DNA from: Promethearchaeum syntrophicum
GTDB lineage: Archaea; Asgardarchaeota; Lokiarchaeia; Sigyniarchaeales; Promethearchaeaceae
Length of the DNA: 32,000 nt
Assembly (NCBI RefSeq): GCF_008000775.2
Contig: NZ_CP042905.2
Location: 3,750,001-3,782,000, forward strand
Direction of reading: 5' to 3'
Shown: piece after piece, positions 1-32,000 of the stretch
Position numbering within the stretch: the stretch's first letter is position 1
How the letters are laid out: every line of letters starts with the position of its first letter
Notes under the pieces: generated by a model
What the model was told of the DNA's origin: nothing
Seen by the model: only the letters and a program-made list of their open reading frames with translations
Databases searched by the model: none
Made by a program: the position numbers and the translations under genes

Positions 1-240
1 TCCTTCAGCATTTATAGCAGAAATTTGATAATAATAGATTTGACCATTAGTTAAACCTAGATCAGTATAAGTTAAAACATCTCCAACTGAAGTGAAAAAT
101 GATAAACTCCCAGAACTGGTTCCTCTATAAATATTATAGCCCGTAATAGCAGACCCACCATCACTTAAAGGTGCACCCCAAGTTAATTCTATCTGTGCAT
201 CTCCTGGAAATGTTTGAAGATTTTGAGGTGCACTCGGAAA
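1..240 (-). repeat. Partial eighth FN3-coding unit, truncated by the window edge
   Basis: Encodes FPSAPQNLQTFPGDAQIELTWGAPLSDGGSAITGYNIYRGTSSGSLSFFTSVGDVLTYTDLGLTNGQIYYYQISAINAEG, colinear with the units above. Confidence 0.9.
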
Positions 241-3200
241 GGGACTATCTGGAATCCAGCGAATATAGTCTATCCAGGCACAATCACTTCCACTAGATAC
301 ACTGCCATCTTTACTATAAGTCCATCGAATAGTATGTTCACCTTCAGATATATCTTGGGTAAATTCAGTAAAGGGAACTGTTCCTGATACAGATAAGCCA
401 CTTAAAACTCCATCAATATATAATCTTAAATAATCGTAATATTGCTCTGATGAAATTCCATACCAAAATTGAAGAGAGCCCGCTCCATTAACTGTTGTTT
501 CAATCCATGTACTTTGACTATCGACAATATCTCCACTTTCAACCGCATCTCCTCCATAATAAGTCGTCGTCGTTTGAGAAAACCAATCTGAGTCCCCTCC
601 AGTGCTGAAGGATAACTCGTAATTATCGACACCTTCATCTAACTGTTCATAAATAAGAGTAACACTCACTTCATCGCATAAGGGCCCTTCTCCTTCAGTA
701 TTATTAGCAGAAATTTGATAATAATAAATTTGTCCATTGGTTAAACCAGTATCAGTATAGGTCAAAACATTTCCAATTGAGGTGAATAATGATAAACTCC
801 CAGAACTGGTTCCTCTATAAATATTATAACCTGTAATAACAGACCCACCATCACTTAAAGGTGTACCCCAAGTTAATTCTACCTGTTCATCTCCTGGAAT
901 TGCTTGAAGATTTTGAGGTACGGTTGGAGCACCCAATGGAGTAGTACTCACTTCATCACATAATGGCCCTTCTCCTTCAGTATTATTAGCAGAAATTTGA
1001 TAATAATAAATTTGTCCATTGGTTAAACCAGTATCAGTATAGGTCAAAACATCTCCAATTGAAGTGAATAATGATAAACTCCCAGAACTGGTTCCTCTAT
1101 AAATATTATAGCCCGTAATAGCAGAGTCACCAACACTTAAAGGTGCATCCCAAGTTAATTCTACCTGTTCATCTCCTGGAATTGCTTGAAGATTTTGAGG
1201 GGCACTTGGAACACCCAATGGAGTAGCACTCACTTCATCACATAAGGGCCCTTCTCCTTCAGTATTATTAGCAGAAATTTGATAATAATAGATTTGTCCA
1301 TTGGTTAAACCAGTATCAGTATAGCTCAAAACATCTCCAATTGAAGTGAATAATGATAAACTCCCAGAACTGGTTCCTCTATAAATATTATAACCTGTAA
1401 TAACAGACCCACCATCACTTAAAGGTGCACCCCAAGTTAATTCTACCTGTTCATCTCCTGGAATTGCTTGAAGATTTTGAGGTACGGTTGGAGCACCCAA
1501 TGGAGTAGTACTCACTTCATCACATAATGGCCCTTCTCCTTCAGTATTTTTCGCAGAAATTTGATAATAATAAATTTGCCCATTGGTTAAACCAGTATCA
1601 GTATAGCTCAAAACATCTCCAATTGAAGTGAATAATGATAAACTCCCAGAACTGGTCCCTCTATAAATATTATAGCCCGTAATAGCAGAGTCACCAGCAC
1701 TTAAAGGTGCATCCCAAGTTAATTCTACCTGTTCATCTCCTGGAATTGCTTGAAGATTTTGAGGGGCACTTGGAACACCCAATGGAGTAGCACTCACTTC
1801 ATCACATAATGGCCCTTCTCCTTCAGTATTATTAGCAGAAATTTGATAATAATAAATTTGTCCATTGGTTAAACCAGTATCAGTATAGGTCAAAACATCT
1901 CCAATTGAGGTGAATAATGATAAACTCCCAGAACTGGTCCCTCTATAAATATTATAGCCCGTAATAGCAGAGTCACCAGCACTTAAAGGTGCATCCCAAG
2001 TTAATTCTACTTGTTCATCTCCTGGAATTGCTTGAAGATTTTGAGGGGCACTTGGGAGGGGACTATCTGGAATCCAGCTAATATAATCTATCCAGGCACA
2101 ATCACTTCCATCAGATACACTACCATCTTTACTATAAGTCCATCGAATAGTATGCAAACCTTCAGATATGGCTTGGGTAAATTCTGTAAAGGGAACTGTC
2201 CCTGAGATAGATAAGCCACTTAATACTCCATCTATATATAAATTTAAATAATCCCAACCGCTCTCAGATGAAACACTATACCAAAATTGAAGAGAACCTG
2301 CTCCATTAACTGCGGTTTCAATCCATGTACTTTGATCATCGTCAATATTTCCGCTTTCAACCGCATCTCCTCCATAATAAGTTGTCGTCGTTTGTGAGAA
2401 CCAATCTGCGTCCCCTCCAGTGGTGAAAGAGAGCGCATAATTATCGACTGCTTCACCCAACAGATCATAAATAGGAGTAGCACTCACTTCATTACATAAT
2501 GGTCCTTCTCCTTCAGTATTAATAGCAGAAATTTGATAATAATAGGTTTGTCCATTGGTCAGGCCAGTGTCTGTATAAATTAAAACATCTCCAACTGAAG
2601 TGAATAATGTTAAACTCCCAGAACTGGTTCCTCTATAAATATTATATGCCGTAATAGCAGACCCACCATCACTTAAAGGAGCTCCCCAAGTTAATTCTAC
2701 TTGTGCATCACCTGGAATTGTTTGAAGATTTTGAGGAGCACTTGGTAAATTACTCGGAGTAGCACTCACTTCATCACATAATGGCCCTTCTCCTTCATCA
2801 TTTATAGCAGAAATTTGATAATAATAGATCTGTTCATTCGTCAAACCAAGATCAGTATAGGTTAAAACATCTCCAACTGAAGTGAATATAGATAAACTCC
2901 CAGAACTTAAACCCCTATAGATGTTATATCCCGTAATAGCAGACCCACCATCACTTAAAGGAGCTCCCCAAGTTAATTCTACTTGTGCATCTCCTGGAAT
3001 TGCCTGAACATTTGATGGTTCAGTAATTGGAACTTCTCCAACAGTTAATTCAGCAAGTCCTTCACCAGAAATAGCTTTTACTACTAAATAATACCGCCCT
3101 GTTTCACTGGGAATAAACGTTACAGATTCATCTTGACCTATAGTACTGGAAATTCCAGAGTCATCTAAAACTGGATCTCCAGTTGTGGTTGGATCATCGT

Positions 3201-5364
3201 TGTAAATGTAAAGATCAAAATCTGCATCACCAGGAATATCTAACATTATAGCATAAGGAACACCACTAACCATATCCATATAACGTCCAAAACCATGTTT
3301 TTGAGAAGGGTTAATCAAACTGCTTGCAATTGAGACACTAACGGGGGTATCATAATCTAATTGCTGAGTATAAGCCTCTAATGCCATATCAATATTTATC
3401 CTTCCATATCCTTCATGAATATCTTTAGTTCCACGATTTAAGAGTGGTGAGGTACCAGAACTCTCTAATTCTCTAATTAGAGGGTATGTCTCGGTTGCAG
3501 TCATTAATATTAGAGATTTAACTTTTTTCGCTTGTTCTGCCGTATATACCCAATTATCACTGCCACCCATTGCTTCTATTAATAGATTGGCAGCTCCTGC
3601 CACTGCTGGACAAGACATTGAAGTACCTTGGGCACCCATAAGATCATTGGAGTAAGAATCAGTATAGATCCCGCTAACATCATTGTCATTGGTGTCTGTA
3701 GAAAACATTTGTAAAGCTAACACACTTCCTCCTGGAGCGGTGATATCAGGTTTTATGGTTGTGCCATAAAAAGAACTTCCTCCTTGACTACTATAATCGG
3801 TTGTTTCATCGTATACATTCATAGCAGCTACAGATATTACATTTTCAGCATTTCCTGGGCTCCCGACATTGTTTGCTCCTGAACCACTATTTCCTGCGGA
3901 ACAGACAACAACTATTCCCTCTTCCACGGCATTATTTACTGCATCAACCATCGTAGAGGTACTACCTCCACCCAAGCTCATCGATATCGCTGTAATATTG
4001 TAAATTTCTTTATTTGCAATAACCCAATTAACCCCATCAATAATATCTGTCGTAGGTCCACTTCCAAATCTATCAAGTGCTTTCACTCCAACTAGATGGG
4101 TATCATTTGCTACTCCACGCCAAGCATCTCCGGAACCCATTAAATCTTCAGCAAAATTCCAATGAGTTTCAAATCGACTCGCAAAATCCATATCGGTAGT
4201 ATAACCATCACTATTTCCATCTCGAAGTGAAAGGCCGATATTAATATTATATTCTCCAAGTTCATTGCTTGGAACATCATAAGTTAAAGTTGTTGTCCAT
4301 GAAGGCAAATCTACTGCATAACTGTCTTTTTCTATTCCTTGATAATAGAGGTATGCATATCCATAGACAAAGTCCGAACTAGATGTGTCATCATCAAATT
4401 GGCAATAAACATCAATTACTCCTGGTTGAGTAACATTGAACTTAATAAGTGGAATTTCAATATCTTGAACAGGTATGTCTAAGCCTGGAAGATCTAAGTT
4501 CAAACCATTAGTGGCAACCGTTCTCCCTAGTCCATCAAGAGTAGGAGTTCCCATTCCAGTTGAAATTCCTGAACAATGTGAGCCGTGACCATTATCATCA
4601 TAGGGAGCACTCTGAATATTAAGAGGTGTTTCATCTCGCCAGCCCACCACTTTTGAACTGTAATCACCATCTGTATAACCTGAATGCATTACATGAGATT
4701 CATCAATACCTGTATCTATAATCGCAAGCGCTGTTGTTTCATCTCCATCATACCCCAAGGTATTCCATACATATGGGCGAAGATTCATATTCTTACCAGT
4801 ATAATACAATTGTGAATTAACAATTACATCTTCCTCAATAAAGAAAAGCACATTCGATTGTAATAGCATTTCACGATATGCTTCGAATTGAGTTAAACTG
4901 ATACGACCTCCAAAAGCATTGAGAAAGGGTGAAAAATTACTTTTCACTACTCCCTCGTATTCTTCAAAGAAGTTTAATACTTCAATGAAATTTTTTTCAG
5001 TCGATCTGATAATCACATCAATATTTTCCTCTTTATTAATCAGATTTTGATTAGATCGAATTTCACCAAATATTTCTGAATATTTTAGTTTTTCCACAGA
5101 GATTAAATTAGTGTTATAGTTGGCTAAATTTTGTAATTTGGCATCTAAACCATCACTAATATAATTTCCATCAAGATCAATATTTTGATATTTTAATCTC
5201 CAATTATTTCCTTCATTTGAAGATTCTATATCAAATTTATTAAAAGATGGTTCAATAGCATGAGCTTCATTAGGAGTTACAGTACTTGCGAATATATTTC
5301 CACAAGCACTACAAAGAAGAAAACTCATAATGAAGAGGGCAATAAATTTCTTGTTATTTTTCAT
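1..5364 (-). CDS. Secreted multidomain subtilisin-like serine protease (peptidase S8) with propeptide, PPC-like domain, FN3-like repeats and two jelly-roll-like modules; C-terminus runs off the left window edge
   Basis: Not in the supplied ORF track because it is open at the window edge. My own minus-strand translation from ATG 5364-5362 is stop-free down to nt 1 (1788 codons). The frame was checked at both ends: MKNNKKFIALFIMSFLLCSACG... at the start and ...LGLTNGQIYYYQISAINAEG ending at nt 1. There is an N-terminal signal peptide and an I9-like propeptide (FLNAFGGRISLTQFEAY..FFIEEDVIV). S8 catalytic motifs are AIIDTGID (Asp codon 4716-4714), DDNGHGSHCSG (His 4587-4585), SAGNSG, and GTSMSCP (Ser 3621-3619). 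These are followed by a DADFDLYIY PPC-type beta domain and then repeats. Confidence 0.9.
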   Translation of the reverse strand, partial: MKNNKKFIALFIMSFLLCSACGNIFASTVTPNEAHAIEPSFNKFDIESSNEGNNWRLKYQNIDLDGNYISDGLDAKLQNLANYNTNLISVEKLKYSEIFGEIRSNQNLINKEENIDVIIRSTEKNFIEVLNFFEEYEGVVKSNFSPFLNAFGGRISLTQFEAYREMLLQSNVLFFIEEDVIVNSQLYYTGKNMNLRPYVWNTLGYDGDETTALAIIDTGIDESHVMHSGYTDGDYSSKVVGWRDETPLNIQSAPYDDNGHGSHCSGISTGMGTPTLDGLGRTVATNGLNLDLPGLDIPVQDIEIPLIKFNVTQPGVIDVYCQFDDDTSSSDFVYGYAYLYYQGIEKDSYAVDLPSWTTTLTYDVPSNELGEYNINIGLSLRDGNSDGYTTDMDFASRFETHWNFAEDLMGSGDAWRGVANDTHLVGVKALDRFGSGPTTDIIDGVNWVIANKEIYNITAISMSLGGGSTSTMVDAVNNAVEEGIVVVCSAGNSGSGANNVGSPGNAENVISVAAMNVYDETTDYSSQGGSSFYGTTIKPDITAPGGSVLALQMFSTDTNDNDVSGIYTDSYSNDLMGAQGTSMSCPAVAGAANLLIEAMGGSDNWVYTAEQAKKVKSLILMTATETYPLIRELESSGTSPLLNRGTKDIHEGYGRINIDMALEAYTQQLDYDTPVSVSIASSLINPSQKHGFGRYMDMVSGVPYAIMLDIPGDADFDLYIYNDDPTTTGDPVLDDSGISSTIGQDESVTFIPSETGRYYLVVKAISGEGLAELTVGEVPITEPSNVQAIPGDAQVELTWGAPLSDGGSAITGYNIYRGLSSGSLSIFTSVGDVLTYTDLGLTNEQIYYYQISAINDEGEGPLCDEVSATPSNLPSAPQNLQTIPGDAQVELTWGAPLSDGGSAITAYNIYRGTSSGSLTLFTSVGDVLIYTDTGLTNGQTYYYQISAINTEGEGPLCNEVSATPIYDLLGEAVDNYALSFTTGGDADWFSQTTTTYYGGDAVESGNIDDDQSTWIETAVNGAGSLQFWYSVSSESGWDYLNLYIDGVLSGLSISGTVPFTEFTQAISEGLHTIRWTYSKDGSVSDGSDCAWIDYISWIPDSPLPSAPQNLQAIPGDEQVELTWDAPLSAGDSAITGYNIYRGTSSGSLSLFTSIGDVLTYTDTGLTNGQIYYYQISANNTEGEGPLCDEVSATPLGVPSAPQNLQAIPGDEQVELTWDAPLSAGDSAITGYNIYRGTSSGSLSLFTSIGDVLSYTDTGLTNGQIYYYQISAKNTEGEGPLCDEVSTTPLGAPTVPQNLQAIPGDEQVELTWGAPLSDGGSVITGYNIYRGTSSGSLSLFTSIGDVLSYTDTGLTNGQIYYYQISANNTEGEGPLCDEVSATPLGVPSAPQNLQAIPGDEQVELTWDAPLSVGDSAITGYNIYRGTSSGSLSLFTSIGDVLTYTDTGLTNGQIYYYQISANNTEGEGPLCDEVSTTPLGAPTVPQNLQAIPGDEQVELTWGTPLSDGGSVITGYNIYRGTSSGSLSLFTSIGNVLTYTDTGLTNGQIYYYQISANNTEGEGPLCDEVSVTLIYEQLDEGVDNYELSFSTGGDSDWFSQTTTTYYGGDAVESGDIVDSQSTWIETTVNGAGSLQFWYGISSEQYYDYLRLYIDGVLSGLSVSGTVPFTEFTQDISEGEHTIRWTYSKDGSVSSGSDCAWIDYIRWIPDSPFPSAPQNLQTFPGDAQIELTWGAPLSDGGSAITGYNIYRGTSSGSLSFFTSVGDVLTYTDLGLTNGQIYYYQISAINAEG
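241..660 (-). repeat. Copy B of a ~420-bp coding module (beta-sandwich/jelly-roll-like domain)
   Basis: GGGACTATCTGGAATCCAGC at 241-260 recurs at 2059-2078, an offset of 1818 bp (606 codons), and similarity continues for ~420 bp. Encodes ..VDNYELSFSTGGDSDWFSQTTTTYYGGDAVESGDI..STWIETTVNGAGSLQFWYGISSE..YDYLRLYIDGVLSGLSVSGTVPFTEFTQDISEGEHTIRWTYSKDGSVSSGSDCAWIDYIRWIPDS. Confidence 0.85.
667..2055 (-). repeat. Five head-to-tail 282-bp (94-codon) coding tandem repeats, each one FN3-like module
   Basis: The unit marker CACTTCATC(A/G)CATAA recurs at 667, 949, 1231, 1513 and 1795, exactly 282 bp apart. Units are near-identical at the DNA level. They alternate between two subtypes (..WDAPLS(A/V)GDSAITGYN..TTPLGAPTVPQ versus ..WG(A/T)PLSDGGSVITGYN..), so 667-1230 resembles 1231-1794, a 564-bp higher-order period. 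Encoded consensus: PQNLQAIPGDEQVELTW..ITGYNIYRGTSSGSLSLFTSIGDVL.YTDTGLTNGQIYYYQISA.NTEGEGPLCDEVS. Confidence 0.95.
2059..2478 (-). repeat. Copy A of the ~420-bp coding module
   Basis: Paralogous to 241-660. Encodes ..VDNYALSFTTGGDADWFSQTTTTYYGGDAVESGNIDDDQSTWIETAVNGAGSLQFWYSVSSESGWDYLNLYIDGVLSGLSISGTVPFTEFTQAISEGLHTIRWTYSKDGSVSDGSDCAWIDYISWIPDS. The pattern (W..SSE..D.L.FYIDG...G.HT..W.Y.KD.S...G.D.AWID) resembles MAM/CUB-like jelly-roll modules of secreted proteins; that family assignment comes from memory only. Confidence 0.85.
2485..3018 (-). repeat. Two further, more diverged 282-bp FN3-coding units (N-terminal-most copies)
   Basis: The same unit marker occurs at 2485 and 2767 (282-bp spacing). 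The encoded sequence ..IPGDAQVELTWGAPLSDGGSAIT(G/A)YNIYRG.. shows more substitutions than the central array. Confidence 0.9.
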
Positions 5365-5698
5365 TTTAATTACACCAACCTAGGATGAATACACCTTTCA
5401 AATTTATGAGACAGAACATAGATATTTTGAGATATACTATCCTTATTGATTAAGTTTGATATCTAATGATTTTTCAATCACTAAAATTTCAAATCCCACA
5501 ATAAAAGTGTATATTCTTAAACAATATTTCTAGATTAAAAATTTTCACTATGTAATTCCATATGGTTACTTAACATAAGAAAAAAGATATGGAGTAAAAG
5601 AATCTCTACAGAATTTGAATAAAAGGTTTCCTGAGATGCATGATCACTCCTAATTTCTAAATTTTCTTTAGATTCAAATCATTCCATAGATTTTAATT

Positions 5699-6259
5699 TT
5701 ATACATTCAAAGCCATTTTTCTTCCTAATTTATAGATTTGAGATAATTTTTCAGGTATTTTTATAATAGGTATGTCTTCCTGCGTTTCTGGATTATAGGT
5801 TTGACATGGAAAAGTATGCAAATCTAAGTGGAAAAAAGGAGCAATTCTTTTGAAGAAATTTTCCGCAGATTCATAATGATGCCGATAAGTCATAATAACA
5901 ACTACAGTTTTACCCCCAAATCCTTCCCATGCCAGAGATTCCATTCGATCCATTGCAATTTTCATTTGTCCAGATAAATACCCCCAATACATTGGAGTTG
6001 CATAAATTACAATATCAGCATTTTTATATGATTTATAGATCTGTTGCATATCATCTTGGATTTTGCACAGGTGTTGAGCAGAATTCTCGCAATATAGACA
6101 CCCTTGACATGGAGTAATCTGCATCTCGTTTAAATAAAAATGATCTTCTTGAACGGTAATTTTTGATTTAAATCCTTCAAGATATTTCTTTACAAGTGTG
6201 TCAGAATTATGATTTTTCCTCGGACTTCCATGCAATATAACAATTCGAACCATTATCAT
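5699..6259 (-). CDS. Iron-sulfur flavoprotein (Isf-like), flavodoxin-fold NAD(P)H-dependent FMN reductase family
   Basis: 186-aa ORF. The N-terminal IVILHGSPRKN is a flavodoxin-like FMN-reductase signature. The compact Cys motif C-QG-C-LY-C-ENSAQHL-C (CX2CX2CX7C) matches the 4Fe-4S motif described for archaeal Isf proteins. Confidence 0.75.
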   Translation of the reverse strand: MIMVRIVILHGSPRKNHNSDTLVKKYLEGFKSKITVQEDHFYLNEMQITPCQGCLYCENSAQHLCKIQDDMQQIYKSYKNADIVIYATPMYWGYLSGQMKIAMDRMESLAWEGFGGKTVVVIMTYRHHYESAENFFKRIAPFFHLDLHTFPCQTYNPETQEDIPIIKIPEKLSQIYKLGRKMALNV

Positions 6260-6350
6260 TTCCTCAATATTGAATAATAAAAATGTAAATTAGAGATAAT
6301 TGATAAAATCATTGGAAAAATTATTAATTTCTTTTTCGTAATGTATCTCA

Positions 6351-7472
6351 ATGAAAATAAATCCATTCAAATTAGAACGTTTTTTTGCAAAATATGAGTT
6401 TAAAGCTCAATTTATGCTCGGGAGTTCGGATTGTGAGTCACTTTCGATTAAGGAGATCTTAGAATTAGAACCAGATAGTGAACAAAATTTTCTTAAAACT
6501 TATTTAGGATATACAGAAAGCGAAGGATTGCCATTATTAAGAGAAGAAATTGCAAAATTATATCAAAAAGTGGATTCTCCCCATATATTTTGTTTCGCAG
6601 GAGCTCAAGAAGCAATTTTTAATTTTATGAATACCCTTTTAAATCCGGGAGATCATATTATTGTTCAATTTCCTGCATATCAATCATTATACGAAGTCGC
6701 ATATGCAAATAATTGTGAGGTAACTAAATGGCCTATGATTGAGGATAATAATTGGGAATTAGATCTCGATTTTCTTGAAACAAATATTAAAACAAATACA
6801 AAAGCAATAATTGTTAACACCCCAAATAATCCAACAGGTGCACATTTTTCCCAAGAGCATTGGAAAAAATTAATTGAAATAGCGCGATCTCATAATCTGA
6901 TACTATTTTCAGATGAAGTTTACCGATTTTTAGAATTAGATCCAAATGATCATCTAACACCGGCTTGTGATTTATATGAAAATGCAATTTCGTTAGGAGT
7001 AATGTCTAAATCATTTGGTTTGGCAGGGTTACGAATTGGATGGATTGCAACTCAAAATGATGATTTGCTTAGGTATTTTAAAGAATTTAAGGATTTTACT
7101 ACTATTTGTAATAGTGCTCCGAGTGAAATTTTGGCATTAATTGCCTTAAGAAACAAGGAGAAGTTATTGAAACGAAATTTATCAATAGTAAGATCTAATT
7201 TACAACTATTAGATGAATTTTTCTTAAAAAACAAAAACATGTTTCAATGGATTCGACCTAAAGCAGGATCCATCGGGTTTGTTCGGTTAAAAAATAACGT
7301 GAACAGTGAGGATTTTTGTATTGATATTGTAGAACACACGGGTGTTTTACTTGTACCCAGTACCCTTTTTAATTTTGGACCATCACATTTTAGAATTGGT
7401 TTTGGAAGAAAAAATCTACCTGTCGTTCTAAAGCACTTTGAACAGTTCCTCGAAAAGAAAAAAGAAAAATAA
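6351..7472 (+). CDS. PLP-dependent aminotransferase, class I/II fold
   Basis: 373-aa ORF. NTPNNPTG and SKSFGLAGLRIGW (Schiff-base Lys in SKSF) are classic class I/II aminotransferase motifs. Substrate specificity cannot be inferred. Confidence 0.85.
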   Translation: MKINPFKLERFFAKYEFKAQFMLGSSDCESLSIKEILELEPDSEQNFLKTYLGYTESEGLPLLREEIAKLYQKVDSPHIFCFAGAQEAIFNFMNTLLNPGDHIIVQFPAYQSLYEVAYANNCEVTKWPMIEDNNWELDLDFLETNIKTNTKAIIVNTPNNPTGAHFSQEHWKKLIEIARSHNLILFSDEVYRFLELDPNDHLTPACDLYENAISLGVMSKSFGLAGLRIGWIATQNDDLLRYFKEFKDFTTICNSAPSEILALIALRNKEKLLKRNLSIVRSNLQLLDEFFLKNKNMFQWIRPKAGSIGFVRLKNNVNSEDFCIDIVEHTGVLLVPSTLFNFGPSHFRIGFGRKNLPVVLKHFEQFLEKKKEK

Positions 7473-7495
7473 ATTAAAAAAAGACTTTAAATCGA

Positions 7496-7849
7496 TTATT
7501 TTAGTTTGATTGGGATAGCATCGGCCATAGGGTCTCGAATTTTTCCTGAAACCAGTAATAATCCATTTTCATATTTCGTCTTCACTGAGTCAGTTTCGAC
7601 ATCCCATGGGAAATATTGAGTCAGTGAGTATAAAACTTCACCACGATGTGCTTTGAGATCATATAAGTTCGGTAAAATCCTAAGTTTGATCTCGGATTTT
7701 TGCACCCCAGGAAGATGTACTTCTAACTCCCATTCCATTTCTTCAGCATCAAAATTGAAATATCGTTTTGGTCGTATTTTATATCTTATTACAGGTTCCA
7801 TATTTTCACGAATAGTGTCATTTTTTTTCTCTACTATGCTTTCAGTCAT
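7496..7849 (-). CDS. hsp20: Small heat-shock protein, Hsp20/alpha-crystallin family (paralog 1)
   Basis: 117 aa. The alpha-crystallin-domain pattern is WELEVHLPGVQKSEIKLRI....AKYENGLLLVSGKI, with a C-terminal I-P-I (IXI-type) motif. A GGAGG SD-like box lies 7 nt upstream of the ATG. Confidence 0.85.
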   Translation of the reverse strand: MTESIVEKKNDTIRENMEPVIRYKIRPKRYFNFDAEEMEWELEVHLPGVQKSEIKLRILPNLYDLKAHRGEVLYSLTQYFPWDVETDSVKTKYENGLLLVSGKIRDPMADAIPIKLK

Positions 7850-7867
7850 TTTTTTTTCCTCCTAAGA

Positions 7868-8245
7868 TTATACTGTTATTTCTCGAGCTCCATCAAATGG
7901 ATCTTTAATATGGGCGGTAATTTTTAATAACCCATTTTCATATTTTGCGGTAGTCTTTTCTGGTACTACATTTTTTCCGAAACATTGATTTGCCCCATAT
8001 TCAATATGATTTCGATTTGCTTTTAAATGGAACCAGGTTGGTAATACTTTCAGCTCAATGTTTTGTTTCGATACTCCGGGTAAGCTAACTTCTACCTCAA
8101 TTTTTCGATTTTCATAGTCAAGTCTTGATGTCATATCAGGGAACACTCTATAGTAAATTTTATTCTCTTGATCTACTTCGCCATTCTCGTTATTCTTCAA
8201 ATTTTTTGATTCAGATTCTACGATTGCCATTATATTTTTCTCCAT
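7868..8245 (-). CDS. hsp20: Small heat-shock protein, Hsp20/alpha-crystallin family (paralog 2)
   Basis: 125-aa ORF with IEVEVSLPGVSKQNIELKV....AKYENGLLKITAHI. The likely true start is the second ATG at 8230 (MAIVESE). It is preceded by GGAGA at an 8-nt spacing and aligns with the MALAKTE start of paralog 3. Confidence 0.85.
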   Translation of the reverse strand: MEKNIMAIVESESKNLKNNENGEVDQENKIYYRVFPDMTSRLDYENRKIEVEVSLPGVSKQNIELKVLPTWFHLKANRNHIEYGANQCFGKNVVPEKTTAKYENGLLKITAHIKDPFDGAREITV

Positions 8246-8294
8246 TTTTTGTTTTCTATTTGTTTTATATGATTAAAATTAAAAAAAAATTGTT

Positions 8295-8636
8295 TTATTC
8301 AATTTTTACATTGAATGCGTGTTCAAGTGGTTTATAGCGTTTAAGTTCAACTTTCAATAATCCTTCGCTATATGTGGCTTTTGTTTCTTTGGGTTCAATT
8401 TCTACTCCCATATCTAAGTCTAAAGCATATAGAATATCATCACGCTTAGCTCGTAGTGTAAAATAGTCTGTTAACGTTTTCATCTCAATATTTTCCTTTT
8501 TTACACCTGGAAGTGCAGCTTGAATTGTGATTTTATCTTCATCACTCCAAACCCCATAACGTGGTTTAATCCGGTATTTATATTCAGGTTTTCTAGTTTC
8601 TTCAATTGGTTTACTTTCGGTTTTTGCTAATGCCAT
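8295..8636 (-). CDS. hsp20: Small heat-shock protein, Hsp20/alpha-crystallin family (paralog 3)
   Basis: 113 aa with ITIQAALPGVKKENIEMKT....ATYSEGLLKVELKR. GGTGA lies 7 nt upstream of the ATG. Confidence 0.85.
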   Translation of the reverse strand: MALAKTESKPIEETRKPEYKYRIKPRYGVWSDEDKITIQAALPGVKKENIEMKTLTDYFTLRAKRDDILYALDLDMGVEIEPKETKATYSEGLLKVELKRYKPLEHAFNVKIE

Positions 8637-8945
8637 AATATTTTCACCATTTTTTGTTTTCTAATTTGATTGACAACTTTTAGTTAACAATCATAATTAT
8701 ATTAAGTCTAAACACATATTTAAACCTATTGCTTATGAAGCAAAATTTGTTTTAAAAAGGAAATAGGATTATTGAAAGTTATTTTTTTCAAAAACTTTAA
8801 AGAATTATTTTTTCCAACATCATTATTTTTTTTTTTGTTATTATATCTTTTTTTTTAATTTTAGTTATTGGATTTTTCAAAACATACATTTCCCTTAATT
8901 TTTTATAAGGAAATCATATAAAACATTTAAACCCGTTATCAATAC

Positions 8946-9392
8946 ATGAAATATCAAGTTGAAATAAAAATAAACCGTTCAATTGATGAGGTTATTCCCT
9001 TATTTGACAGTTTTGAAAATCTCAAAAAATGGCAACCTGGATTGCAATCTTTCGAACACTTGGAAGGTACTCCTGGAGAGAATGGTGCGAAAACGCGTTT
9101 GATTTACATTGAGAAGGGGGGGAGAAATGTAGAAATGATTGAAACAATCATCAATAGAAATCTTCCCGAAGAATTTACTGCAACTTATGATGCAAAAGGG
9201 GTTAAAAATTGGGTCAAGAATCAATTTGTAGAAAGTGGGGCTAACCAAACAAGATGGATTAATGAAAATATATTTAATTTTACTGGATTTATGAAAATTA
9301 TGGGTTTCTTAATGAAATCTGCATTTCCTAAGCAAACATTAAAAGATATGGCATTATTCAAAGATTTTGTTGAAGCTTCACCTAAGAAATGA
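8946..9392 (+). CDS. SRPBCC (START/polyketide-cyclase-like) superfamily protein
   Basis: 148 aa. The N-terminal I.INRSIDEV..LFDSFENLKKWQPGL.S and the size are typical of SRPBCC ligand-binding proteins. Assignment is by pattern memory, with no search run. Confidence 0.65.
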   Translation: MKYQVEIKINRSIDEVIPLFDSFENLKKWQPGLQSFEHLEGTPGENGAKTRLIYIEKGGRNVEMIETIINRNLPEEFTATYDAKGVKNWVKNQFVESGANQTRWINENIFNFTGFMKIMGFLMKSAFPKQTLKDMALFKDFVEASPKK

Positions 9393-9617
9393 TTGGTATT
9401 CAAGAATAAATGCAAAATTAGACATTAAAATTTCTAAAAAATCATTATTTTTTTGAGGGGGTTCAATTCGAACCTTCGATTAATTATTACTGAAAAAAAC
9501 AGATTTAAACACTATTCAAAAAATTATGTATATTTTTTTTCCTAAAATTGTACTAAAATGATGGAACTACACTTTTATTTTGGTAATACTAATAATATGT
9601 CATAGGAATAATGAAAA

Positions 9618-10190
9618 ATGGTTTCACCAAAAAAAAAAAATAATTTGCCATATATTGAGGTTTCTGTCGTAAAAACTCAAGGAGATAAACTCAAAATATT
9701 ACAAATTTTAGAGAAGAAAGCCTATAGTTCTAAAACTGGTGAAGTGGTTTTAAAAAAAACCCCCGAAAATCCTATTCTCAGGATAGTTTATCCTTCTGAG
9801 GAAGTTTTACTTAATGTTTATAAACGAGATGAGTATGTATACGAGTCTGCAGTGAAATTGGCAAATATGGGAGTAATTACACCTTCCAAAATTAAAACAG
9901 CGTTAAAAAATGGAACAAATCATAATGACAATTTATATCTTATCTTAAAATATAAAACGAATTTTAAAGCCCCAATTCTAAGAAATTATAGTTTTACATA
10001 TAAACTGGCAGAAATGCTTGGATTATCCATGAGTTATGAAGAAGTGGATGATGGATTTTTATTATTTTATCAAACCCGAGAAGATTTTGAGGTAGGAAAA
10101 ATAGATTTAACTCAATTTAAAGAAGTGAAAAGGCAGCTCGAAGAACGAGATGCTTGGCAAGAAGATTATGAAAAACTTTGGGATCATTAA
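9618..10190 (+). CDS. Hypothetical protein
   Basis: 190-aa ORF in a 225-bp-flanked slot, with no competing ORF and no recognisable motif. Confidence 0.55.
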   Translation: MVSPKKKNNLPYIEVSVVKTQGDKLKILQILEKKAYSSKTGEVVLKKTPENPILRIVYPSEEVLLNVYKRDEYVYESAVKLANMGVITPSKIKTALKNGTNHNDNLYLILKYKTNFKAPILRNYSFTYKLAEMLGLSMSYEEVDDGFLLFYQTREDFEVGKIDLTQFKEVKRQLEERDAWQEDYEKLWDH

Positions 10191-10235
10191 GCACATCATG
10201 TGATCTATAAATTAAATGAGATTCCAAACACTGTT

Positions 10236-11327
10236 CTAAATATTCCTAGACAGCAATCCAAATTCAAATTTCCTTATATGTTCTAAATTACTAAACAAAT
10301 ATTTTCTCGGTTCAGGACTTTTTCCAAGGATTTCGTGTGAATTGAGATATGAATATTTTTTTACTTTATCAAATTTATAGTCAGAATAATTTTTAAAAGC
10401 ACACAATATAACCGCTTCAAAATCATTATAAAAAAATAAGATTGTGGCTGTAGAATTCAAATTTTGAATTATTTCATTGGTTGGAGGTTTATCGGGTCGA
10501 AATCGAAAATGATAATAAACTAGTAGTTCAAAACCTATTAAATCCAAATTCGGAATAATAATTTTTCGCATTAAACCATTATTGAGAAATTTTTGCCTCA
10601 TTTTTGATAATGTATTCCGATTCAATGAAATATAATTTAATTCTGCAATTTCTTTGATTGATTTGTTTGGATAATCAATCAAAGCTATAAAAACATCTTT
10701 TTCTTTCTGAGAGAGAATGGTTAAATCTTGGTTTCCAAAGATAGAAGAAAATTTAACAGTTTTTTTGTCTTTTAGTAGATTTTCGTCACGGTCTTTATTA
10801 GTTAAATCAGTATTTTTTATTGAGAAAGCATGCCTCAATATTCCTGAATAATTAAAAAAATTATAAATAATAGAATAATTGATTGGAAATATGATGTTTT
10901 CAGGGTTTTTTGTAAGAATACCTAGATTACCCATTTTTTCAAGCCGAGCCAGAGTATTTTTATGAAATTCGCTGTAGTTCTTGTTAACACTGATCGAAAA
11001 TTCTTTTTCCGGATCACCTATCCTCAAAAAAATATCATCTGCTAGCTTAATATCTTTAGCCATCGAATTTTTACGCTTATTTATTGATATTTTTAGGTTG
11101 TATTCGGCAAAATTGATACACAATAACTCAAAACCTAATCGATTCAAAATTGGAAGATAAACAACTTGAAACAAATCTTGCTTCTCAAGTTGATTTCTGC
11201 AGTAATTAACTGTCGAATCTTTCATATGTAAATATGTTGCAAGGATTTTATCACTTGCGTTTGGGTATTTTACCATGCCAAATAATACTCTTTCCTCATT
11301 CTTAGTAAGACTTGAATCGTTTGACAT
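10236..11327 (-). CDS. Putative transcriptional regulator with internally duplicated wHTH + alpha/beta module
   Basis: 363-aa ORF starting 21 nt after the hutU stop on the same strand. Two colinear halves are visible: ERVLFGMVKYPNASDKILATYLHMKDSTVNYCRNQLEKQDLFQVVYLPILNRLGFELLCINFAEY versus KDVFIALIDYPNKSIKEIAELNYISLNRNTLSKMRQKFLNNGLMRKIIIPNLDLIGFELLVYYHFRF. The HTH-like spacing resembles MarR/Lrp-type winged helices. The function is inferred. Confidence 0.45.
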   Translation of the reverse strand: MSNDSSLTKNEERVLFGMVKYPNASDKILATYLHMKDSTVNYCRNQLEKQDLFQVVYLPILNRLGFELLCINFAEYNLKISINKRKNSMAKDIKLADDIFLRIGDPEKEFSISVNKNYSEFHKNTLARLEKMGNLGILTKNPENIIFPINYSIIYNFFNYSGILRHAFSIKNTDLTNKDRDENLLKDKKTVKFSSIFGNQDLTILSQKEKDVFIALIDYPNKSIKEIAELNYISLNRNTLSKMRQKFLNNGLMRKIIIPNLDLIGFELLVYYHFRFRPDKPPTNEIIQNLNSTATILFFYNDFEAVILCAFKNYSDYKFDKVKKYSYLNSHEILGKSPEPRKYLFSNLEHIRKFEFGLLSRNI

Positions 11328-11348
11328 GATAATTTTCCCTTTTGTTAT

Positions 11349-13379
11349 TTATTTTTTCAATGAATTTCTAACTAAATTCTCAACAAAGTCTTCATCGGGA
11401 ATTTCAGGAATAGTAATAAATCCATCTCCCTCTTTTTTCTTTATCCAAGTTTTGGCAGTTTCAATCGCATGGGGATTTCTCGCCCAAGCGCGCCTGGCAA
11501 TACCACAATAAACATCCCAGTCCAATGCAAGCTTTATAATATTATCAACTCGTTCACTACCATCTAAAACCAAACCAAATCCACCGTTGATGACTTTCCC
11601 CGTTCCAACGCCACCACCATTCTGGAGTACAACCATCGTCATTCCCCGAGCTGCATTACCTGCCCATGATTGATGAGCCATATCGGCCATAATATTACTA
11701 CCATCTTTGATATTACTAGTTTCACGGAAAGGACTATCGGTTCCTGAAACATCATGATGATCGCGACCTAACATAACAGGGCCAATCTCGTTATCACGAA
11801 CCATTTCATTGAATTTAAGGGCAATTTTTACCCTTCCCTCCCCATCAGCATATAGTATTCGCGCTTTGGTGCCCACAACCATTTTATTTTCCTTAGCATC
11901 TCTCATCCAAATATAATTATCACGATCTTGACCACGTTTTATTGGACGACTCTCCCAAATCTCTTTGATTATATCACGCGCAGCTATATCTGTTTTATCT
12001 AAATCTTCATCTTTTCTGCTTAAACATACCCATCTAAATGGTCCATAGCCATAATCAAAACAAATAGGTCCTACTAAATCTTCAACATAAGATGGAAAAA
12101 TAAATCCATTTTTTGGATCTTTTAAAATTGCGATATCTTGTGCTCCAGCATCATATACTGCTTTCAGGAAAGAATTACCATAATCCCAAAATTTAGTTCC
12201 CCGATTATGCATAATTTTAATCAGCTCAAATTGTCTACGCAGAGATTTATCGACCATTTTTTTAAACTCATGGAGATCATTCTTAAGCAACTCCCTACCA
12301 TCCTCATATGATAAACCTGCAGGAGTATAACCTCCTTCATATGCTGCATGACAGCTTGTTTGATCTGAAGCTAGTTCTACTTTAATATCATTATCCACTA
12401 CATATTGCCAGAGATCAACTACGTTCCCATTGTATCCAATTGAAACCGACTCTTTACGTTTACGATAATCTTCGACCCAACTAAAAATTTCTTCTAAATT
12501 ATCAGAATGTTTGCCAATCCAACCTTGATCAAACCTCGTTTTTAGTGCTGAAAAATTAACTTCTGCAATAATAGTAATTCCATTCGCAATTTCGACAGCT
12601 TTTCCTTGTGCTCCTGACATTCCACCTAATCCGGAAGTAATATATAAAACTCCTTTCAAATCCTCATCATCAGAATGGTTTAAATATTTTCGGCCTGCAT
12701 TCAATAGTGTTAAGTATGTCCCATGGACGATTCCTTGAGGTCCTATATACATCCAGCCTCCACATGTCATTTGTCCATAGTTACTCACTCCTAATACTTG
12801 AGCTCTCTGAAAATCTTCGGTGTTATCGAACATTCCAATCATGAGCCCATTTGTAAGTATAACTCGAGGGGCATTTCTGGAACTTGGAAACAGCCCGAGT
12901 GGATGCCCTGACATAACAACTAATGTCTGGTTATCTTTCATAATTTCGAGATATTTTTTGATGAGTTGGTATTGCATCCAATTTTGACAGACTTGCGCTG
13001 TGGAGCCGTATGTAACAAGTTCATATGGAAAAAGGGCGATTTCAAAATCAAGATTGTTGTCAATCATTACTTGAATAGCACGACTCTCTTCAATTCCTTT
13101 GTATTCTTCTTGAGGTTTACCGATTAAGGGTCCTTTTGGTCTATATCTATATCCATAAATTCTTCCACGTGTGATCAGTTCATTGAGAAATTCTGGAGCC
13201 AGTTTTTCGTGTAATTCTTTTGGGATATATCGTAGTGCGTTTTTCAATGCAAGAATGGTGTCATTTTCATTTAGATTAAAAGGTCTATTTGGCGCCCTTC
13301 GATATTGTGGGTCAAATTCCGGTTTTTCAGGCAGTTCATTGGGTAATTTAATAATAGTGATAGGGTTTGTTGTATTCAT
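11349..13379 (-). CDS. hutU: Urocanate hydratase (urocanase), long form
   Basis: 676 aa. Diagnostic stretches are YGQMTCGGWMYIGPQGIVHGT, GLGGMSGAQ (NAD site), DQTSCH, GPFRWVC and RDHHDVSGTDSPFRETSNIKDGS. Confidence 0.93.
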   Translation of the reverse strand: MNTTNPITIIKLPNELPEKPEFDPQYRRAPNRPFNLNENDTILALKNALRYIPKELHEKLAPEFLNELITRGRIYGYRYRPKGPLIGKPQEEYKGIEESRAIQVMIDNNLDFEIALFPYELVTYGSTAQVCQNWMQYQLIKKYLEIMKDNQTLVVMSGHPLGLFPSSRNAPRVILTNGLMIGMFDNTEDFQRAQVLGVSNYGQMTCGGWMYIGPQGIVHGTYLTLLNAGRKYLNHSDDEDLKGVLYITSGLGGMSGAQGKAVEIANGITIIAEVNFSALKTRFDQGWIGKHSDNLEEIFSWVEDYRKRKESVSIGYNGNVVDLWQYVVDNDIKVELASDQTSCHAAYEGGYTPAGLSYEDGRELLKNDLHEFKKMVDKSLRRQFELIKIMHNRGTKFWDYGNSFLKAVYDAGAQDIAILKDPKNGFIFPSYVEDLVGPICFDYGYGPFRWVCLSRKDEDLDKTDIAARDIIKEIWESRPIKRGQDRDNYIWMRDAKENKMVVGTKARILYADGEGRVKIALKFNEMVRDNEIGPVMLGRDHHDVSGTDSPFRETSNIKDGSNIMADMAHQSWAGNAARGMTMVVLQNGGGVGTGKVINGGFGLVLDGSERVDNIIKLALDWDVYCGIARRAWARNPHAIETAKTWIKKKEGDGFITIPEIPDEDFVENLVRNSLKK

Positions 13380-13555
13380 AATTTTATTTTGTAATTGAAT
13401 AATAAAAATTTTTCTAAAGAATAATGCATTTCTCCAAAAAAAAGGATTTTACTTAAACTAATTTTAAGATTTCAGGGTATAAATTGATTATAATGATAAA
13501 AATTTGATATTAATTTCTAAAAAATGCAATCTTATTTATATAATAATAAATTTTT
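13380..13555. promoter_or_regulatory. Divergent hutU / hutH-hutI-fhs control region with TATA-like boxes and a ~20-nt direct repeat
   Basis: 176-bp spacer between divergent genes. The TATA-like ATTTATATAA at 13534-13543 lies just upstream of the hutH ATGs (13556, 13562), consistent with a leaderless or short-leader transcript. A TTTTTATTATT-type box (minus sense) lies ~25 nt upstream of the hutU ATG. Direct repeat: TTTCTAAAGAATAATGCATTTCT (13411-13433) and TTTCTAAAAAATGCAATCTT (13514-13533). Confidence 0.35.
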
Positions 13556-15091
13556 ATGGTTATGACTGAAATTTTTCGTTTGGGAATAGATCATTTAACA
13601 CCATTACTAGCCACTAAGATAGCTCGGGGAGAAATTAAAGGAGTATTGACAGAAGAATCAATAAAAAGAGTAAACGAATGCCATGCTACGGTTAATAAAA
13701 TTGCAAAAGGAATAGATCCTGTTTATGCAATTAACACTGGATTTGGTAGTCTCTGTACAACCAAGATATCTTATGAAGATGCAGGAAAATTACAAGAAAA
13801 CTTATTAAAATCACATAGCGTAGGTGTTGGTGATCCGATCGAAAATGAAATTGCCAAATTAATGCTGATTTTGAAGGTACATGCATTATGTCAAGGTTAT
13901 AGCGGCGCATCAATTGGATTAATAGAGCGAATTATATGGCATATCGACAATAATATTATCCCCAAAGTTCCAGAACAAGGATCCGTAGGAGCCTCGGGAG
14001 ATTTATGCCCGTTGGCTCATTTATTTTTACCTTTAATAGGATTAGGAGAACTATCAATTGATGGTGGAAGAACTTATACTACAACTGAAAAATTATTACA
14101 AGAAAAAAATATGGCAAAATTTTCACTAGGTGCTAAAGAAGGCCTTGCTCTTATAAATGGAACACAATTTATGGCCGCTCACGGTATTAAAATTGTAGAA
14201 CGTTTAAAAAATTGTCAAGATCATGCAGATATTATTGCTGCTATTAGTTTAGAAGGATTTTTAGGATCCAAAGCTCCTTTTGATAAACGTTTGCATGAAA
14301 TTCGCCCACATCCTGGAGCCCAAATCGTAGCTGAACGAATTAGAAAATTGTTAAACAAATCAGAATTGATTGAATCGCACAAAGATTGTAATCGAGTTCA
14401 AGATCCTTATAGTTTCAGGTGCATACCTCAAGTACATGGTGCAAGTCGTGACGCTTTAGTTCATTTAGAAGATATCCTAACAATAGAAATAAACTCCGTA
14501 ACTGATAACCCGAACATATTTATAACTGATGGAATTCCGGTAGCTATTTCAGGTGGCGGATTTCACGGGGAACCTATTGCATTACCATTGGATTACGCAG
14601 GTTTGGCAGCATCTGAACTAGGAAATATATCTGATAGGCGAATTTATCTGTTACTTGGAGAAAAAGGAGATTATGGACTACCCGATTATTTAATTGAAGA
14701 ATCTGGTTTAAATTCTGGATTCATGATTACTCAATACCTCACAGCCGCTTTGGTTAGTGAAAATAAATCCTTGTGTTTCCCAGCAAGCGCAGATAGCATT
14801 CCAACAAGCAATGGTGTGGAAGATATTGTTTCAATGGGATCTATTAGTGCTCGAAAAACTCTGAAAATAATCGATAATTTAGAAAAAATTTTAGGTGTGG
14901 AATTATTTTGTGCTTGTCAAGCAATTGATTTTCGACAACCGTTAAAATCTAGTCCTATCTTAGAAAAATGCCTTAAATATGTGAGAACTAAAATCCCACA
15001 TATAAAAAATGATGAAGTTTTATCAAAATACATAGAAACTGCAATTGAAATCGTACGCGGTCAACAATTGCTTATTTTTTTCAATGAATAA
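13556..15091 (+). CDS. hutH: Histidine ammonia-lyase
   Basis: 511 aa. GSVGASGDLCPLAHL contains the Ala-Ser-Gly triad that forms the MIO cofactor. NGTQFM and GGFHGEP are also conserved lyase-family blocks. The start may be ATG 13562 (MTEIF). Confidence 0.93.
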   Translation: MVMTEIFRLGIDHLTPLLATKIARGEIKGVLTEESIKRVNECHATVNKIAKGIDPVYAINTGFGSLCTTKISYEDAGKLQENLLKSHSVGVGDPIENEIAKLMLILKVHALCQGYSGASIGLIERIIWHIDNNIIPKVPEQGSVGASGDLCPLAHLFLPLIGLGELSIDGGRTYTTTEKLLQEKNMAKFSLGAKEGLALINGTQFMAAHGIKIVERLKNCQDHADIIAAISLEGFLGSKAPFDKRLHEIRPHPGAQIVAERIRKLLNKSELIESHKDCNRVQDPYSFRCIPQVHGASRDALVHLEDILTIEINSVTDNPNIFITDGIPVAISGGGFHGEPIALPLDYAGLAASELGNISDRRIYLLLGEKGDYGLPDYLIEESGLNSGFMITQYLTAALVSENKSLCFPASADSIPTSNGVEDIVSMGSISARKTLKIIDNLEKILGVELFCACQAIDFRQPLKSSPILEKCLKYVRTKIPHIKNDEVLSKYIETAIEIVRGQQLLIFFNE

Positions 15092-15151
15092 ATTTAAAAT
15101 TTAAAAGTTTAGTTAAGGATATTAATAGAGAATAAGTTTAAATAAAAATAG

Positions 15152-16420
15152 GTGGAAAATTTGGTTCAAAAAACGCTCGTAGGGCCTTTTAAGCAGATAT
15201 TAACTATGAATAACCTCCCCGATAAGGGTCCGATCAAGGATAATCAATTGGAAATAATTGAAGGTGGAGGTATATTAATTGAAGATGAGATAATTGCAGC
15301 GGTGTATGAAAAAAAGCAGTTTGATGAAGAACGGAAACATTATAAAAAGAAAAGTGGAGATAAAAGTTATTTTAAAGTAGAGAAAGATGCCGTTCTCGTT
15401 CCAGGATTTATAGATTCACACACTCACATGATATATGCAGGATCTAGAGCGAAAGATTACGCAAGAAGAAACGCTGGTGAAAGTTATTTAGATATTGCAA
15501 GAAAAGGAGGGGGAATTCTGAGTACGGTAAAAAAAACCCGCGAAGCTAGTTTTAAACAGTTAAAACAATTACTTTTTGAAAGAGGCTTAACCCATATTAA
15601 ATGCGGAATTACAACCACTGAGGTTAAAAGTGGATATGGGCTTGATCTGGAAAACGAATTAAAAACCCTAAGAGTAATAAAGAATTTAAAAGAATCAAGG
15701 TCTTTAATTCCTGAATTAATCCCAACTTGTTTATCAGCCCATGTAAAACCGGCAGAATTTGAAACCCATGAAGAATATTTAAATTATATTCTAAAAGAAA
15801 TTCTACCGATTATCAAAGAAGAAAAACTTAGTAACCGCGTTGATATTTTTATTGAAGAAGGCGCTTTTACTCCAGAAATCTCTTTGAAATTCTTAGAAAC
15901 GGCAAAAAAAATGGGTTTTAAAATAACTGTACATGCAGATCAATTTTCTACTGGAGGATCTGAAGTTGCCGCTAAAGTTGGAGCCATAAGTGCAGATCAT
16001 CTTGAGGCGAGTGGGGAAACTGAATTTTCACTGTTAAAACAAGGAAATGTTATTGCCACAGTACTTCCAGGAGCATCAATGGGATTAGGAATGCATTATG
16101 CCCCCGCCCGAAGAATGCTGGATGCTGGTTTATGTGTAGTAATTGCATCTGATTGGAATCCAGGGACTGCACCGATGGGAGATTTATTAATTCAAGCAGC
16201 GGTTTTGGGTGCAAATCAAAAACTTTCCATTGCTGAAACGCTGTCAGCCATTACAAATCGAGCAGCAATGGCTTTAGACTTAAATGACAGAGGCATTATC
16301 AAACCGGGATACTTAGCAGATTTCATTGCGTTTCCATGTTCGGATCATGAAGATATTTTTTATAATCAAGGAGTCCTAAGACCAAATCAAATCTGGAGGA
16401 AAGGAACCAGAATAATTTAG
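15152..16420 (+). CDS. hutI: Imidazolonepropionase
   Basis: 422 aa. GFIDSHTHMIYAG (HxH metal site), VHADQF and ASDWNPG are amidohydrolase/HutI blocks. The start is uncertain: GTG 15152 (track), or TTG 15161 which sits 5 nt after AGGTGG. Confidence 0.9.
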   Translation: MENLVQKTLVGPFKQILTMNNLPDKGPIKDNQLEIIEGGGILIEDEIIAAVYEKKQFDEERKHYKKKSGDKSYFKVEKDAVLVPGFIDSHTHMIYAGSRAKDYARRNAGESYLDIARKGGGILSTVKKTREASFKQLKQLLFERGLTHIKCGITTTEVKSGYGLDLENELKTLRVIKNLKESRSLIPELIPTCLSAHVKPAEFETHEEYLNYILKEILPIIKEEKLSNRVDIFIEEGAFTPEISLKFLETAKKMGFKITVHADQFSTGGSEVAAKVGAISADHLEASGETEFSLLKQGNVIATVLPGASMGLGMHYAPARRMLDAGLCVVIASDWNPGTAPMGDLLIQAAVLGANQKLSIAETLSAITNRAAMALDLNDRGIIKPGYLADFIAFPCSDHEDIFYNQGVLRPNQIWRKGTRII

Positions 16421-16433
16421 AGATGATAAAAAT

Positions 16434-18104
16434 ATGAAACAAGATATAGAAATCGCAAGGGAAGCGGAACTTCGACCGATCTATGAAATTGCAGCAAAAA
16501 TGGGAATACCGGAAGAAGCATTAGAACCTTATGGTAAAAATAAAGCAAAAATTAGTCTTGATTTCTGTTTTAAATGTAAAAAACAGCTTAAACCAGGGAA
16601 ACTAATCTTGGTAACCGCTACCAGCCCTACCCCCGCAGGTGAAGGAAAAACTACTACTTCAATTGGTTTAACCGAAGCACTCAATCGATTAAATAAACAA
16701 GCAGCTGTGTGTATTAGAGAACCTTCATTAGGTCCTGTATTCGGAATAAAAGGAGGAGCAGCTGGAGGGGGATATTCTCAAGTTGTACCAATGGAAGATA
16801 TTAATTTGCATTTTACGGGAGATCTTCATGCTATTACCTCTGCTCATAATTCTTTAGCTGCTTTAATGAACAATGCAATTTATCGAAGAAAAATTGATTT
16901 AGATCCTAAACGTATTTTGTGGAATCGAGTAATGGATGTTAACGATCGTGCACTAAGAAATATAATAGTAGGTTTAGGTGGCCATACTGATGGAGTATCG
17001 CATCAAAGTAGCTTTGATATAACCGCTGCTAGCGAATTAATGGCAATTTTATGCCTTTCAAATAATATAGCTGAACTAAAGGAAAAAATTGGAAATATTC
17101 TTCTTGGTTTTAATTACGCTGGAGATCCAGTCTATTGTCGCGATTTAGGTGTAGAGGGTGCCATTACTGTTTTACTTAAAGATGCTATTAAACCCAATTT
17201 AGTACAGACCATGGAAAATAACCCGGCTTTTGTACATGGAGGTCCATTCGCGAATATCGCTCAAGGATACAATACAATAATTGCTGCCCAAATGGCCCTT
17301 CATACTAATGATATTGTTGTTACTGAAGCGGGATTTGGAAGTGATCTTGGAGCCGAGAAATTTTTCGATTTAGTTTGTCCATATGGAGGATTTACACCAA
17401 GTCTTACTGTAATGGTGACAACTATTCGCGCATTAAAAATGCATGGAGGTCAATTACTTGATAGAATTACTCTAAAAAATACCGAAACATTACACAAGGG
17501 TTTATCAAATTTAGGTCGCCATTTAGAAAATACTAAGAAGTTTGGTGTGGATTGCATTGTTGCACTAAATAAAATCATGTCGGATACAGATGAAGAAATC
17601 CAAATCGTTGTTGACTATTGTAAAGAACTTGGATTTGATATTGCAATCTCTGAAGTTTGGGAAAAAGGTGGAGAAGGTGGTGAAGAATTAGCAAAACTTG
17701 TGTTAAGACACCTTGATGAAGAGAAAACTGATTATCATCAGCTTTACGACTGGAATATGCCAGTAGAAGATAAAATTAGAATAATTGCTAAAGAAATTTA
17801 CCGAGCTGATGACATTGAATTATTGGATGAAGCAATAGATGATATCAAGTTTATTAACAAACTAAAATTGGATAATTTACCGATATGTATTGCAAAAACT
17901 CAAAAATCCTTCTCTGATGATCCTAAATTAATCGGAGCGCCTACTGGTTTTACTATGAAAGTAAGAAGAGTTATAATTGCTTCAGGAGCAGGATTTTTAA
18001 TCCCGATAACAGGAAAAATGTTACGAATGCCCGGATTACCTTTAATCCCAGCGGCAGAATCCATTGATATCGATTATGATGGTGATGTTGTTGGGCTTTT
18101 CTAA
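16434..18104 (+). CDS. fhs: Formate--tetrahydrofolate ligase (formyl-THF synthetase)
   Basis: 556 aa. The TSPTPAGEGKTTTSIGL P-loop, the FDITAASE and GPFANIAQG blocks, and the length are all typical of FTHFS. It starts 13 nt after hutI. Confidence 0.93.
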   Translation: MKQDIEIAREAELRPIYEIAAKMGIPEEALEPYGKNKAKISLDFCFKCKKQLKPGKLILVTATSPTPAGEGKTTTSIGLTEALNRLNKQAAVCIREPSLGPVFGIKGGAAGGGYSQVVPMEDINLHFTGDLHAITSAHNSLAALMNNAIYRRKIDLDPKRILWNRVMDVNDRALRNIIVGLGGHTDGVSHQSSFDITAASELMAILCLSNNIAELKEKIGNILLGFNYAGDPVYCRDLGVEGAITVLLKDAIKPNLVQTMENNPAFVHGGPFANIAQGYNTIIAAQMALHTNDIVVTEAGFGSDLGAEKFFDLVCPYGGFTPSLTVMVTTIRALKMHGGQLLDRITLKNTETLHKGLSNLGRHLENTKKFGVDCIVALNKIMSDTDEEIQIVVDYCKELGFDIAISEVWEKGGEGGEELAKLVLRHLDEEKTDYHQLYDWNMPVEDKIRIIAKEIYRADDIELLDEAIDDIKFINKLKLDNLPICIAKTQKSFSDDPKLIGAPTGFTMKVRRVIIASGAGFLIPITGKMLRMPGLPLIPAAESIDIDYDGDVVGLF

Positions 18105-18256
18105 TCTTTTTTTGATAAATTTTGGATAAAAAAAAAGTCTTAATTAAATTAAATATAAAGGAATATTGATAGAATCTATTTAGAAAAACATGTATTGTTC
18201 AAAAATTATTCCTCAATCGTTTTAAACTATTTTTTGCTTCTTCATATTGAACTATA

Positions 18257-19075
18257 ATGTCAAAGAAAAAGGAAAGAATTTATTCTGAAATACCTTCGAA
18301 CATGAACAATCTTGGTATGGCAATGGAAAAACTTGCAATTATTCGATGGATAACTGTTCCATTTAATGCCATAATATCACTATTTTTAATTTTAATACAG
18401 ATTCCTAATATTATCGGAAGTTTTGACTATTTTGATATTTCTTTAATTTGGATTCCCATAGTATTCGGAATCTTGTATATTTTTGTAAGTTTCTCCACTC
18501 TTTTACGCTTCGTTCAATTTACATTGAATTTATGGAATTTAGGGAAAAACCAACAAAATGCTCTCATTAAAAGAGCCAGTATTTACCAACTGATTAGGAT
18601 TGGATTATTAGGATTTGTCATTGGACTTAGCATTTTTCTTGGAGCTATAGTTTTAATTCCGTTATATCAATATTTTTCCTACCGTCCAGTATATTTGTAT
18701 GAAATGAGTTATCGTGCTTATCCAGATTTCAATGTAATTGCTATAGCAATCCTATCTTTACTACTTTTGATTTTAATTGTAGTTATGAAAGTTTTTAACA
18801 TACTTTCAATAGTATCGATAGATAATTGGGCAGAAAGGCGAAAATTAGAATACATCTCGAATGAAAGTATTCATCAATTAAGATCAGGAACAAATCTGAT
18901 GAAAACTGCAGTATTTTTAGAACTCGTGAATATTCTTTTTGGATCAATTTTCTTTAATATTGGTCTTTTTAAAGCGGGTCAAGGATTCAAGAAATTTTCT
19001 TATCGATATCCTGTAGAACGTGATAAAAATGATATCCTATATTGCTCTAATTGCGGATTAGAATATAAAAGGTAA
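18257..19075 (+). CDS. Multi-pass membrane protein with C-terminal CxxC knuckle, unknown function
   Basis: 272-aa ORF with at least 5 long hydrophobic segments (e.g. ITVPFNAIISLFLILIQIP, IWIPIVFGILYIFVSF, GLLGFVIGLSIFLGAIVLIPL, VIAIAILSLLLLILIVVM). It ends with YCSNCGLEYKR. Confidence 0.6.
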   Translation: MSKKKERIYSEIPSNMNNLGMAMEKLAIIRWITVPFNAIISLFLILIQIPNIIGSFDYFDISLIWIPIVFGILYIFVSFSTLLRFVQFTLNLWNLGKNQQNALIKRASIYQLIRIGLLGFVIGLSIFLGAIVLIPLYQYFSYRPVYLYEMSYRAYPDFNVIAIAILSLLLLILIVVMKVFNILSIVSIDNWAERRKLEYISNESIHQLRSGTNLMKTAVFLELVNILFGSIFFNIGLFKAGQGFKKFSYRYPVERDKNDILYCSNCGLEYKR

Positions 19076-19107
19076 TTAAATAAAAAAAAAGACAAAATAA
19101 TTAATTT

Positions 19108-20688
19108 CTACAGATAATCCTTCGGTTTTTCCCATTGTGCTTTCTTCGCAAATTTTTTTACTTCTCGTTGTGCCCTTCTTAAAGGGGCTAAAGTTCCCGG
19201 TCCTCCCACGCACCCATTAGGGCAAGCCATTCCTTCAACAATCAATGGTTTTGGATCGAGTGCTCCTTTTTTGATTTGATTTAATAAACTCATACAGTTT
19301 TTTAAAGTATCTGCAGATACAATTGGAATCTCAACATCTTGTCCAATAATTGCTTTGGTTTGCTCAAGTACTGCATTTGCTACTCCACCAGCAACGGGAA
19401 AACCTCTTCCCAGTGAAGAAGCATCTTGCATCTCCTTTTCTGGGGGAATTTTTGTAGGATCTATTGTAAAAGCTTGAAAAATGGCGACTAGTTCTTCAAA
19501 AGTCATTACAAAATCCACGACTTCTGCCACATTTGGGATGAAACACTCTTCCTTTTTAGATATACATGGTCCAATGAATACAACAATAGCATCTGGAGTA
19601 TCTTTTTTGATCTTTTTTGCAATTTCTACCATTGGAGCAAATGATTCAGAAATATTTAGTTTAGATAATTCAGGATAATTTTTCTCTGCAGCCAATGCCC
19701 ATGAGGTACAACAACTGGTTCCGATGAATGTTCGACAATTACTTTCAGATTCTTCATTCTCTTTACAATTTTCCCGTTTTTTAATTAATTCGACCAATTC
19801 TTCAGTTTCATTCATCACAACTACATCAGCTCCATAGGCCACTTCTCGAACATCCATAAAACCGACTTCTTTTAAAGCACCTTTTAATTTGCCTGGGGTG
19901 ACTAAAGGTCCAAATTGACTTACAAACGCAGGAGCAATTTCTGCAACAACAGGTTTTTTTCCTTTAAGCGCTGAAATTATTTGGACGATTTCTGATTTTT
20001 CTGCAATTGCTCCAAAAGGACAAGACACAATACACATTCCGCAAGAAACACATTTATTTTGGTCGATATCCGCAAAACCGTCTTTATCTGAACTGATTGC
20101 TTTTACCCCGCATGCCGCTGCACATGGTCTTTCTCGGTATGCAATTGCGTTGTATGGACACACTTGCTCACATTTACCACATCTTATACAAAGATCTTGA
20201 TCTATATGGGATCTGTTATTAATTATCGAAACCGCATTTTTTGGACAAACTATCGTGCAAGGGTGAGCAATACAACCTCTACATAAATCAGTAACAATAT
20301 AAGAATGTTCAGGGCAACGTTCACATCCAACTTTTATGACATTCACAATAGGCTTTTTAATCACTTTCTTATCGGTTAAGGAATATATAACATCATCATC
20401 ATTAATCGGTCCATGAGCGCCGAATTCCCTTAAATCCATTCCGAACGCAAGCCTGACTCGTTCTCTAACAACTGCACGTTCCTTGAATACCGATTCTCGA
20501 TATGTTGGAGTATCTTTATCAATAATTTGATATGGAATATGCTCAATATATGTCGGTGGTTTATTTTCTACGACCATTCGAGCAACAGCTGAAAGAACCC
20601 GCCTTCGAATATCAATTACCGGCGTGTATAGACCGCGCGTTTTTTCAAATATATTTAATCTGGGTAACGGCATATTAAAATCCTTCAA
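19108..20688 (-). CDS. [FeFe]-hydrogenase catalytic subunit with N-terminal multi-[4Fe-4S] domain (group-B-like architecture)
   Basis: 526-aa ORF. The H-cluster signatures are present in order: GTSCCTSW (L1), IGPCISKKEE (L2), VEGMACPNGCVGGPG (L3). Upstream are two CxxCxxCxxxCP ferredoxin motifs (CIRCGKCEQVCP, CVSCGMCIVSCP) plus extra Cys (CERCPEH..CRGCIAHPC..CP). The likely start is MPLPRL (M6). Confidence 0.85.
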   Translation of the reverse strand: MKDFNMPLPRLNIFEKTRGLYTPVIDIRRRVLSAVARMVVENKPPTYIEHIPYQIIDKDTPTYRESVFKERAVVRERVRLAFGMDLREFGAHGPINDDDVIYSLTDKKVIKKPIVNVIKVGCERCPEHSYIVTDLCRGCIAHPCTIVCPKNAVSIINNRSHIDQDLCIRCGKCEQVCPYNAIAYRERPCAAACGVKAISSDKDGFADIDQNKCVSCGMCIVSCPFGAIAEKSEIVQIISALKGKKPVVAEIAPAFVSQFGPLVTPGKLKGALKEVGFMDVREVAYGADVVVMNETEELVELIKKRENCKENEESESNCRTFIGTSCCTSWALAAEKNYPELSKLNISESFAPMVEIAKKIKKDTPDAIVVFIGPCISKKEECFIPNVAEVVDFVMTFEELVAIFQAFTIDPTKIPPEKEMQDASSLGRGFPVAGGVANAVLEQTKAIIGQDVEIPIVSADTLKNCMSLLNQIKKGALDPKPLIVEGMACPNGCVGGPGTLAPLRRAQREVKKFAKKAQWEKPKDYL

Positions 20689-20693
20689 AATTT

Positions 20694-20954
20694 TTACTTT
20701 TTATTGGTCCCATCAATCATTTTAGATAACATATCAATTAATCGCTCTGGAGTCATTTTAGGATATATCTTACCATTAATTTCCACTACAGGAGATTGTT
20801 TTCCTAAATCTCCGCAAGTTTCACGGCATTCTACACCTTCTATTTGACAATTGTTCGAAATCTTTGGATCATTTTCAACAAGATCAAGCAATTCTTGTCC
20901 ACCATGAACCAAACAATTCATACCACAGCAAATTTTTACACTAATAGGTTCCAT
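20694..20954 (-). CDS. Thioredoxin-like [2Fe-2S] ferredoxin-domain protein (NuoE/HndA-like), co-oriented 5 nt upstream of the hydrogenase
   Basis: 86 aa. The Cys pattern is C9-x4-C14 (ICCGMNC) and C43-x3-C47 (CRETC), as in thioredoxin-like 2Fe-2S proteins. The gene is tightly coupled to the hydrogenase gene. Confidence 0.65.
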   Translation of the reverse strand: MEPISVKICCGMNCLVHGGQELLDLVENDPKISNNCQIEGVECRETCGDLGKQSPVVEINGKIYPKMTPERLIDMLSKMIDGTNKK

Positions 20955-21097
20955 TAATTTCTCTCCAATTTATATAAGTTGTATTATCCCTAATTTAATT
21001 TTATCTTTTAATCGAAAGATTACCCCTCCCTTTAGGTAGGGACTGATTTTCGAGGAAGGGAGGTATTGTACAAAAAATATTTCCCATAATATCAAAT

Positions 21098-21214
21098 ATG
21101 GATTATTTATTAGATTTTGGCTTGCATTCTGTATTCCCACTTTCATATCATTTAGTTTTCGTTGTGTTATATCGAAGAAAAATTTTTAATAATGAGAATC
21201 ATGGAAAAAAGTGA
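21098..21214 (+). pseudogene. tnpA: IS200-type Y1 transposase (TnpA) N-terminal remnant, 38 codons
   Basis: My own translation is MDYLLDFGLHSVFPLSYHLVFVVLYRRKIFNNENHGKK*. The HS.(Y/F).L.YHLVFV.KYRRK(I/V)F block is the conserved first strand of IS200/IS605 TnpA. The HUH and catalytic Tyr regions are missing (intact TnpA is ~130-150 aa). Confidence 0.6.
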
Positions 21215-21312
21215 ATTTTTTCATTCTTGTATCTTATGATTTTTTCTAAGATCATATCCTACTAAACTTAGACTCTGGCATCTTTTATTATATAAAACGT
21301 TAATACAATACT

Positions 21313-22503
21313 ATGCAACTCGTTCGCCAAATTCAAATGAATCGATCTCGTCTGTTGGATGAGATTTCCTTTCGTTCCAAGAATTTGTTCAATGTTGCAA
21401 CCTATAAAATACGACAACGATTTTTTGAAGAGGGAAAATGGATTCGATATAATTAATTGTGGAAAACGCTTAAAAACCATGAAGCATACCAATCTCTTCA
21501 AAAGATGTGTGGATCACATCCCCCTCAACAGGTTCTCAAACAAGTGGATCGAAATTTTAAATCATTTTTTAAAGCGATCAAAGTCTGGAAAAAAACACCC
21601 TTCAAATTCACATCCATGCCTAAACTCCCCCATTATAAACGTAAAGATGGAAGAAATTTGGTCTACTTTACTAGTTTACAATGTTGGTTAAAAAATGGGT
21701 ATGTATTGCTGACACAAAAGATGATGAATTCAGGTTTTCCGAAAATCCCAACGGATTTACCTTGTGTGAAAGGGGTTCGCATTGTCCCCTTTGGAGATCG
21801 ATACAACATCGAATTAATCTATAATTATAACCCCCAAAACTTACACTTAAACAAATCACATATTCTGGGTATCGATTTAGGACTAGCAAACATCGTAACT
21901 GCATCAGATAACATTGGAAATGTTCCATTGATTATCAAAGGCGGTGTTGTAAAGTCAATAAATCAATTCTATAATAAAGAATTGGCTAAGTATAAATCAT
22001 TGTCTAAAAAATGTAATGATAAACACATTACTAATCGAATTTTAAAGATCCATCGTAAACGCAATAATAAAATACGCGACTTTTTTCATAAAACATCTCG
22101 TAAAATCGTAAATCATTGCATTGAAAACGATATTGGTACGATAGTTCTCGGATATAACGAAGGATGGAAACAAAACATTAACATCGGTAAAAAAAATAAT
22201 CAAAATTTTGTTTCGATTCCATTTCTAAAGCTAATTCAACAAATCGAATATAAAAGTAAGATGTTCGGTATCGATGTGGTTAGAATCACTGAAGAATTCA
22301 CATCGCAAACCTGTTCGCATTGTGGTATTGTTAAAAAATCCAATCGGAAACATCGGGGATTATATGTGTGTTCTGAATGTGGATTGGTTCTCAATGCTGA
22401 TGTGAATGCAAGTAAAAACATATTACAAAAAGGAATCCCTAAGTCCATCTGGATAGGGGATAGAGGGCGTTTGGGCCGCCCAATAGTGTTAAAAATCTTG
22501 TAA
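21313..22503 (+). pseudogene. tnpB: IS605 OrfB / IS1341-type TnpB RNA-guided endonuclease frame interrupted by one in-frame TAA (21454-21456)
   Basis: The track ORF 21457-22503 (348 aa, TTG start) continues in the same frame upstream to ATG 21313 (MQLVRQIQMNRSRLLDEISFRSKNLFNVATYKIRQRFFEEGKWIRYN-TAA-LWKTLKNHEAY...). This gives the usual ~396 codons. RuvC-type residues are intact (GIDLGLAN, IVLGYNEGW, NADVNASKNI), as is the zinc finger CSHCG...CSECG. Confidence 0.85.
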
Positions 22504-22725
22504 AAGAAGATCTTTAACCCCGGAATCCACTTCTTTCAGGAAGGGGGAGTTCAATCTTTCGCATTACTTTTCCAATCTTTCTCTTGGAGTGATGAAGCAA
22601 TTTTTAAAGGAGTTGTGCGAAAAACTTTTTTATCTTGGTAAACTTTTCTAACTTGCATTGTTAAATAGAAAAAATCTATTAAGTAGGTTGTGTTTCTATC
22701 AAACAAATTATCCGAATCATGTAAA

Positions 22726-22797
22726 GGGGTGTTAGTCTAGTCGTATGATGGTGGCCTCCAGAGTCACTGGTCGCGGGTTCAATTCCCACACACCCCA
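22726..22797 (+). tRNA. tRNA-Trp (anticodon CCA), no encoded 3' CCA, no intron
   Basis: Hand fold of 72 nt. Acceptor stem GGGGTGT/ACACCCC has 7 perfect bp. Anticodon stem GTGGC/GTCAC has one G-U. The loop is CT-CCA-GA. The variable loop is TGGTC. The T arm is GCGGG-TTCAATT-CCCAC, and the discriminator is A. Atypical points: a C50-A64 mismatch, a weak 3-bp D stem, and a D loop (AGTCGTA) without GG. Confidence 0.75.
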
Positions 22798-22947
22798 TAT
22801 TTTTCTTTCGAATTTTTAAATTATTTTAAGATTGCGATTATGCTAATTGAGATTAATAATTTTAAGATTTTACATTAAAGACATCAATGTCGGCATGATT
22901 ATTCATAATTTATTTATCATTTCTGTCTTCGTAGCGAATAAGATTTT

Positions 22948-23814
22948 ATGCAAGCTAGATCTTTATTTATCTATATAGAATTAACAAAAAAATTGAATTT
23001 TATGAGAAACATTGCTGAAAGTTATGCGGAATCCCCGAAATTTGTTCGAAAAATGCTATGGAAAATATGGCATAATTATTTAATTTCACGAGATCCTGAA
23101 TTTGAAATTAAATATATGAATTACGGATATGCTGATTTAGATAATATACTAGATCCCCTTGAATTGAAAGAAGAAGATAAATCGGAAAATTATTGTTTAA
23201 ATTTATACTATCAAGATATTGCGGGTAATAATATCAGAGGAAAAGAAGTATTAGAAGTTGGTTGTGGTCGTGGGGGAGGAGCATCTTTTATTTCCCGATA
23301 TTTTCATCCAAAAACCTATATTGGTTTGGATTTATCCAAAAAAGCAATAAAATTTTGTAATTCCAATTATAATGTTCCTGGCTTGAGTTTTGTTCGAGGC
23401 AGCGCGGATGATTTACCGTTTGAAGATAATTCTTTTGATGATGTTATAAACGTAGAATCATCACGTTGTTATGCAGATATGGATGGTTTTTTATCTGAAG
23501 TGCATCGAGTTCTAAAGCCTAACGGTTTTTTATTATTTTCAGATATGAGAACTGTAGAAGGAAATGAATTATTGAAAGAGCAATTTAAAAACGCTCATTT
23601 AAAAATTATTGTAGAGAAGAATATTCTTCCAAATGTTCTGGAGGCTTTAAATTTAGATAATGAACGGAGAAAACATTTAATTCTTAAAAAAGCTCCCAAA
23701 TTTCTTCAAAAATCAGCCAATGAATTTTCTGGTTTAATTGGAACTGAAAGGTATCGACTATTTGATGACGGAATAATGAATTACTATCATTATACTCTTC
23801 AGAAAGTCGAATAA
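22948..23814 (+). CDS. Class I SAM-dependent methyltransferase
   Basis: 288-aa ORF. Motif I is VLEVGCGRGGGASFI, post-I is IGLDLS, followed by FDDVINVESS. From memory it resembles lipid/fatty-acid O-methyltransferase-like enzymes. The probable true start is ATG 23002 (MRNIAESY). Confidence 0.8.
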   Translation: MQARSLFIYIELTKKLNFMRNIAESYAESPKFVRKMLWKIWHNYLISRDPEFEIKYMNYGYADLDNILDPLELKEEDKSENYCLNLYYQDIAGNNIRGKEVLEVGCGRGGGASFISRYFHPKTYIGLDLSKKAIKFCNSNYNVPGLSFVRGSADDLPFEDNSFDDVINVESSRCYADMDGFLSEVHRVLKPNGFLLFSDMRTVEGNELLKEQFKNAHLKIIVEKNILPNVLEALNLDNERRKHLILKKAPKFLQKSANEFSGLIGTERYRLFDDGIMNYYHYTLQKVE

Positions 23815-23881
23815 GTTTTTTTCTCCTTATGACTTTGAGAGCGATAATATTAAGGTTTTGAAAAGTTTTTTTCTTTGATTA

Positions 23882-24682
23882 ATGATGGAAGTAAGCATTC
23901 AAGAACAGATCGCCCAAATTGTCCGTTATACATTGAAATTTAGATCTGAGATTAGTCATCAAATTCTTGATTCAGTATATCCAGAGCGAAATTTAAAAGA
24001 TTTTGAAACAATAGAAAATAAATTTCCGGGAATCATTGATAATATAGCGAAAATTGCCTATGAAGAAACTTTTGGCCAAGTGTCTGGAAGTAATCTAACT
24101 AGATCTTTGAAAATTAAAAATTTTATGAGTAAGAGATATGATCACTTGAGAGAAATAATAGGTGAAAAACGGTTTGATAAATTTGTGGATTTTCCTGAAA
24201 AGATTCGAACTTGGCGTCACCAAAATCTCTCAGAACAGCAAATTGAAATCAGATTTGTAAAAAGTGTCATTCAACTCTATTTAACTGCAGCCAAACGAGA
24301 TCTTGCAGTATTTCAGGTTGAATTATTGCCATTATTTCGCGAATGGATTAAAATTTCACTAGAATCAAATAACAAAAACAAATATGCTATAGATCCGCTT
24401 ACTTTAGATAAAATCACGCGAAAATTTCTACGTACTATTGATTTGGGGCGTGTAGAAGATGAATTTAAACATATTCTTCGTGACCTACAAACCTATAGTA
24501 TGCTTATTTTCTTTGTAAAAAAATATCCCGATTATAGTTTTATTAATGAGGGTGCTGAATTGGTTTCAAATCTTGACAATATTCGTAAAATCATAGAAAA
24601 TGTTATTCAAAAATTACAGAATGTTCCTAAAATCGATGAATTAATCTTTCAATCCTATAAGCTATTACAAAAAGAAAATTAA
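23882..24682 (+). CDS. Hypothetical protein (predicted all-alpha)
   Basis: 266-aa ORF with no competing frame and no recognisable motif. Confidence 0.55.
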   Translation: MMEVSIQEQIAQIVRYTLKFRSEISHQILDSVYPERNLKDFETIENKFPGIIDNIAKIAYEETFGQVSGSNLTRSLKIKNFMSKRYDHLREIIGEKRFDKFVDFPEKIRTWRHQNLSEQQIEIRFVKSVIQLYLTAAKRDLAVFQVELLPLFREWIKISLESNNKNKYAIDPLTLDKITRKFLRTIDLGRVEDEFKHILRDLQTYSMLIFFVKKYPDYSFINEGAELVSNLDNIRKIIENVIQKLQNVPKIDELIFQSYKLLQKEN

Positions 24683-24724
24683 AAAAAAACCATAAGTTAC
24701 TTTGAATTTTAAAATGCTAATATT

Positions 24725-25489
24725 TCAATGCATTTCAAGGATTTTTGACAAAAATTTCTTCAATCTTTCATTAGATGGGTTCTCAAAAACATCGCCTGGG
24801 GGTCCCCTATATATAATTTCTCCCTCATCCATAAAAATAACTCGGGTAGCCATTTCTTTCGCAAAAGGAATTTCGTGAGTAACAATAACGAGAGTATAAT
24901 GGAAATCAGTAACTAATTTCTTCATCACAGACAGAACTTCTCCAGTCAACTCTGGATCCAAAGCTGAAGTCGGTTCATCAAAAAATATCAGTTTTGGTCG
25001 CATTGCTAAAACTCTAGCAATTGCTACTCGTTGTTGTTGACCTCCGGATAATTCTCCAGGATAGCTATCTTCTTTTTCTGAAAGATTAACTGCCCTTAAG
25101 TTATCCTTAACCCTTTTCTCAATGTCATCTTCAGAAAGTCTTAATACCTTTTTTAAAGGTAAAGCTATGTTTTCCCCTACTGTTAAATGCAAGAAGAGGT
25201 TGAAAGCTTGGAACACCATACCAATATTTTTTCTTACATCATCAATATTGATCTCTTTATCGGTAATTTCTACACCATCAAAAAAAACCTGTCCGGATGT
25301 TGGTTCAATCAAACGATTCATACATCTGAGTAAAGTTGATTTGCCAGAACCACTACTTCCGATGATAACCAACACTTCTTTAGGCATTATTTTTAATGAT
25401 ACACCTGGTGTCTTAATAGCTTCAAAATCTTTAAATTTTTTAGTTAGATTTCTAACTTCAATCAATGGTTGTTCAGTCATTTGCAACAC
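24725..25489 (-). CDS. Polar amino-acid ABC transporter, ATP-binding protein
   Basis: 254 aa. Walker A is GSSGSGKST, the signature is LSGGQQQRVAIARVL, and Walker B is LIFFDEPTSALD, followed by the H-loop VTHE. This is GlnQ/HisP-type. The start overlaps the permease stop by 17 nt. Confidence 0.92.
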   Translation of the reverse strand: MLQMTEQPLIEVRNLTKKFKDFEAIKTPGVSLKIMPKEVLVIIGSSGSGKSTLLRCMNRLIEPTSGQVFFDGVEITDKEINIDDVRKNIGMVFQAFNLFLHLTVGENIALPLKKVLRLSEDDIEKRVKDNLRAVNLSEKEDSYPGELSGGQQQRVAIARVLAMRPKLIFFDEPTSALDPELTGEVLSVMKKLVTDFHYTLVIVTHEIPFAKEMATRVIFMDEGEIIYRGPPGDVFENPSNERLKKFLSKILEMH

Positions 25490-26393
25490 CTAATCCTGGA
25501 ATCCGTAATTTAATTTCAAGCTTTTTAGTAAGTTTTGATGAACTATAGGCAAGTACAAAATAATAGAGGGCTGCAATGAGAAACACAGGCCATAAGAAAT
25601 ATCTTGCTTGCAAACTTTGCGATCTTTTAGTTATTTCAGTAACTCCAATCGCTGAAGTTAAAGAACTATTCAATAGAACGTTAATAATTTCATTTGTCAA
25701 TGGTGGAACAATCATTCTAACAGCTTGAGGAAGAACAACATAACGCATTGTTTGAGTAGTTGTTAATCCTAATGCTCTCGCTGCTTCGGTTTGCCCTATC
25801 GGAATTGCCAATATTCCACTTCGGATGATTTCAGCTTGATATGCTGCAGTATTTAATGATAAAGCAAGAGTTCCAGCAAAAATTTCTGTTGAAATACCCA
25901 TATCTCGAATTAGTGAAATTACTCCAGAAGGGAGGCCGAAATATACCAATAATATTTGCACAAGTAAGGGTGTTGATCTAAAAAAATCCACGTAAAATTG
26001 TGCGGCCATTTTTAATCCAAAAAGTTTAGTTCTATTTACAAGAATTACTGCAAGGAAAATAGCAAAAATGAAACCTACTACAACACTAATAATACTAATC
26101 CAAAAAGTTAATGAAGCTCCAGTAGCCAATCCTTCTAAAATAGTAGGCATACGATAATCTATTGAAGCCAGATCCTCTCCAAATGGCAAAACTAAAAGGT
26201 CAATTATCCATAAAATAGGGGCAAAATAAGTAAGTTCAGGATTTATCCACGACATTATAATTCCAATAATTATTATCAATATAAATCCTGAAAAAAACCA
26301 CCATCCAATATTCTTGCGTGTTAAACGAACTTTACTAAAAATTTTTTTAAAATTAAATTTTCTACTAATTATTTCTTGGTTTTCATTTTCCAT
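25473..26393 (-). CDS. Polar amino-acid ABC transporter permease (HisM/GlnP family) with N-terminal extension
   Basis: 306 aa. The EAA-type loop is QTEAARALGLTTTQTMRYVVLPQA. There are multiple TM segments and ~90 extra N-terminal residues with additional hydrophobic helices. Confidence 0.9.
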   Translation of the reverse strand: MENENQEIISRKFNFKKIFSKVRLTRKNIGWWFFSGFILIIIIGIIMSWINPELTYFAPILWIIDLLVLPFGEDLASIDYRMPTILEGLATGASLTFWISIISVVVGFIFAIFLAVILVNRTKLFGLKMAAQFYVDFFRSTPLLVQILLVYFGLPSGVISLIRDMGISTEIFAGTLALSLNTAAYQAEIIRSGILAIPIGQTEAARALGLTTTQTMRYVVLPQAVRMIVPPLTNEIINVLLNSSLTSAIGVTEITKRSQSLQARYFLWPVFLIAALYYFVLAYSSSKLTKKLEIKLRIPGLGVAND

Positions 26394-26490
26394 ATTATTT
26401 AATTTCTCCTTTGAGTATAATAAGTATTTATTTCGAATTTCATTTGTTTAAATGGAAAAAAATGGAAAAAAAATTAAGAAAAAAACACAT

Positions 26491-27456
26491 CTAATCCTTT
26501 TTTCTTTTTATTTTTAGAATTATTCCAAAAGTAGCTACCGGAATTACTACAATCAATGATAAAATTGATGCACCACTAATAATGTTACCACCAGTTGCTT
26601 TATATGAATCAAGTGCAATTTTTAAAGCAGCCTCATCAACTGAAGCGCTCGCATTCATCCATTTATAATGGGTTTCATTATAATAATCAGAGAATACAGG
26701 ACTAGATTCATTAGTTCCTAATAATTTATCCAATGCAGTATTCATTCTATCTACTAGTGCAGTTGAACCTTTCTGACATGCAATCCCAAAAGCTTCAGGA
26801 CTGAATCGGTCAACGATTTCAAAATTTCCTGGATTTATGGCTTGTCCAGCCACTAATGTAGCATCATCACCTAAAACTACATCAACAGCACCAGAATCTA
26901 ATGCTTCAATTGCGAGTGTAATTGTTGCATATGTAACCATTTCCGATACATATTCTTCATCTTCTAAATACCATTGACTAGTTGTAGTGGCTTGTACCCC
27001 AACTTTAACACTAGTATCATTTACATCTCCTATTGTAGAAATATTCTTTGGATTAGCAGTTGTTACCATTACTGATTGGGTACTAAAGTAATACCATCGA
27101 GTAAAATCCATTGATTCCATTCGTTCAGATGTAATAGTGACAGCTGACATAACACAATCATAATTCCCTGCTGCTAAGCTTGTGAAAATTACATCCCATG
27201 ATACATCTCTATATTCAATCTCAATATCCATATCCTCTGCTATAAAAGCCATTATATCAGGATCAAAACCGTAAATCTCTTCGGTTGTAGTATTTTTCAT
27301 TTCAAATGGCGGATATCCTGCTTCACATGCAACTACCATCTTTCCTGCCGTAATAATATCATCAAGGCTTGTAACCTCTGCAGCTGAAGCGACAGAGATA
27401 GATGGGATTAATAATGCAAACATGAATATCCCAATAATTAATTTCTTGTTTTTCAA
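26491..27456 (-). CDS. Family-3 (polar amino acid) substrate-binding protein with N-terminal signal peptide and C-terminal TM anchor
   Basis: 321 aa. The signal peptide is MKNKKLIIGIFMFALLIPSISVASA. The SBP_bac_3-like core shows GYPPFE..GFDPDI..W..L..G.YD..MSAVTIT.ER. The C-terminal SILSLIVVIPVATFGIILKIKRKKD is a hydrophobic helix plus a basic tail. GGTGAT lies 5 nt upstream of the ATG. Confidence 0.88.
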   Translation of the reverse strand: MKNKKLIIGIFMFALLIPSISVASAAEVTSLDDIITAGKMVVACEAGYPPFEMKNTTTEEIYGFDPDIMAFIAEDMDIEIEYRDVSWDVIFTSLAAGNYDCVMSAVTITSERMESMDFTRWYYFSTQSVMVTTANPKNISTIGDVNDTSVKVGVQATTTSQWYLEDEEYVSEMVTYATITLAIEALDSGAVDVVLGDDATLVAGQAINPGNFEIVDRFSPEAFGIACQKGSTALVDRMNTALDKLLGTNESSPVFSDYYNETHYKWMNASASVDEAALKIALDSYKATGGNIISGASILSLIVVIPVATFGIILKIKRKKD

Positions 27457-27857
27457 TTTAGATCACCTTTTTATATTTAAAAAAATGCAAGTCGTTTAAT
27501 TTGCGATTAAAAGTTAGCTGAGTACAAATATAAAAGTTTGCTTCTGTTTTTTAGTTAAATTTGTTAGTATTTTAACCAAAAGTGAGCTTAAGAAAGATTT
27601 TTACTCAAAATGTAAAATTTTCACCACGTTTTTTCTGAAATGGGAAAAGAATGGGAGAAATACAAATATGGACCAATTTTATTGATAAAATTGAGGTTTT
27701 AGAACAAAATTGTATCTGCTTCAAATTATCTAAATTGGTTTACCATATGATTCTTTTTTTGAAAAAAATATCCCATTATGCATGGGGAATAAATTTTTTT
27801 TAAGCTTTGTAGCTTAATCCCAAAAACCATAAATGAAAATATAAAGCACTTTTGATG

Positions 27858-27890
27858 TATTTATAATGTAATTATAATGCAATTATAATG
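27858..27890 (+). repeat. Three tandem 11-bp direct repeats (TATTTATAATG / TAATTATAATG / CAATTATAATG)
   Basis: Read directly at 27858-27868, 27869-27879 and 27880-27890. Each unit carries a TATA-like TTATAA core, and the period is one helical turn. The repeats end 48 nt upstream of the ATG at 27938. Confidence 0.8.
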
Positions 27891-27937
27891 CACATCCTTA
27901 AATAGAAGCGAAATTTTTAATCCTTGGTTTTATAAAC

Positions 27938-28240
27938 ATGGAAATAACTACCGAAGCGAAATCATTTATAACAGAACAGTTTCAAGAAATTGAAAATCCA
28001 GTTTTGGTTGTATTTGAAAGAGTGTATCGAGGATGATGTGGGGTAGAGAGAGTTACCAGTGTAGTACCAGCGGATCTCAGCCAAATTCCTGATAAAGATC
28101 CCTTTACCCAAAAAACAATGGAGAACTTTCAATACCCACTATACCTTCAAAAAGAATTAGAACATCTATGGGGCAGCAAAACAAAAATTGATGTCGCTGG
28201 ATGGTCTGCATTTAGAAGATTAGTAATTATCCAAGGTTAA
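27938..28240 (+). CDS. HesB/IscA-like small protein with in-frame TGA (28034-28036), candidate selenocysteine
   Basis: My own translation is MEITTEAKSFITEQFQEIENPVLVVFERVYRG-[TGA]-CGVERVTSVVPADLSQIPDKDPFTQKTMENFQYPLYLQKELEHLWGSKTKIDVAGWSAFRRLVIIQG* (100 codons). It is absent from the ORF track because TGA splits it. The N-terminus and the G-[U]-C-G turn match the A-type carrier pattern (IscA ..SGCSG.., Cys35). Neither fragment is a credible gene alone. Confidence 0.6.
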
Positions 28241-28243
28241 AAT

Positions 28244-28318
28244 TTCATACGAATGAAGCAAATCTATAAACTTTGATGATTTGCAGACACCCAAAGCAAT
28301 TGGGATTGAGATTCATTT
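28244..28318 (+). promoter_or_regulatory. Structured 3' UTR: candidate SECIS-like stem-loop(s) with AUGA...GA arrangement, followed by a T6 tract
   Basis: A perfect 7-bp helix GCAAATC (28258-28264) / GATTTGC (28278-28284) closes a 13-nt loop TATAAACTTTGAT. ATGA (28253-28256) lies immediately 5' and A-GA (28285-28287) immediately 3'. A second hairpin is CCCAA (28290-28294) / TTGGG (28300-28304). AATGAA (28252-28257) can alternatively pair with TTCATT (28312-28317). T6 is at 28316-28321. Confidence 0.35.
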
Positions 28319-28334
28319 TTTAGCATATTTTTTA

Positions 28335-29204
28335 TTATAATTTTACTATTTTATCCATCGAACCGCTTGAAAACCCAGATAAATCTATTGTGACAAAGGC
28401 AAAGCCCATTTTTTTTAAATTGGAATTTACATCCTCTCTAATTCCTCTATTATTTATTAATTCAATTAACCTTGCATCCGATTCAATACGAGCGAGTAAT
28501 AAATCTGATGGTAAAAGCTTATGAATTCGAACTCTTAAAGGAACTGTGGTGTTTTTAATTAATGTTCTGAGAAAAATTTCCGCTTTATCAATTTTATTAA
28601 GCAGATCTACAGTTATTTCCGTATTATAAGGAATTCTTGATGCTAAACATGCTTGAGAAGATATATTTCGGGAGGGTAATGATAAGATTTGAGTAAGGGT
28701 AATAATATCAGATTTAGTAAATTTCCCTTCTGCTAAAGGAGATTGAACATTACTCTCTTTTAAGGCCAATAAACCAGGTCTATGAAGCCCTAGATCCGAA
28801 AAATTAGTGCCATCAATAACTAAATCATGTCCATCATGTTTTGCAATTTCGATCAATATGTCTAAAATTCTTTTTTTGCAATGATAACATCGATTTGGTA
28901 AATTCTCACGAATTTCCCTTATTTGGAGACTATTTAGAGTATATATTGTTATTGGGATATTGAGGAGTGTGGAAAATTGTTTCGCTTGATTAATTTCTTG
29001 CGTAGGAGTTAAGGGGGAGTAAATGAAAACTCCTTTCACTTCCTTGCCAAATTTTTTAGCAAAAAATAATACAAGAGTAGAATCAATTCCGCCTGAAAAT
29101 GCAACAAGAATCTTCTTTCCACTGAAAAAACTTTTTACAATTCGAATTTTTTCTTTCAGGATTTCTGGGATATCTTCTCTACTTAAAATTGTCATTACAA
29201 CCAA
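28335..29204 (-). CDS. LarE-family PP-loop ATP-dependent sulfur transferase (TIGR00268-type ATP-utilising enzyme)
   Basis: 289-aa ORF. The PP-loop is ILVAFSGGIDSTLV. NRCYHCKK, SSQACLASRIPY and RVRIH....LARIE are blocks I recognise from the LarE/TIGR00268 family. The probable true start is ATG 29195 (MTILS) rather than TTG 29204. Confidence 0.75.
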   Translation of the reverse strand: MVVMTILSREDIPEILKEKIRIVKSFFSGKKILVAFSGGIDSTLVLFFAKKFGKEVKGVFIYSPLTPTQEINQAKQFSTLLNIPITIYTLNSLQIREIRENLPNRCYHCKKRILDILIEIAKHDGHDLVIDGTNFSDLGLHRPGLLALKESNVQSPLAEGKFTKSDIITLTQILSLPSRNISSQACLASRIPYNTEITVDLLNKIDKAEIFLRTLIKNTTVPLRVRIHKLLPSDLLLARIESDARLIELINNRGIREDVNSNLKKMGFAFVTIDLSGFSSGSMDKIVKL

Positions 29205-29345
29205 CTATTCATATCGTGGGGGGTAATAATCCACAGGTTCGAAATTCTTAATTCCAGCTTCACAGATCTCACATTTATCAGGAGGGAGTTCAGTTTTTTC
29301 TTTCGATGTCCAACCACATTTTTCACAACGCCATAAACATTTCAT
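29205..29345 (-). CDS. Zinc-ribbon (rubredoxin-like) microprotein, 46 aa
   Basis: My own translation is MKCLWRCEKCGWTSKEKTELPPDKCEICEAGIKNFEPVDYYPPRYE*. It has two CxxC knuckles 14 residues apart. The stop (29205-29207) abuts the start region of the LarE-family gene. It is below the ORF-track length cutoff. Confidence 0.5.
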   Translation of the reverse strand: MKCLWRCEKCGWTSKEKTELPPDKCEICEAGIKNFEPVDYYPPRYE

Positions 29346-29450
29346 TTTTTTAGATCACTATTTGAACAATAATGAATGAATAAATATAAAATCATAAAAT
29401 AAAATAAAACTAAGTTAAAAAAAAAAATGTTCAAAAAAATTACTTAAAAA

Positions 29451-30002
29451 TTAACTTCCGTTTAATAATACCTCTAAATCTTTTGTATTCAATGGACCAT
29501 CACCGCAAAAATAACCACAGCCAGAATCTTGATATTTTTCAATTTCAAAACTTAAAGGAACGACGTATTTTCTTAAAGAATCAATAATATAATTAACATG
29601 GATATCAACGATTGCCTTATCCTTTCTTAAGCACGAATCAATAAATTTTTCAATTGTAGTAACATTTGGAGCAATAATTTCTATTAACATGTTGAATTTC
29701 CCTGTAATTTTGAAACAATTTACAATATATGGACATTTTCTAAATTTCGTCCAAAGTGCTTCAACATTTTTTACGGATAAATCTATTCGGGCCAATTTTA
29801 TATCCAATTTATTAAATTCTGCTCCAATCACTTCAGATAAAAGAAATTTTCGTTTCAATTTTATTATTCGTGCTCCCACTGCGGGTTGACTTTTATTAAC
29901 TTTTTCAGAAATTGCAGAATGGGTCATTTCGGGGTTTTTTTCTAATAATTCTATAATCTTTTTATCTGTATCATCAATTTCGAGTATCTCATTGTATTTC
30001 AT
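29451..30002 (-). CDS. Lrp/AsnC-family transcriptional regulator with C-terminal Cys-containing extension (paralog 1)
   Basis: 183 aa. The N-terminal wHTH is IDDTDKKIIELLEKNPEMTHSAISEKVNKSQPAVGARIIKLKRKFLL, followed by a RAM-like alpha/beta domain (CPYIVNCFKITGKFNMLIEI) and a tail ..QDSGCGYFCGDG. Confidence 0.8.
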   Translation of the reverse strand: MKYNEILEIDDTDKKIIELLEKNPEMTHSAISEKVNKSQPAVGARIIKLKRKFLLSEVIGAEFNKLDIKLARIDLSVKNVEALWTKFRKCPYIVNCFKITGKFNMLIEIIAPNVTTIEKFIDSCLRKDKAIVDIHVNYIIDSLRKYVVPLSFEIEKYQDSGCGYFCGDGPLNTKDLEVLLNGS

Positions 30003-30262
30003 GGTGTCTCATTTTTGTTTGTTTTTTGGCATATTAGTATGTTACGAATTTTGTTCATATTAATTTGGTTGAAATATTAGTTGGAAATATAACATATTTT
30101 TTGTTTCCATTTACTATGATCATAAAAAAATTCAATACATTTAATCCTTAGGGCTTAATTCCAATAGTTTTATTGAATAAAAGCTTAATATCGAAAATGT
30201 TTTCCCTTAGAAATTTTAAAGAAAATAATATAGATCCATTTTAGAGAAAAAATGATAATTAA

Positions 30263-30826
30263 TTAACTGATAGATTTTATTTTAATTTTTTTCGCATCAG
30301 CTTTTTCGCAATAGGGGCAAGATACAATTCCACATAATTCATCAGGACTATCAAAATTCTCTATTGTAAAATCAACCGGAAGTATAAATGGCTCAGCAAA
30401 ATCTGTGATTAAATCCATTTTAATTTTTTTAACGAATTCTTTATTTCTAAAATGCTTATCTAAAATAATATCTAATCTTTTAAGGGATGAACAAGCCATG
30501 AAAATCATCACATTATAATCCCCACTTAATTTTAGGGCATTAATTATGTATGGACAAGAATCAACCATGTCAAATACGAATTGAGGTTGTGTTATTGACA
30601 ATTCTATTTTGACTAAATTGAGCGAGGATGATACAAGATCTTTGGAAAAATCAACTCCAATCTGAGTAGCTAGAACCCCTTTTTCAGATAATTTTTTTAT
30701 TCGAGCTCCAATTGCTGGTTGAGATCTTTCCAAGTTTTTTGCTATTTGGCTATGGGTAATAGATGGATTCTTTTGAAGAGTTTCGATTATTCTTTTATCT
30801 ATATCATCAAGTTTTGTTAATTTCAT
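30263..30826 (-). CDS. Lrp/AsnC-family transcriptional regulator with C-terminal Cys-containing extension (paralog 2)
   Basis: 187 aa. It is colinear with paralog 1: LDDIDKRIIETLQKNPSITHSQIAKNLERSQPAIGARIKKLSEKGVL, then CPYIINALKLSGDYNVMIFM, with a tail ..ELCGIVSCPYCEK. Confidence 0.8.
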   Translation of the reverse strand: MKLTKLDDIDKRIIETLQKNPSITHSQIAKNLERSQPAIGARIKKLSEKGVLATQIGVDFSKDLVSSSLNLVKIELSITQPQFVFDMVDSCPYIINALKLSGDYNVMIFMACSSLKRLDIILDKHFRNKEFVKKIKMDLITDFAEPFILPVDFTIENFDSPDELCGIVSCPYCEKADAKKIKIKSIS

Positions 30827-30875
30827 TTAATCACTTTTAATTTACCTTTTTAGAATTTAACGAAAAAGGATTTAT

Positions 30876-31544
30876 CTATAATTTTTTATCTTGAATTTCT
30901 GATATTTCTTTGGATTTCTTCATTAGTAATTCGGTTAATCCTTGAAATGATTCTTCTACATTTTCTCCTGTTTTAGCAGAAAGTTCTGTATGATTAGTTA
31001 ATAAAAATTCATCCGCTTTTTGAGAAGCTTCTTCAAAACTAATTTGACGATGATCTACCAAATCTTTTTTACTACCGATTAGGAAAATTGGAATATTTCC
31101 GGCATTTTTTCTGATGATTTGGATCCAAACTGATAGACTTTCAAGGGTCTTATGAGAGGTTATATCGTATAGAAAGAATGCAGCATTGCTTCCTTTACTA
31201 TAAGTTGGTAAAAGAAATCTGAAGCGTTCTTCGCCTCCAAAATCCCATATTTGTATCTTAACTGATTTATTATTATCTAATCTAATCTTTTTTGAGAAGA
31301 AATCGACACCTATTGTTAATCTTGGTGAGTCTACAAACACGCCAGTAATATATCTATGTGTCAGTGAAGTTTTCCCAACACTTGCATCCCCTAGCATTAA
31401 TAATTTAAATGTAAAATCTGGTGACATTGTTCTCAAATTTTTGTTTATGTTATTAGATTGTAGAATTAATGTTAAATAATCATTGATCGTTATTAAAAAT
31501 TTTATAGCTTTTTTTGAAGATCGAGAGTGAGATTGCAATATCAT
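30876..31544 (-). CDS. Ras-superfamily small GTPase, Rab-like
   Basis: The track ORF is 222 aa; the probable true start is ATG 31427 (MSPDFTFKLLMLGDASVGKT, 183 aa). G1 is GDASVGKT. The switch I/RabF1-like motif is TIGVDF. G3 is WDFGGEERF, G4 is GSKKD, and G5 is LSAKTG. FLYDIT resembles RabF5. There is no C-terminal prenylation Cys. Confidence 0.88.
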   Translation of the reverse strand: MILQSHSRSSKKAIKFLITINDYLTLILQSNNINKNLRTMSPDFTFKLLMLGDASVGKTSLTHRYITGVFVDSPRLTIGVDFFSKKIRLDNNKSVKIQIWDFGGEERFRFLLPTYSKGSNAAFFLYDITSHKTLESLSVWIQIIRKNAGNIPIFLIGSKKDLVDHRQISFEEASQKADEFLLTNHTELSAKTGENVEESFQGLTELLMKKSKEISEIQDKKL

Positions 31545-31632
31545 CGTAAGAATAATTTCTACCTCAATGCAAAACTATAACAACTCTCGATCGCGTTTTA
31601 AAATGATTTTTCCCATATATTTGATTAGTATT

Positions 31633-32000
31633 TCAAAATAAATTGTCCAATTTTTCATGGCGTTTGGTTAAAAAAGTCCCAAAATATGATTTAAATGGCA
31701 AAGAAATTTCAATATTTCCGGAAATTTTATTTTTTTTCAGTGATGTATTCATTTTTCTTTCAAGAGATGACAAATGTTTTATCTTAAATTGGGATTCTAG
31801 TTGGTTAGTTATTAATTCAATTTCTGTATCTGGCAAATGCGCTCGTATATGTGCTTCTATTTGGGGTAATGGAATTGTACACTGAGGATTTATATGAGAA
31901 ATTGGAAACAAAATATTTGCGATTAAATTAATTCTCTTCTTTACATAATTAGAATCTACATTAGATAAAAATTCAAATCTCACAGGGACATCATAGGGAG
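31633..32000 (-). CDS. Hypothetical protein, 5'-partial (frame stays open to the right window edge)
   Basis: The track ORF 31633-31983 starts at a GTG, but the frame continues without a stop through nt 32000 (..PYDVPVRFEFLSN..). No motif was recognised. Confidence 0.45.
   Translation of the reverse strand, partial: PYDVPVRFEFLSNVDSNYVKKRINLIANILFPISHINPQCTIPLPQIEAHIRAHLPDTEIELITNQLESQFKIKHLSSLERKMNTSLKKNKISGNIEISLPFKSYFGTFLTKRHEKLDNLF

What the first reader, a model, noticed from the sequence alone, without database searches (positions are those of the whole stretch)
27938..28240. Hidden HesB/IscA-like gene with TGA exactly at the cluster-ligand cysteine position: candidate selenoprotein
The 880-bp stretch between the SBP gene and the LarE-family gene has no entry in the ORF track. 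One + frame reads cleanly for 100 codons if TGA 28034-28036 is decoded. The product (MEITTEAKSFITEQF...VFERVYRG-U-CGVERV...KIDVAGWSAFRRLVIIQG) has the N-terminal I-T-x-(T/S)-E-A-(A/K) start of A-type Fe-S carriers. The TGA falls in the G-C-x-G turn that holds the first ligand Cys (Cys35 in E. coli IscA, SGCSG), giving a U-C dyad. The upstream piece alone is 32 codons, and the downstream piece has no ATG until 28118, so neither half is a credible gene. HesB-like proteins are an established prokaryotic selenoprotein family, and Sec decoding has been reported for Lokiarchaeota (Mariotti et al. 2016, cited from memory). Unlike IscA, this protein lacks the C-terminal CxC pair, so a U-C redox or chalcogen-transfer role is conceivable.
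Basis: partly seen in the sequence, partly recalled or inferred. Interest (0 to 1): 0.8.

Follow-up and report, generated by a model that had tools for sequence, protein, structure and literature searches.

The report
Hidden Asgard selenoprotein gene with SECIS
A small unannotated gene in this Lokiarchaeial (Promethearchaeum-like) window almost certainly encodes a 100-residue selenoprotein of the IscA/HesB fold, read through an in-frame UGA with the help of a eukaryote-like SECIS hairpin in its 3' UTR; the family is absent from published lists of archaeal selenoproteins.

Summary
In detail: 27938-28240(+) reads 100 codons if TGA 28034-36 is decoded. The TGA is real and selected. It is present in 18 independent loci spanning about 23-91% protein identity, while the adjacent Cys codon alternates TGT/TGC and both halves vary mainly at third codon positions. 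Database homologs written with 'W' at this column are code-4 translations of TGA. Cys forms exist (TGC in L006, TGT in L027). Twelve nt after the stop lies AUGA, a 9-position stem, an 11-nt A-rich loop, then GA. This matches the published lokiSECIS description. It occurs once in 32 kb (0.05 expected), and its stem pairs in 105/105 cells across 11 distinct stems. UGA is an ordinary stop elsewhere in the window. The AlphaFold model (pLDDT 92) hits only IscA/SufA/HesB-fold structures. By sequence the protein is a sub-threshold relative of NCBIfam NF041239 (CC/Se motif family), not Pfam Fe-S_biosyn or TIGR01911. Genomic hits are Promethearchaeum MAGs. Two paralogs exist, one next to LarE and one head-to-head with thioredoxin. 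Function is inferred: a Sec-Cys redox or chalcogen-handling dyad. Sec machinery in the source genome was not checked.

The parts
27890..27908 (+). Conserved promoter-like block GCACAxCCTTAAATAGAAG with a TATA-like box (27897-27904; TTTAAATA in orthologs) about 35 nt upstream of the start codon
   Evidence: This block is the only strongly conserved upstream stretch in the 5-way DNA alignment and in L007-L009. Its assignment as an archaeal TATA/BRE is an inference from consensus knowledge and was not tested.
27938..28033 (+). Coding region, codons 1-32 (MEITTEAKSFITEQFQEIENPVLVVFERVYRG)
   Evidence: Variation among 5 orthologs is mostly at third positions (8/3/20 by codon position). The model places strand 1, helix 1 and strand 2 of the HesB/IscA fold here.
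28034..28036 (+). In-frame TGA, proposed selenocysteine codon (Sec33)
   Evidence: TGA in 18/18 Sec-form loci. TGC or TGT in the Cys forms L006 and L027. Replacing this residue in the C-substituted protein costs 5.4 bits against NF041239.
28037..28240 (+). Coding region, codons 34-100 plus TAA stop (28238-28240); begins with the invariant Cys34-Gly35
   Evidence: Same frame as the upstream part. Variable sites 10/7/36 by codon position. C34 and G35 are invariant in the 17-member family alignment.
28241..28247 (+). SECIS helix I, 5' strand (AAUUUCA)
   Evidence: RNAalifold consensus pairs it with 28307-28313, with one compensatory and one wobble change among 5 orthologs. An equivalent outer helix with unrelated sequence occurs in L010 (CCAAUCGU/ACGAUUGG) and in paralog B (UUCCC/GGGAA).
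28253..28256 (+). SECIS core, AUGA (5' half of the putative kink-turn quartet)
   Evidence: Invariant UGA and near-invariant A in all elements. Position and sequence match the lokiSECIS description in PMC4989117.
28257..28285 (+). SECIS helix II (arms 28257-28265 and 28277-28285; 7 Watson-Crick pairs flanked by A.A and U.U) and 11-nt apical loop AUAAACUUUGA (28266-28276)
   Evidence: Stem positions 2-8 pair in 105/105 cells over 15 loci, against 22-54/105 when the 3' arm is slid by 1-3 nt. There are 11 distinct stems and 2-4 pair types at every position.
28286..28287 (+). SECIS core, GA (3' half of the quartet)
   Evidence: Invariant in all elements.
28290..28304 (+). Small second hairpin (CCCAA/UUGGG) in the 3' side of the internal loop
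   Evidence: Predicted by RNAalifold. An equivalent hairpin with different sequence occurs in L010 (AAACUC/GAGUUU, read). Its function is unknown.
28307..28313 (+). SECIS helix I, 3' strand (UGAGAUU)
28316..28321 (+). Oligo-T run, likely archaeal transcription terminator
   Evidence: Conserved T-run directly after the structure in all orthologs. Terminator function is inferred from general knowledge of archaeal termination at oligo-T.

Best explanation
27938-28240(+) is a genuine, expressed selenoprotein gene of a Lokiarchaeial (Promethearchaeum-like) archaeon that code-11 gene callers miss. UGA 28034-36 is recoded to selenocysteine by the archaeal/eukaryal-type Sec machinery (Sec-tRNASec with the EFSec/aSelB factor). 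A eukaryote-like 'lokiSECIS' in the 3' UTR directs this. The SECIS consists of helix I, an internal loop, an AUGA/GA core, a 9-position helix II and an 11-nt A-rich loop. It starts 12 nt after the stop codon and 219 nt after the UGA, and is followed by an oligo-T terminator. The product is a 100-residue single-domain protein of the IscA/HesB (A-type carrier) fold. Its only cysteine-type residues are a vicinal Sec33-Cys34 dyad at the tip of the strand2-strand3 hairpin, and the C-terminal CxC of true Fe-S carriers is absent. It is a divergent archaeal branch of the so far bacterial, uncharacterised CC/Se-motif (seleno)protein family. Most likely function (inferred, roughly 40%): the dyad cycles between selenol/thiol and selenenylsulfide, or carries a bound chalcogen or metal, as a small redox or chalcogen-transfer protein serviced by thioredoxin. 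Shown: conservation of the UGA, selection on both halves, Cys homologs, SECIS covariation, the fold. Inferred: actual Sec insertion, the promoter, the function. The confidence given applies to 'genuine Sec-decoded gene with a 3' UTR SECIS', not to the function.
For: The frame and the TGA are as described. TGA is present in 18 loci from independent assemblies at about 23-91% identity, and the flanking codons change synonymously. The Sec/Cys pair criterion is met: L006 has TGC and is a close ortholog of the TGA-bearing L017, and L027 has TGT. An exhaustive profile search finds only 22 relatives. The full-length ones read WC or CC. Fragments end at residue 32 or start just after it, as expected from callers stopping at TGA. 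The known Loki selenoprotein PrxL shows the same database signature. The motif ATGA-N9-N10/11-N9-GA with positions 2-8 paired occurs once in the window, at 28253, against 0.05 expected. It also occurs once in each homolog locus, always just after the gene. Pairing is 105/105 in register versus at most 54/105 when slid, with 11 distinct stems. Helix I covaries. The features match the published lokiSECIS: AUGA, 9-bp stem, 11-nt loop with an A-rich start, GA (PMC4989117). The true Cys form L027 has only a plain terminator hairpin. UGA is not a sense codon in general: the 25 long ORFs end in 16 TAA, 5 TAG and 4 TGA, there is no in-frame TGA in 7358 codons, and the local tRNA-Trp has anticodon CCA. 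Genomic hits are Promethearchaeum sp. MAGs, and most Lokiarchaeia use Sec (PMC11227280). Fold: pLDDT 91.8, and the top 10 PDB hits are all IscA/SufA/HesB-fold. NF041239 is hit by 16/17 members, and the dyad plus Gly align to conserved profile columns. Context: thioredoxin sits head-to-head with paralog B and with the L005 lineage, and LarE is convergent with paralog A.
Against: There is no direct evidence of Se incorporation or expression. Sec machinery (tRNASec, EFSec, PSTK, SepSecS, SelD) was not found in the window or in the fetched loci, and the rest of the genome could not be searched. Rfam SECIS models give no hit, although Mariotti et al. report the same for all Loki SECIS. The window's helix II has two terminal mismatches, and its loop ends in GA rather than the canonical AG. 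A covariance model trained on these elements did not recover the covaried held-out copies. The one known Loki selenoprotein I could fetch (PrxL, INUPFC subtype) has a differently organised 3' UTR, so no direct comparison with a bona fide lokiSECIS was achieved. NF041239 scores are below the curated cutoff. Function rests on fold and gene neighbourhood only, and LarE is convergent rather than co-transcribed.
Confidence: 0.88

Rival explanations
1. The UGA is read through without selenocysteine, for example by near-cognate Trp, Cys or Arg insertion or a local suppressor. The conserved 3' UTR structure would then be only a terminator, stability or regulatory element.
For: No Sec machinery was seen in the sequence I could read. 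The structure is followed by an oligo-T run. Rfam finds no SECIS. Gene callers using code 4 give a clean Trp protein.
Against: The structure has the AUGA/GA core, the 9/11/9 geometry and the A-rich loop of the published lokiSECIS and is maintained by covariation. Archaeal termination needs only oligo-T. Homologs carry Cys, not Trp, when the codon is not TGA. UGA is a normal stop in neighbouring genes, and the tRNA-Trp has anticodon CCA. The true Cys form lacks the element.
Confidence: 0.05
2. The gene is a pseudogene, or the TGA is an assembly or sequencing error of TGT/TGC/TGG.
For: A single-base change separates TGA from TGT, TGC and TGG. The gene is absent from the ORF track.
Against: The same TGA occurs in 18 loci from unrelated assemblies (ENA, JGI, Logan, NCBI MAGs). 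Purifying selection acts downstream of it, with 10/7/36 variable sites by codon position.
Confidence: 0.01
3. It is a true selenoprotein, but it works as an Fe-S cluster or metal carrier. A homodimer would bind a cluster or a soft metal through two Sec-Cys dyads, like an A-type carrier, rather than acting as a thioredoxin-linked redox protein. (This is an alternative function within the best explanation, not an alternative to Sec decoding.)
For: The fold is that of IscA/SufA. The dyad sits where IscA carries its first ligand Cys, by topology. 4/17 members faintly touch Pfam Fe-S_biosyn. Paralog A is always next to a LarE-family gene that contains CxxC and CLASR cysteines; from memory, this is typical of the [4Fe-4S]-type LarE. 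A rubredoxin-like ORF abuts LarE.
Against: The C-terminal CxC ligands that define A-type carriers are absent. There are no isc, suf or nif neighbours. Thioredoxin is the conserved neighbour in two other lineages of the family. LarE is convergent, and that region is broadly syntenic anyway, since tRNA-Trp about 5 kb upstream is also conserved.
Confidence: 0.25
4. The region holds two independent small ORFs (32 aa and 40 aa), or no protein-coding gene at all.
For: Mechanical ORF listing gives only these pieces.
Against: Codons 34-60 have no start codon, yet they are conserved at protein level with third-position variation. The full-length protein folds as one confident domain and matches NF041239 end to end.
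Confidence: 0.01

Closest known systems
CC/Se motif family (seleno)protein, NCBIfam NF041239 (Moor_selen_rel; predicted in Moorella thermoacetica, uncharacterised)
   Same: It is the only NCBIfam hit and aligns end to end (residues 2-97 to profile 4-88 of 91). 16/17 family members hit it. The U/C-C-G motif aligns with conserved C-C-G columns of the profile. Size is similar (about 90-100 aa), and both have Sec and Cys forms.
   Different: All scores are below the curated cutoff (29.7 vs 40 bits for the window protein). The members here are archaeal and use a 3' UTR eukaryote-like SECIS instead of a bacterial intragenic one. The 2026 review does not flag this family as archaeal and gives its motif as CxxU (PMC13188914). 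I could not obtain a bacterial member to compare directly.
HesB-like selenoprotein, TIGR01911 (methanogen and bacterial; motif UxGP; function unknown)
   Same: It is a small HesB/IscA-fold selenoprotein known in archaea (PMC13188914, PMC9499178). The distant branch of the present family reads U-C-G-P, which fits UxGP. Sec probably occupies the same hairpin position (inference).
   Different: No member hits TIGR01911 at E<=1. The window protein reads U-C-G-V. In methanogens the SECIS is of the GAA_A type, not AUGA_GA (PMC11227280).
A-type Fe-S carriers IscA/SufA/ErpA (Pfam PF01521)
   Same: Same fold: Foldseek probability 1.00 and TM 0.53-0.65 to 1r94, 1s98, 2d2a, 1x0g, 2apn and 1nwb. The N-terminal I-T-x-x-A helix start is shared. 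A Cys-type residue sits at the strand2-strand3 turn.
   Different: The window protein does not match Pfam, and hhalign against E. coli IscA is not significant. The C-terminal CxC ligand pair is missing. There is a vicinal U-C instead of a single Cys.
lokiSECIS / Asgard eSECIS-like element type I (Mariotti 2016; Huang 2024)
   Same: It lies in the 3' UTR close to the stop, with AUGA before the stem, GA after it, a 9-position stem and an 11-nt apical loop with an A-rich 5' side. Paralog-B copies fit every stated feature, including AAAAA...AG.
   Different: The window copy has A.A and U.U at the ends of the stem, and its loop ends in GA instead of AG. An extra small hairpin sits in the 3' internal loop. 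One lineage uses UUGA, a core variant not listed in either paper.
C-terminal Gly-Cys-Sec-Gly redox centre of mammalian thioredoxin reductase (from my own knowledge, not tested here)
   Same: It has vicinal Cys and Sec flanked by glycines that form a selenenylsulfide. Here the motif is Gly-Sec-Cys-Gly.
   Different: The order of the two residues is reversed. Here the dyad is in an internal beta-hairpin of a small stand-alone domain rather than on a flexible C-terminal tail of a flavoenzyme. There is no homology.

Membership tests
Selenoprotein gene (Sec-decoded UGA) | In-frame UGA conserved among orthologs, with a coding signal continuing downstream in the same frame | tested here: met
   TGA in 18 loci. 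Variable sites by codon position are 8/3/20 before the TGA and 10/7/36 after it.
Selenoprotein gene (Sec-decoded UGA) | Homologs with Cys aligned to the UGA | tested here: met
   L006 has TGC-TGT and L027 has TGT-TGT in DNA. P0013 reads CC at protein level. No other residue is ever seen at that column.
Selenoprotein gene (Sec-decoded UGA) | SECIS element in the position appropriate for the domain of life | tested here: met
   The 3' UTR element starts 12 nt after the stop. It is unique in the window (0.05 expected) and present after every Sec-form homolog.
Selenoprotein gene (Sec-decoded UGA) | Sec machinery (tRNASec, EFSec, PSTK, SepSecS, SelD) in the same genome | not testable with these tools
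   None is in the window or in L007-L012. Literature: complete machinery in Lokiarchaeum and in most Lokiarchaeia (PMC4989117; PMC11227280).
Selenoprotein gene (Sec-decoded UGA) | Physical evidence of Se incorporation or a peptide spanning the UGA | not testable with these tools
   No proteomic, Ribo-seq or labelling data are available.
Selenoprotein gene (Sec-decoded UGA) | UGA is otherwise a stop codon in the organism (no genome-wide reassignment) | tested here: met
   4 of 25 long ORFs end in TGA, and there is no in-frame TGA in 7358 codons of family-verified genes. tRNA-Trp has anticodon CCA.
lokiSECIS (Mariotti et al. 2016) | AUGA immediately 5' of the stem and GA (or AA) immediately 3' of it | tested here: met
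   Window 28253-28256 and 28286-28287. The same holds in 16 other Sec-form loci. L017 and L006 have UUGA.
lokiSECIS (Mariotti et al. 2016) | 9-bp stem | tested here: met
   There are nine stacked positions. The window has 7 canonical pairs plus terminal A.A and U.U, and other lineages have 8-9 pairs. Positions 2-8 pair in 105/105 cells with covariation.
lokiSECIS (Mariotti et al. 2016) | 11-nt apical loop whose first five nucleotides are adenine-rich | tested here: met
   The window loop is AUAAACUUUGA (11 nt, 4 of the first 5 are A). Paralog B has AAAAAC.... L005 and L010 have 10 nt.
lokiSECIS (Mariotti et al. 2016) | Last loop nucleotide G, usually preceded by A | tested here: not met
   The window loop ends ...UGA, with G second to last. 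The feature is met in paralog B (..AAG/..AGG) and in L005 and L010 (..G).
lokiSECIS (Mariotti et al. 2016) | Recognised by an independent model, or alignable with SECIS of known Loki selenoprotein genes | tested here: inconclusive
   Rfam gives no hit, as the authors also reported for Loki. My covariance model was too sequence-specific. The PrxL loci I fetched have a different 3' UTR layout. lokiSECISearch is not available.
CC/Se motif family, NCBIfam NF041239 | Score at or above the curated cutoff (40 bits) | tested here: not met
   The window protein (U as C) scores 29.7 bits. 16/17 members hit, with a best E-value of 3.8e-9.
CC/Se motif family, NCBIfam NF041239 | Full-length alignment with the dyad on the conserved Cys columns | tested here: met
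   Residues 2-97 align to profile 4-88 of 91. Changing the first dyad residue, the second, or the Gly to Ala costs 5.4, 3.5 and 3.2 bits. Adding Cys at neighbouring positions changes less than 1 bit.
HesB-like selenoprotein, TIGR01911 | Match to the family model; UxGP motif | tested here: not met
   No hit at E<=1 for any of 17 members. The window motif is UCGV; only the distant branch has UCGP.
A-type Fe-S carrier IscA/SufA (PF01521) | Match to Pfam Fe-S_biosyn | tested here: not met
   No hit for the window protein at E<=10. 4/17 members give only faint hits, best E 0.021.
A-type Fe-S carrier IscA/SufA (PF01521) | IscA fold | tested here: met
   The model has pLDDT 91.8. The top 10 Foldseek PDB hits are all of this fold, with TM 0.53-0.65. 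The model is of the natural Cys-form paralog P0010, built with the family alignment.
A-type Fe-S carrier IscA/SufA (PF01521) | Three ligand cysteines, C-x(n)-C-x-C | tested here: not met
   There is no Cys other than the dyad in the window protein, and no conserved C-terminal Cys in the family.
A-type Fe-S carrier IscA/SufA (PF01521) | Sec column equivalent to the first ligand Cys (IscA Cys35) | tested here: inconclusive
   The dyad lies at the strand2-strand3 turn, as Cys35 does (secondary structure; near full-length Foldseek alignment). No residue-level structural alignment was available, and hhalign was not significant.

The most novel reading that the evidence does not exclude
This is a twelfth archaeal (eighth Asgard) selenoprotein family that homology-driven surveys have missed. 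Its Sec-Cys dyad on an A-type-carrier scaffold would act as a dedicated chalcogen relay, carrying a persulfide or perselenide to sulfur-insertion enzymes such as the adjacent LarE. That would link selenium to nickel-pincer cofactor or thio-cofactor biosynthesis in the closest relatives of eukaryotes. The UUGA-core and three-way-junction SECIS variants seen here and in PrxL would also mean that Asgard SECIS diversity, and therefore the Asgard selenoproteome, is underestimated.
Probability: 0.08. Interest if true: 0.85.

Novelty: new member of a known kind. Interest (0 to 1): 0.6.

Why it matters
Only 11 selenoprotein families are listed for archaea, 8 of them in Asgard archaea (PMC13188914; PMC11227280). 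This gene adds a well-supported further family, with two paralogs per genome, in the genus-level lineage of the only long-cultured Asgard archaeon. That means it may be testable by proteomics or 75Se labelling. It shows that homology-based selenoproteome surveys and standard annotation miss small divergent selenoproteins. It also shows that code-4 'Trp' translations on short metagenomic contigs are a usable fingerprint for finding them. It supplies about 15 new naturally covarying eukaryote-like SECIS sequences, including a UUGA core and an embedded second hairpin. These are relevant to how SECIS recognition works in Asgard archaea, which lack SBP2. Finally, a Gly-Sec-Cys-Gly dyad on an IscA scaffold is an unusual active-site design whose chemistry is unknown.

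Tried and rejected
(1) I took the 'W' in the database homologs at face value as Trp. The DNA shows TGA, so I rejected that reading.

(2) Rfam at gathering and at permissive thresholds gave no SECIS hit.

(3) I first read the UUGA core of the Cys-form L006 as a decaying SECIS. I rejected this when the Sec-form L017 showed the identical element.

(4) I built covariance model R1 from 13 elements. It recovers only its training set and misses the covaried held-out L005, L010 and L015 even with filters off, so it is not informative about PrxL loci.

(5) I tried to compare with bona fide lokiSECIS by fetching known PrxL selenoprotein loci. The subtype I retrieved has a different conserved 3' UTR without AUGA before the stem.

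The PDB sequence-profile search returned only noise.

(8) The named-protein search with the family profile returned no annotated relatives and no bacterial NF041239 member.

(9) The supplements of Huang et al. mention neither Promethearchaeum, nor these MAGs, nor this protein.

(10) tRNA-Sec was not found in the window or in L007-L012.

(11) Genome-wide UGA reassignment was rejected on stop-codon usage.

Full report
**1. The observation**

- ATG 27938 opens a frame that runs 32 codons to TGA 28034-28036. It continues in the same frame for 67 more codons to TAA 28238-28240.
- Neither half is a credible gene alone. The upstream ORF is 32 aa, and the first downstream ATG is at 28118.
- The conceptual product, MEITTEAKSF...VFERVYRG-U-CGVERV...RRLVIIQG, has no Cys other than the one following the TGA.

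**2. The TGA is conserved and under selection**

A word-indexed search with U replaced by C returned four proteins of 100-104 aa, 83-89% identical, all written with W at the TGA column. Their contigs do not translate to those proteins under code 11. The DNA alignment shows TGA in all of them, so the W is a code-4 translation made by metagenomic gene callers on short AT-rich contigs.

Across the five orthologs:
- The TGA is invariant while the next codon alternates TGT/TGC.
- Variable sites by codon position are 8/3/20 in codons 2-32 and 10/7/36 in codons 34-100.

One continuous frame is therefore under purifying selection on both sides of the TGA.

An exhaustive profile search of 1.84 billion representatives found only 22 relatives.
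- The full-length relatives read 'WC' or 'CC' at the motif.
- Several others are fragments that end at residue 32 (P0020) or begin shortly after the TGA (P0007, P0011, P0012). That is what a code-11 caller produces at an in-frame stop.

I read the DNA of further members:
- L005, about 40% identical: GGA TGA TGC.
- Six genomic loci, L007-L012: all TGA.
- Five JGI metagenome loci, L013-L017: all TGA.
- L026, the most distant branch at about 23% identity, on a contig with an archaeal histone gene: TCA TGA TGT GGC CCA.
- Two Cys forms: L006 (TGC TGT) and L027 (TGT TGT).

No other residue ever occupies the column. In the 17-member alignment the only invariant columns are Ala7 and the [U/C]-C-G motif.

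**3. A SECIS in the 3' UTR**

The 3' UTR is as conserved as the coding sequence. It reads AUGA (28253-28256), a 9-position stem (28257-28265 with 28277-28285), an 11-nt loop AUAAACUUUGA, then GA (28286-28287). This core is enclosed by an outer helix (28241-28247 with 28307-28313), with a small second hairpin (28290-28304), and is followed by TTTTTT (28316-28321).

Mariotti et al. define the lokiSECIS as follows (PMC4989117):
- AUGA before a 9-bp stem;
- an 11-nt apical loop whose first five nucleotides are A-rich and whose last is G, usually preceded by A;
- GA after the stem;
- a location close to the stop codon.

Huang et al. describe the same AUGA_GA core for most Asgard selenoprotein genes (PMC11227280).

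How the elements fit this description:
- Every Sec-form locus has the arrangement.
- The stems differ completely between lineages: AGCAAAUCU/UGAUUUGCA in the window, UCUUCAUCU/GGAUGGAGG in L005, AGGUUUUCA/UGGAAACUG in L010, AGCAAGUUU/AAAUUUGCU in paralog B.
- Stem positions 2-8 pair in 105 of 105 cells over 15 loci. When the 3' arm is slid by 1-3 nt, only 22-54 of 105 pair. There are 11 distinct stems and two to four pair types at every position.
- With positions 2-8 required to pair, the motif occurs once in the 32-kb window on either strand, against 0.05 per shuffled window. It occurs once in each homolog locus of up to 19 kb, always just downstream of the gene.
- The outer helix recurs with unrelated sequences in L010 and in paralog B.
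- Paralog-B copies fit the published description in every detail, for example AUGA-AGCAAAUUU-AAAAACUAAAG-AAAUUUGCA-GA in L016.
- The window copy deviates in two ways. Its stem has terminal A.A and U.U mismatches, and its loop ends GA rather than AG.
- In L026 I read the element by eye (AUGA, 9-bp stem, loop with a 3-bp mini-stem, GA one nucleotide further out). My regex did not capture it.
- The true Cys form L027 has only a plain hairpin plus a U-run.

One idea had to be withdrawn. The Cys form L006 has UUGA instead of AUGA, which I first read as decay. The Sec form L017 carries the identical UUGA element. UUGA is therefore a tolerated variant, or both genes are in transition.

**4. Rival readings of the TGA**

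UGA is not a sense codon in this organism.
- The 25 long ORFs of the window end in 16 TAA, 5 TAG and 4 TGA.
- They contain no in-frame TGA in 7358 codons.
- They match their families end to end.
- The nearby tRNA-Trp has anticodon CCA.

Sequencing error and pseudogene are excluded by the 18 independent TGA-bearing assemblies and by the selection downstream. Read-through without Sec cannot be formally excluded from sequence. It would not explain a covarying AUGA/GA hairpin, or why the only alternative residue is Cys.

**5. Organism**

The genome-collection scan placed close orthologs (86-91% identity) in three Promethearchaeum sp. MAGs and one uncultured archaeon. It also found a second paralog (34-36% identity) in the same MAGs. 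The window's gene content (hutUHI, FTHFS, [FeFe] hydrogenase, TnpB) and its 33% GC are consistent with such an organism.

Sec use is documented for Lokiarchaeum and for most Lokiarchaeia. I could not check the machinery in this genome.

**6. The protein**

Sequence-family searches:
- NCBIfam gives a single hit, NF041239 'CC/Se motif family (seleno)protein'. It is full length but below cutoff (29.7 vs 40 bits). 16 of 17 family members hit it.
- Probing the profile with point mutants shows that the first dyad residue, the second, and the following Gly each contribute 5.4, 3.5 and 3.2 bits. Cys introduced at nearby positions adds less than 1 bit. The window's U-C-G therefore sits on a conserved C-C-G of that family.
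- No member hits the HesB-like selenoprotein model TIGR01911.
- Pfam Fe-S_biosyn does not match the window protein and is touched only faintly by 4 of 17 members.

Structure:
- An AlphaFold model of the natural Cys-form paralog, built with the family alignment, is confident (pLDDT 91.8, pTM 0.82). It places the dyad at the turn between two long strands.
- Its top ten PDB matches are all IscA, SufA or other HesB-fold proteins, with TM 0.53-0.65.
The C-terminal CxC of A-type carriers is absent. Equivalence of Sec33 with IscA Cys35 is supported only by topology (one search was not significant).

**7. Context and function**

- Paralog A (the window type) is convergent with a LarE-family gene in all nine loci that extend far enough, including the 52%-identical L010/L015.
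- Paralog B is head-to-head with a WCGPC thioredoxin in three of three loci, and the separate L005 lineage also has a thioredoxin upstream.
- The region is broadly syntenic, since tRNA-Trp about 5 kb upstream is also conserved. The LarE adjacency is therefore weak evidence.

My best inference is a small redox or chalcogen-handling protein whose Gly-Sec-Cys-Gly dyad cycles through a selenenylsulfide and is serviced by thioredoxin. A metal or Fe-S binding role as a dimer is the main alternative. Both are inferences.

**8. Comparison with what is known, and novelty**

The 2026 inventory lists 11 archaeal selenoprotein families and does not flag NF041239 as archaeal. Huang et al. found seven families in more than 400 Asgard genomes by homology to known families. 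Their supplementary files contain neither this protein nor these MAGs, and full-text searches found no report.

The gene is therefore a new member of known kinds: a Sec-decoded gene with a lokiSECIS, and a divergent archaeal branch of an uncharacterised bacterial (seleno)protein family. It is not a new kind of system.

**9. What did not work**

- The covariance model was too narrow.
- The PrxL loci fetched as comparators have a different conserved three-way 3' UTR.
- Rfam, hhalign and the PDB sequence search were uninformative.
- Two structure libraries were offline.

Noticed in passing
window 1-5379 (-): A very large ORF (more than 1793 aa) runs off the left end of the window. It has a signal-peptide-like N-terminus, a subtilase (Peptidase_S8) domain and eight fibronectin type III repeats, so it is probably a secreted or surface protease.
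   Followed up: partly
window 27832-27892: An 11-nt tandem repeat (AATGCAATTAT, 5.5 copies, 74% matches) sits immediately upstream of the conserved TATA-like block of the selenoprotein gene. Orthologs seem to carry fewer copies.
   Followed up: partly
window 29205-29345 (-): A 46-aa CxxC...CxxC ORF with a sub-threshold rubredoxin-like Pfam match (22.4 bits against a cutoff of 26.5) abuts the start of the LarE gene on the same strand. LarE itself carries CxxC plus CLASR cysteines.
   Followed up: partly
L018-L025 (3' UTRs of known Loki PrxL selenoprotein genes, INUPFC subtype): These genes share a conserved three-way 3' UTR. It has an outer stem GAUUUGG/CCAAAUC, an 11-bp hairpin whose A-rich loop contains AUGA, and a second hairpin around UAGCCAC. 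Five pairs covary. There is no AUGA before the stem and no GA after it. This may be a SECIS layout not covered by the published descriptions.
   Followed up: partly
L017 1070-1104 and L006 433-467: The SECIS core reads UUGA instead of AUGA in an otherwise canonical 9-bp/11-nt element. It is found both with TGA (L017) and with TGC (L006) in closely related orthologs. This core variant is not listed in the two Asgard SECIS papers.
   Followed up: partly
L011 7463-7465 and L012 2788-2790: In the Sec forms of paralog B the true stop codon is itself TGA. It lies only 3-7 nt upstream of the SECIS AUGA core, so the same mRNA would have one UGA read as Sec and one as stop.
   Followed up: no
protein database (P0001-P0006, P0008, P0016-P0019, P0024; PrxL hits P0029-P0081): Loki selenoproteins appear full length with 'W' at the Sec position on short contigs, because of code-4 gene calling. 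On long contigs they appear as N- or C-terminal fragments. This is a systematic artefact that can serve as a fingerprint for unannotated selenoproteins.
   Followed up: yes
window 21457-22503 (+) and 22726-22797 (+): A TnpB-family RNA-guided endonuclease gene lies about 220 bp upstream of tRNA-Trp(CCA). The tRNA-Trp is conserved about 5 kb upstream of the selenoprotein gene in L008-L010. I did not check whether TnpB is conserved there.
   Followed up: no
window 29451-30002 (-) and 30263-30826 (-): Two tandem Lrp/AsnC-like regulators have C-terminal extensions with Cys-rich ends (GCGYFCGDG; CGIVSCPYC).
   Followed up: no
P0013, P0016, P0019, P0024: The distant 'S-U/C-C-G-P ... GFGPFRRL' branch of the family carries a precomputed Pfam tag, PF28096. 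It is absent from the local Pfam copy, so I could not identify it.
   Followed up: no

What the first reader, a model, noticed from the sequence alone, without database searches (positions are those of the whole stretch)
28244..28318. 3' UTR stem-loop with AUGA...GA flanks: possible eukaryote-like SECIS in an archaeal context
Archaeal Sec decoding uses a 3'-UTR SECIS. The 94-nt convergent spacer after the TAA contains a perfect 7-bp helix (28258-28264 / 28278-28284). It is flanked 5' by AUGA and 3' by A-GA, with an A-rich 13-nt apical loop containing AA. That is the layout of the sheared G.A/A.G kink-turn core of eukaryotic SECIS elements, not the GAA/A-bulge form I recall from methanogens. 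A second 5-bp hairpin (28290-28304) and a closing pairing (AATGAA with TTCATT) could make a three-way junction. There are caveats. I could not find a convincing helix I. The helix is short. An A.A apposition (28257/28285) sits between the putative quartet and the helix. The structures could also simply be a bidirectional terminator for the convergent genes, since a T6 tract follows.
Basis: partly seen in the sequence, partly recalled or inferred. Interest (0 to 1): 0.7.

Follow-up and report, generated by a model that had tools for sequence, protein, structure and literature searches.

The report
Loki-type SECIS after new selenoprotein gene
The stem-loop is a genuine selenocysteine-insertion signal of the eukaryote-like kind already described in Lokiarchaeia; the modest news is that it serves a small protein family not yet listed among archaeal selenoproteins.

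Summary
The interpretation, a eukaryote-like SECIS in an archaeon, is supported. The element class has been known since 2016 as the "lokiSECIS", or Asgard eSECIS-like type I.

The upstream ORF (27938-28240) has an in-frame TGA at codon 33. That TGA is kept in all 6 close orthologs, two of them from Promethearchaeum MAGs, and in 5 distant homologs that I read at the DNA level. Three homologs carry Cys at that position. Third-codon-position bias holds on both sides of the TGA.

The 3' UTR has AUGA, then 29 nt forming a hairpin, then GA. This is exactly the lokiSECIS spacing. It also has a closing helix I (28241-47/28307-13), a second hairpin with a GCAA-containing loop, and a T6 tract.

I built a covariance model only from 58 PrxL lokiSECIS elements. 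Its single significant hit in the window is this element (19.9 bits, E about 0.003; next best 8.6 bits). It also detects the elements of all other TGA-carrying family members I read whose 3' UTR lies fully on the contig.

Helix II and the second hairpin covary strongly across the family. Two Cys forms have no such element. One keeps a decayed copy in which AUGA has become AUUGA.

The protein has an IscA/HesB-like fold and is distantly related to the bacterial "CC/Se motif" (seleno)protein family. It is absent from published Asgard and archaeal selenoprotein lists.

Verdict: new member of a known kind.

The parts
27897..27907 (+). Promoter-like box CTTAAATAGAA (TATA-like), 31-41 nt upstream of the start codon
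   Evidence: The block GCACA-YCTTTAAATAGAA is conserved upstream of all 6 orthologs. Its function as an archaeal TATA/BRE is inferred, not tested.
27938..28240 (+). Selenoprotein gene of 100 codons plus stop, in an IscA/HesB-like fold family with an invariant [U/C]-C-G motif
   Evidence: Translation is and orthologs. The family has 22 clusters. Third-position bias holds on both sides of the TGA: 176 vs 69/22 upstream and 407 vs 72/40 downstream. The AlphaFold2 model has pLDDT 93 and its top PDB match is IscA 1r94_A. NCBIfam NF041239 'CC/Se motif family (seleno)protein' matches 15 of 16 members, below its cut-off.
28034..28036 (+). In-frame UGA (codon 33), the inferred selenocysteine codon in the context G-U-C-G
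   Evidence: The codon is TGA in the window and in all 6 orthologs, and in distant members L007, L008, L009, L091 and L093. Three homologs have Cys (TGC/TGT) at this position. TGA is an ordinary stop for 3 of 27 ORFs in the window.
28241..28247 (+). SECIS helix I, 5' strand (AAUUUCA)
   Evidence: It pairs with 28307-28313 and is predicted by RNAalifold. There is one compensatory change (U-A to C-G) and one U.G to C-G change among the orthologs. PrxL lokiSECIS have an analogous helix, AAUCCC/GGGAUU.
28251..28256 (+). G(-2), A, then AUGA: the 5' half of the SECIS core (sheared G.A/A.G quartet inferred)
   Evidence: AUGA is invariant in all 11 TGA-carrying family members that were read. G at -2 and AUGA are invariant in 58 PrxL lokiSECIS. 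AUGA is disrupted to AUUGA in the Cys form L010.
28257..28285 (+). Helix II plus apical loop, 29 nt: A.A apposition (28257/28285), 7 Watson-Crick pairs (28258-64/28278-84), and loop UAUAAACUUUGAU (28265-77) with a conserved UAAAC and GAU
   Evidence: 29 nt equals the 9 bp + 11 nt + 9 bp of the published lokiSECIS and of the PrxL elements. Across the family every pair shows double changes, with 0 of 500 shuffles as good. A non-Watson-Crick bottom pair occurs in 23 of 56 PrxL elements.
28286..28288 (+). GA, the 3' half of the SECIS core, followed by C
   Evidence: GAC is invariant in 58 PrxL lokiSECIS and in all TGA forms of this family whose element appears in the model alignment; it is GAU in the Cys form L010.
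28290..28304 (+). Second hairpin, CCCAA-AGCAA-UUGGG, on the 3' side of the internal loop
   Evidence: It is conserved in the orthologs. PrxL lokiSECIS have an equivalent hairpin with a GCAA or GUGA loop. It covaries across the family.
28307..28313 (+). SECIS helix I, 3' strand (UGAGAUU)
28316..28321 (+). T6 tract, the probable transcription termination signal of the selenoprotein mRNA
   Evidence: A T-run directly follows the structure in all orthologs and in PrxL loci. Its role as an archaeal oligo-T terminator is inferred from established knowledge. The bacterial-type scan calls no intrinsic terminator here.

Best explanation
Window 28241-28315 (+) is the 3'-UTR selenocysteine insertion sequence (SECIS) of the 100-codon gene at 27938-28240. 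It belongs to the eukaryote-like type used by Lokiarchaeia (lokiSECIS, or Asgard eSECIS-like type I).

The mRNA folds into a three-way junction with these parts:
- helix I (28241-47/28307-13);
- an internal loop whose AUGA (28253-56) and GA (28286-87) form the kink-turn-like non-Watson-Crick core;
- helix II, capped by an A-rich loop;
- a small 3' hairpin with a GCAA-containing loop.

A T6 tract ends the transcript just downstream.

The folded element recruits the archaeal Sec-specific elongation factor carrying Sec-tRNA(Sec). This may be direct, or more likely through a still unknown kink-turn-binding adaptor. As a result, the UGA at 28034-36, about 220 nt upstream, is read as selenocysteine in the motif G-U-C-G of an IscA/HesB-fold protein.

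Shown here: the conserved TGA, the Sec/Cys pairing, coding constraint across the TGA, the conserved and covarying RNA structure, its match to known lokiSECIS, and its loss or decay in Cys forms.

Inferred, not shown: the sheared G.A pairs, the binding factor, actual Sec insertion, and termination at the T tract.
For: 1. The in-frame TGA is conserved in 7 of 7 close orthologs and in 5 distant members read at the DNA level. Database entries show 'W' there only because they were called with genetic code 4 ('translates_to_query: no'). Three clusters have Cys at that column and C-G is invariant after it.

2. Third-codon-position excess appears on both sides of the TGA in one frame. TGA is a normal stop elsewhere in the window.

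3. The geometry AUGA + 29 nt + GA, an A-rich loop start, G at -2 and C after GA match the published lokiSECIS and 58 PrxL elements.

4. Covariance model R1 was built from PrxL elements only. It scores window 28250-28307(+) at 19.9 bits, E about 0.0025-0.0056, over the full model length. The next hit in the window is 8.6 bits. Family members whose UTR is complete on the contig score 14.8-35.1 bits. The best background hit in 229.5 kb searched on both strands is 13.9 bits.

5. Among close orthologs there are 2 compensatory pairs plus G-U changes, and RNAalifold finds the same three helices. Across the family, 14 of 14 pairs have double changes, 87.9% of cells are paired, 0 of 500 shuffles do as well, and slid controls reach at most 53%.

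6. G.U pairs, and the model hit on the + strand only, fix the strand.

7. Cys forms L094 and L095 have no such element. Cys form L010 keeps the hairpin but has AUUGA and GAU at otherwise invariant positions.

8. PrxL elements fold into the same three-way junction followed by a T-run.
Against: - There is no experimental evidence of Sec insertion, and no Sec machinery gene or tRNA-Sec lies in this window.
- The model score of 19.9 bits is far below those of the PrxL training elements (47-72 bits). E-values from the shortened calibration are rough.
- The strict lokiSECIS features are only partly met. There are 7 rather than 9 Watson-Crick pairs. The 'ultraconserved' G at the last loop position falls into register only if one accepts a 1-nt shorter loop plus a bulged U.
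- The family-wide covariation count was made on an alignment fitted to the model's structure.
- The close orthologs are only slightly diverged, and both compensatory changes among them come from one sequence, L002.
- Rfam has no match. The 2016 paper reports the same negative result for known lokiSECIS when searched with archaeal, eukaryotic and bacterial SECIS models.
Confidence: 0.88

Rival explanations
1. The hairpins are only a transcription terminator, possibly bidirectional, for the two convergent genes, and the AUGA/GA flanks are coincidental.
For: A T6 tract follows the structure. The genes are convergent with a 94-nt spacer. The single-sequence fold is not significant, with z = -1.6 on + and -1.4 on -. 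The ATGA-N29-GA pattern alone is at chance frequency.
Against: Archaeal termination needs oligo-T, not a hairpin (established knowledge), and no terminator-like site is called here. Unpaired nucleotides (AUGA, UAAAC, GAU, GAC, GCAA) are conserved down to 24-36% protein identity, which a terminator stem would not require. The element matches a model of known SECIS elements. It occurs with the TGA and is missing from two Cys forms, one of which (L095) has a plain hairpin plus T-run instead. G.U pairs fit only the + strand.
Confidence: 0.04
2. The TGA is a true stop, because the gene is a pseudogene or two short ORFs, and the UTR structure is some other kink-turn RNA, for example an L7Ae-binding regulatory or stability element or a small RNA.
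For: Standard gene callers split the ORF. Fragments ending at 'YRG', or starting after the TGA, exist in protein databases (P0020, P0007, P0011, P0012). The protein has no confident Pfam assignment.
Against: The TGA is kept at the same codon in every ortholog, and the downstream 67 codons show strong third-position bias in the same frame. Full-length homologs align across the position with Cys. AlphaFold2 gives one compact domain spanning both halves at pLDDT 93. The database fragments are what code-11 gene calling produces on a selenoprotein gene.
Confidence: 0.03
3. UGA is decoded here as tryptophan or another standard amino acid, through code-4-like reassignment or near-cognate read-through, without selenocysteine.
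For: Public gene calls translate the codon as W.
Against: The W comes from the gene caller's code choice. TGA terminates 3 of 27 ORFs in this window. The homologous residue is Cys and never a TGG-encoded Trp in the loci read. The gene carries the SECIS type that accompanies Sec genes in this lineage.
Confidence: 0.03

Closest known systems
lokiSECIS (Mariotti et al. 2016, PMC4989117), also called Asgard eSECIS-like type I (Huang et al. 2024, PMC11227280), as found after PrxL, VhuU and HdrA-VhuD genes of Lokiarchaeia
   Same: - It lies in the 3' UTR, 12 nt after the stop (about 15 nt in PrxL).
- It has AUGA and GA separated by exactly 29 nt, an A-rich loop start, and G at -2 and C after GA.
- It has a closing helix I, a 3' hairpin with a GCAA-type loop, and a T-run after the structure.
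- It is detected by a covariance model trained only on PrxL elements.
   Different: - Only 7 Watson-Crick pairs are present, flanked by A.A at the bottom and U.U at the top (or U-A plus a bulged U), where the consensus has 9 bp.
- The loop reads UAUAAAC...GAU rather than AAAAA...AG.
- Helix I is AAUUUCA/UGAGAUU instead of AAUCCC/GGGAUU.
- The model score is 20 bits against 47-72 for PrxL elements.
- It serves a gene family not in the published Asgard selenoprotein lists.
Eukaryotic SECIS (Rfam RF00031 SECIS_1), type I
   Same: [quoted passage not shown]
   Different: There is no Rfam hit even at E <= 10. The upper helix is shorter, about 9 positions. An extra hairpin is inserted on the 3' side of the internal loop. 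No SBP2 is known in Lokiarchaeota (section heading and text in PMC4989117).
Canonical archaeal (Methanococcales/Methanopyrus) SECIS
   Same: Both lie in the 3' UTR of an archaeal selenoprotein mRNA. The VhuD/HdrA elements of methanogens also carry AUGA_[G/A]A.
   Different: This element has no GAA_A asymmetric bulge and no GC-rich 10-bp lower and 3-bp upper stems. The UTR is AT-rich.
CC/Se motif family (seleno)protein (NCBIfam NF041239, Pfam PF28096; first predicted in Moorella thermoacetica), and more distantly IscA/HesB (PF01521, PDB 1r94) and the HesB-like selenoprotein TIGR01911
   Same: It is a protein of about 100 aa with Sec or Cys next to a Cys in a beta-hairpin turn. NF041239 matches 15 of 16 family members, with a best E of 3.8e-9. 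PF28096 gives weak hits. The predicted fold matches IscA with probability 1.0 and TM 0.53-0.56.
   Different: Scores are below the curated cut-offs, 25.4 vs 40 bits for the close ortholog P0003. TIGR01911 does not hit. Here the family uses a 3'-UTR Loki-type SECIS rather than a bacterial in-ORF SECIS. It is not listed among the 11 archaeal selenoprotein families.

Membership tests
lokiSECIS / Asgard eSECIS-like type I | Located in the 3' UTR close to the stop of a gene with an in-frame UGA | tested here: met
   AUGA starts 13 nt after the TAA. The TGA at codon 33 is conserved in 7 of 7 orthologs.
lokiSECIS / Asgard eSECIS-like type I | AUGA immediately 5' of the stem and GA (or AA) immediately 3' | tested here: met
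   AUGA is at 28253-56 and GA at 28286-87. AUGA is invariant in all 11 TGA-carrying family members read, and GA in the ten whose element is in the model alignment.
lokiSECIS / Asgard eSECIS-like type I | 9-bp stem and 11-nt apical loop, that is 29 nt between AUGA and GA (Mariotti 2016). Huang 2024's looser model allows a 7-15 bp stem with <=2 mismatches and an 8-20 nt loop. | tested here: met
   The spacing is exactly 29 nt. It holds 7 Watson-Crick pairs plus A.A and U.U end appositions, which is 9 positions with 2 mismatches. A non-paired bottom position occurs in 23 of 56 PrxL elements. The strict 9-Watson-Crick-pair version is not met.
lokiSECIS / Asgard eSECIS-like type I | First five loop nucleotides A-rich (loop positions 3-5 are invariant A in PrxL) | tested here: met
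   In the 11-nt register the loop begins AUAAA. AAA is invariant in the orthologs.
lokiSECIS / Asgard eSECIS-like type I | Ultraconserved G at the last loop position, usually preceded by A, followed by A pairing with an invariant U | tested here: inconclusive
   The window has ...UUUGAU|GAUUUGC. G-A falls into register only with a 10-nt loop and a bulged U28277, which is how the model aligned L006 and L001. Family member L009 has the canonical ...UUAG|A.
lokiSECIS / Asgard eSECIS-like type I | Recognised by a covariance model of known lokiSECIS elements | tested here: met
   R1 was built from 58 PrxL elements. It gives 19.9 bits, E 0.0025 and a full-length match as the top hit of the window. 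The background maximum is 13.9 bits in 229.5 kb searched on both strands. The published lokiSECISearch itself was not available.
lokiSECIS / Asgard eSECIS-like type I | Base pairing maintained by compensatory change | tested here: met
   close orthologs, MAFFT alignment; family-wide, alignment fitted to the model.
lokiSECIS / Asgard eSECIS-like type I | Directs Sec insertion at UGA | not testable with these tools
   This needs 75Se labelling, mass spectrometry or a reporter assay.
Eukaryotic SECIS (Rfam RF00031) | Match to the Rfam covariance model | tested here: not met
   There is no SECIS family hit at the gathering threshold or at E <= 10.
Canonical methanogen SECIS | GAA_A asymmetric bulge between a GC-rich lower stem and a short all-GC upper stem | tested here: not met
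   Reading 28241-28334 shows no such arrangement. The helices are AU-rich.
CC/Se motif family (seleno)protein, NF041239 / PF28096 | Score at or above the curated cut-off of the family model | tested here: not met
   P0003 scores 25.4 bits against a cut-off of 40. 15 of 16 members match at E <= 1, with a best E of 3.8e-9. PF28096 is 'weak' or 'faint'. The protein is a distant relative, not a member by the curated threshold.
CC/Se motif family (seleno)protein, NF041239 / PF28096 | Adjacent Cys-Cys or Sec/Cys motif | tested here: met
   [U/C]-C-G is invariant across 16 aligned members.
IscA/HesB fold (PF01521) | Structural similarity to IscA | tested here: met
   The AlphaFold2 model has pLDDT 93. 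Foldseek's top hit is 1r94_A (IscA) with probability 1.0, E 2.4e-3 and TM 0.53/0.56. PF01521 is seen only at E about 0.02-0.03, so sequence membership is not established.

The most novel reading that the evidence does not exclude
Two things may be new.

First, the gene served by this SECIS may found a previously unreported archaeal selenoprotein family. It is an IscA/HesB-fold, U-C-G-motif relative of the bacterial CC/Se family, and it is widespread in Loki-type metagenomic contigs. In public data it is visible only as mis-translated 'W' proteins or as fragments.

Second, the Loki SECIS may in general be a three-way junction. Its conserved 3' hairpin, with a GCAA or GUGA loop, and its closing helix are not mentioned in the main text of the two published descriptions. 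That hairpin could be a second recognition module for the unknown Asgard SECIS-binding factor.
Probability: 0.55. Interest if true: 0.45.

Novelty: new member of a known kind. Interest (0 to 1): 0.38.

Why it matters
Asgard SECIS elements are the proposed evolutionary bridge between archaeal and eukaryotic selenocysteine decoding. Their binding factor is still unknown.

This locus adds an independent gene family to that picture:
- The published lists contain 7 Asgard and 11 archaeal selenoprotein families, and this one is on neither list.
- Its SECIS is a divergent but recognisable variant of the Loki type, so it widens the set of sequences that define which nucleotides are truly required.
- It comes with natural controls: Cys forms with no SECIS, and one with a decayed SECIS.

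The extra 3' hairpin and helix I, shared with PrxL elements, suggest that the functional unit is larger than the published AUGA-stem-loop-GA core. That bears on the design of binding and reporter experiments.

In practical terms, these genes are currently split or mis-translated in public annotation.

Tried and rejected
- **Rfam.** The gathering-threshold scan of the whole window and the permissive scan of 27800-28450 gave no SECIS hit. This is uninformative, because the 2016 paper reports that archaeal, eukaryotic and bacterial SECIS models also miss known lokiSECIS.
- **Plain pattern search.** ATGA-N29-GA occurs at chance frequency, so the motif alone proves nothing.
- **Single-sequence folding.** It is not significant on either strand.
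It has no compensatory support and clashes with the core and with helix I.
- **Second R1 hit, window 5645-5685(-).** It sits 14 nt after the stop of ORF 5699-6259. It scores 8.0 bits, E = 2, within background, and the ORF has no TGA. I treat it as chance.
- **R1 hit L006:13986-14040.** At 12.3 bits it lies inside a 468-aa ORF on the other strand and lacks AUGA. It is chance.
- **HesB-like selenoprotein TIGR01911.** I considered it for the protein but there is no hit.
- **Pfam on the window protein alone.** No family was found.
- **Protein pattern scan.** The genome-contig scan used a pattern with W/C at the Sec position, which cannot match TGA, so only 2 loci came back through the other pattern.
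- **Tool limits.** The AFDB fold library was unavailable. The supplement of PMC4989117, which holds the lokiSECIS alignments, is not held, so I rebuilt a comparator set from PrxL loci instead.
Full report
**Observation.**
- TAA stop at 28238-40 and a 94-nt spacer to the convergent PP-loop ATPase gene (28335-29204, minus strand).
- AUGA at 28253-56.
- A perfect 7-bp helix, 28258-64 with 28278-84, and a 13-nt loop.
- An A.A apposition at 28257/28285.
- GA at 28286-87.
- A second hairpin at 28290-28304.
- A T6 tract at 28316-21.

Taken alone this is not beyond chance. ATGA-N29-GA occurs 28 times in the window against 28.8 expected. The UTR's folding energy has a z-score of -1.6. Rfam reports nothing but a tRNA-Trp in the window and no SECIS family even at E <= 10.

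**The upstream gene.** Reading 27938-28240 in one frame gives 100 codons with a single in-frame TGA at codon 33 (28034-36), in the context VYRG-U-CGVER.

A word-indexed protein search found four homologs at 83-89% identity, all showing 'W' at that position. Their contigs show the codon is TGA. The W is an artefact of code-4 gene calling. Two further orthologous loci come from Promethearchaeum sp. MAGs (Lokiarchaeia), again with TGA.

In pairwise comparison of the seven coding sequences, differences concentrate at third codon positions. Counts are given for positions 1/2/3:
- upstream of the TGA: 69/22/176;
- downstream of the TGA: 72/40/407.

Both halves are therefore translated in this one frame. 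TGA is an ordinary stop for 3 of 27 ORFs in the window, which excludes a genome-wide reassignment.

An exhaustive HMMER search of 1.84 billion representatives found 22 clusters of proteins of about 100 aa.
- Most carry the code-4 'W' at the Sec column.
- Three carry Cys there (P0010, P0013, P0022).
- Several are fragments that end at ...YRG or begin just after the TGA. This is what code-11 gene calling does to a selenoprotein gene.
- The only invariant residues besides one Ala are the Cys-Gly that follow the Sec/Cys column.

I confirmed TGA at the DNA level in five distant members: L007, L008, L009, L091 and L093. I confirmed TGC/TGT in the three Cys forms. This is the classical Sec/Cys signature of a selenoprotein family.

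**The RNA in orthologs.** The 3' UTR of the six close orthologs aligns with the window at 87% mean column identity. RNAalifold, given no hint, returns three helices:
- the second hairpin.

My hand-drawn structure gives 91.7% paired cells against at most 52% when partners are slid. There is one compensatory change in helix I (U-A to C-G), one in helix II (C-G to U-A), and several G-C/G-U or A-U/G-U changes. The sample is small and both double changes come from L002.

It also overlaps the AUGA core and the helix I 3' strand.

**The RNA in distant family members.** Homologs with only 24-36% protein identity carry the same arrangement after their stop codons, with quite different stem sequences:
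- L007: AUGA-UCUUCAUC...GAUGGAGG-GA
- L008: AUGA-A-AUUUAUC...GAUAAAU-G-GA
- L009: AUGA-UGGGUUCAU-ACAAAUCUUAG-AUGAAUCUU-GAC
- L091: AUGA-AGAUUCAUC-GUAAAGUUGUU-GAUGAAUCU-GAC
- L093: AUGA-CGAUUCAAU-...-AUUGAAUUC-GAC

Each is followed by a small hairpin with a GCA(A)-containing loop.

**Comparison with known elements.** Mariotti et al. 2016 (PMC4989117) describe the Lokiarchaeota SECIS as follows:
- AUGA directly before a 9-bp stem;
- an 11-nt loop whose first five nucleotides are mostly A and whose last is an ultraconserved G;
- GA directly after the stem.

Archaeal, eukaryotic and bacterial SECIS models all failed to detect these elements. Huang et al. 2024 (PMC11227280) generalise this to Asgard 'eSECIS-like' type I and II models.

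The window has exactly 29 nt (9 + 11 + 9) between AUGA and GA.

To compare against real sequences, I took Lokiarchaeia Prx-like selenoprotein sequences from the 2024 paper's supplement. I used them to fetch 80 PrxL loci from metagenomes, including contigs of the original Loki's Castle assembly. From these I extracted 58 distinct elements. They are strikingly uniform:
- G at -2, then AUGA;
- a 9-position stem ending in an invariant U;
- a loop with invariant A at positions 3-5 and a final G;
- an invariant A opening the 3' arm;
- GAC after the stem.

The bottom stem position is non-paired in 23 of 56 of them.

Most PrxL elements fold as a three-way junction:
- a closing helix, AAUCCC with GGGAUU;
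- the SECIS stem;
- a 3' hairpin AACCU-(Y)GCAA/GUGA-AGGUU abutting the closing helix, followed by a T-run.

The window's element has the same modules in the same order.

**Covariance-model test.** Model R1 was built only from the 58 PrxL elements, covering the core plus the 3' hairpin (56 positions, 14 pairs). I searched the whole window on both strands with filters off.
- Window 28250-28307(+) scores 19.9 bits, E = 0.0025, matching model positions 1-56. It is the only hit below E = 1; the next scores 8.6 bits.
- The six orthologs score 20.3-26.8 bits.
- L009 scores 35.1 bits, L093 19.5, L091 18.6 and L007 14.8.
- L008 is cut by the contig end.
- In 229.5 kb of PrxL-flanking Loki DNA searched on both strands, every hit above 47 bits is a PrxL-type SECIS. 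The best background hit is 13.9 bits.

E-values from the shortened calibration are rough. The window's element is clearly a divergent relative rather than a typical PrxL-type copy.

On the model-derived alignment of the 12 family elements:
- all 14 pairs show compensatory double changes;
- 87.9% of cells pair;
- no shuffle of 500 reaches any of the five measures;
- slid controls stay at or below 53%.

The caveat is that this alignment is fitted to the structure.

**Natural controls.** Two Cys forms have no such element in the 79-92 nt of UTR available. L095 instead has a plain hairpin plus T-run.

The third Cys form, L010, has codon TGC. It retains a near-canonical hairpin (AGCAAGUUU-AAAAACUUAAG-AAAUUUGCU), but AUGA is broken by an inserted U to give AUUGA, and GAC has become GAU. 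These are positions that are invariant in functional elements. I read this as a fossil SECIS left after Sec-to-Cys conversion.

**The protein.**
- AlphaFold2 on the 16-sequence alignment gives a confident single domain, pLDDT 93.1 and pTM 0.83.
- The best solved-structure match is E. coli IscA (1r94_A; probability 1.0, TM 0.53/0.56). Next is a model containing B. subtilis YneR.
- NCBIfam NF041239, 'CC/Se motif family (seleno)protein', matches 15 of 16 members with a best E of 3.8e-9, but below its cut-off.
- Precomputed Pfam PF28096 (CC_Se_fam) hits are weak.
- PF01521 is marginal, and TIGR01911 (HesB-like selenoprotein) does not hit.
- The 2026 review (PMC13188914) lists NF041239 as a predicted bacterial selenoprotein family. 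It lists 11 archaeal selenoprotein families that do not include it.
- The 2024 Asgard survey lists seven families, none of which is this one.
- No public source names these proteins.

**Mechanism.**

*Shown here:* a conserved UGA under coding constraint, paired with a conserved, covarying 3'-UTR structure of the Loki SECIS type.

*Inferred from established knowledge of SECIS function:* AUGA and GA form tandem sheared G.A pairs, a kink-turn-like core at the base of helix II. The A.A at 28257/28285 extends the non-canonical helix. A SECIS-binding activity recognises this core and the A-rich loop, and delivers aSelB with Sec-tRNA(Sec) to the ribosome paused at UGA 28034-36.

That activity is unknown in Asgard archaea: the 2016 paper's results carry a section titled 'SBP2 Is Not Detected in Lokiarchaeota'. 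An L7Ae-family protein is my own guess.

Sec next to Cys in an IscA-like fold suggests a redox or metal/Fe-S-handling role. This is speculative.

**Verdict.**
- The element is a new, somewhat divergent member of a known class.
- The modest novelty lies in the host gene family.
- A second possible novelty is that the helix I plus 3' hairpin architecture is shared with PrxL elements but is not mentioned in the main text of the two papers. Figures and supplements could not be checked.

Noticed in passing
L011-L090 (PrxL loci), e.g. L048:754-809; window 28290-28313: Known PrxL lokiSECIS elements fold as a three-way junction. A closing helix (AAUCCC/GGGAUU) and a conserved 3' hairpin with a GCAA or GUGA loop follow the GA core, and then a T-run. 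Neither paper's main text mentions this hairpin. It covaries modestly in PrxL, with 3 of 5 pairs showing double changes.
   Followed up: partly
L010:428-480: A Cys-form homolog (codon TGC) still carries a near-canonical lokiSECIS hairpin with a 9-bp stem and the loop AAAAACUUAAG. Its AUGA is broken to AUUGA and its GAC has changed to GAU. This looks like a fossil SECIS left after Sec-to-Cys conversion.
   Followed up: partly
window 5645-5685 (-): A weak SECIS-like AUGA...GA hairpin lies 14 nt after the stop of a flavodoxin/iron-sulfur-flavoprotein-like ORF (5699-6259, minus strand). R1 scores it only 8.0 bits, E = 2, and the ORF has no in-frame TGA. It is probably chance.
   Followed up: partly
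L045, L048, L050, L063, L067, L073, L086, L089: Several PrxL loci have a second strong R1 hit (47-71 bits) about 700 nt from the first. This suggests tandem selenoprotein genes, each with its own SECIS.
   Followed up: no
window 27863-27907: Three direct copies of ATTATAATG[TC] sit just upstream of a promoter-like box (GCACA-YCTTTAAATAGAA) that is conserved in all orthologs of the selenoprotein gene. This may be a regulatory site.
   Followed up: no
window 1-5379 (-): A single ORF of at least 1793 aa runs off the window start. It has an N-terminal signal-peptide-like segment and internal repeats about 1.8 kb apart. This explains why ORF listing showed no long ORF in the first 5.7 kb.
   Followed up: partly
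window 21457-22503 (+) and 22726-22797 (+): A 348-aa ORF with C-terminal CxxC...CxxC looks like a TnpB/IS605 OrfB-type protein. It lies just upstream of the only tRNA in the window, tRNA-Trp. I did not run a family search on it.
   Followed up: no
window 11349-18104: By their sequences, these ORFs look like a histidine-degradation cluster followed by formate-tetrahydrofolate ligase: urocanate hydratase-like, histidine ammonia-lyase-like and imidazolonepropionase-like ORFs. An [FeFe]-hydrogenase-like ORF lies at 19108-20688. These identifications are from my reading of the translations only.
   Followed up: no
L093:575-1015: In one distant family member the selenoprotein gene is followed on the same strand by a thioredoxin-domain gene (PF00085). 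This hints at a redox partner.
   Followed up: no

What the first reader, a model, noticed from the sequence alone, without database searches (positions are those of the whole stretch)
30876..31427. Rab-like small GTPase lacking the catalytic Gln and the NKxD Asn
The protein has Rab-family-type motifs: TIGVDF (RabF1 IGVDF) and FLYDIT (RabF5-like). Its G3 is WDFGGEERF where Ras/Rab proteins have WDTAGQE(R/E)F. The catalytic Gln (Ras Q61 equivalent) is therefore Glu, and the Thr-Ala is Phe-Gly. G4 is SKKD instead of NKxD. There is no C-terminal Cys for prenylation. Eukaryote-like small GTPases are a known Asgard signature, but this substitution pattern suggests altered intrinsic or GAP-assisted hydrolysis, and possibly altered nucleotide specificity.
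Basis: partly seen in the sequence, partly recalled or inferred. Interest (0 to 1): 0.6.

Follow-up and report, generated by a model that had tools for sequence, protein, structure and literature searches.

The report
Lokiarchaeial Ras-like GTPase with catalytic Glu
This is an intact, strongly conserved Ras/Rab-like switch protein of a Lokiarchaeial archaeon. Its odd active-site residues (Glu for the catalytic Gln, Ser for the NKxD Asn) are the fixed signature of a whole gene family in that order, not a one-off defect.

Summary
Window 30876-31427 (minus strand) encodes a 183-aa Ras-family GTPase (Pfam Ras 1.6e-43). It aligns without gaps to human Rab43, with WDFGGEERF for WDTAGQERF and GSKKDL for GNKSDL, and it has no cysteine at all.

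- **The pattern is a family trait.** All 120 best database homologues, and 80 genomic loci from one GTDB order (Lokiarchaeia: Promethearchaeum, Lokiarchaeum ossiferum, Harpocratesius), carry WD[FLV][GA]GE. Ser or a small residue fills the G4 position.
- **The gene is under strong constraint.** dN/dS is 0.03-0.04. Glu is invariant, and Ser is kept across both of its codon families.
- **Glu is common in this genome.** Seven of about 31 Ras-like paralogues have Glu at this position.
- **Nucleotide binding looks intact.** All binding residues remain, including the guanine-specifying Asp. Altered base specificity or a dead pseudo-GTPase is therefore unlikely.
- **Glu can support hydrolysis.** Papers I read report raised intrinsic GTPase activity for Ras Q61E.

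I found no paper describing this clade. First readers of this scan noted the same motif pair in four other genomes.

The gene cut by the window's end is NurA. In this order NurA is unlinked from HerA and lies next to this GTPase in 61 of 65 informative loci. Whether that link is functional is unproven.

The parts
30876..31427 (-). Coding sequence of the 183-aa Ras/Rab-like small GTPase (P0001).
   Evidence: Pfam Ras 1.6e-43. Rab43 is the best PDB sequence match. AF2 plus Foldseek give a Rab fold. dN/dS is 0.03-0.04 against congeners.
31368..31391 (-). G1 / P-loop GDASVGKT (residues 13-20), identical to the P-loop of human Rab43.
   Evidence: G13, G18, K19 and T20 are invariant in 48 orthologues.
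31299..31316 (-). Switch I Thr38 followed by IGVDF (the RabF1-like TIGVDF, residues 38-43).
   Evidence: T38, G40, V41, D42 and F43 are invariant.
31221..31247 (-). G3 / switch II WDFGGEERF (residues 61-69). Glu66 (GAA, 31230-31232) sits at the Ras Gln61 position.
   Evidence: Gap-free alignment to Rab43 WDTAGQERF. W61, D62, F63, G65, E66 and R68 are invariant. The Glu codon is GAA in 71 and GAG in 9 of 80 loci.
31062..31073 (-). G4 SKKD (residues 119-122). Ser119 replaces the NKxD Asn.
   Evidence: K120 and D122 are invariant. The residue is Ser in 76 and Ala in 4 of 80 loci, and the Ser codons come from both the TCN and AGY families.
30972..30980 (-). G5 SAK (residues 150-152).
   Evidence: S150 is invariant and K152 at least 90% conserved.
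31633..32000 (-). 3' end of the upstream, co-directional NurA nuclease gene. The full gene is 479 aa and runs 1072 nt beyond the window, at genome C1:3781633-3783072.
   Evidence: Pfam NurA 5.2e-11. The catalytic-type motifs VDG, DGS, KD[ST] and QIEAH are invariant. It lies next to the GTPase orthologue in 61 of 65 informative loci.
31428..31632 (-). 205-nt AT-rich spacer between the NurA stop and the GTPase start. It is long enough for a separate promoter, and holds a TATAAAA-like box about 75 nt upstream of the ATG.
   Evidence: Read directly. Transcript structure could not be tested.
30263..30826 (-). Downstream Lrp/AsnC-type regulator (187 aa) with a Cys-rich tail. It starts 49 nt after the GTPase stop.
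   Evidence: Pfam HTH_24 and AsnC_trans_reg. It is conserved downstream in the own genus, in Lokiarchaeum ossiferum and in one further MAG only.

Best explanation
The gene encodes a working guanine-nucleotide switch. It belongs to an orthologous group of Ras/Rab-like small GTPases found in one order of Lokiarchaeia.

Shown:
- Every residue that holds GTP/GDP and Mg2+ is retained: the P-loop Lys and Thr, the switch I Thr, the DxxG Asp and Gly, the G4 Lys and Asp, and the G5 SAK.
- The protein folds like a Rab.
- The gene is under strong purifying selection.
- Glu at the Gln61 position and a small residue (Ser, Thr or Ala) at the Asn116 position are fixed features of the group.

Inferred:
- The Glu66 carboxylate takes over the job of the Gln carboxamide. 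It orients, and may deprotonate, the attacking water, as proposed for Ras Q61E. Hydrolysis therefore still occurs, but with different kinetics and a different dependence on a GAP.
- Replacing the Asn that ties G4 to the P-loop and G5 probably loosens nucleotide binding and speeds exchange, without changing base specificity.
- The net picture is a switch or timer that depends less on Ras- or TBC-type GAPs and on GEFs.
- With no cysteine and no amphipathic terminus, it is probably soluble and is recruited through protein partners.
- Its conserved position beside NurA suggests, but does not show, a link to that nuclease.
For: Family membership and fold: Pfam Ras 1.6e-43. The best PDB sequence matches are Rab43 and Rab6, with the motifs aligned residue for residue. 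The AF2 model has pLDDT 81.7 and Foldseek E 1.8e-18 to Rab43.

Conservation: in 48 orthologues at 53-93% identity, K19, T20, T38, D62, G65, E66, K120, D122 and S150 are invariant. All 120 best homologues with a readable G3 have WD-F-[GA]-G-E.

Selection: dN/dS is 0.029-0.039 at dS of about 1. The Glu codon is GAA in 71 loci and GAG in 9. The Ser codons are TCN in 69 loci and AGY in 7.

Distribution: 27 of 27 sampled genomes of GTDB families f1 and f2 have an orthologue at E below 1e-58.

Phylogeny: the orthogroup and its nearest in-genome paralogue form a starred all-Glu clade.

Literature: Ras Q61E is reported to have raised intrinsic GTPase activity (PMC2987813, PMC10515638). Asp119 is the dominant guanine contact and Asn116 the weakest (PMC11594714).
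Against: - There is no biochemistry on any member of this clade.
- Der et al. 1986, as reviewed in PMC6813200, found reduced hydrolysis for Ras Q61E, so the effect of Glu depends on context.
- I could not inspect the geometry of the model's active site, because no coordinates are returned.
- Switch I (residues 29-37) is modelled with pLDDT below 50.
- The faster-exchange idea for Ser119 rests on my recollection of Ras Asn116 mutants. I did not check it in a paper.
- Close relatives with degenerate P-loops exist, so parts of this wider clade do drift towards pseudo-GTPases.
Confidence: 0.6

Rival explanations
1. Slow or hydrolysis-poor switch that needs a catalytic residue supplied in trans. 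Glu66 would not be catalytic. A dedicated, still unknown GAP would insert the water-positioning residue, as RapGAP's Asn does for Rap (which has Thr61), or as proposed for bacterial group 1 Rup GTPases.
For: Prokaryotic Ras-like GTPases without the G3 Gln exist and have been explained this way (PMC4316618, which also cites Scrima 2008 for Rap-RapGAP). Der et al. 1986 reported lower hydrolysis for Ras Q61E (PMC6813200). The invariant, clade-specific switch II sequence EERFRFLLP would fit co-evolution with a dedicated partner. The genome has 12 roadblock/LC7 (MglB-like) genes that could supply GAPs.
Against: No roadblock, longin or other GAP-like gene is conserved next to the GTPase. A strictly invariant acidic residue fits a chemical role better than a mere placeholder. 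Two papers report raised intrinsic activity for Ras Q61E (PMC2987813, PMC10515638).
Confidence: 0.25
2. Switch that regulates the neighbouring NurA nuclease. In this order NurA lost its genomic link to the HerA ATPase, and the GTPase gates NurA's activity or localisation in DNA-end processing.
For: NurA lies within 3 kb upstream in 61 of 65 loci with enough flank. It does so in two different arrangements, co-directional in family f1 and divergent in f2, with different outer flanks. NurA identity between the two arrangements is only 27-29%. In other Asgard families the same NurA orthologue is directly followed by HerA and has no GTPase nearby: 28 of 30 loci from families f7, f15 and f21 had no GTPase within 1.5 kb, two of those loci were checked by Pfam for HerA, and representatives of families f5, f6, f8, f9, f12, f13, f16, f18, f19 and f22 show NurA next to HerA. 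The own genome's HerA orthologue stands alone at C1:1053271.
Against: The link is confined to one order and amounts to about one rearrangement event, so inherited synteny could explain it. Spacers are 160-670 nt, and in family f2 the genes are on opposite strands, so they are not one operon. No known small GTPase regulates NurA. A sub-branch with EERYR lacks NurA nearby (loci L092, L124, L129). PADLOC gives no defence-system match.
Confidence: 0.2
3. Pseudo-GTPase: a nucleotide-independent scaffold that has lost catalysis and perhaps binding.
For: The canonical Gln and Asn are missing. Relatives from the representative search have broken P-loops (for example GDADTPKT, GDASVDKT) and broken G4 motifs, and some are fused to other domains.
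Against: The query and all 48 aligned orthologues keep the P-loop Lys and Thr, the switch I Thr, DxxG, the G4 Lys and Asp, and SAK. dN/dS is 0.03-0.04. The degenerate forms are separate, longer proteins.
Confidence: 0.05
4. Switch with changed base specificity (ATP or XTP instead of GTP), caused by the loss of the NKxD Asn.
For: Only the departure from the textbook NKxD motif.
Against: Asp122, the residue that reads guanine N1 and N2, is invariant, as are Lys120 and SAK. In Ras the Asn116-N7 bond is the weakest base contact (PMC11594714). [NT]KxD is already the accepted consensus (PMC4316618). From my own knowledge, Rac and Cdc42 carry TKxD and TQxD and are GTP-specific.
Confidence: 0.04

Closest known systems
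Eukaryotic Rab GTPases (best matches human Rab43 and Rab6; PDB 9LTQ, 2HUP, 2E9S)
   Same: Same fold, 42-45% identity over about 170 residues, and a P-loop (GDASVGKT) identical to that of Rab43. RabF1 (IGVDF), RabF2 (KIQIW) and RabF5 (FLYDIT) are recognisable.
   Different: Glu replaces the catalytic Gln, Phe-Gly replaces Thr-Ala in G3, and Ser replaces Asn in G4. RabF3 and RabF4 match only partly (RFRFLL, YSKGS). There is no C-terminal Cys, in fact no Cys at all. No RabGAP-TBC match was found in the genome, but the control genomes do not ring for that family either, so this is not evidence of absence. The literature reports no Asgard sequence sister to Rabs (10.1101/2024.02.28.582541).
Asgard 'RasL' / Rab-like GTPases, e.g. 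Thor-Rab (PDB 7EZB; Tran et al. 2024, PMC10933270)
   Same: Single-domain Asgard small GTPase with Rab-like motifs and no prenylation tail. E is 1.9e-32 to 7EZB. The 74 GTPases of the MK-D1 genome catalogued in that paper include Rab-like single-domain forms of this kind.
   Different: Thor-Rab has the Gln (Gln67) and is a different paralogue. It does not appear among the 60 best matches shown, all at E 3.8e-35 or better, for a member of this clade carrying an NCBI Thorarchaeota label. The Glu/Ser variant is not mentioned in the main text or in the supplement text I searched.
H-Ras Q61E mutant
   Same: Glu at the same switch II position in a Ras-fold GTPase. It is reported to raise intrinsic GTP hydrolysis, and this is used as support for a general-base mechanism (PMC2987813, PMC10515638).
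   Different: It is an engineered or oncogenic single mutant in a Gly12/Gly13 background, and an earlier study found reduced hydrolysis (PMC6813200). Here Glu is the natural, invariant state, and it is accompanied by Phe-Gly in G3 and Ala-Ser at the Gly12/Gly13 positions.
Bacterial group 1 Rup GTPases and Rap (Thr61)
   Same: Natural Ras-like GTPases without the G3 Gln. They are thought (Rup) or shown (Rap) to receive the catalytic residue from a partner (PMC4316618).
   Different: They belong to different lineages. The paper text I read does not say which residue replaces Gln in Rup. No conserved signalling neighbours like those of Rup are present here.
Rho-family G4 variants (Rac TKxD, Cdc42 TQxD) and the [NT]KxD consensus
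   Same: A small hydroxyl residue in place of the G4 Asn, with guanine specificity retained. The consensus comes from PMC4316618. The Rac and Cdc42 motifs come from my own knowledge.
   Different: Ser rather than Thr is the rule here: 76 of 80 loci.

Membership tests
Ras superfamily small GTPase (Pfam PF00071) | Profile match above the curated cut-off, and a Ras-like alpha/beta fold | tested here: met
   148.6 bits against a cut-off of 21.6. AF2 pLDDT 81.7. Foldseek probability 1.00 to many Rabs.
Ras superfamily small GTPase (Pfam PF00071) | G1 GxxxxGK[ST], G2 Thr, G3 DxxG, G5 SA[KL] | tested here: met
   GDASVGKT, Thr38, DFGG and SAK are all present. They are invariant or nearly so in the orthologues.
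Ras superfamily small GTPase (Pfam PF00071) | Catalytic Gln directly after DxxG (DxxGQ) | tested here: not met
   Glu66 aligns to the Gln of Rab43. Glu is invariant in the clade.
Ras superfamily small GTPase (Pfam PF00071) | G4 [NT]KxD | tested here: inconclusive
   The motif is SKKD. Lys and Asp are met, but the first residue is Ser rather than Asn or Thr. The clade has Ser in 76 and Ala in 4 of 80 loci, and Thr or Asn in a few homologues.
Eukaryotic Rab family | Five RabF motifs (IGVDF, KLQIW, RFrsiT, YYRGA, LVYDIT) | tested here: inconclusive
   F1 IGVDF, F2 KIQIW and F5 FLYDIT are close. F3 RFRFLL and F4 YSKGS match only in part. I read these, taking the motif definitions as used in PMC4915359 and PMC10933270.
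Eukaryotic Rab family | C-terminal Cys motif for geranylgeranylation | tested here: not met
   There is no Cys in the protein. The tails of 120 homologues are variable, and only one ends in Cys.
Eukaryotic Rab family | Phylogenetic placement inside, or sister to, eukaryotic Rabs | not tested
   No named eukaryotic sequences could be brought into a tree here. A preprint reports no Asgard sequence sister to Rabs (10.1101/2024.02.28.582541).
Pseudo-GTPase | Loss of residues needed for nucleotide or Mg binding | tested here: not met
   All binding residues are retained and invariant. dN/dS is 0.03-0.04.
MglA family | G3 TVPGQ or GTPGQ, and a partner MglB/roadblock gene | tested here: not met
   G3 is WDFGGE. 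No roadblock gene lies in the neighbourhood. Motif definitions come from PMC4316618.
Roc domain of Roco proteins (PF08477) | Roc domain followed by a COR domain in a multidomain protein | tested here: not met
   The Roc profile matches at 8.3e-30, below the Ras match. The protein is a single 183-aa domain.

The most novel reading that the evidence does not exclude
In one order of Lokiarchaeia, the DNA-end-resection nuclease NurA has been uncoupled from its usual HerA ATPase partner and placed under the control of a dedicated Ras-like GTPase. That GTPase's Glu-for-Gln, Ser-for-Asn active site would make it a self-cycling timer independent of GAPs and GEFs. This would be a prokaryotic small-GTPase switch acting on DNA metabolism rather than on membranes or motility.
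Probability: 0.12. Interest if true: 0.75.

Novelty: new variant of a known kind. Interest (0 to 1): 0.4.

Why it matters
Asgard small GTPases are central to arguments about how eukaryotic membrane traffic and signalling arose, yet almost none has been tested biochemically.

This work defines a cleanly delimited, order-wide orthogroup in which the textbook catalytic Gln is invariably Glu. It also shows that about a fifth of one Lokiarchaeon's Ras-like paralogues share that state. That gives experimenters a natural test case for two questions. Can a carboxylate replace the Gln in a Ras-fold enzyme? Do Asgard switches need GAPs at all?

It also warns against reading each such gene as an individual oddity. 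First readers flagged the same motif pair independently in at least four other genomes of this scan.

The NurA linkage is a modest but testable lead.

Tried and rejected
I did the synteny work with the genome search, the fetch from genomes and the search for related loci instead.
- **RNA evidence.** The one RNA-seq run holding the locus (X1) is stored as contigs. A single contig of more than 33 kb covers the whole stretch, so it says nothing about expression level or transcript units.
- **Intrinsic arginine finger.** Arg36 sits two residues before the switch I Thr, but Lys or Arg at that position is common in this genome's paralogues whether they carry Gln or Glu. I dropped the idea.
- **CAAX processing by the Rce1-like (CPBP) protease that precedes the GTPase in family f2.** The f2 GTPases have no C-terminal Cys, so eukaryote-style prenyl-CAAX processing is rejected. 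The own genome's nearest CPBP gene, 6.5 kb away, is not orthologous.
- **Defence-system reading of NurA plus GTPase.** PADLOC gives no match.
- **RabGAP-TBC search of the genome.** It found nothing, but the control genomes contain no positive either, so this is not evidence of absence.
- **A solved structure of a clade member.** None exists. Thor-Rab 7EZB is a Gln-bearing paralogue.
- **NCBI labels.** Some homologues are labelled Heimdall-, Hod-, Hermod-, Odin- or Thorarchaeota. The labelled records I could match to the genome search handles lie in GTDB family f2, which is in the same order as the window's genome. One example is JBHLLP010000003 = G049:C3. I therefore do not claim a pan-Asgard distribution.
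- **G119:C35 (family f22).** This contig looks mis-binned, because its GTPase is identical to that of G008.
- **Literature.** The searches found no paper describing the Glu-type clade.

Full report
**What is there**

Window 30876-31427 (minus strand) is an open frame of 183 codons. An in-frame ATG at 31544 would add 39 residues.

The product matches Pfam Ras at 1.6e-43. Its best matches among solved structures are human Rab43 and Rab6, at E 3.5e-38 to 4.5e-37. In that gap-free alignment WDTAGQERF of Rab43 lies over WDFGGEERF, and GNKSDL lies over GSKKDL. Glu66 therefore occupies the Ras Gln61 position, and Ser119 the Asn116 position.

I checked both against the nucleotides. GAA is at 31230-31232, and AGT-AAA-AAA-GAT is at 31062-31073. 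The protein has no cysteine.

An AlphaFold2 model built on 48 sequences has mean pLDDT 81.7, with only switch I poorly defined. Foldseek places it among Rab43, Rab6, Rab1 and Rab8 at E about 1e-18.

**Organism**

The window lies in a single-contig genome of 4.32 Mb with 31% G+C. The nearest public orthologues are MAGs labelled Promethearchaeum sp. (94-95% identity). Candidatus Lokiarchaeum ossiferum follows at 77%, and Candidatus Harpocratesius repetitus at 70%. The genome is Lokiarchaeial.

**The substitutions are a family signature**

- A search of 5.8 billion proteins gave 2146 hits. Of the best 120, which reach down to 55% identity, every one with a readable G3 has WD-F-[GA]-G-E. Nearly all have [ST]KxD.
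- In an alignment of 48 orthologues at 53-93% identity, the invariant residues include K19, T20, T38, D62, F63, G65, E66, K120, D122 and S150.
- Across the 80 genomic loci:

| Feature | Count |
|---|---|
| Glu codon GAA | 71 |
| Glu codon GAG | 9 |
| G4 residue Ser | 76 |
| G4 residue Ala | 4 |
| Ser codons, TCN family | 69 |
| Ser codons, AGY family | 7 |

- Ser is thus held across both of its codon families.
- Against three congeneric orthologues, dN/dS is 0.029-0.039 at dS of about 1.
- In a sample of 151 genomes of the phylum, orthologues at E below 1e-58 occur in all 27 genomes of two GTDB families of one order, f1 and f2. They occur in no other family except on one contig that looks mis-binned.

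I found no description of it in Tran et al. 2024 (main text or the supplement text I searched), in Surkont and Pereira-Leal 2016, in Wuichet and Sogaard-Andersen 2015, in the Asgard Arf preprint, or through three literature searches.

**Glu is common in this genome's Ras-like proteins**

phmmer finds 39 paralogues in the genome. Of the 31 with E below 1e-15, seven carry Glu after DxxG.

On a maximum-likelihood tree the orthogroup and its nearest in-genome paralogue (C1:2040510) form a starred, all-Glu clade. The other Glu-bearing paralogues are scattered, and starred branches force at least two changes of state.

Among the best 150 of 62,676 representative hits, Glu goes with a non-Asn G4 in 16 of 19 domains. 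Gln does so in 9 of 55. This count is not corrected for relatedness. Some relatives have broken P-loops and extra domains, so the wider clade also spawns pseudo-GTPases. The query is not one of them.

**What the substitutions probably do**

All nucleotide- and Mg-binding residues are intact, which makes a dead protein unlikely.

Base specificity in Ras rests mainly on Asp119, which reads guanine N1 and N2, together with Lys117 and the G5 backbone. The Asn116-N7 bond is the weakest contact (PMC11594714). [NT]KxD is already the accepted consensus (PMC4316618). A switch to ATP or XTP is therefore improbable.

For the Gln position, two papers cite Ras Q61E as having raised intrinsic GTPase activity and use it to support a general-base mechanism (PMC2987813, PMC10515638). 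A review of Der et al. 1986 reports reduced activity (PMC6813200).

My best reading, at confidence 0.6, is a functional switch in which Glu66 positions or activates the attacking water, with altered kinetics and altered dependence on a GAP.

The main rival, at 0.25, is a slow GTPase completed in trans by an unknown GAP. This has been proposed for bacterial group 1 Rup proteins and shown for Rap (PMC4316618).

The idea that Ser119 speeds nucleotide exchange rests on my memory of Ras Asn116 mutants and is marked as such.

**Surroundings**

The ORF cut by the window's end (31633-32000) is the tail of a 479-aa NurA-domain protein. The NurA-type motifs VDG, DGS, KD[ST] and QIEAH are invariant in it.

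It is the orthologue of a nearly universal, single-copy Asgard NurA, found in 125 of 151 genomes. In representatives of GTDB families f5, f6, f8, f9, f12, f13, f16, f18, f19 and f22, that NurA lies next to HerA with no GTPase nearby. The same holds for the two loci of families f7 and f15 that I checked by Pfam. None of 30 NurA loci from families f7, f15 and f21 has a related GTPase within 1.5 kb.

In families f1 and f2, NurA is unlinked from HerA. In the own genome, the HerA orthologue stands alone at C1:1053271, and a second, shorter NurA with its own HerA-like gene sits at C1:2767362.

In those two families NurA instead lies beside this GTPase. Of 65 loci with at least 2.6 kb of upstream sequence, 61 have NurA within 3 kb. 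There are two arrangements:

- **Family f1:** NurA and the GTPase are co-directional, 200-670 nt apart, and often followed by an Lrp/AsnC regulator.
- **Family f2:** NurA is divergent from a 217-aa CPBP/Rce1-like intramembrane protease that precedes the GTPase. A KsgA-DUF655-RpoF-L21e-Pus10 block lies beyond NurA.

The adjacency has survived an inversion and a change of flanks, while NurA diverged to 27-29% identity. That is suggestive. However, it is confined to one order, the spacers are long, and a sub-branch with EERYR lacks NurA nearby. I put a functional link at about 0.2.

The CPBP neighbour cannot be a CAAX protease for this GTPase, because the f2 proteins have no C-terminal Cys.

**What failed**

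- The only RNA run is stored as long contigs and shows nothing about transcripts.
- PADLOC has no match.
- The RabGAP-TBC search is uninformative.
- A possible intrinsic arginine finger at Arg36 is not specific to Glu-type proteins.

**Verdict**

The gene is an ordinary, annotated 'Rab family GTPase' by family. It represents a conserved, undescribed active-site variant (Glu for Gln, Ser for Asn) that defines an order-wide Lokiarchaeial orthogroup.

First readers of this scan flagged the same motif pair in four other genomes, which fits a family trait.

I rate it a new variant of a known kind, with interest 0.4. It is worth a biochemical test, but it is not a categorical surprise.

Noticed in passing
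window 31633-32000, continuing to genome C1:3783072 (L031:1633-3072, minus strand): The pan-Asgard NurA orthologue is separated from HerA in GTDB families f1 and f2 (Lokiarchaeia). In 13 other Asgard families it is adjacent to HerA. The own genome also has a second, shorter NurA (336 aa) directly followed by a HerA/DUF87 gene at C1:2767362, and a lone HerA orthologue at C1:1053271-1054818.
   Followed up: partly
L064:8676-9329 (minus strand) and the equivalent gene in 51 of 65 family-f2 loci: A 217-aa CPBP/Rce1-like intramembrane protease (PF02517, 1.4e-18) sits directly upstream of the Glu-type GTPase, co-directional with it and divergent from NurA across about 90 nt. The GTPases have no CAAX Cys. 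Many f2 tails share an (I/L)LFE(K/N/R)Y-like ending.
   Followed up: partly
proteins P0123, P0135, P0146, P0150, P0153, P0159: Close relatives of the Glu-type clade have degenerate P-loops (GDADTPKT, GDASVDKT, GDAALKAS) and degenerate G4 motifs (AKAHL, TKLEL). They are fused to C-terminal domains, and one of these looks roadblock-like to my eye. They appear to be pseudo-GTPase offshoots.
   Followed up: no
representative hits P0122-P0271 and the own-genome paralogues: Glu at the Gln61 position co-occurs with a non-Asn G4 residue far more often than Gln does: 16 of 19 domains against 9 of 55. The count is not corrected for shared ancestry. It may reflect coupled tuning of hydrolysis and nucleotide affinity.
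   Followed up: partly
window 29451-30002 and 30263-30826 (minus strand): Two tandem Lrp/AsnC regulators with Cys-rich C-terminal tails follow the GTPase. The first starts 49 nt after the GTPase stop. It is conserved downstream in the own genus, in Lokiarchaeum ossiferum and in one further MAG only (L090).
   Followed up: partly
L031:8079-9119 (plus strand), genome C1:3788079-3789119: A 346-aa protein with an N-terminal zinc-ribbon-like CxxC pair and a C-terminal CPBP/Rce1-like protease domain (PF02517, 3.1e-16) lies 6.5 kb from the GTPase. It is not orthologous to the f2 neighbour.
   Followed up: no
G119:C35 (L072): This contig of a family-f22 genome carries a GTPase identical to that of G008 (family f2) and has f2-type synteny. 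Three other f22 genomes have the NurA-HerA arrangement. The contig is probably mis-binned.
   Followed up: partly
NurA family alignment A2, C-terminus: All NurA orthologues end in a short, conserved basic tail: KRHxR(L/M)DxLF in family f1, KRRxRRPF in f2, and RRRSRNPFGG in the proteins with NCBI Thorarchaeota labels. It may be a docking peptide.
   Followed up: no
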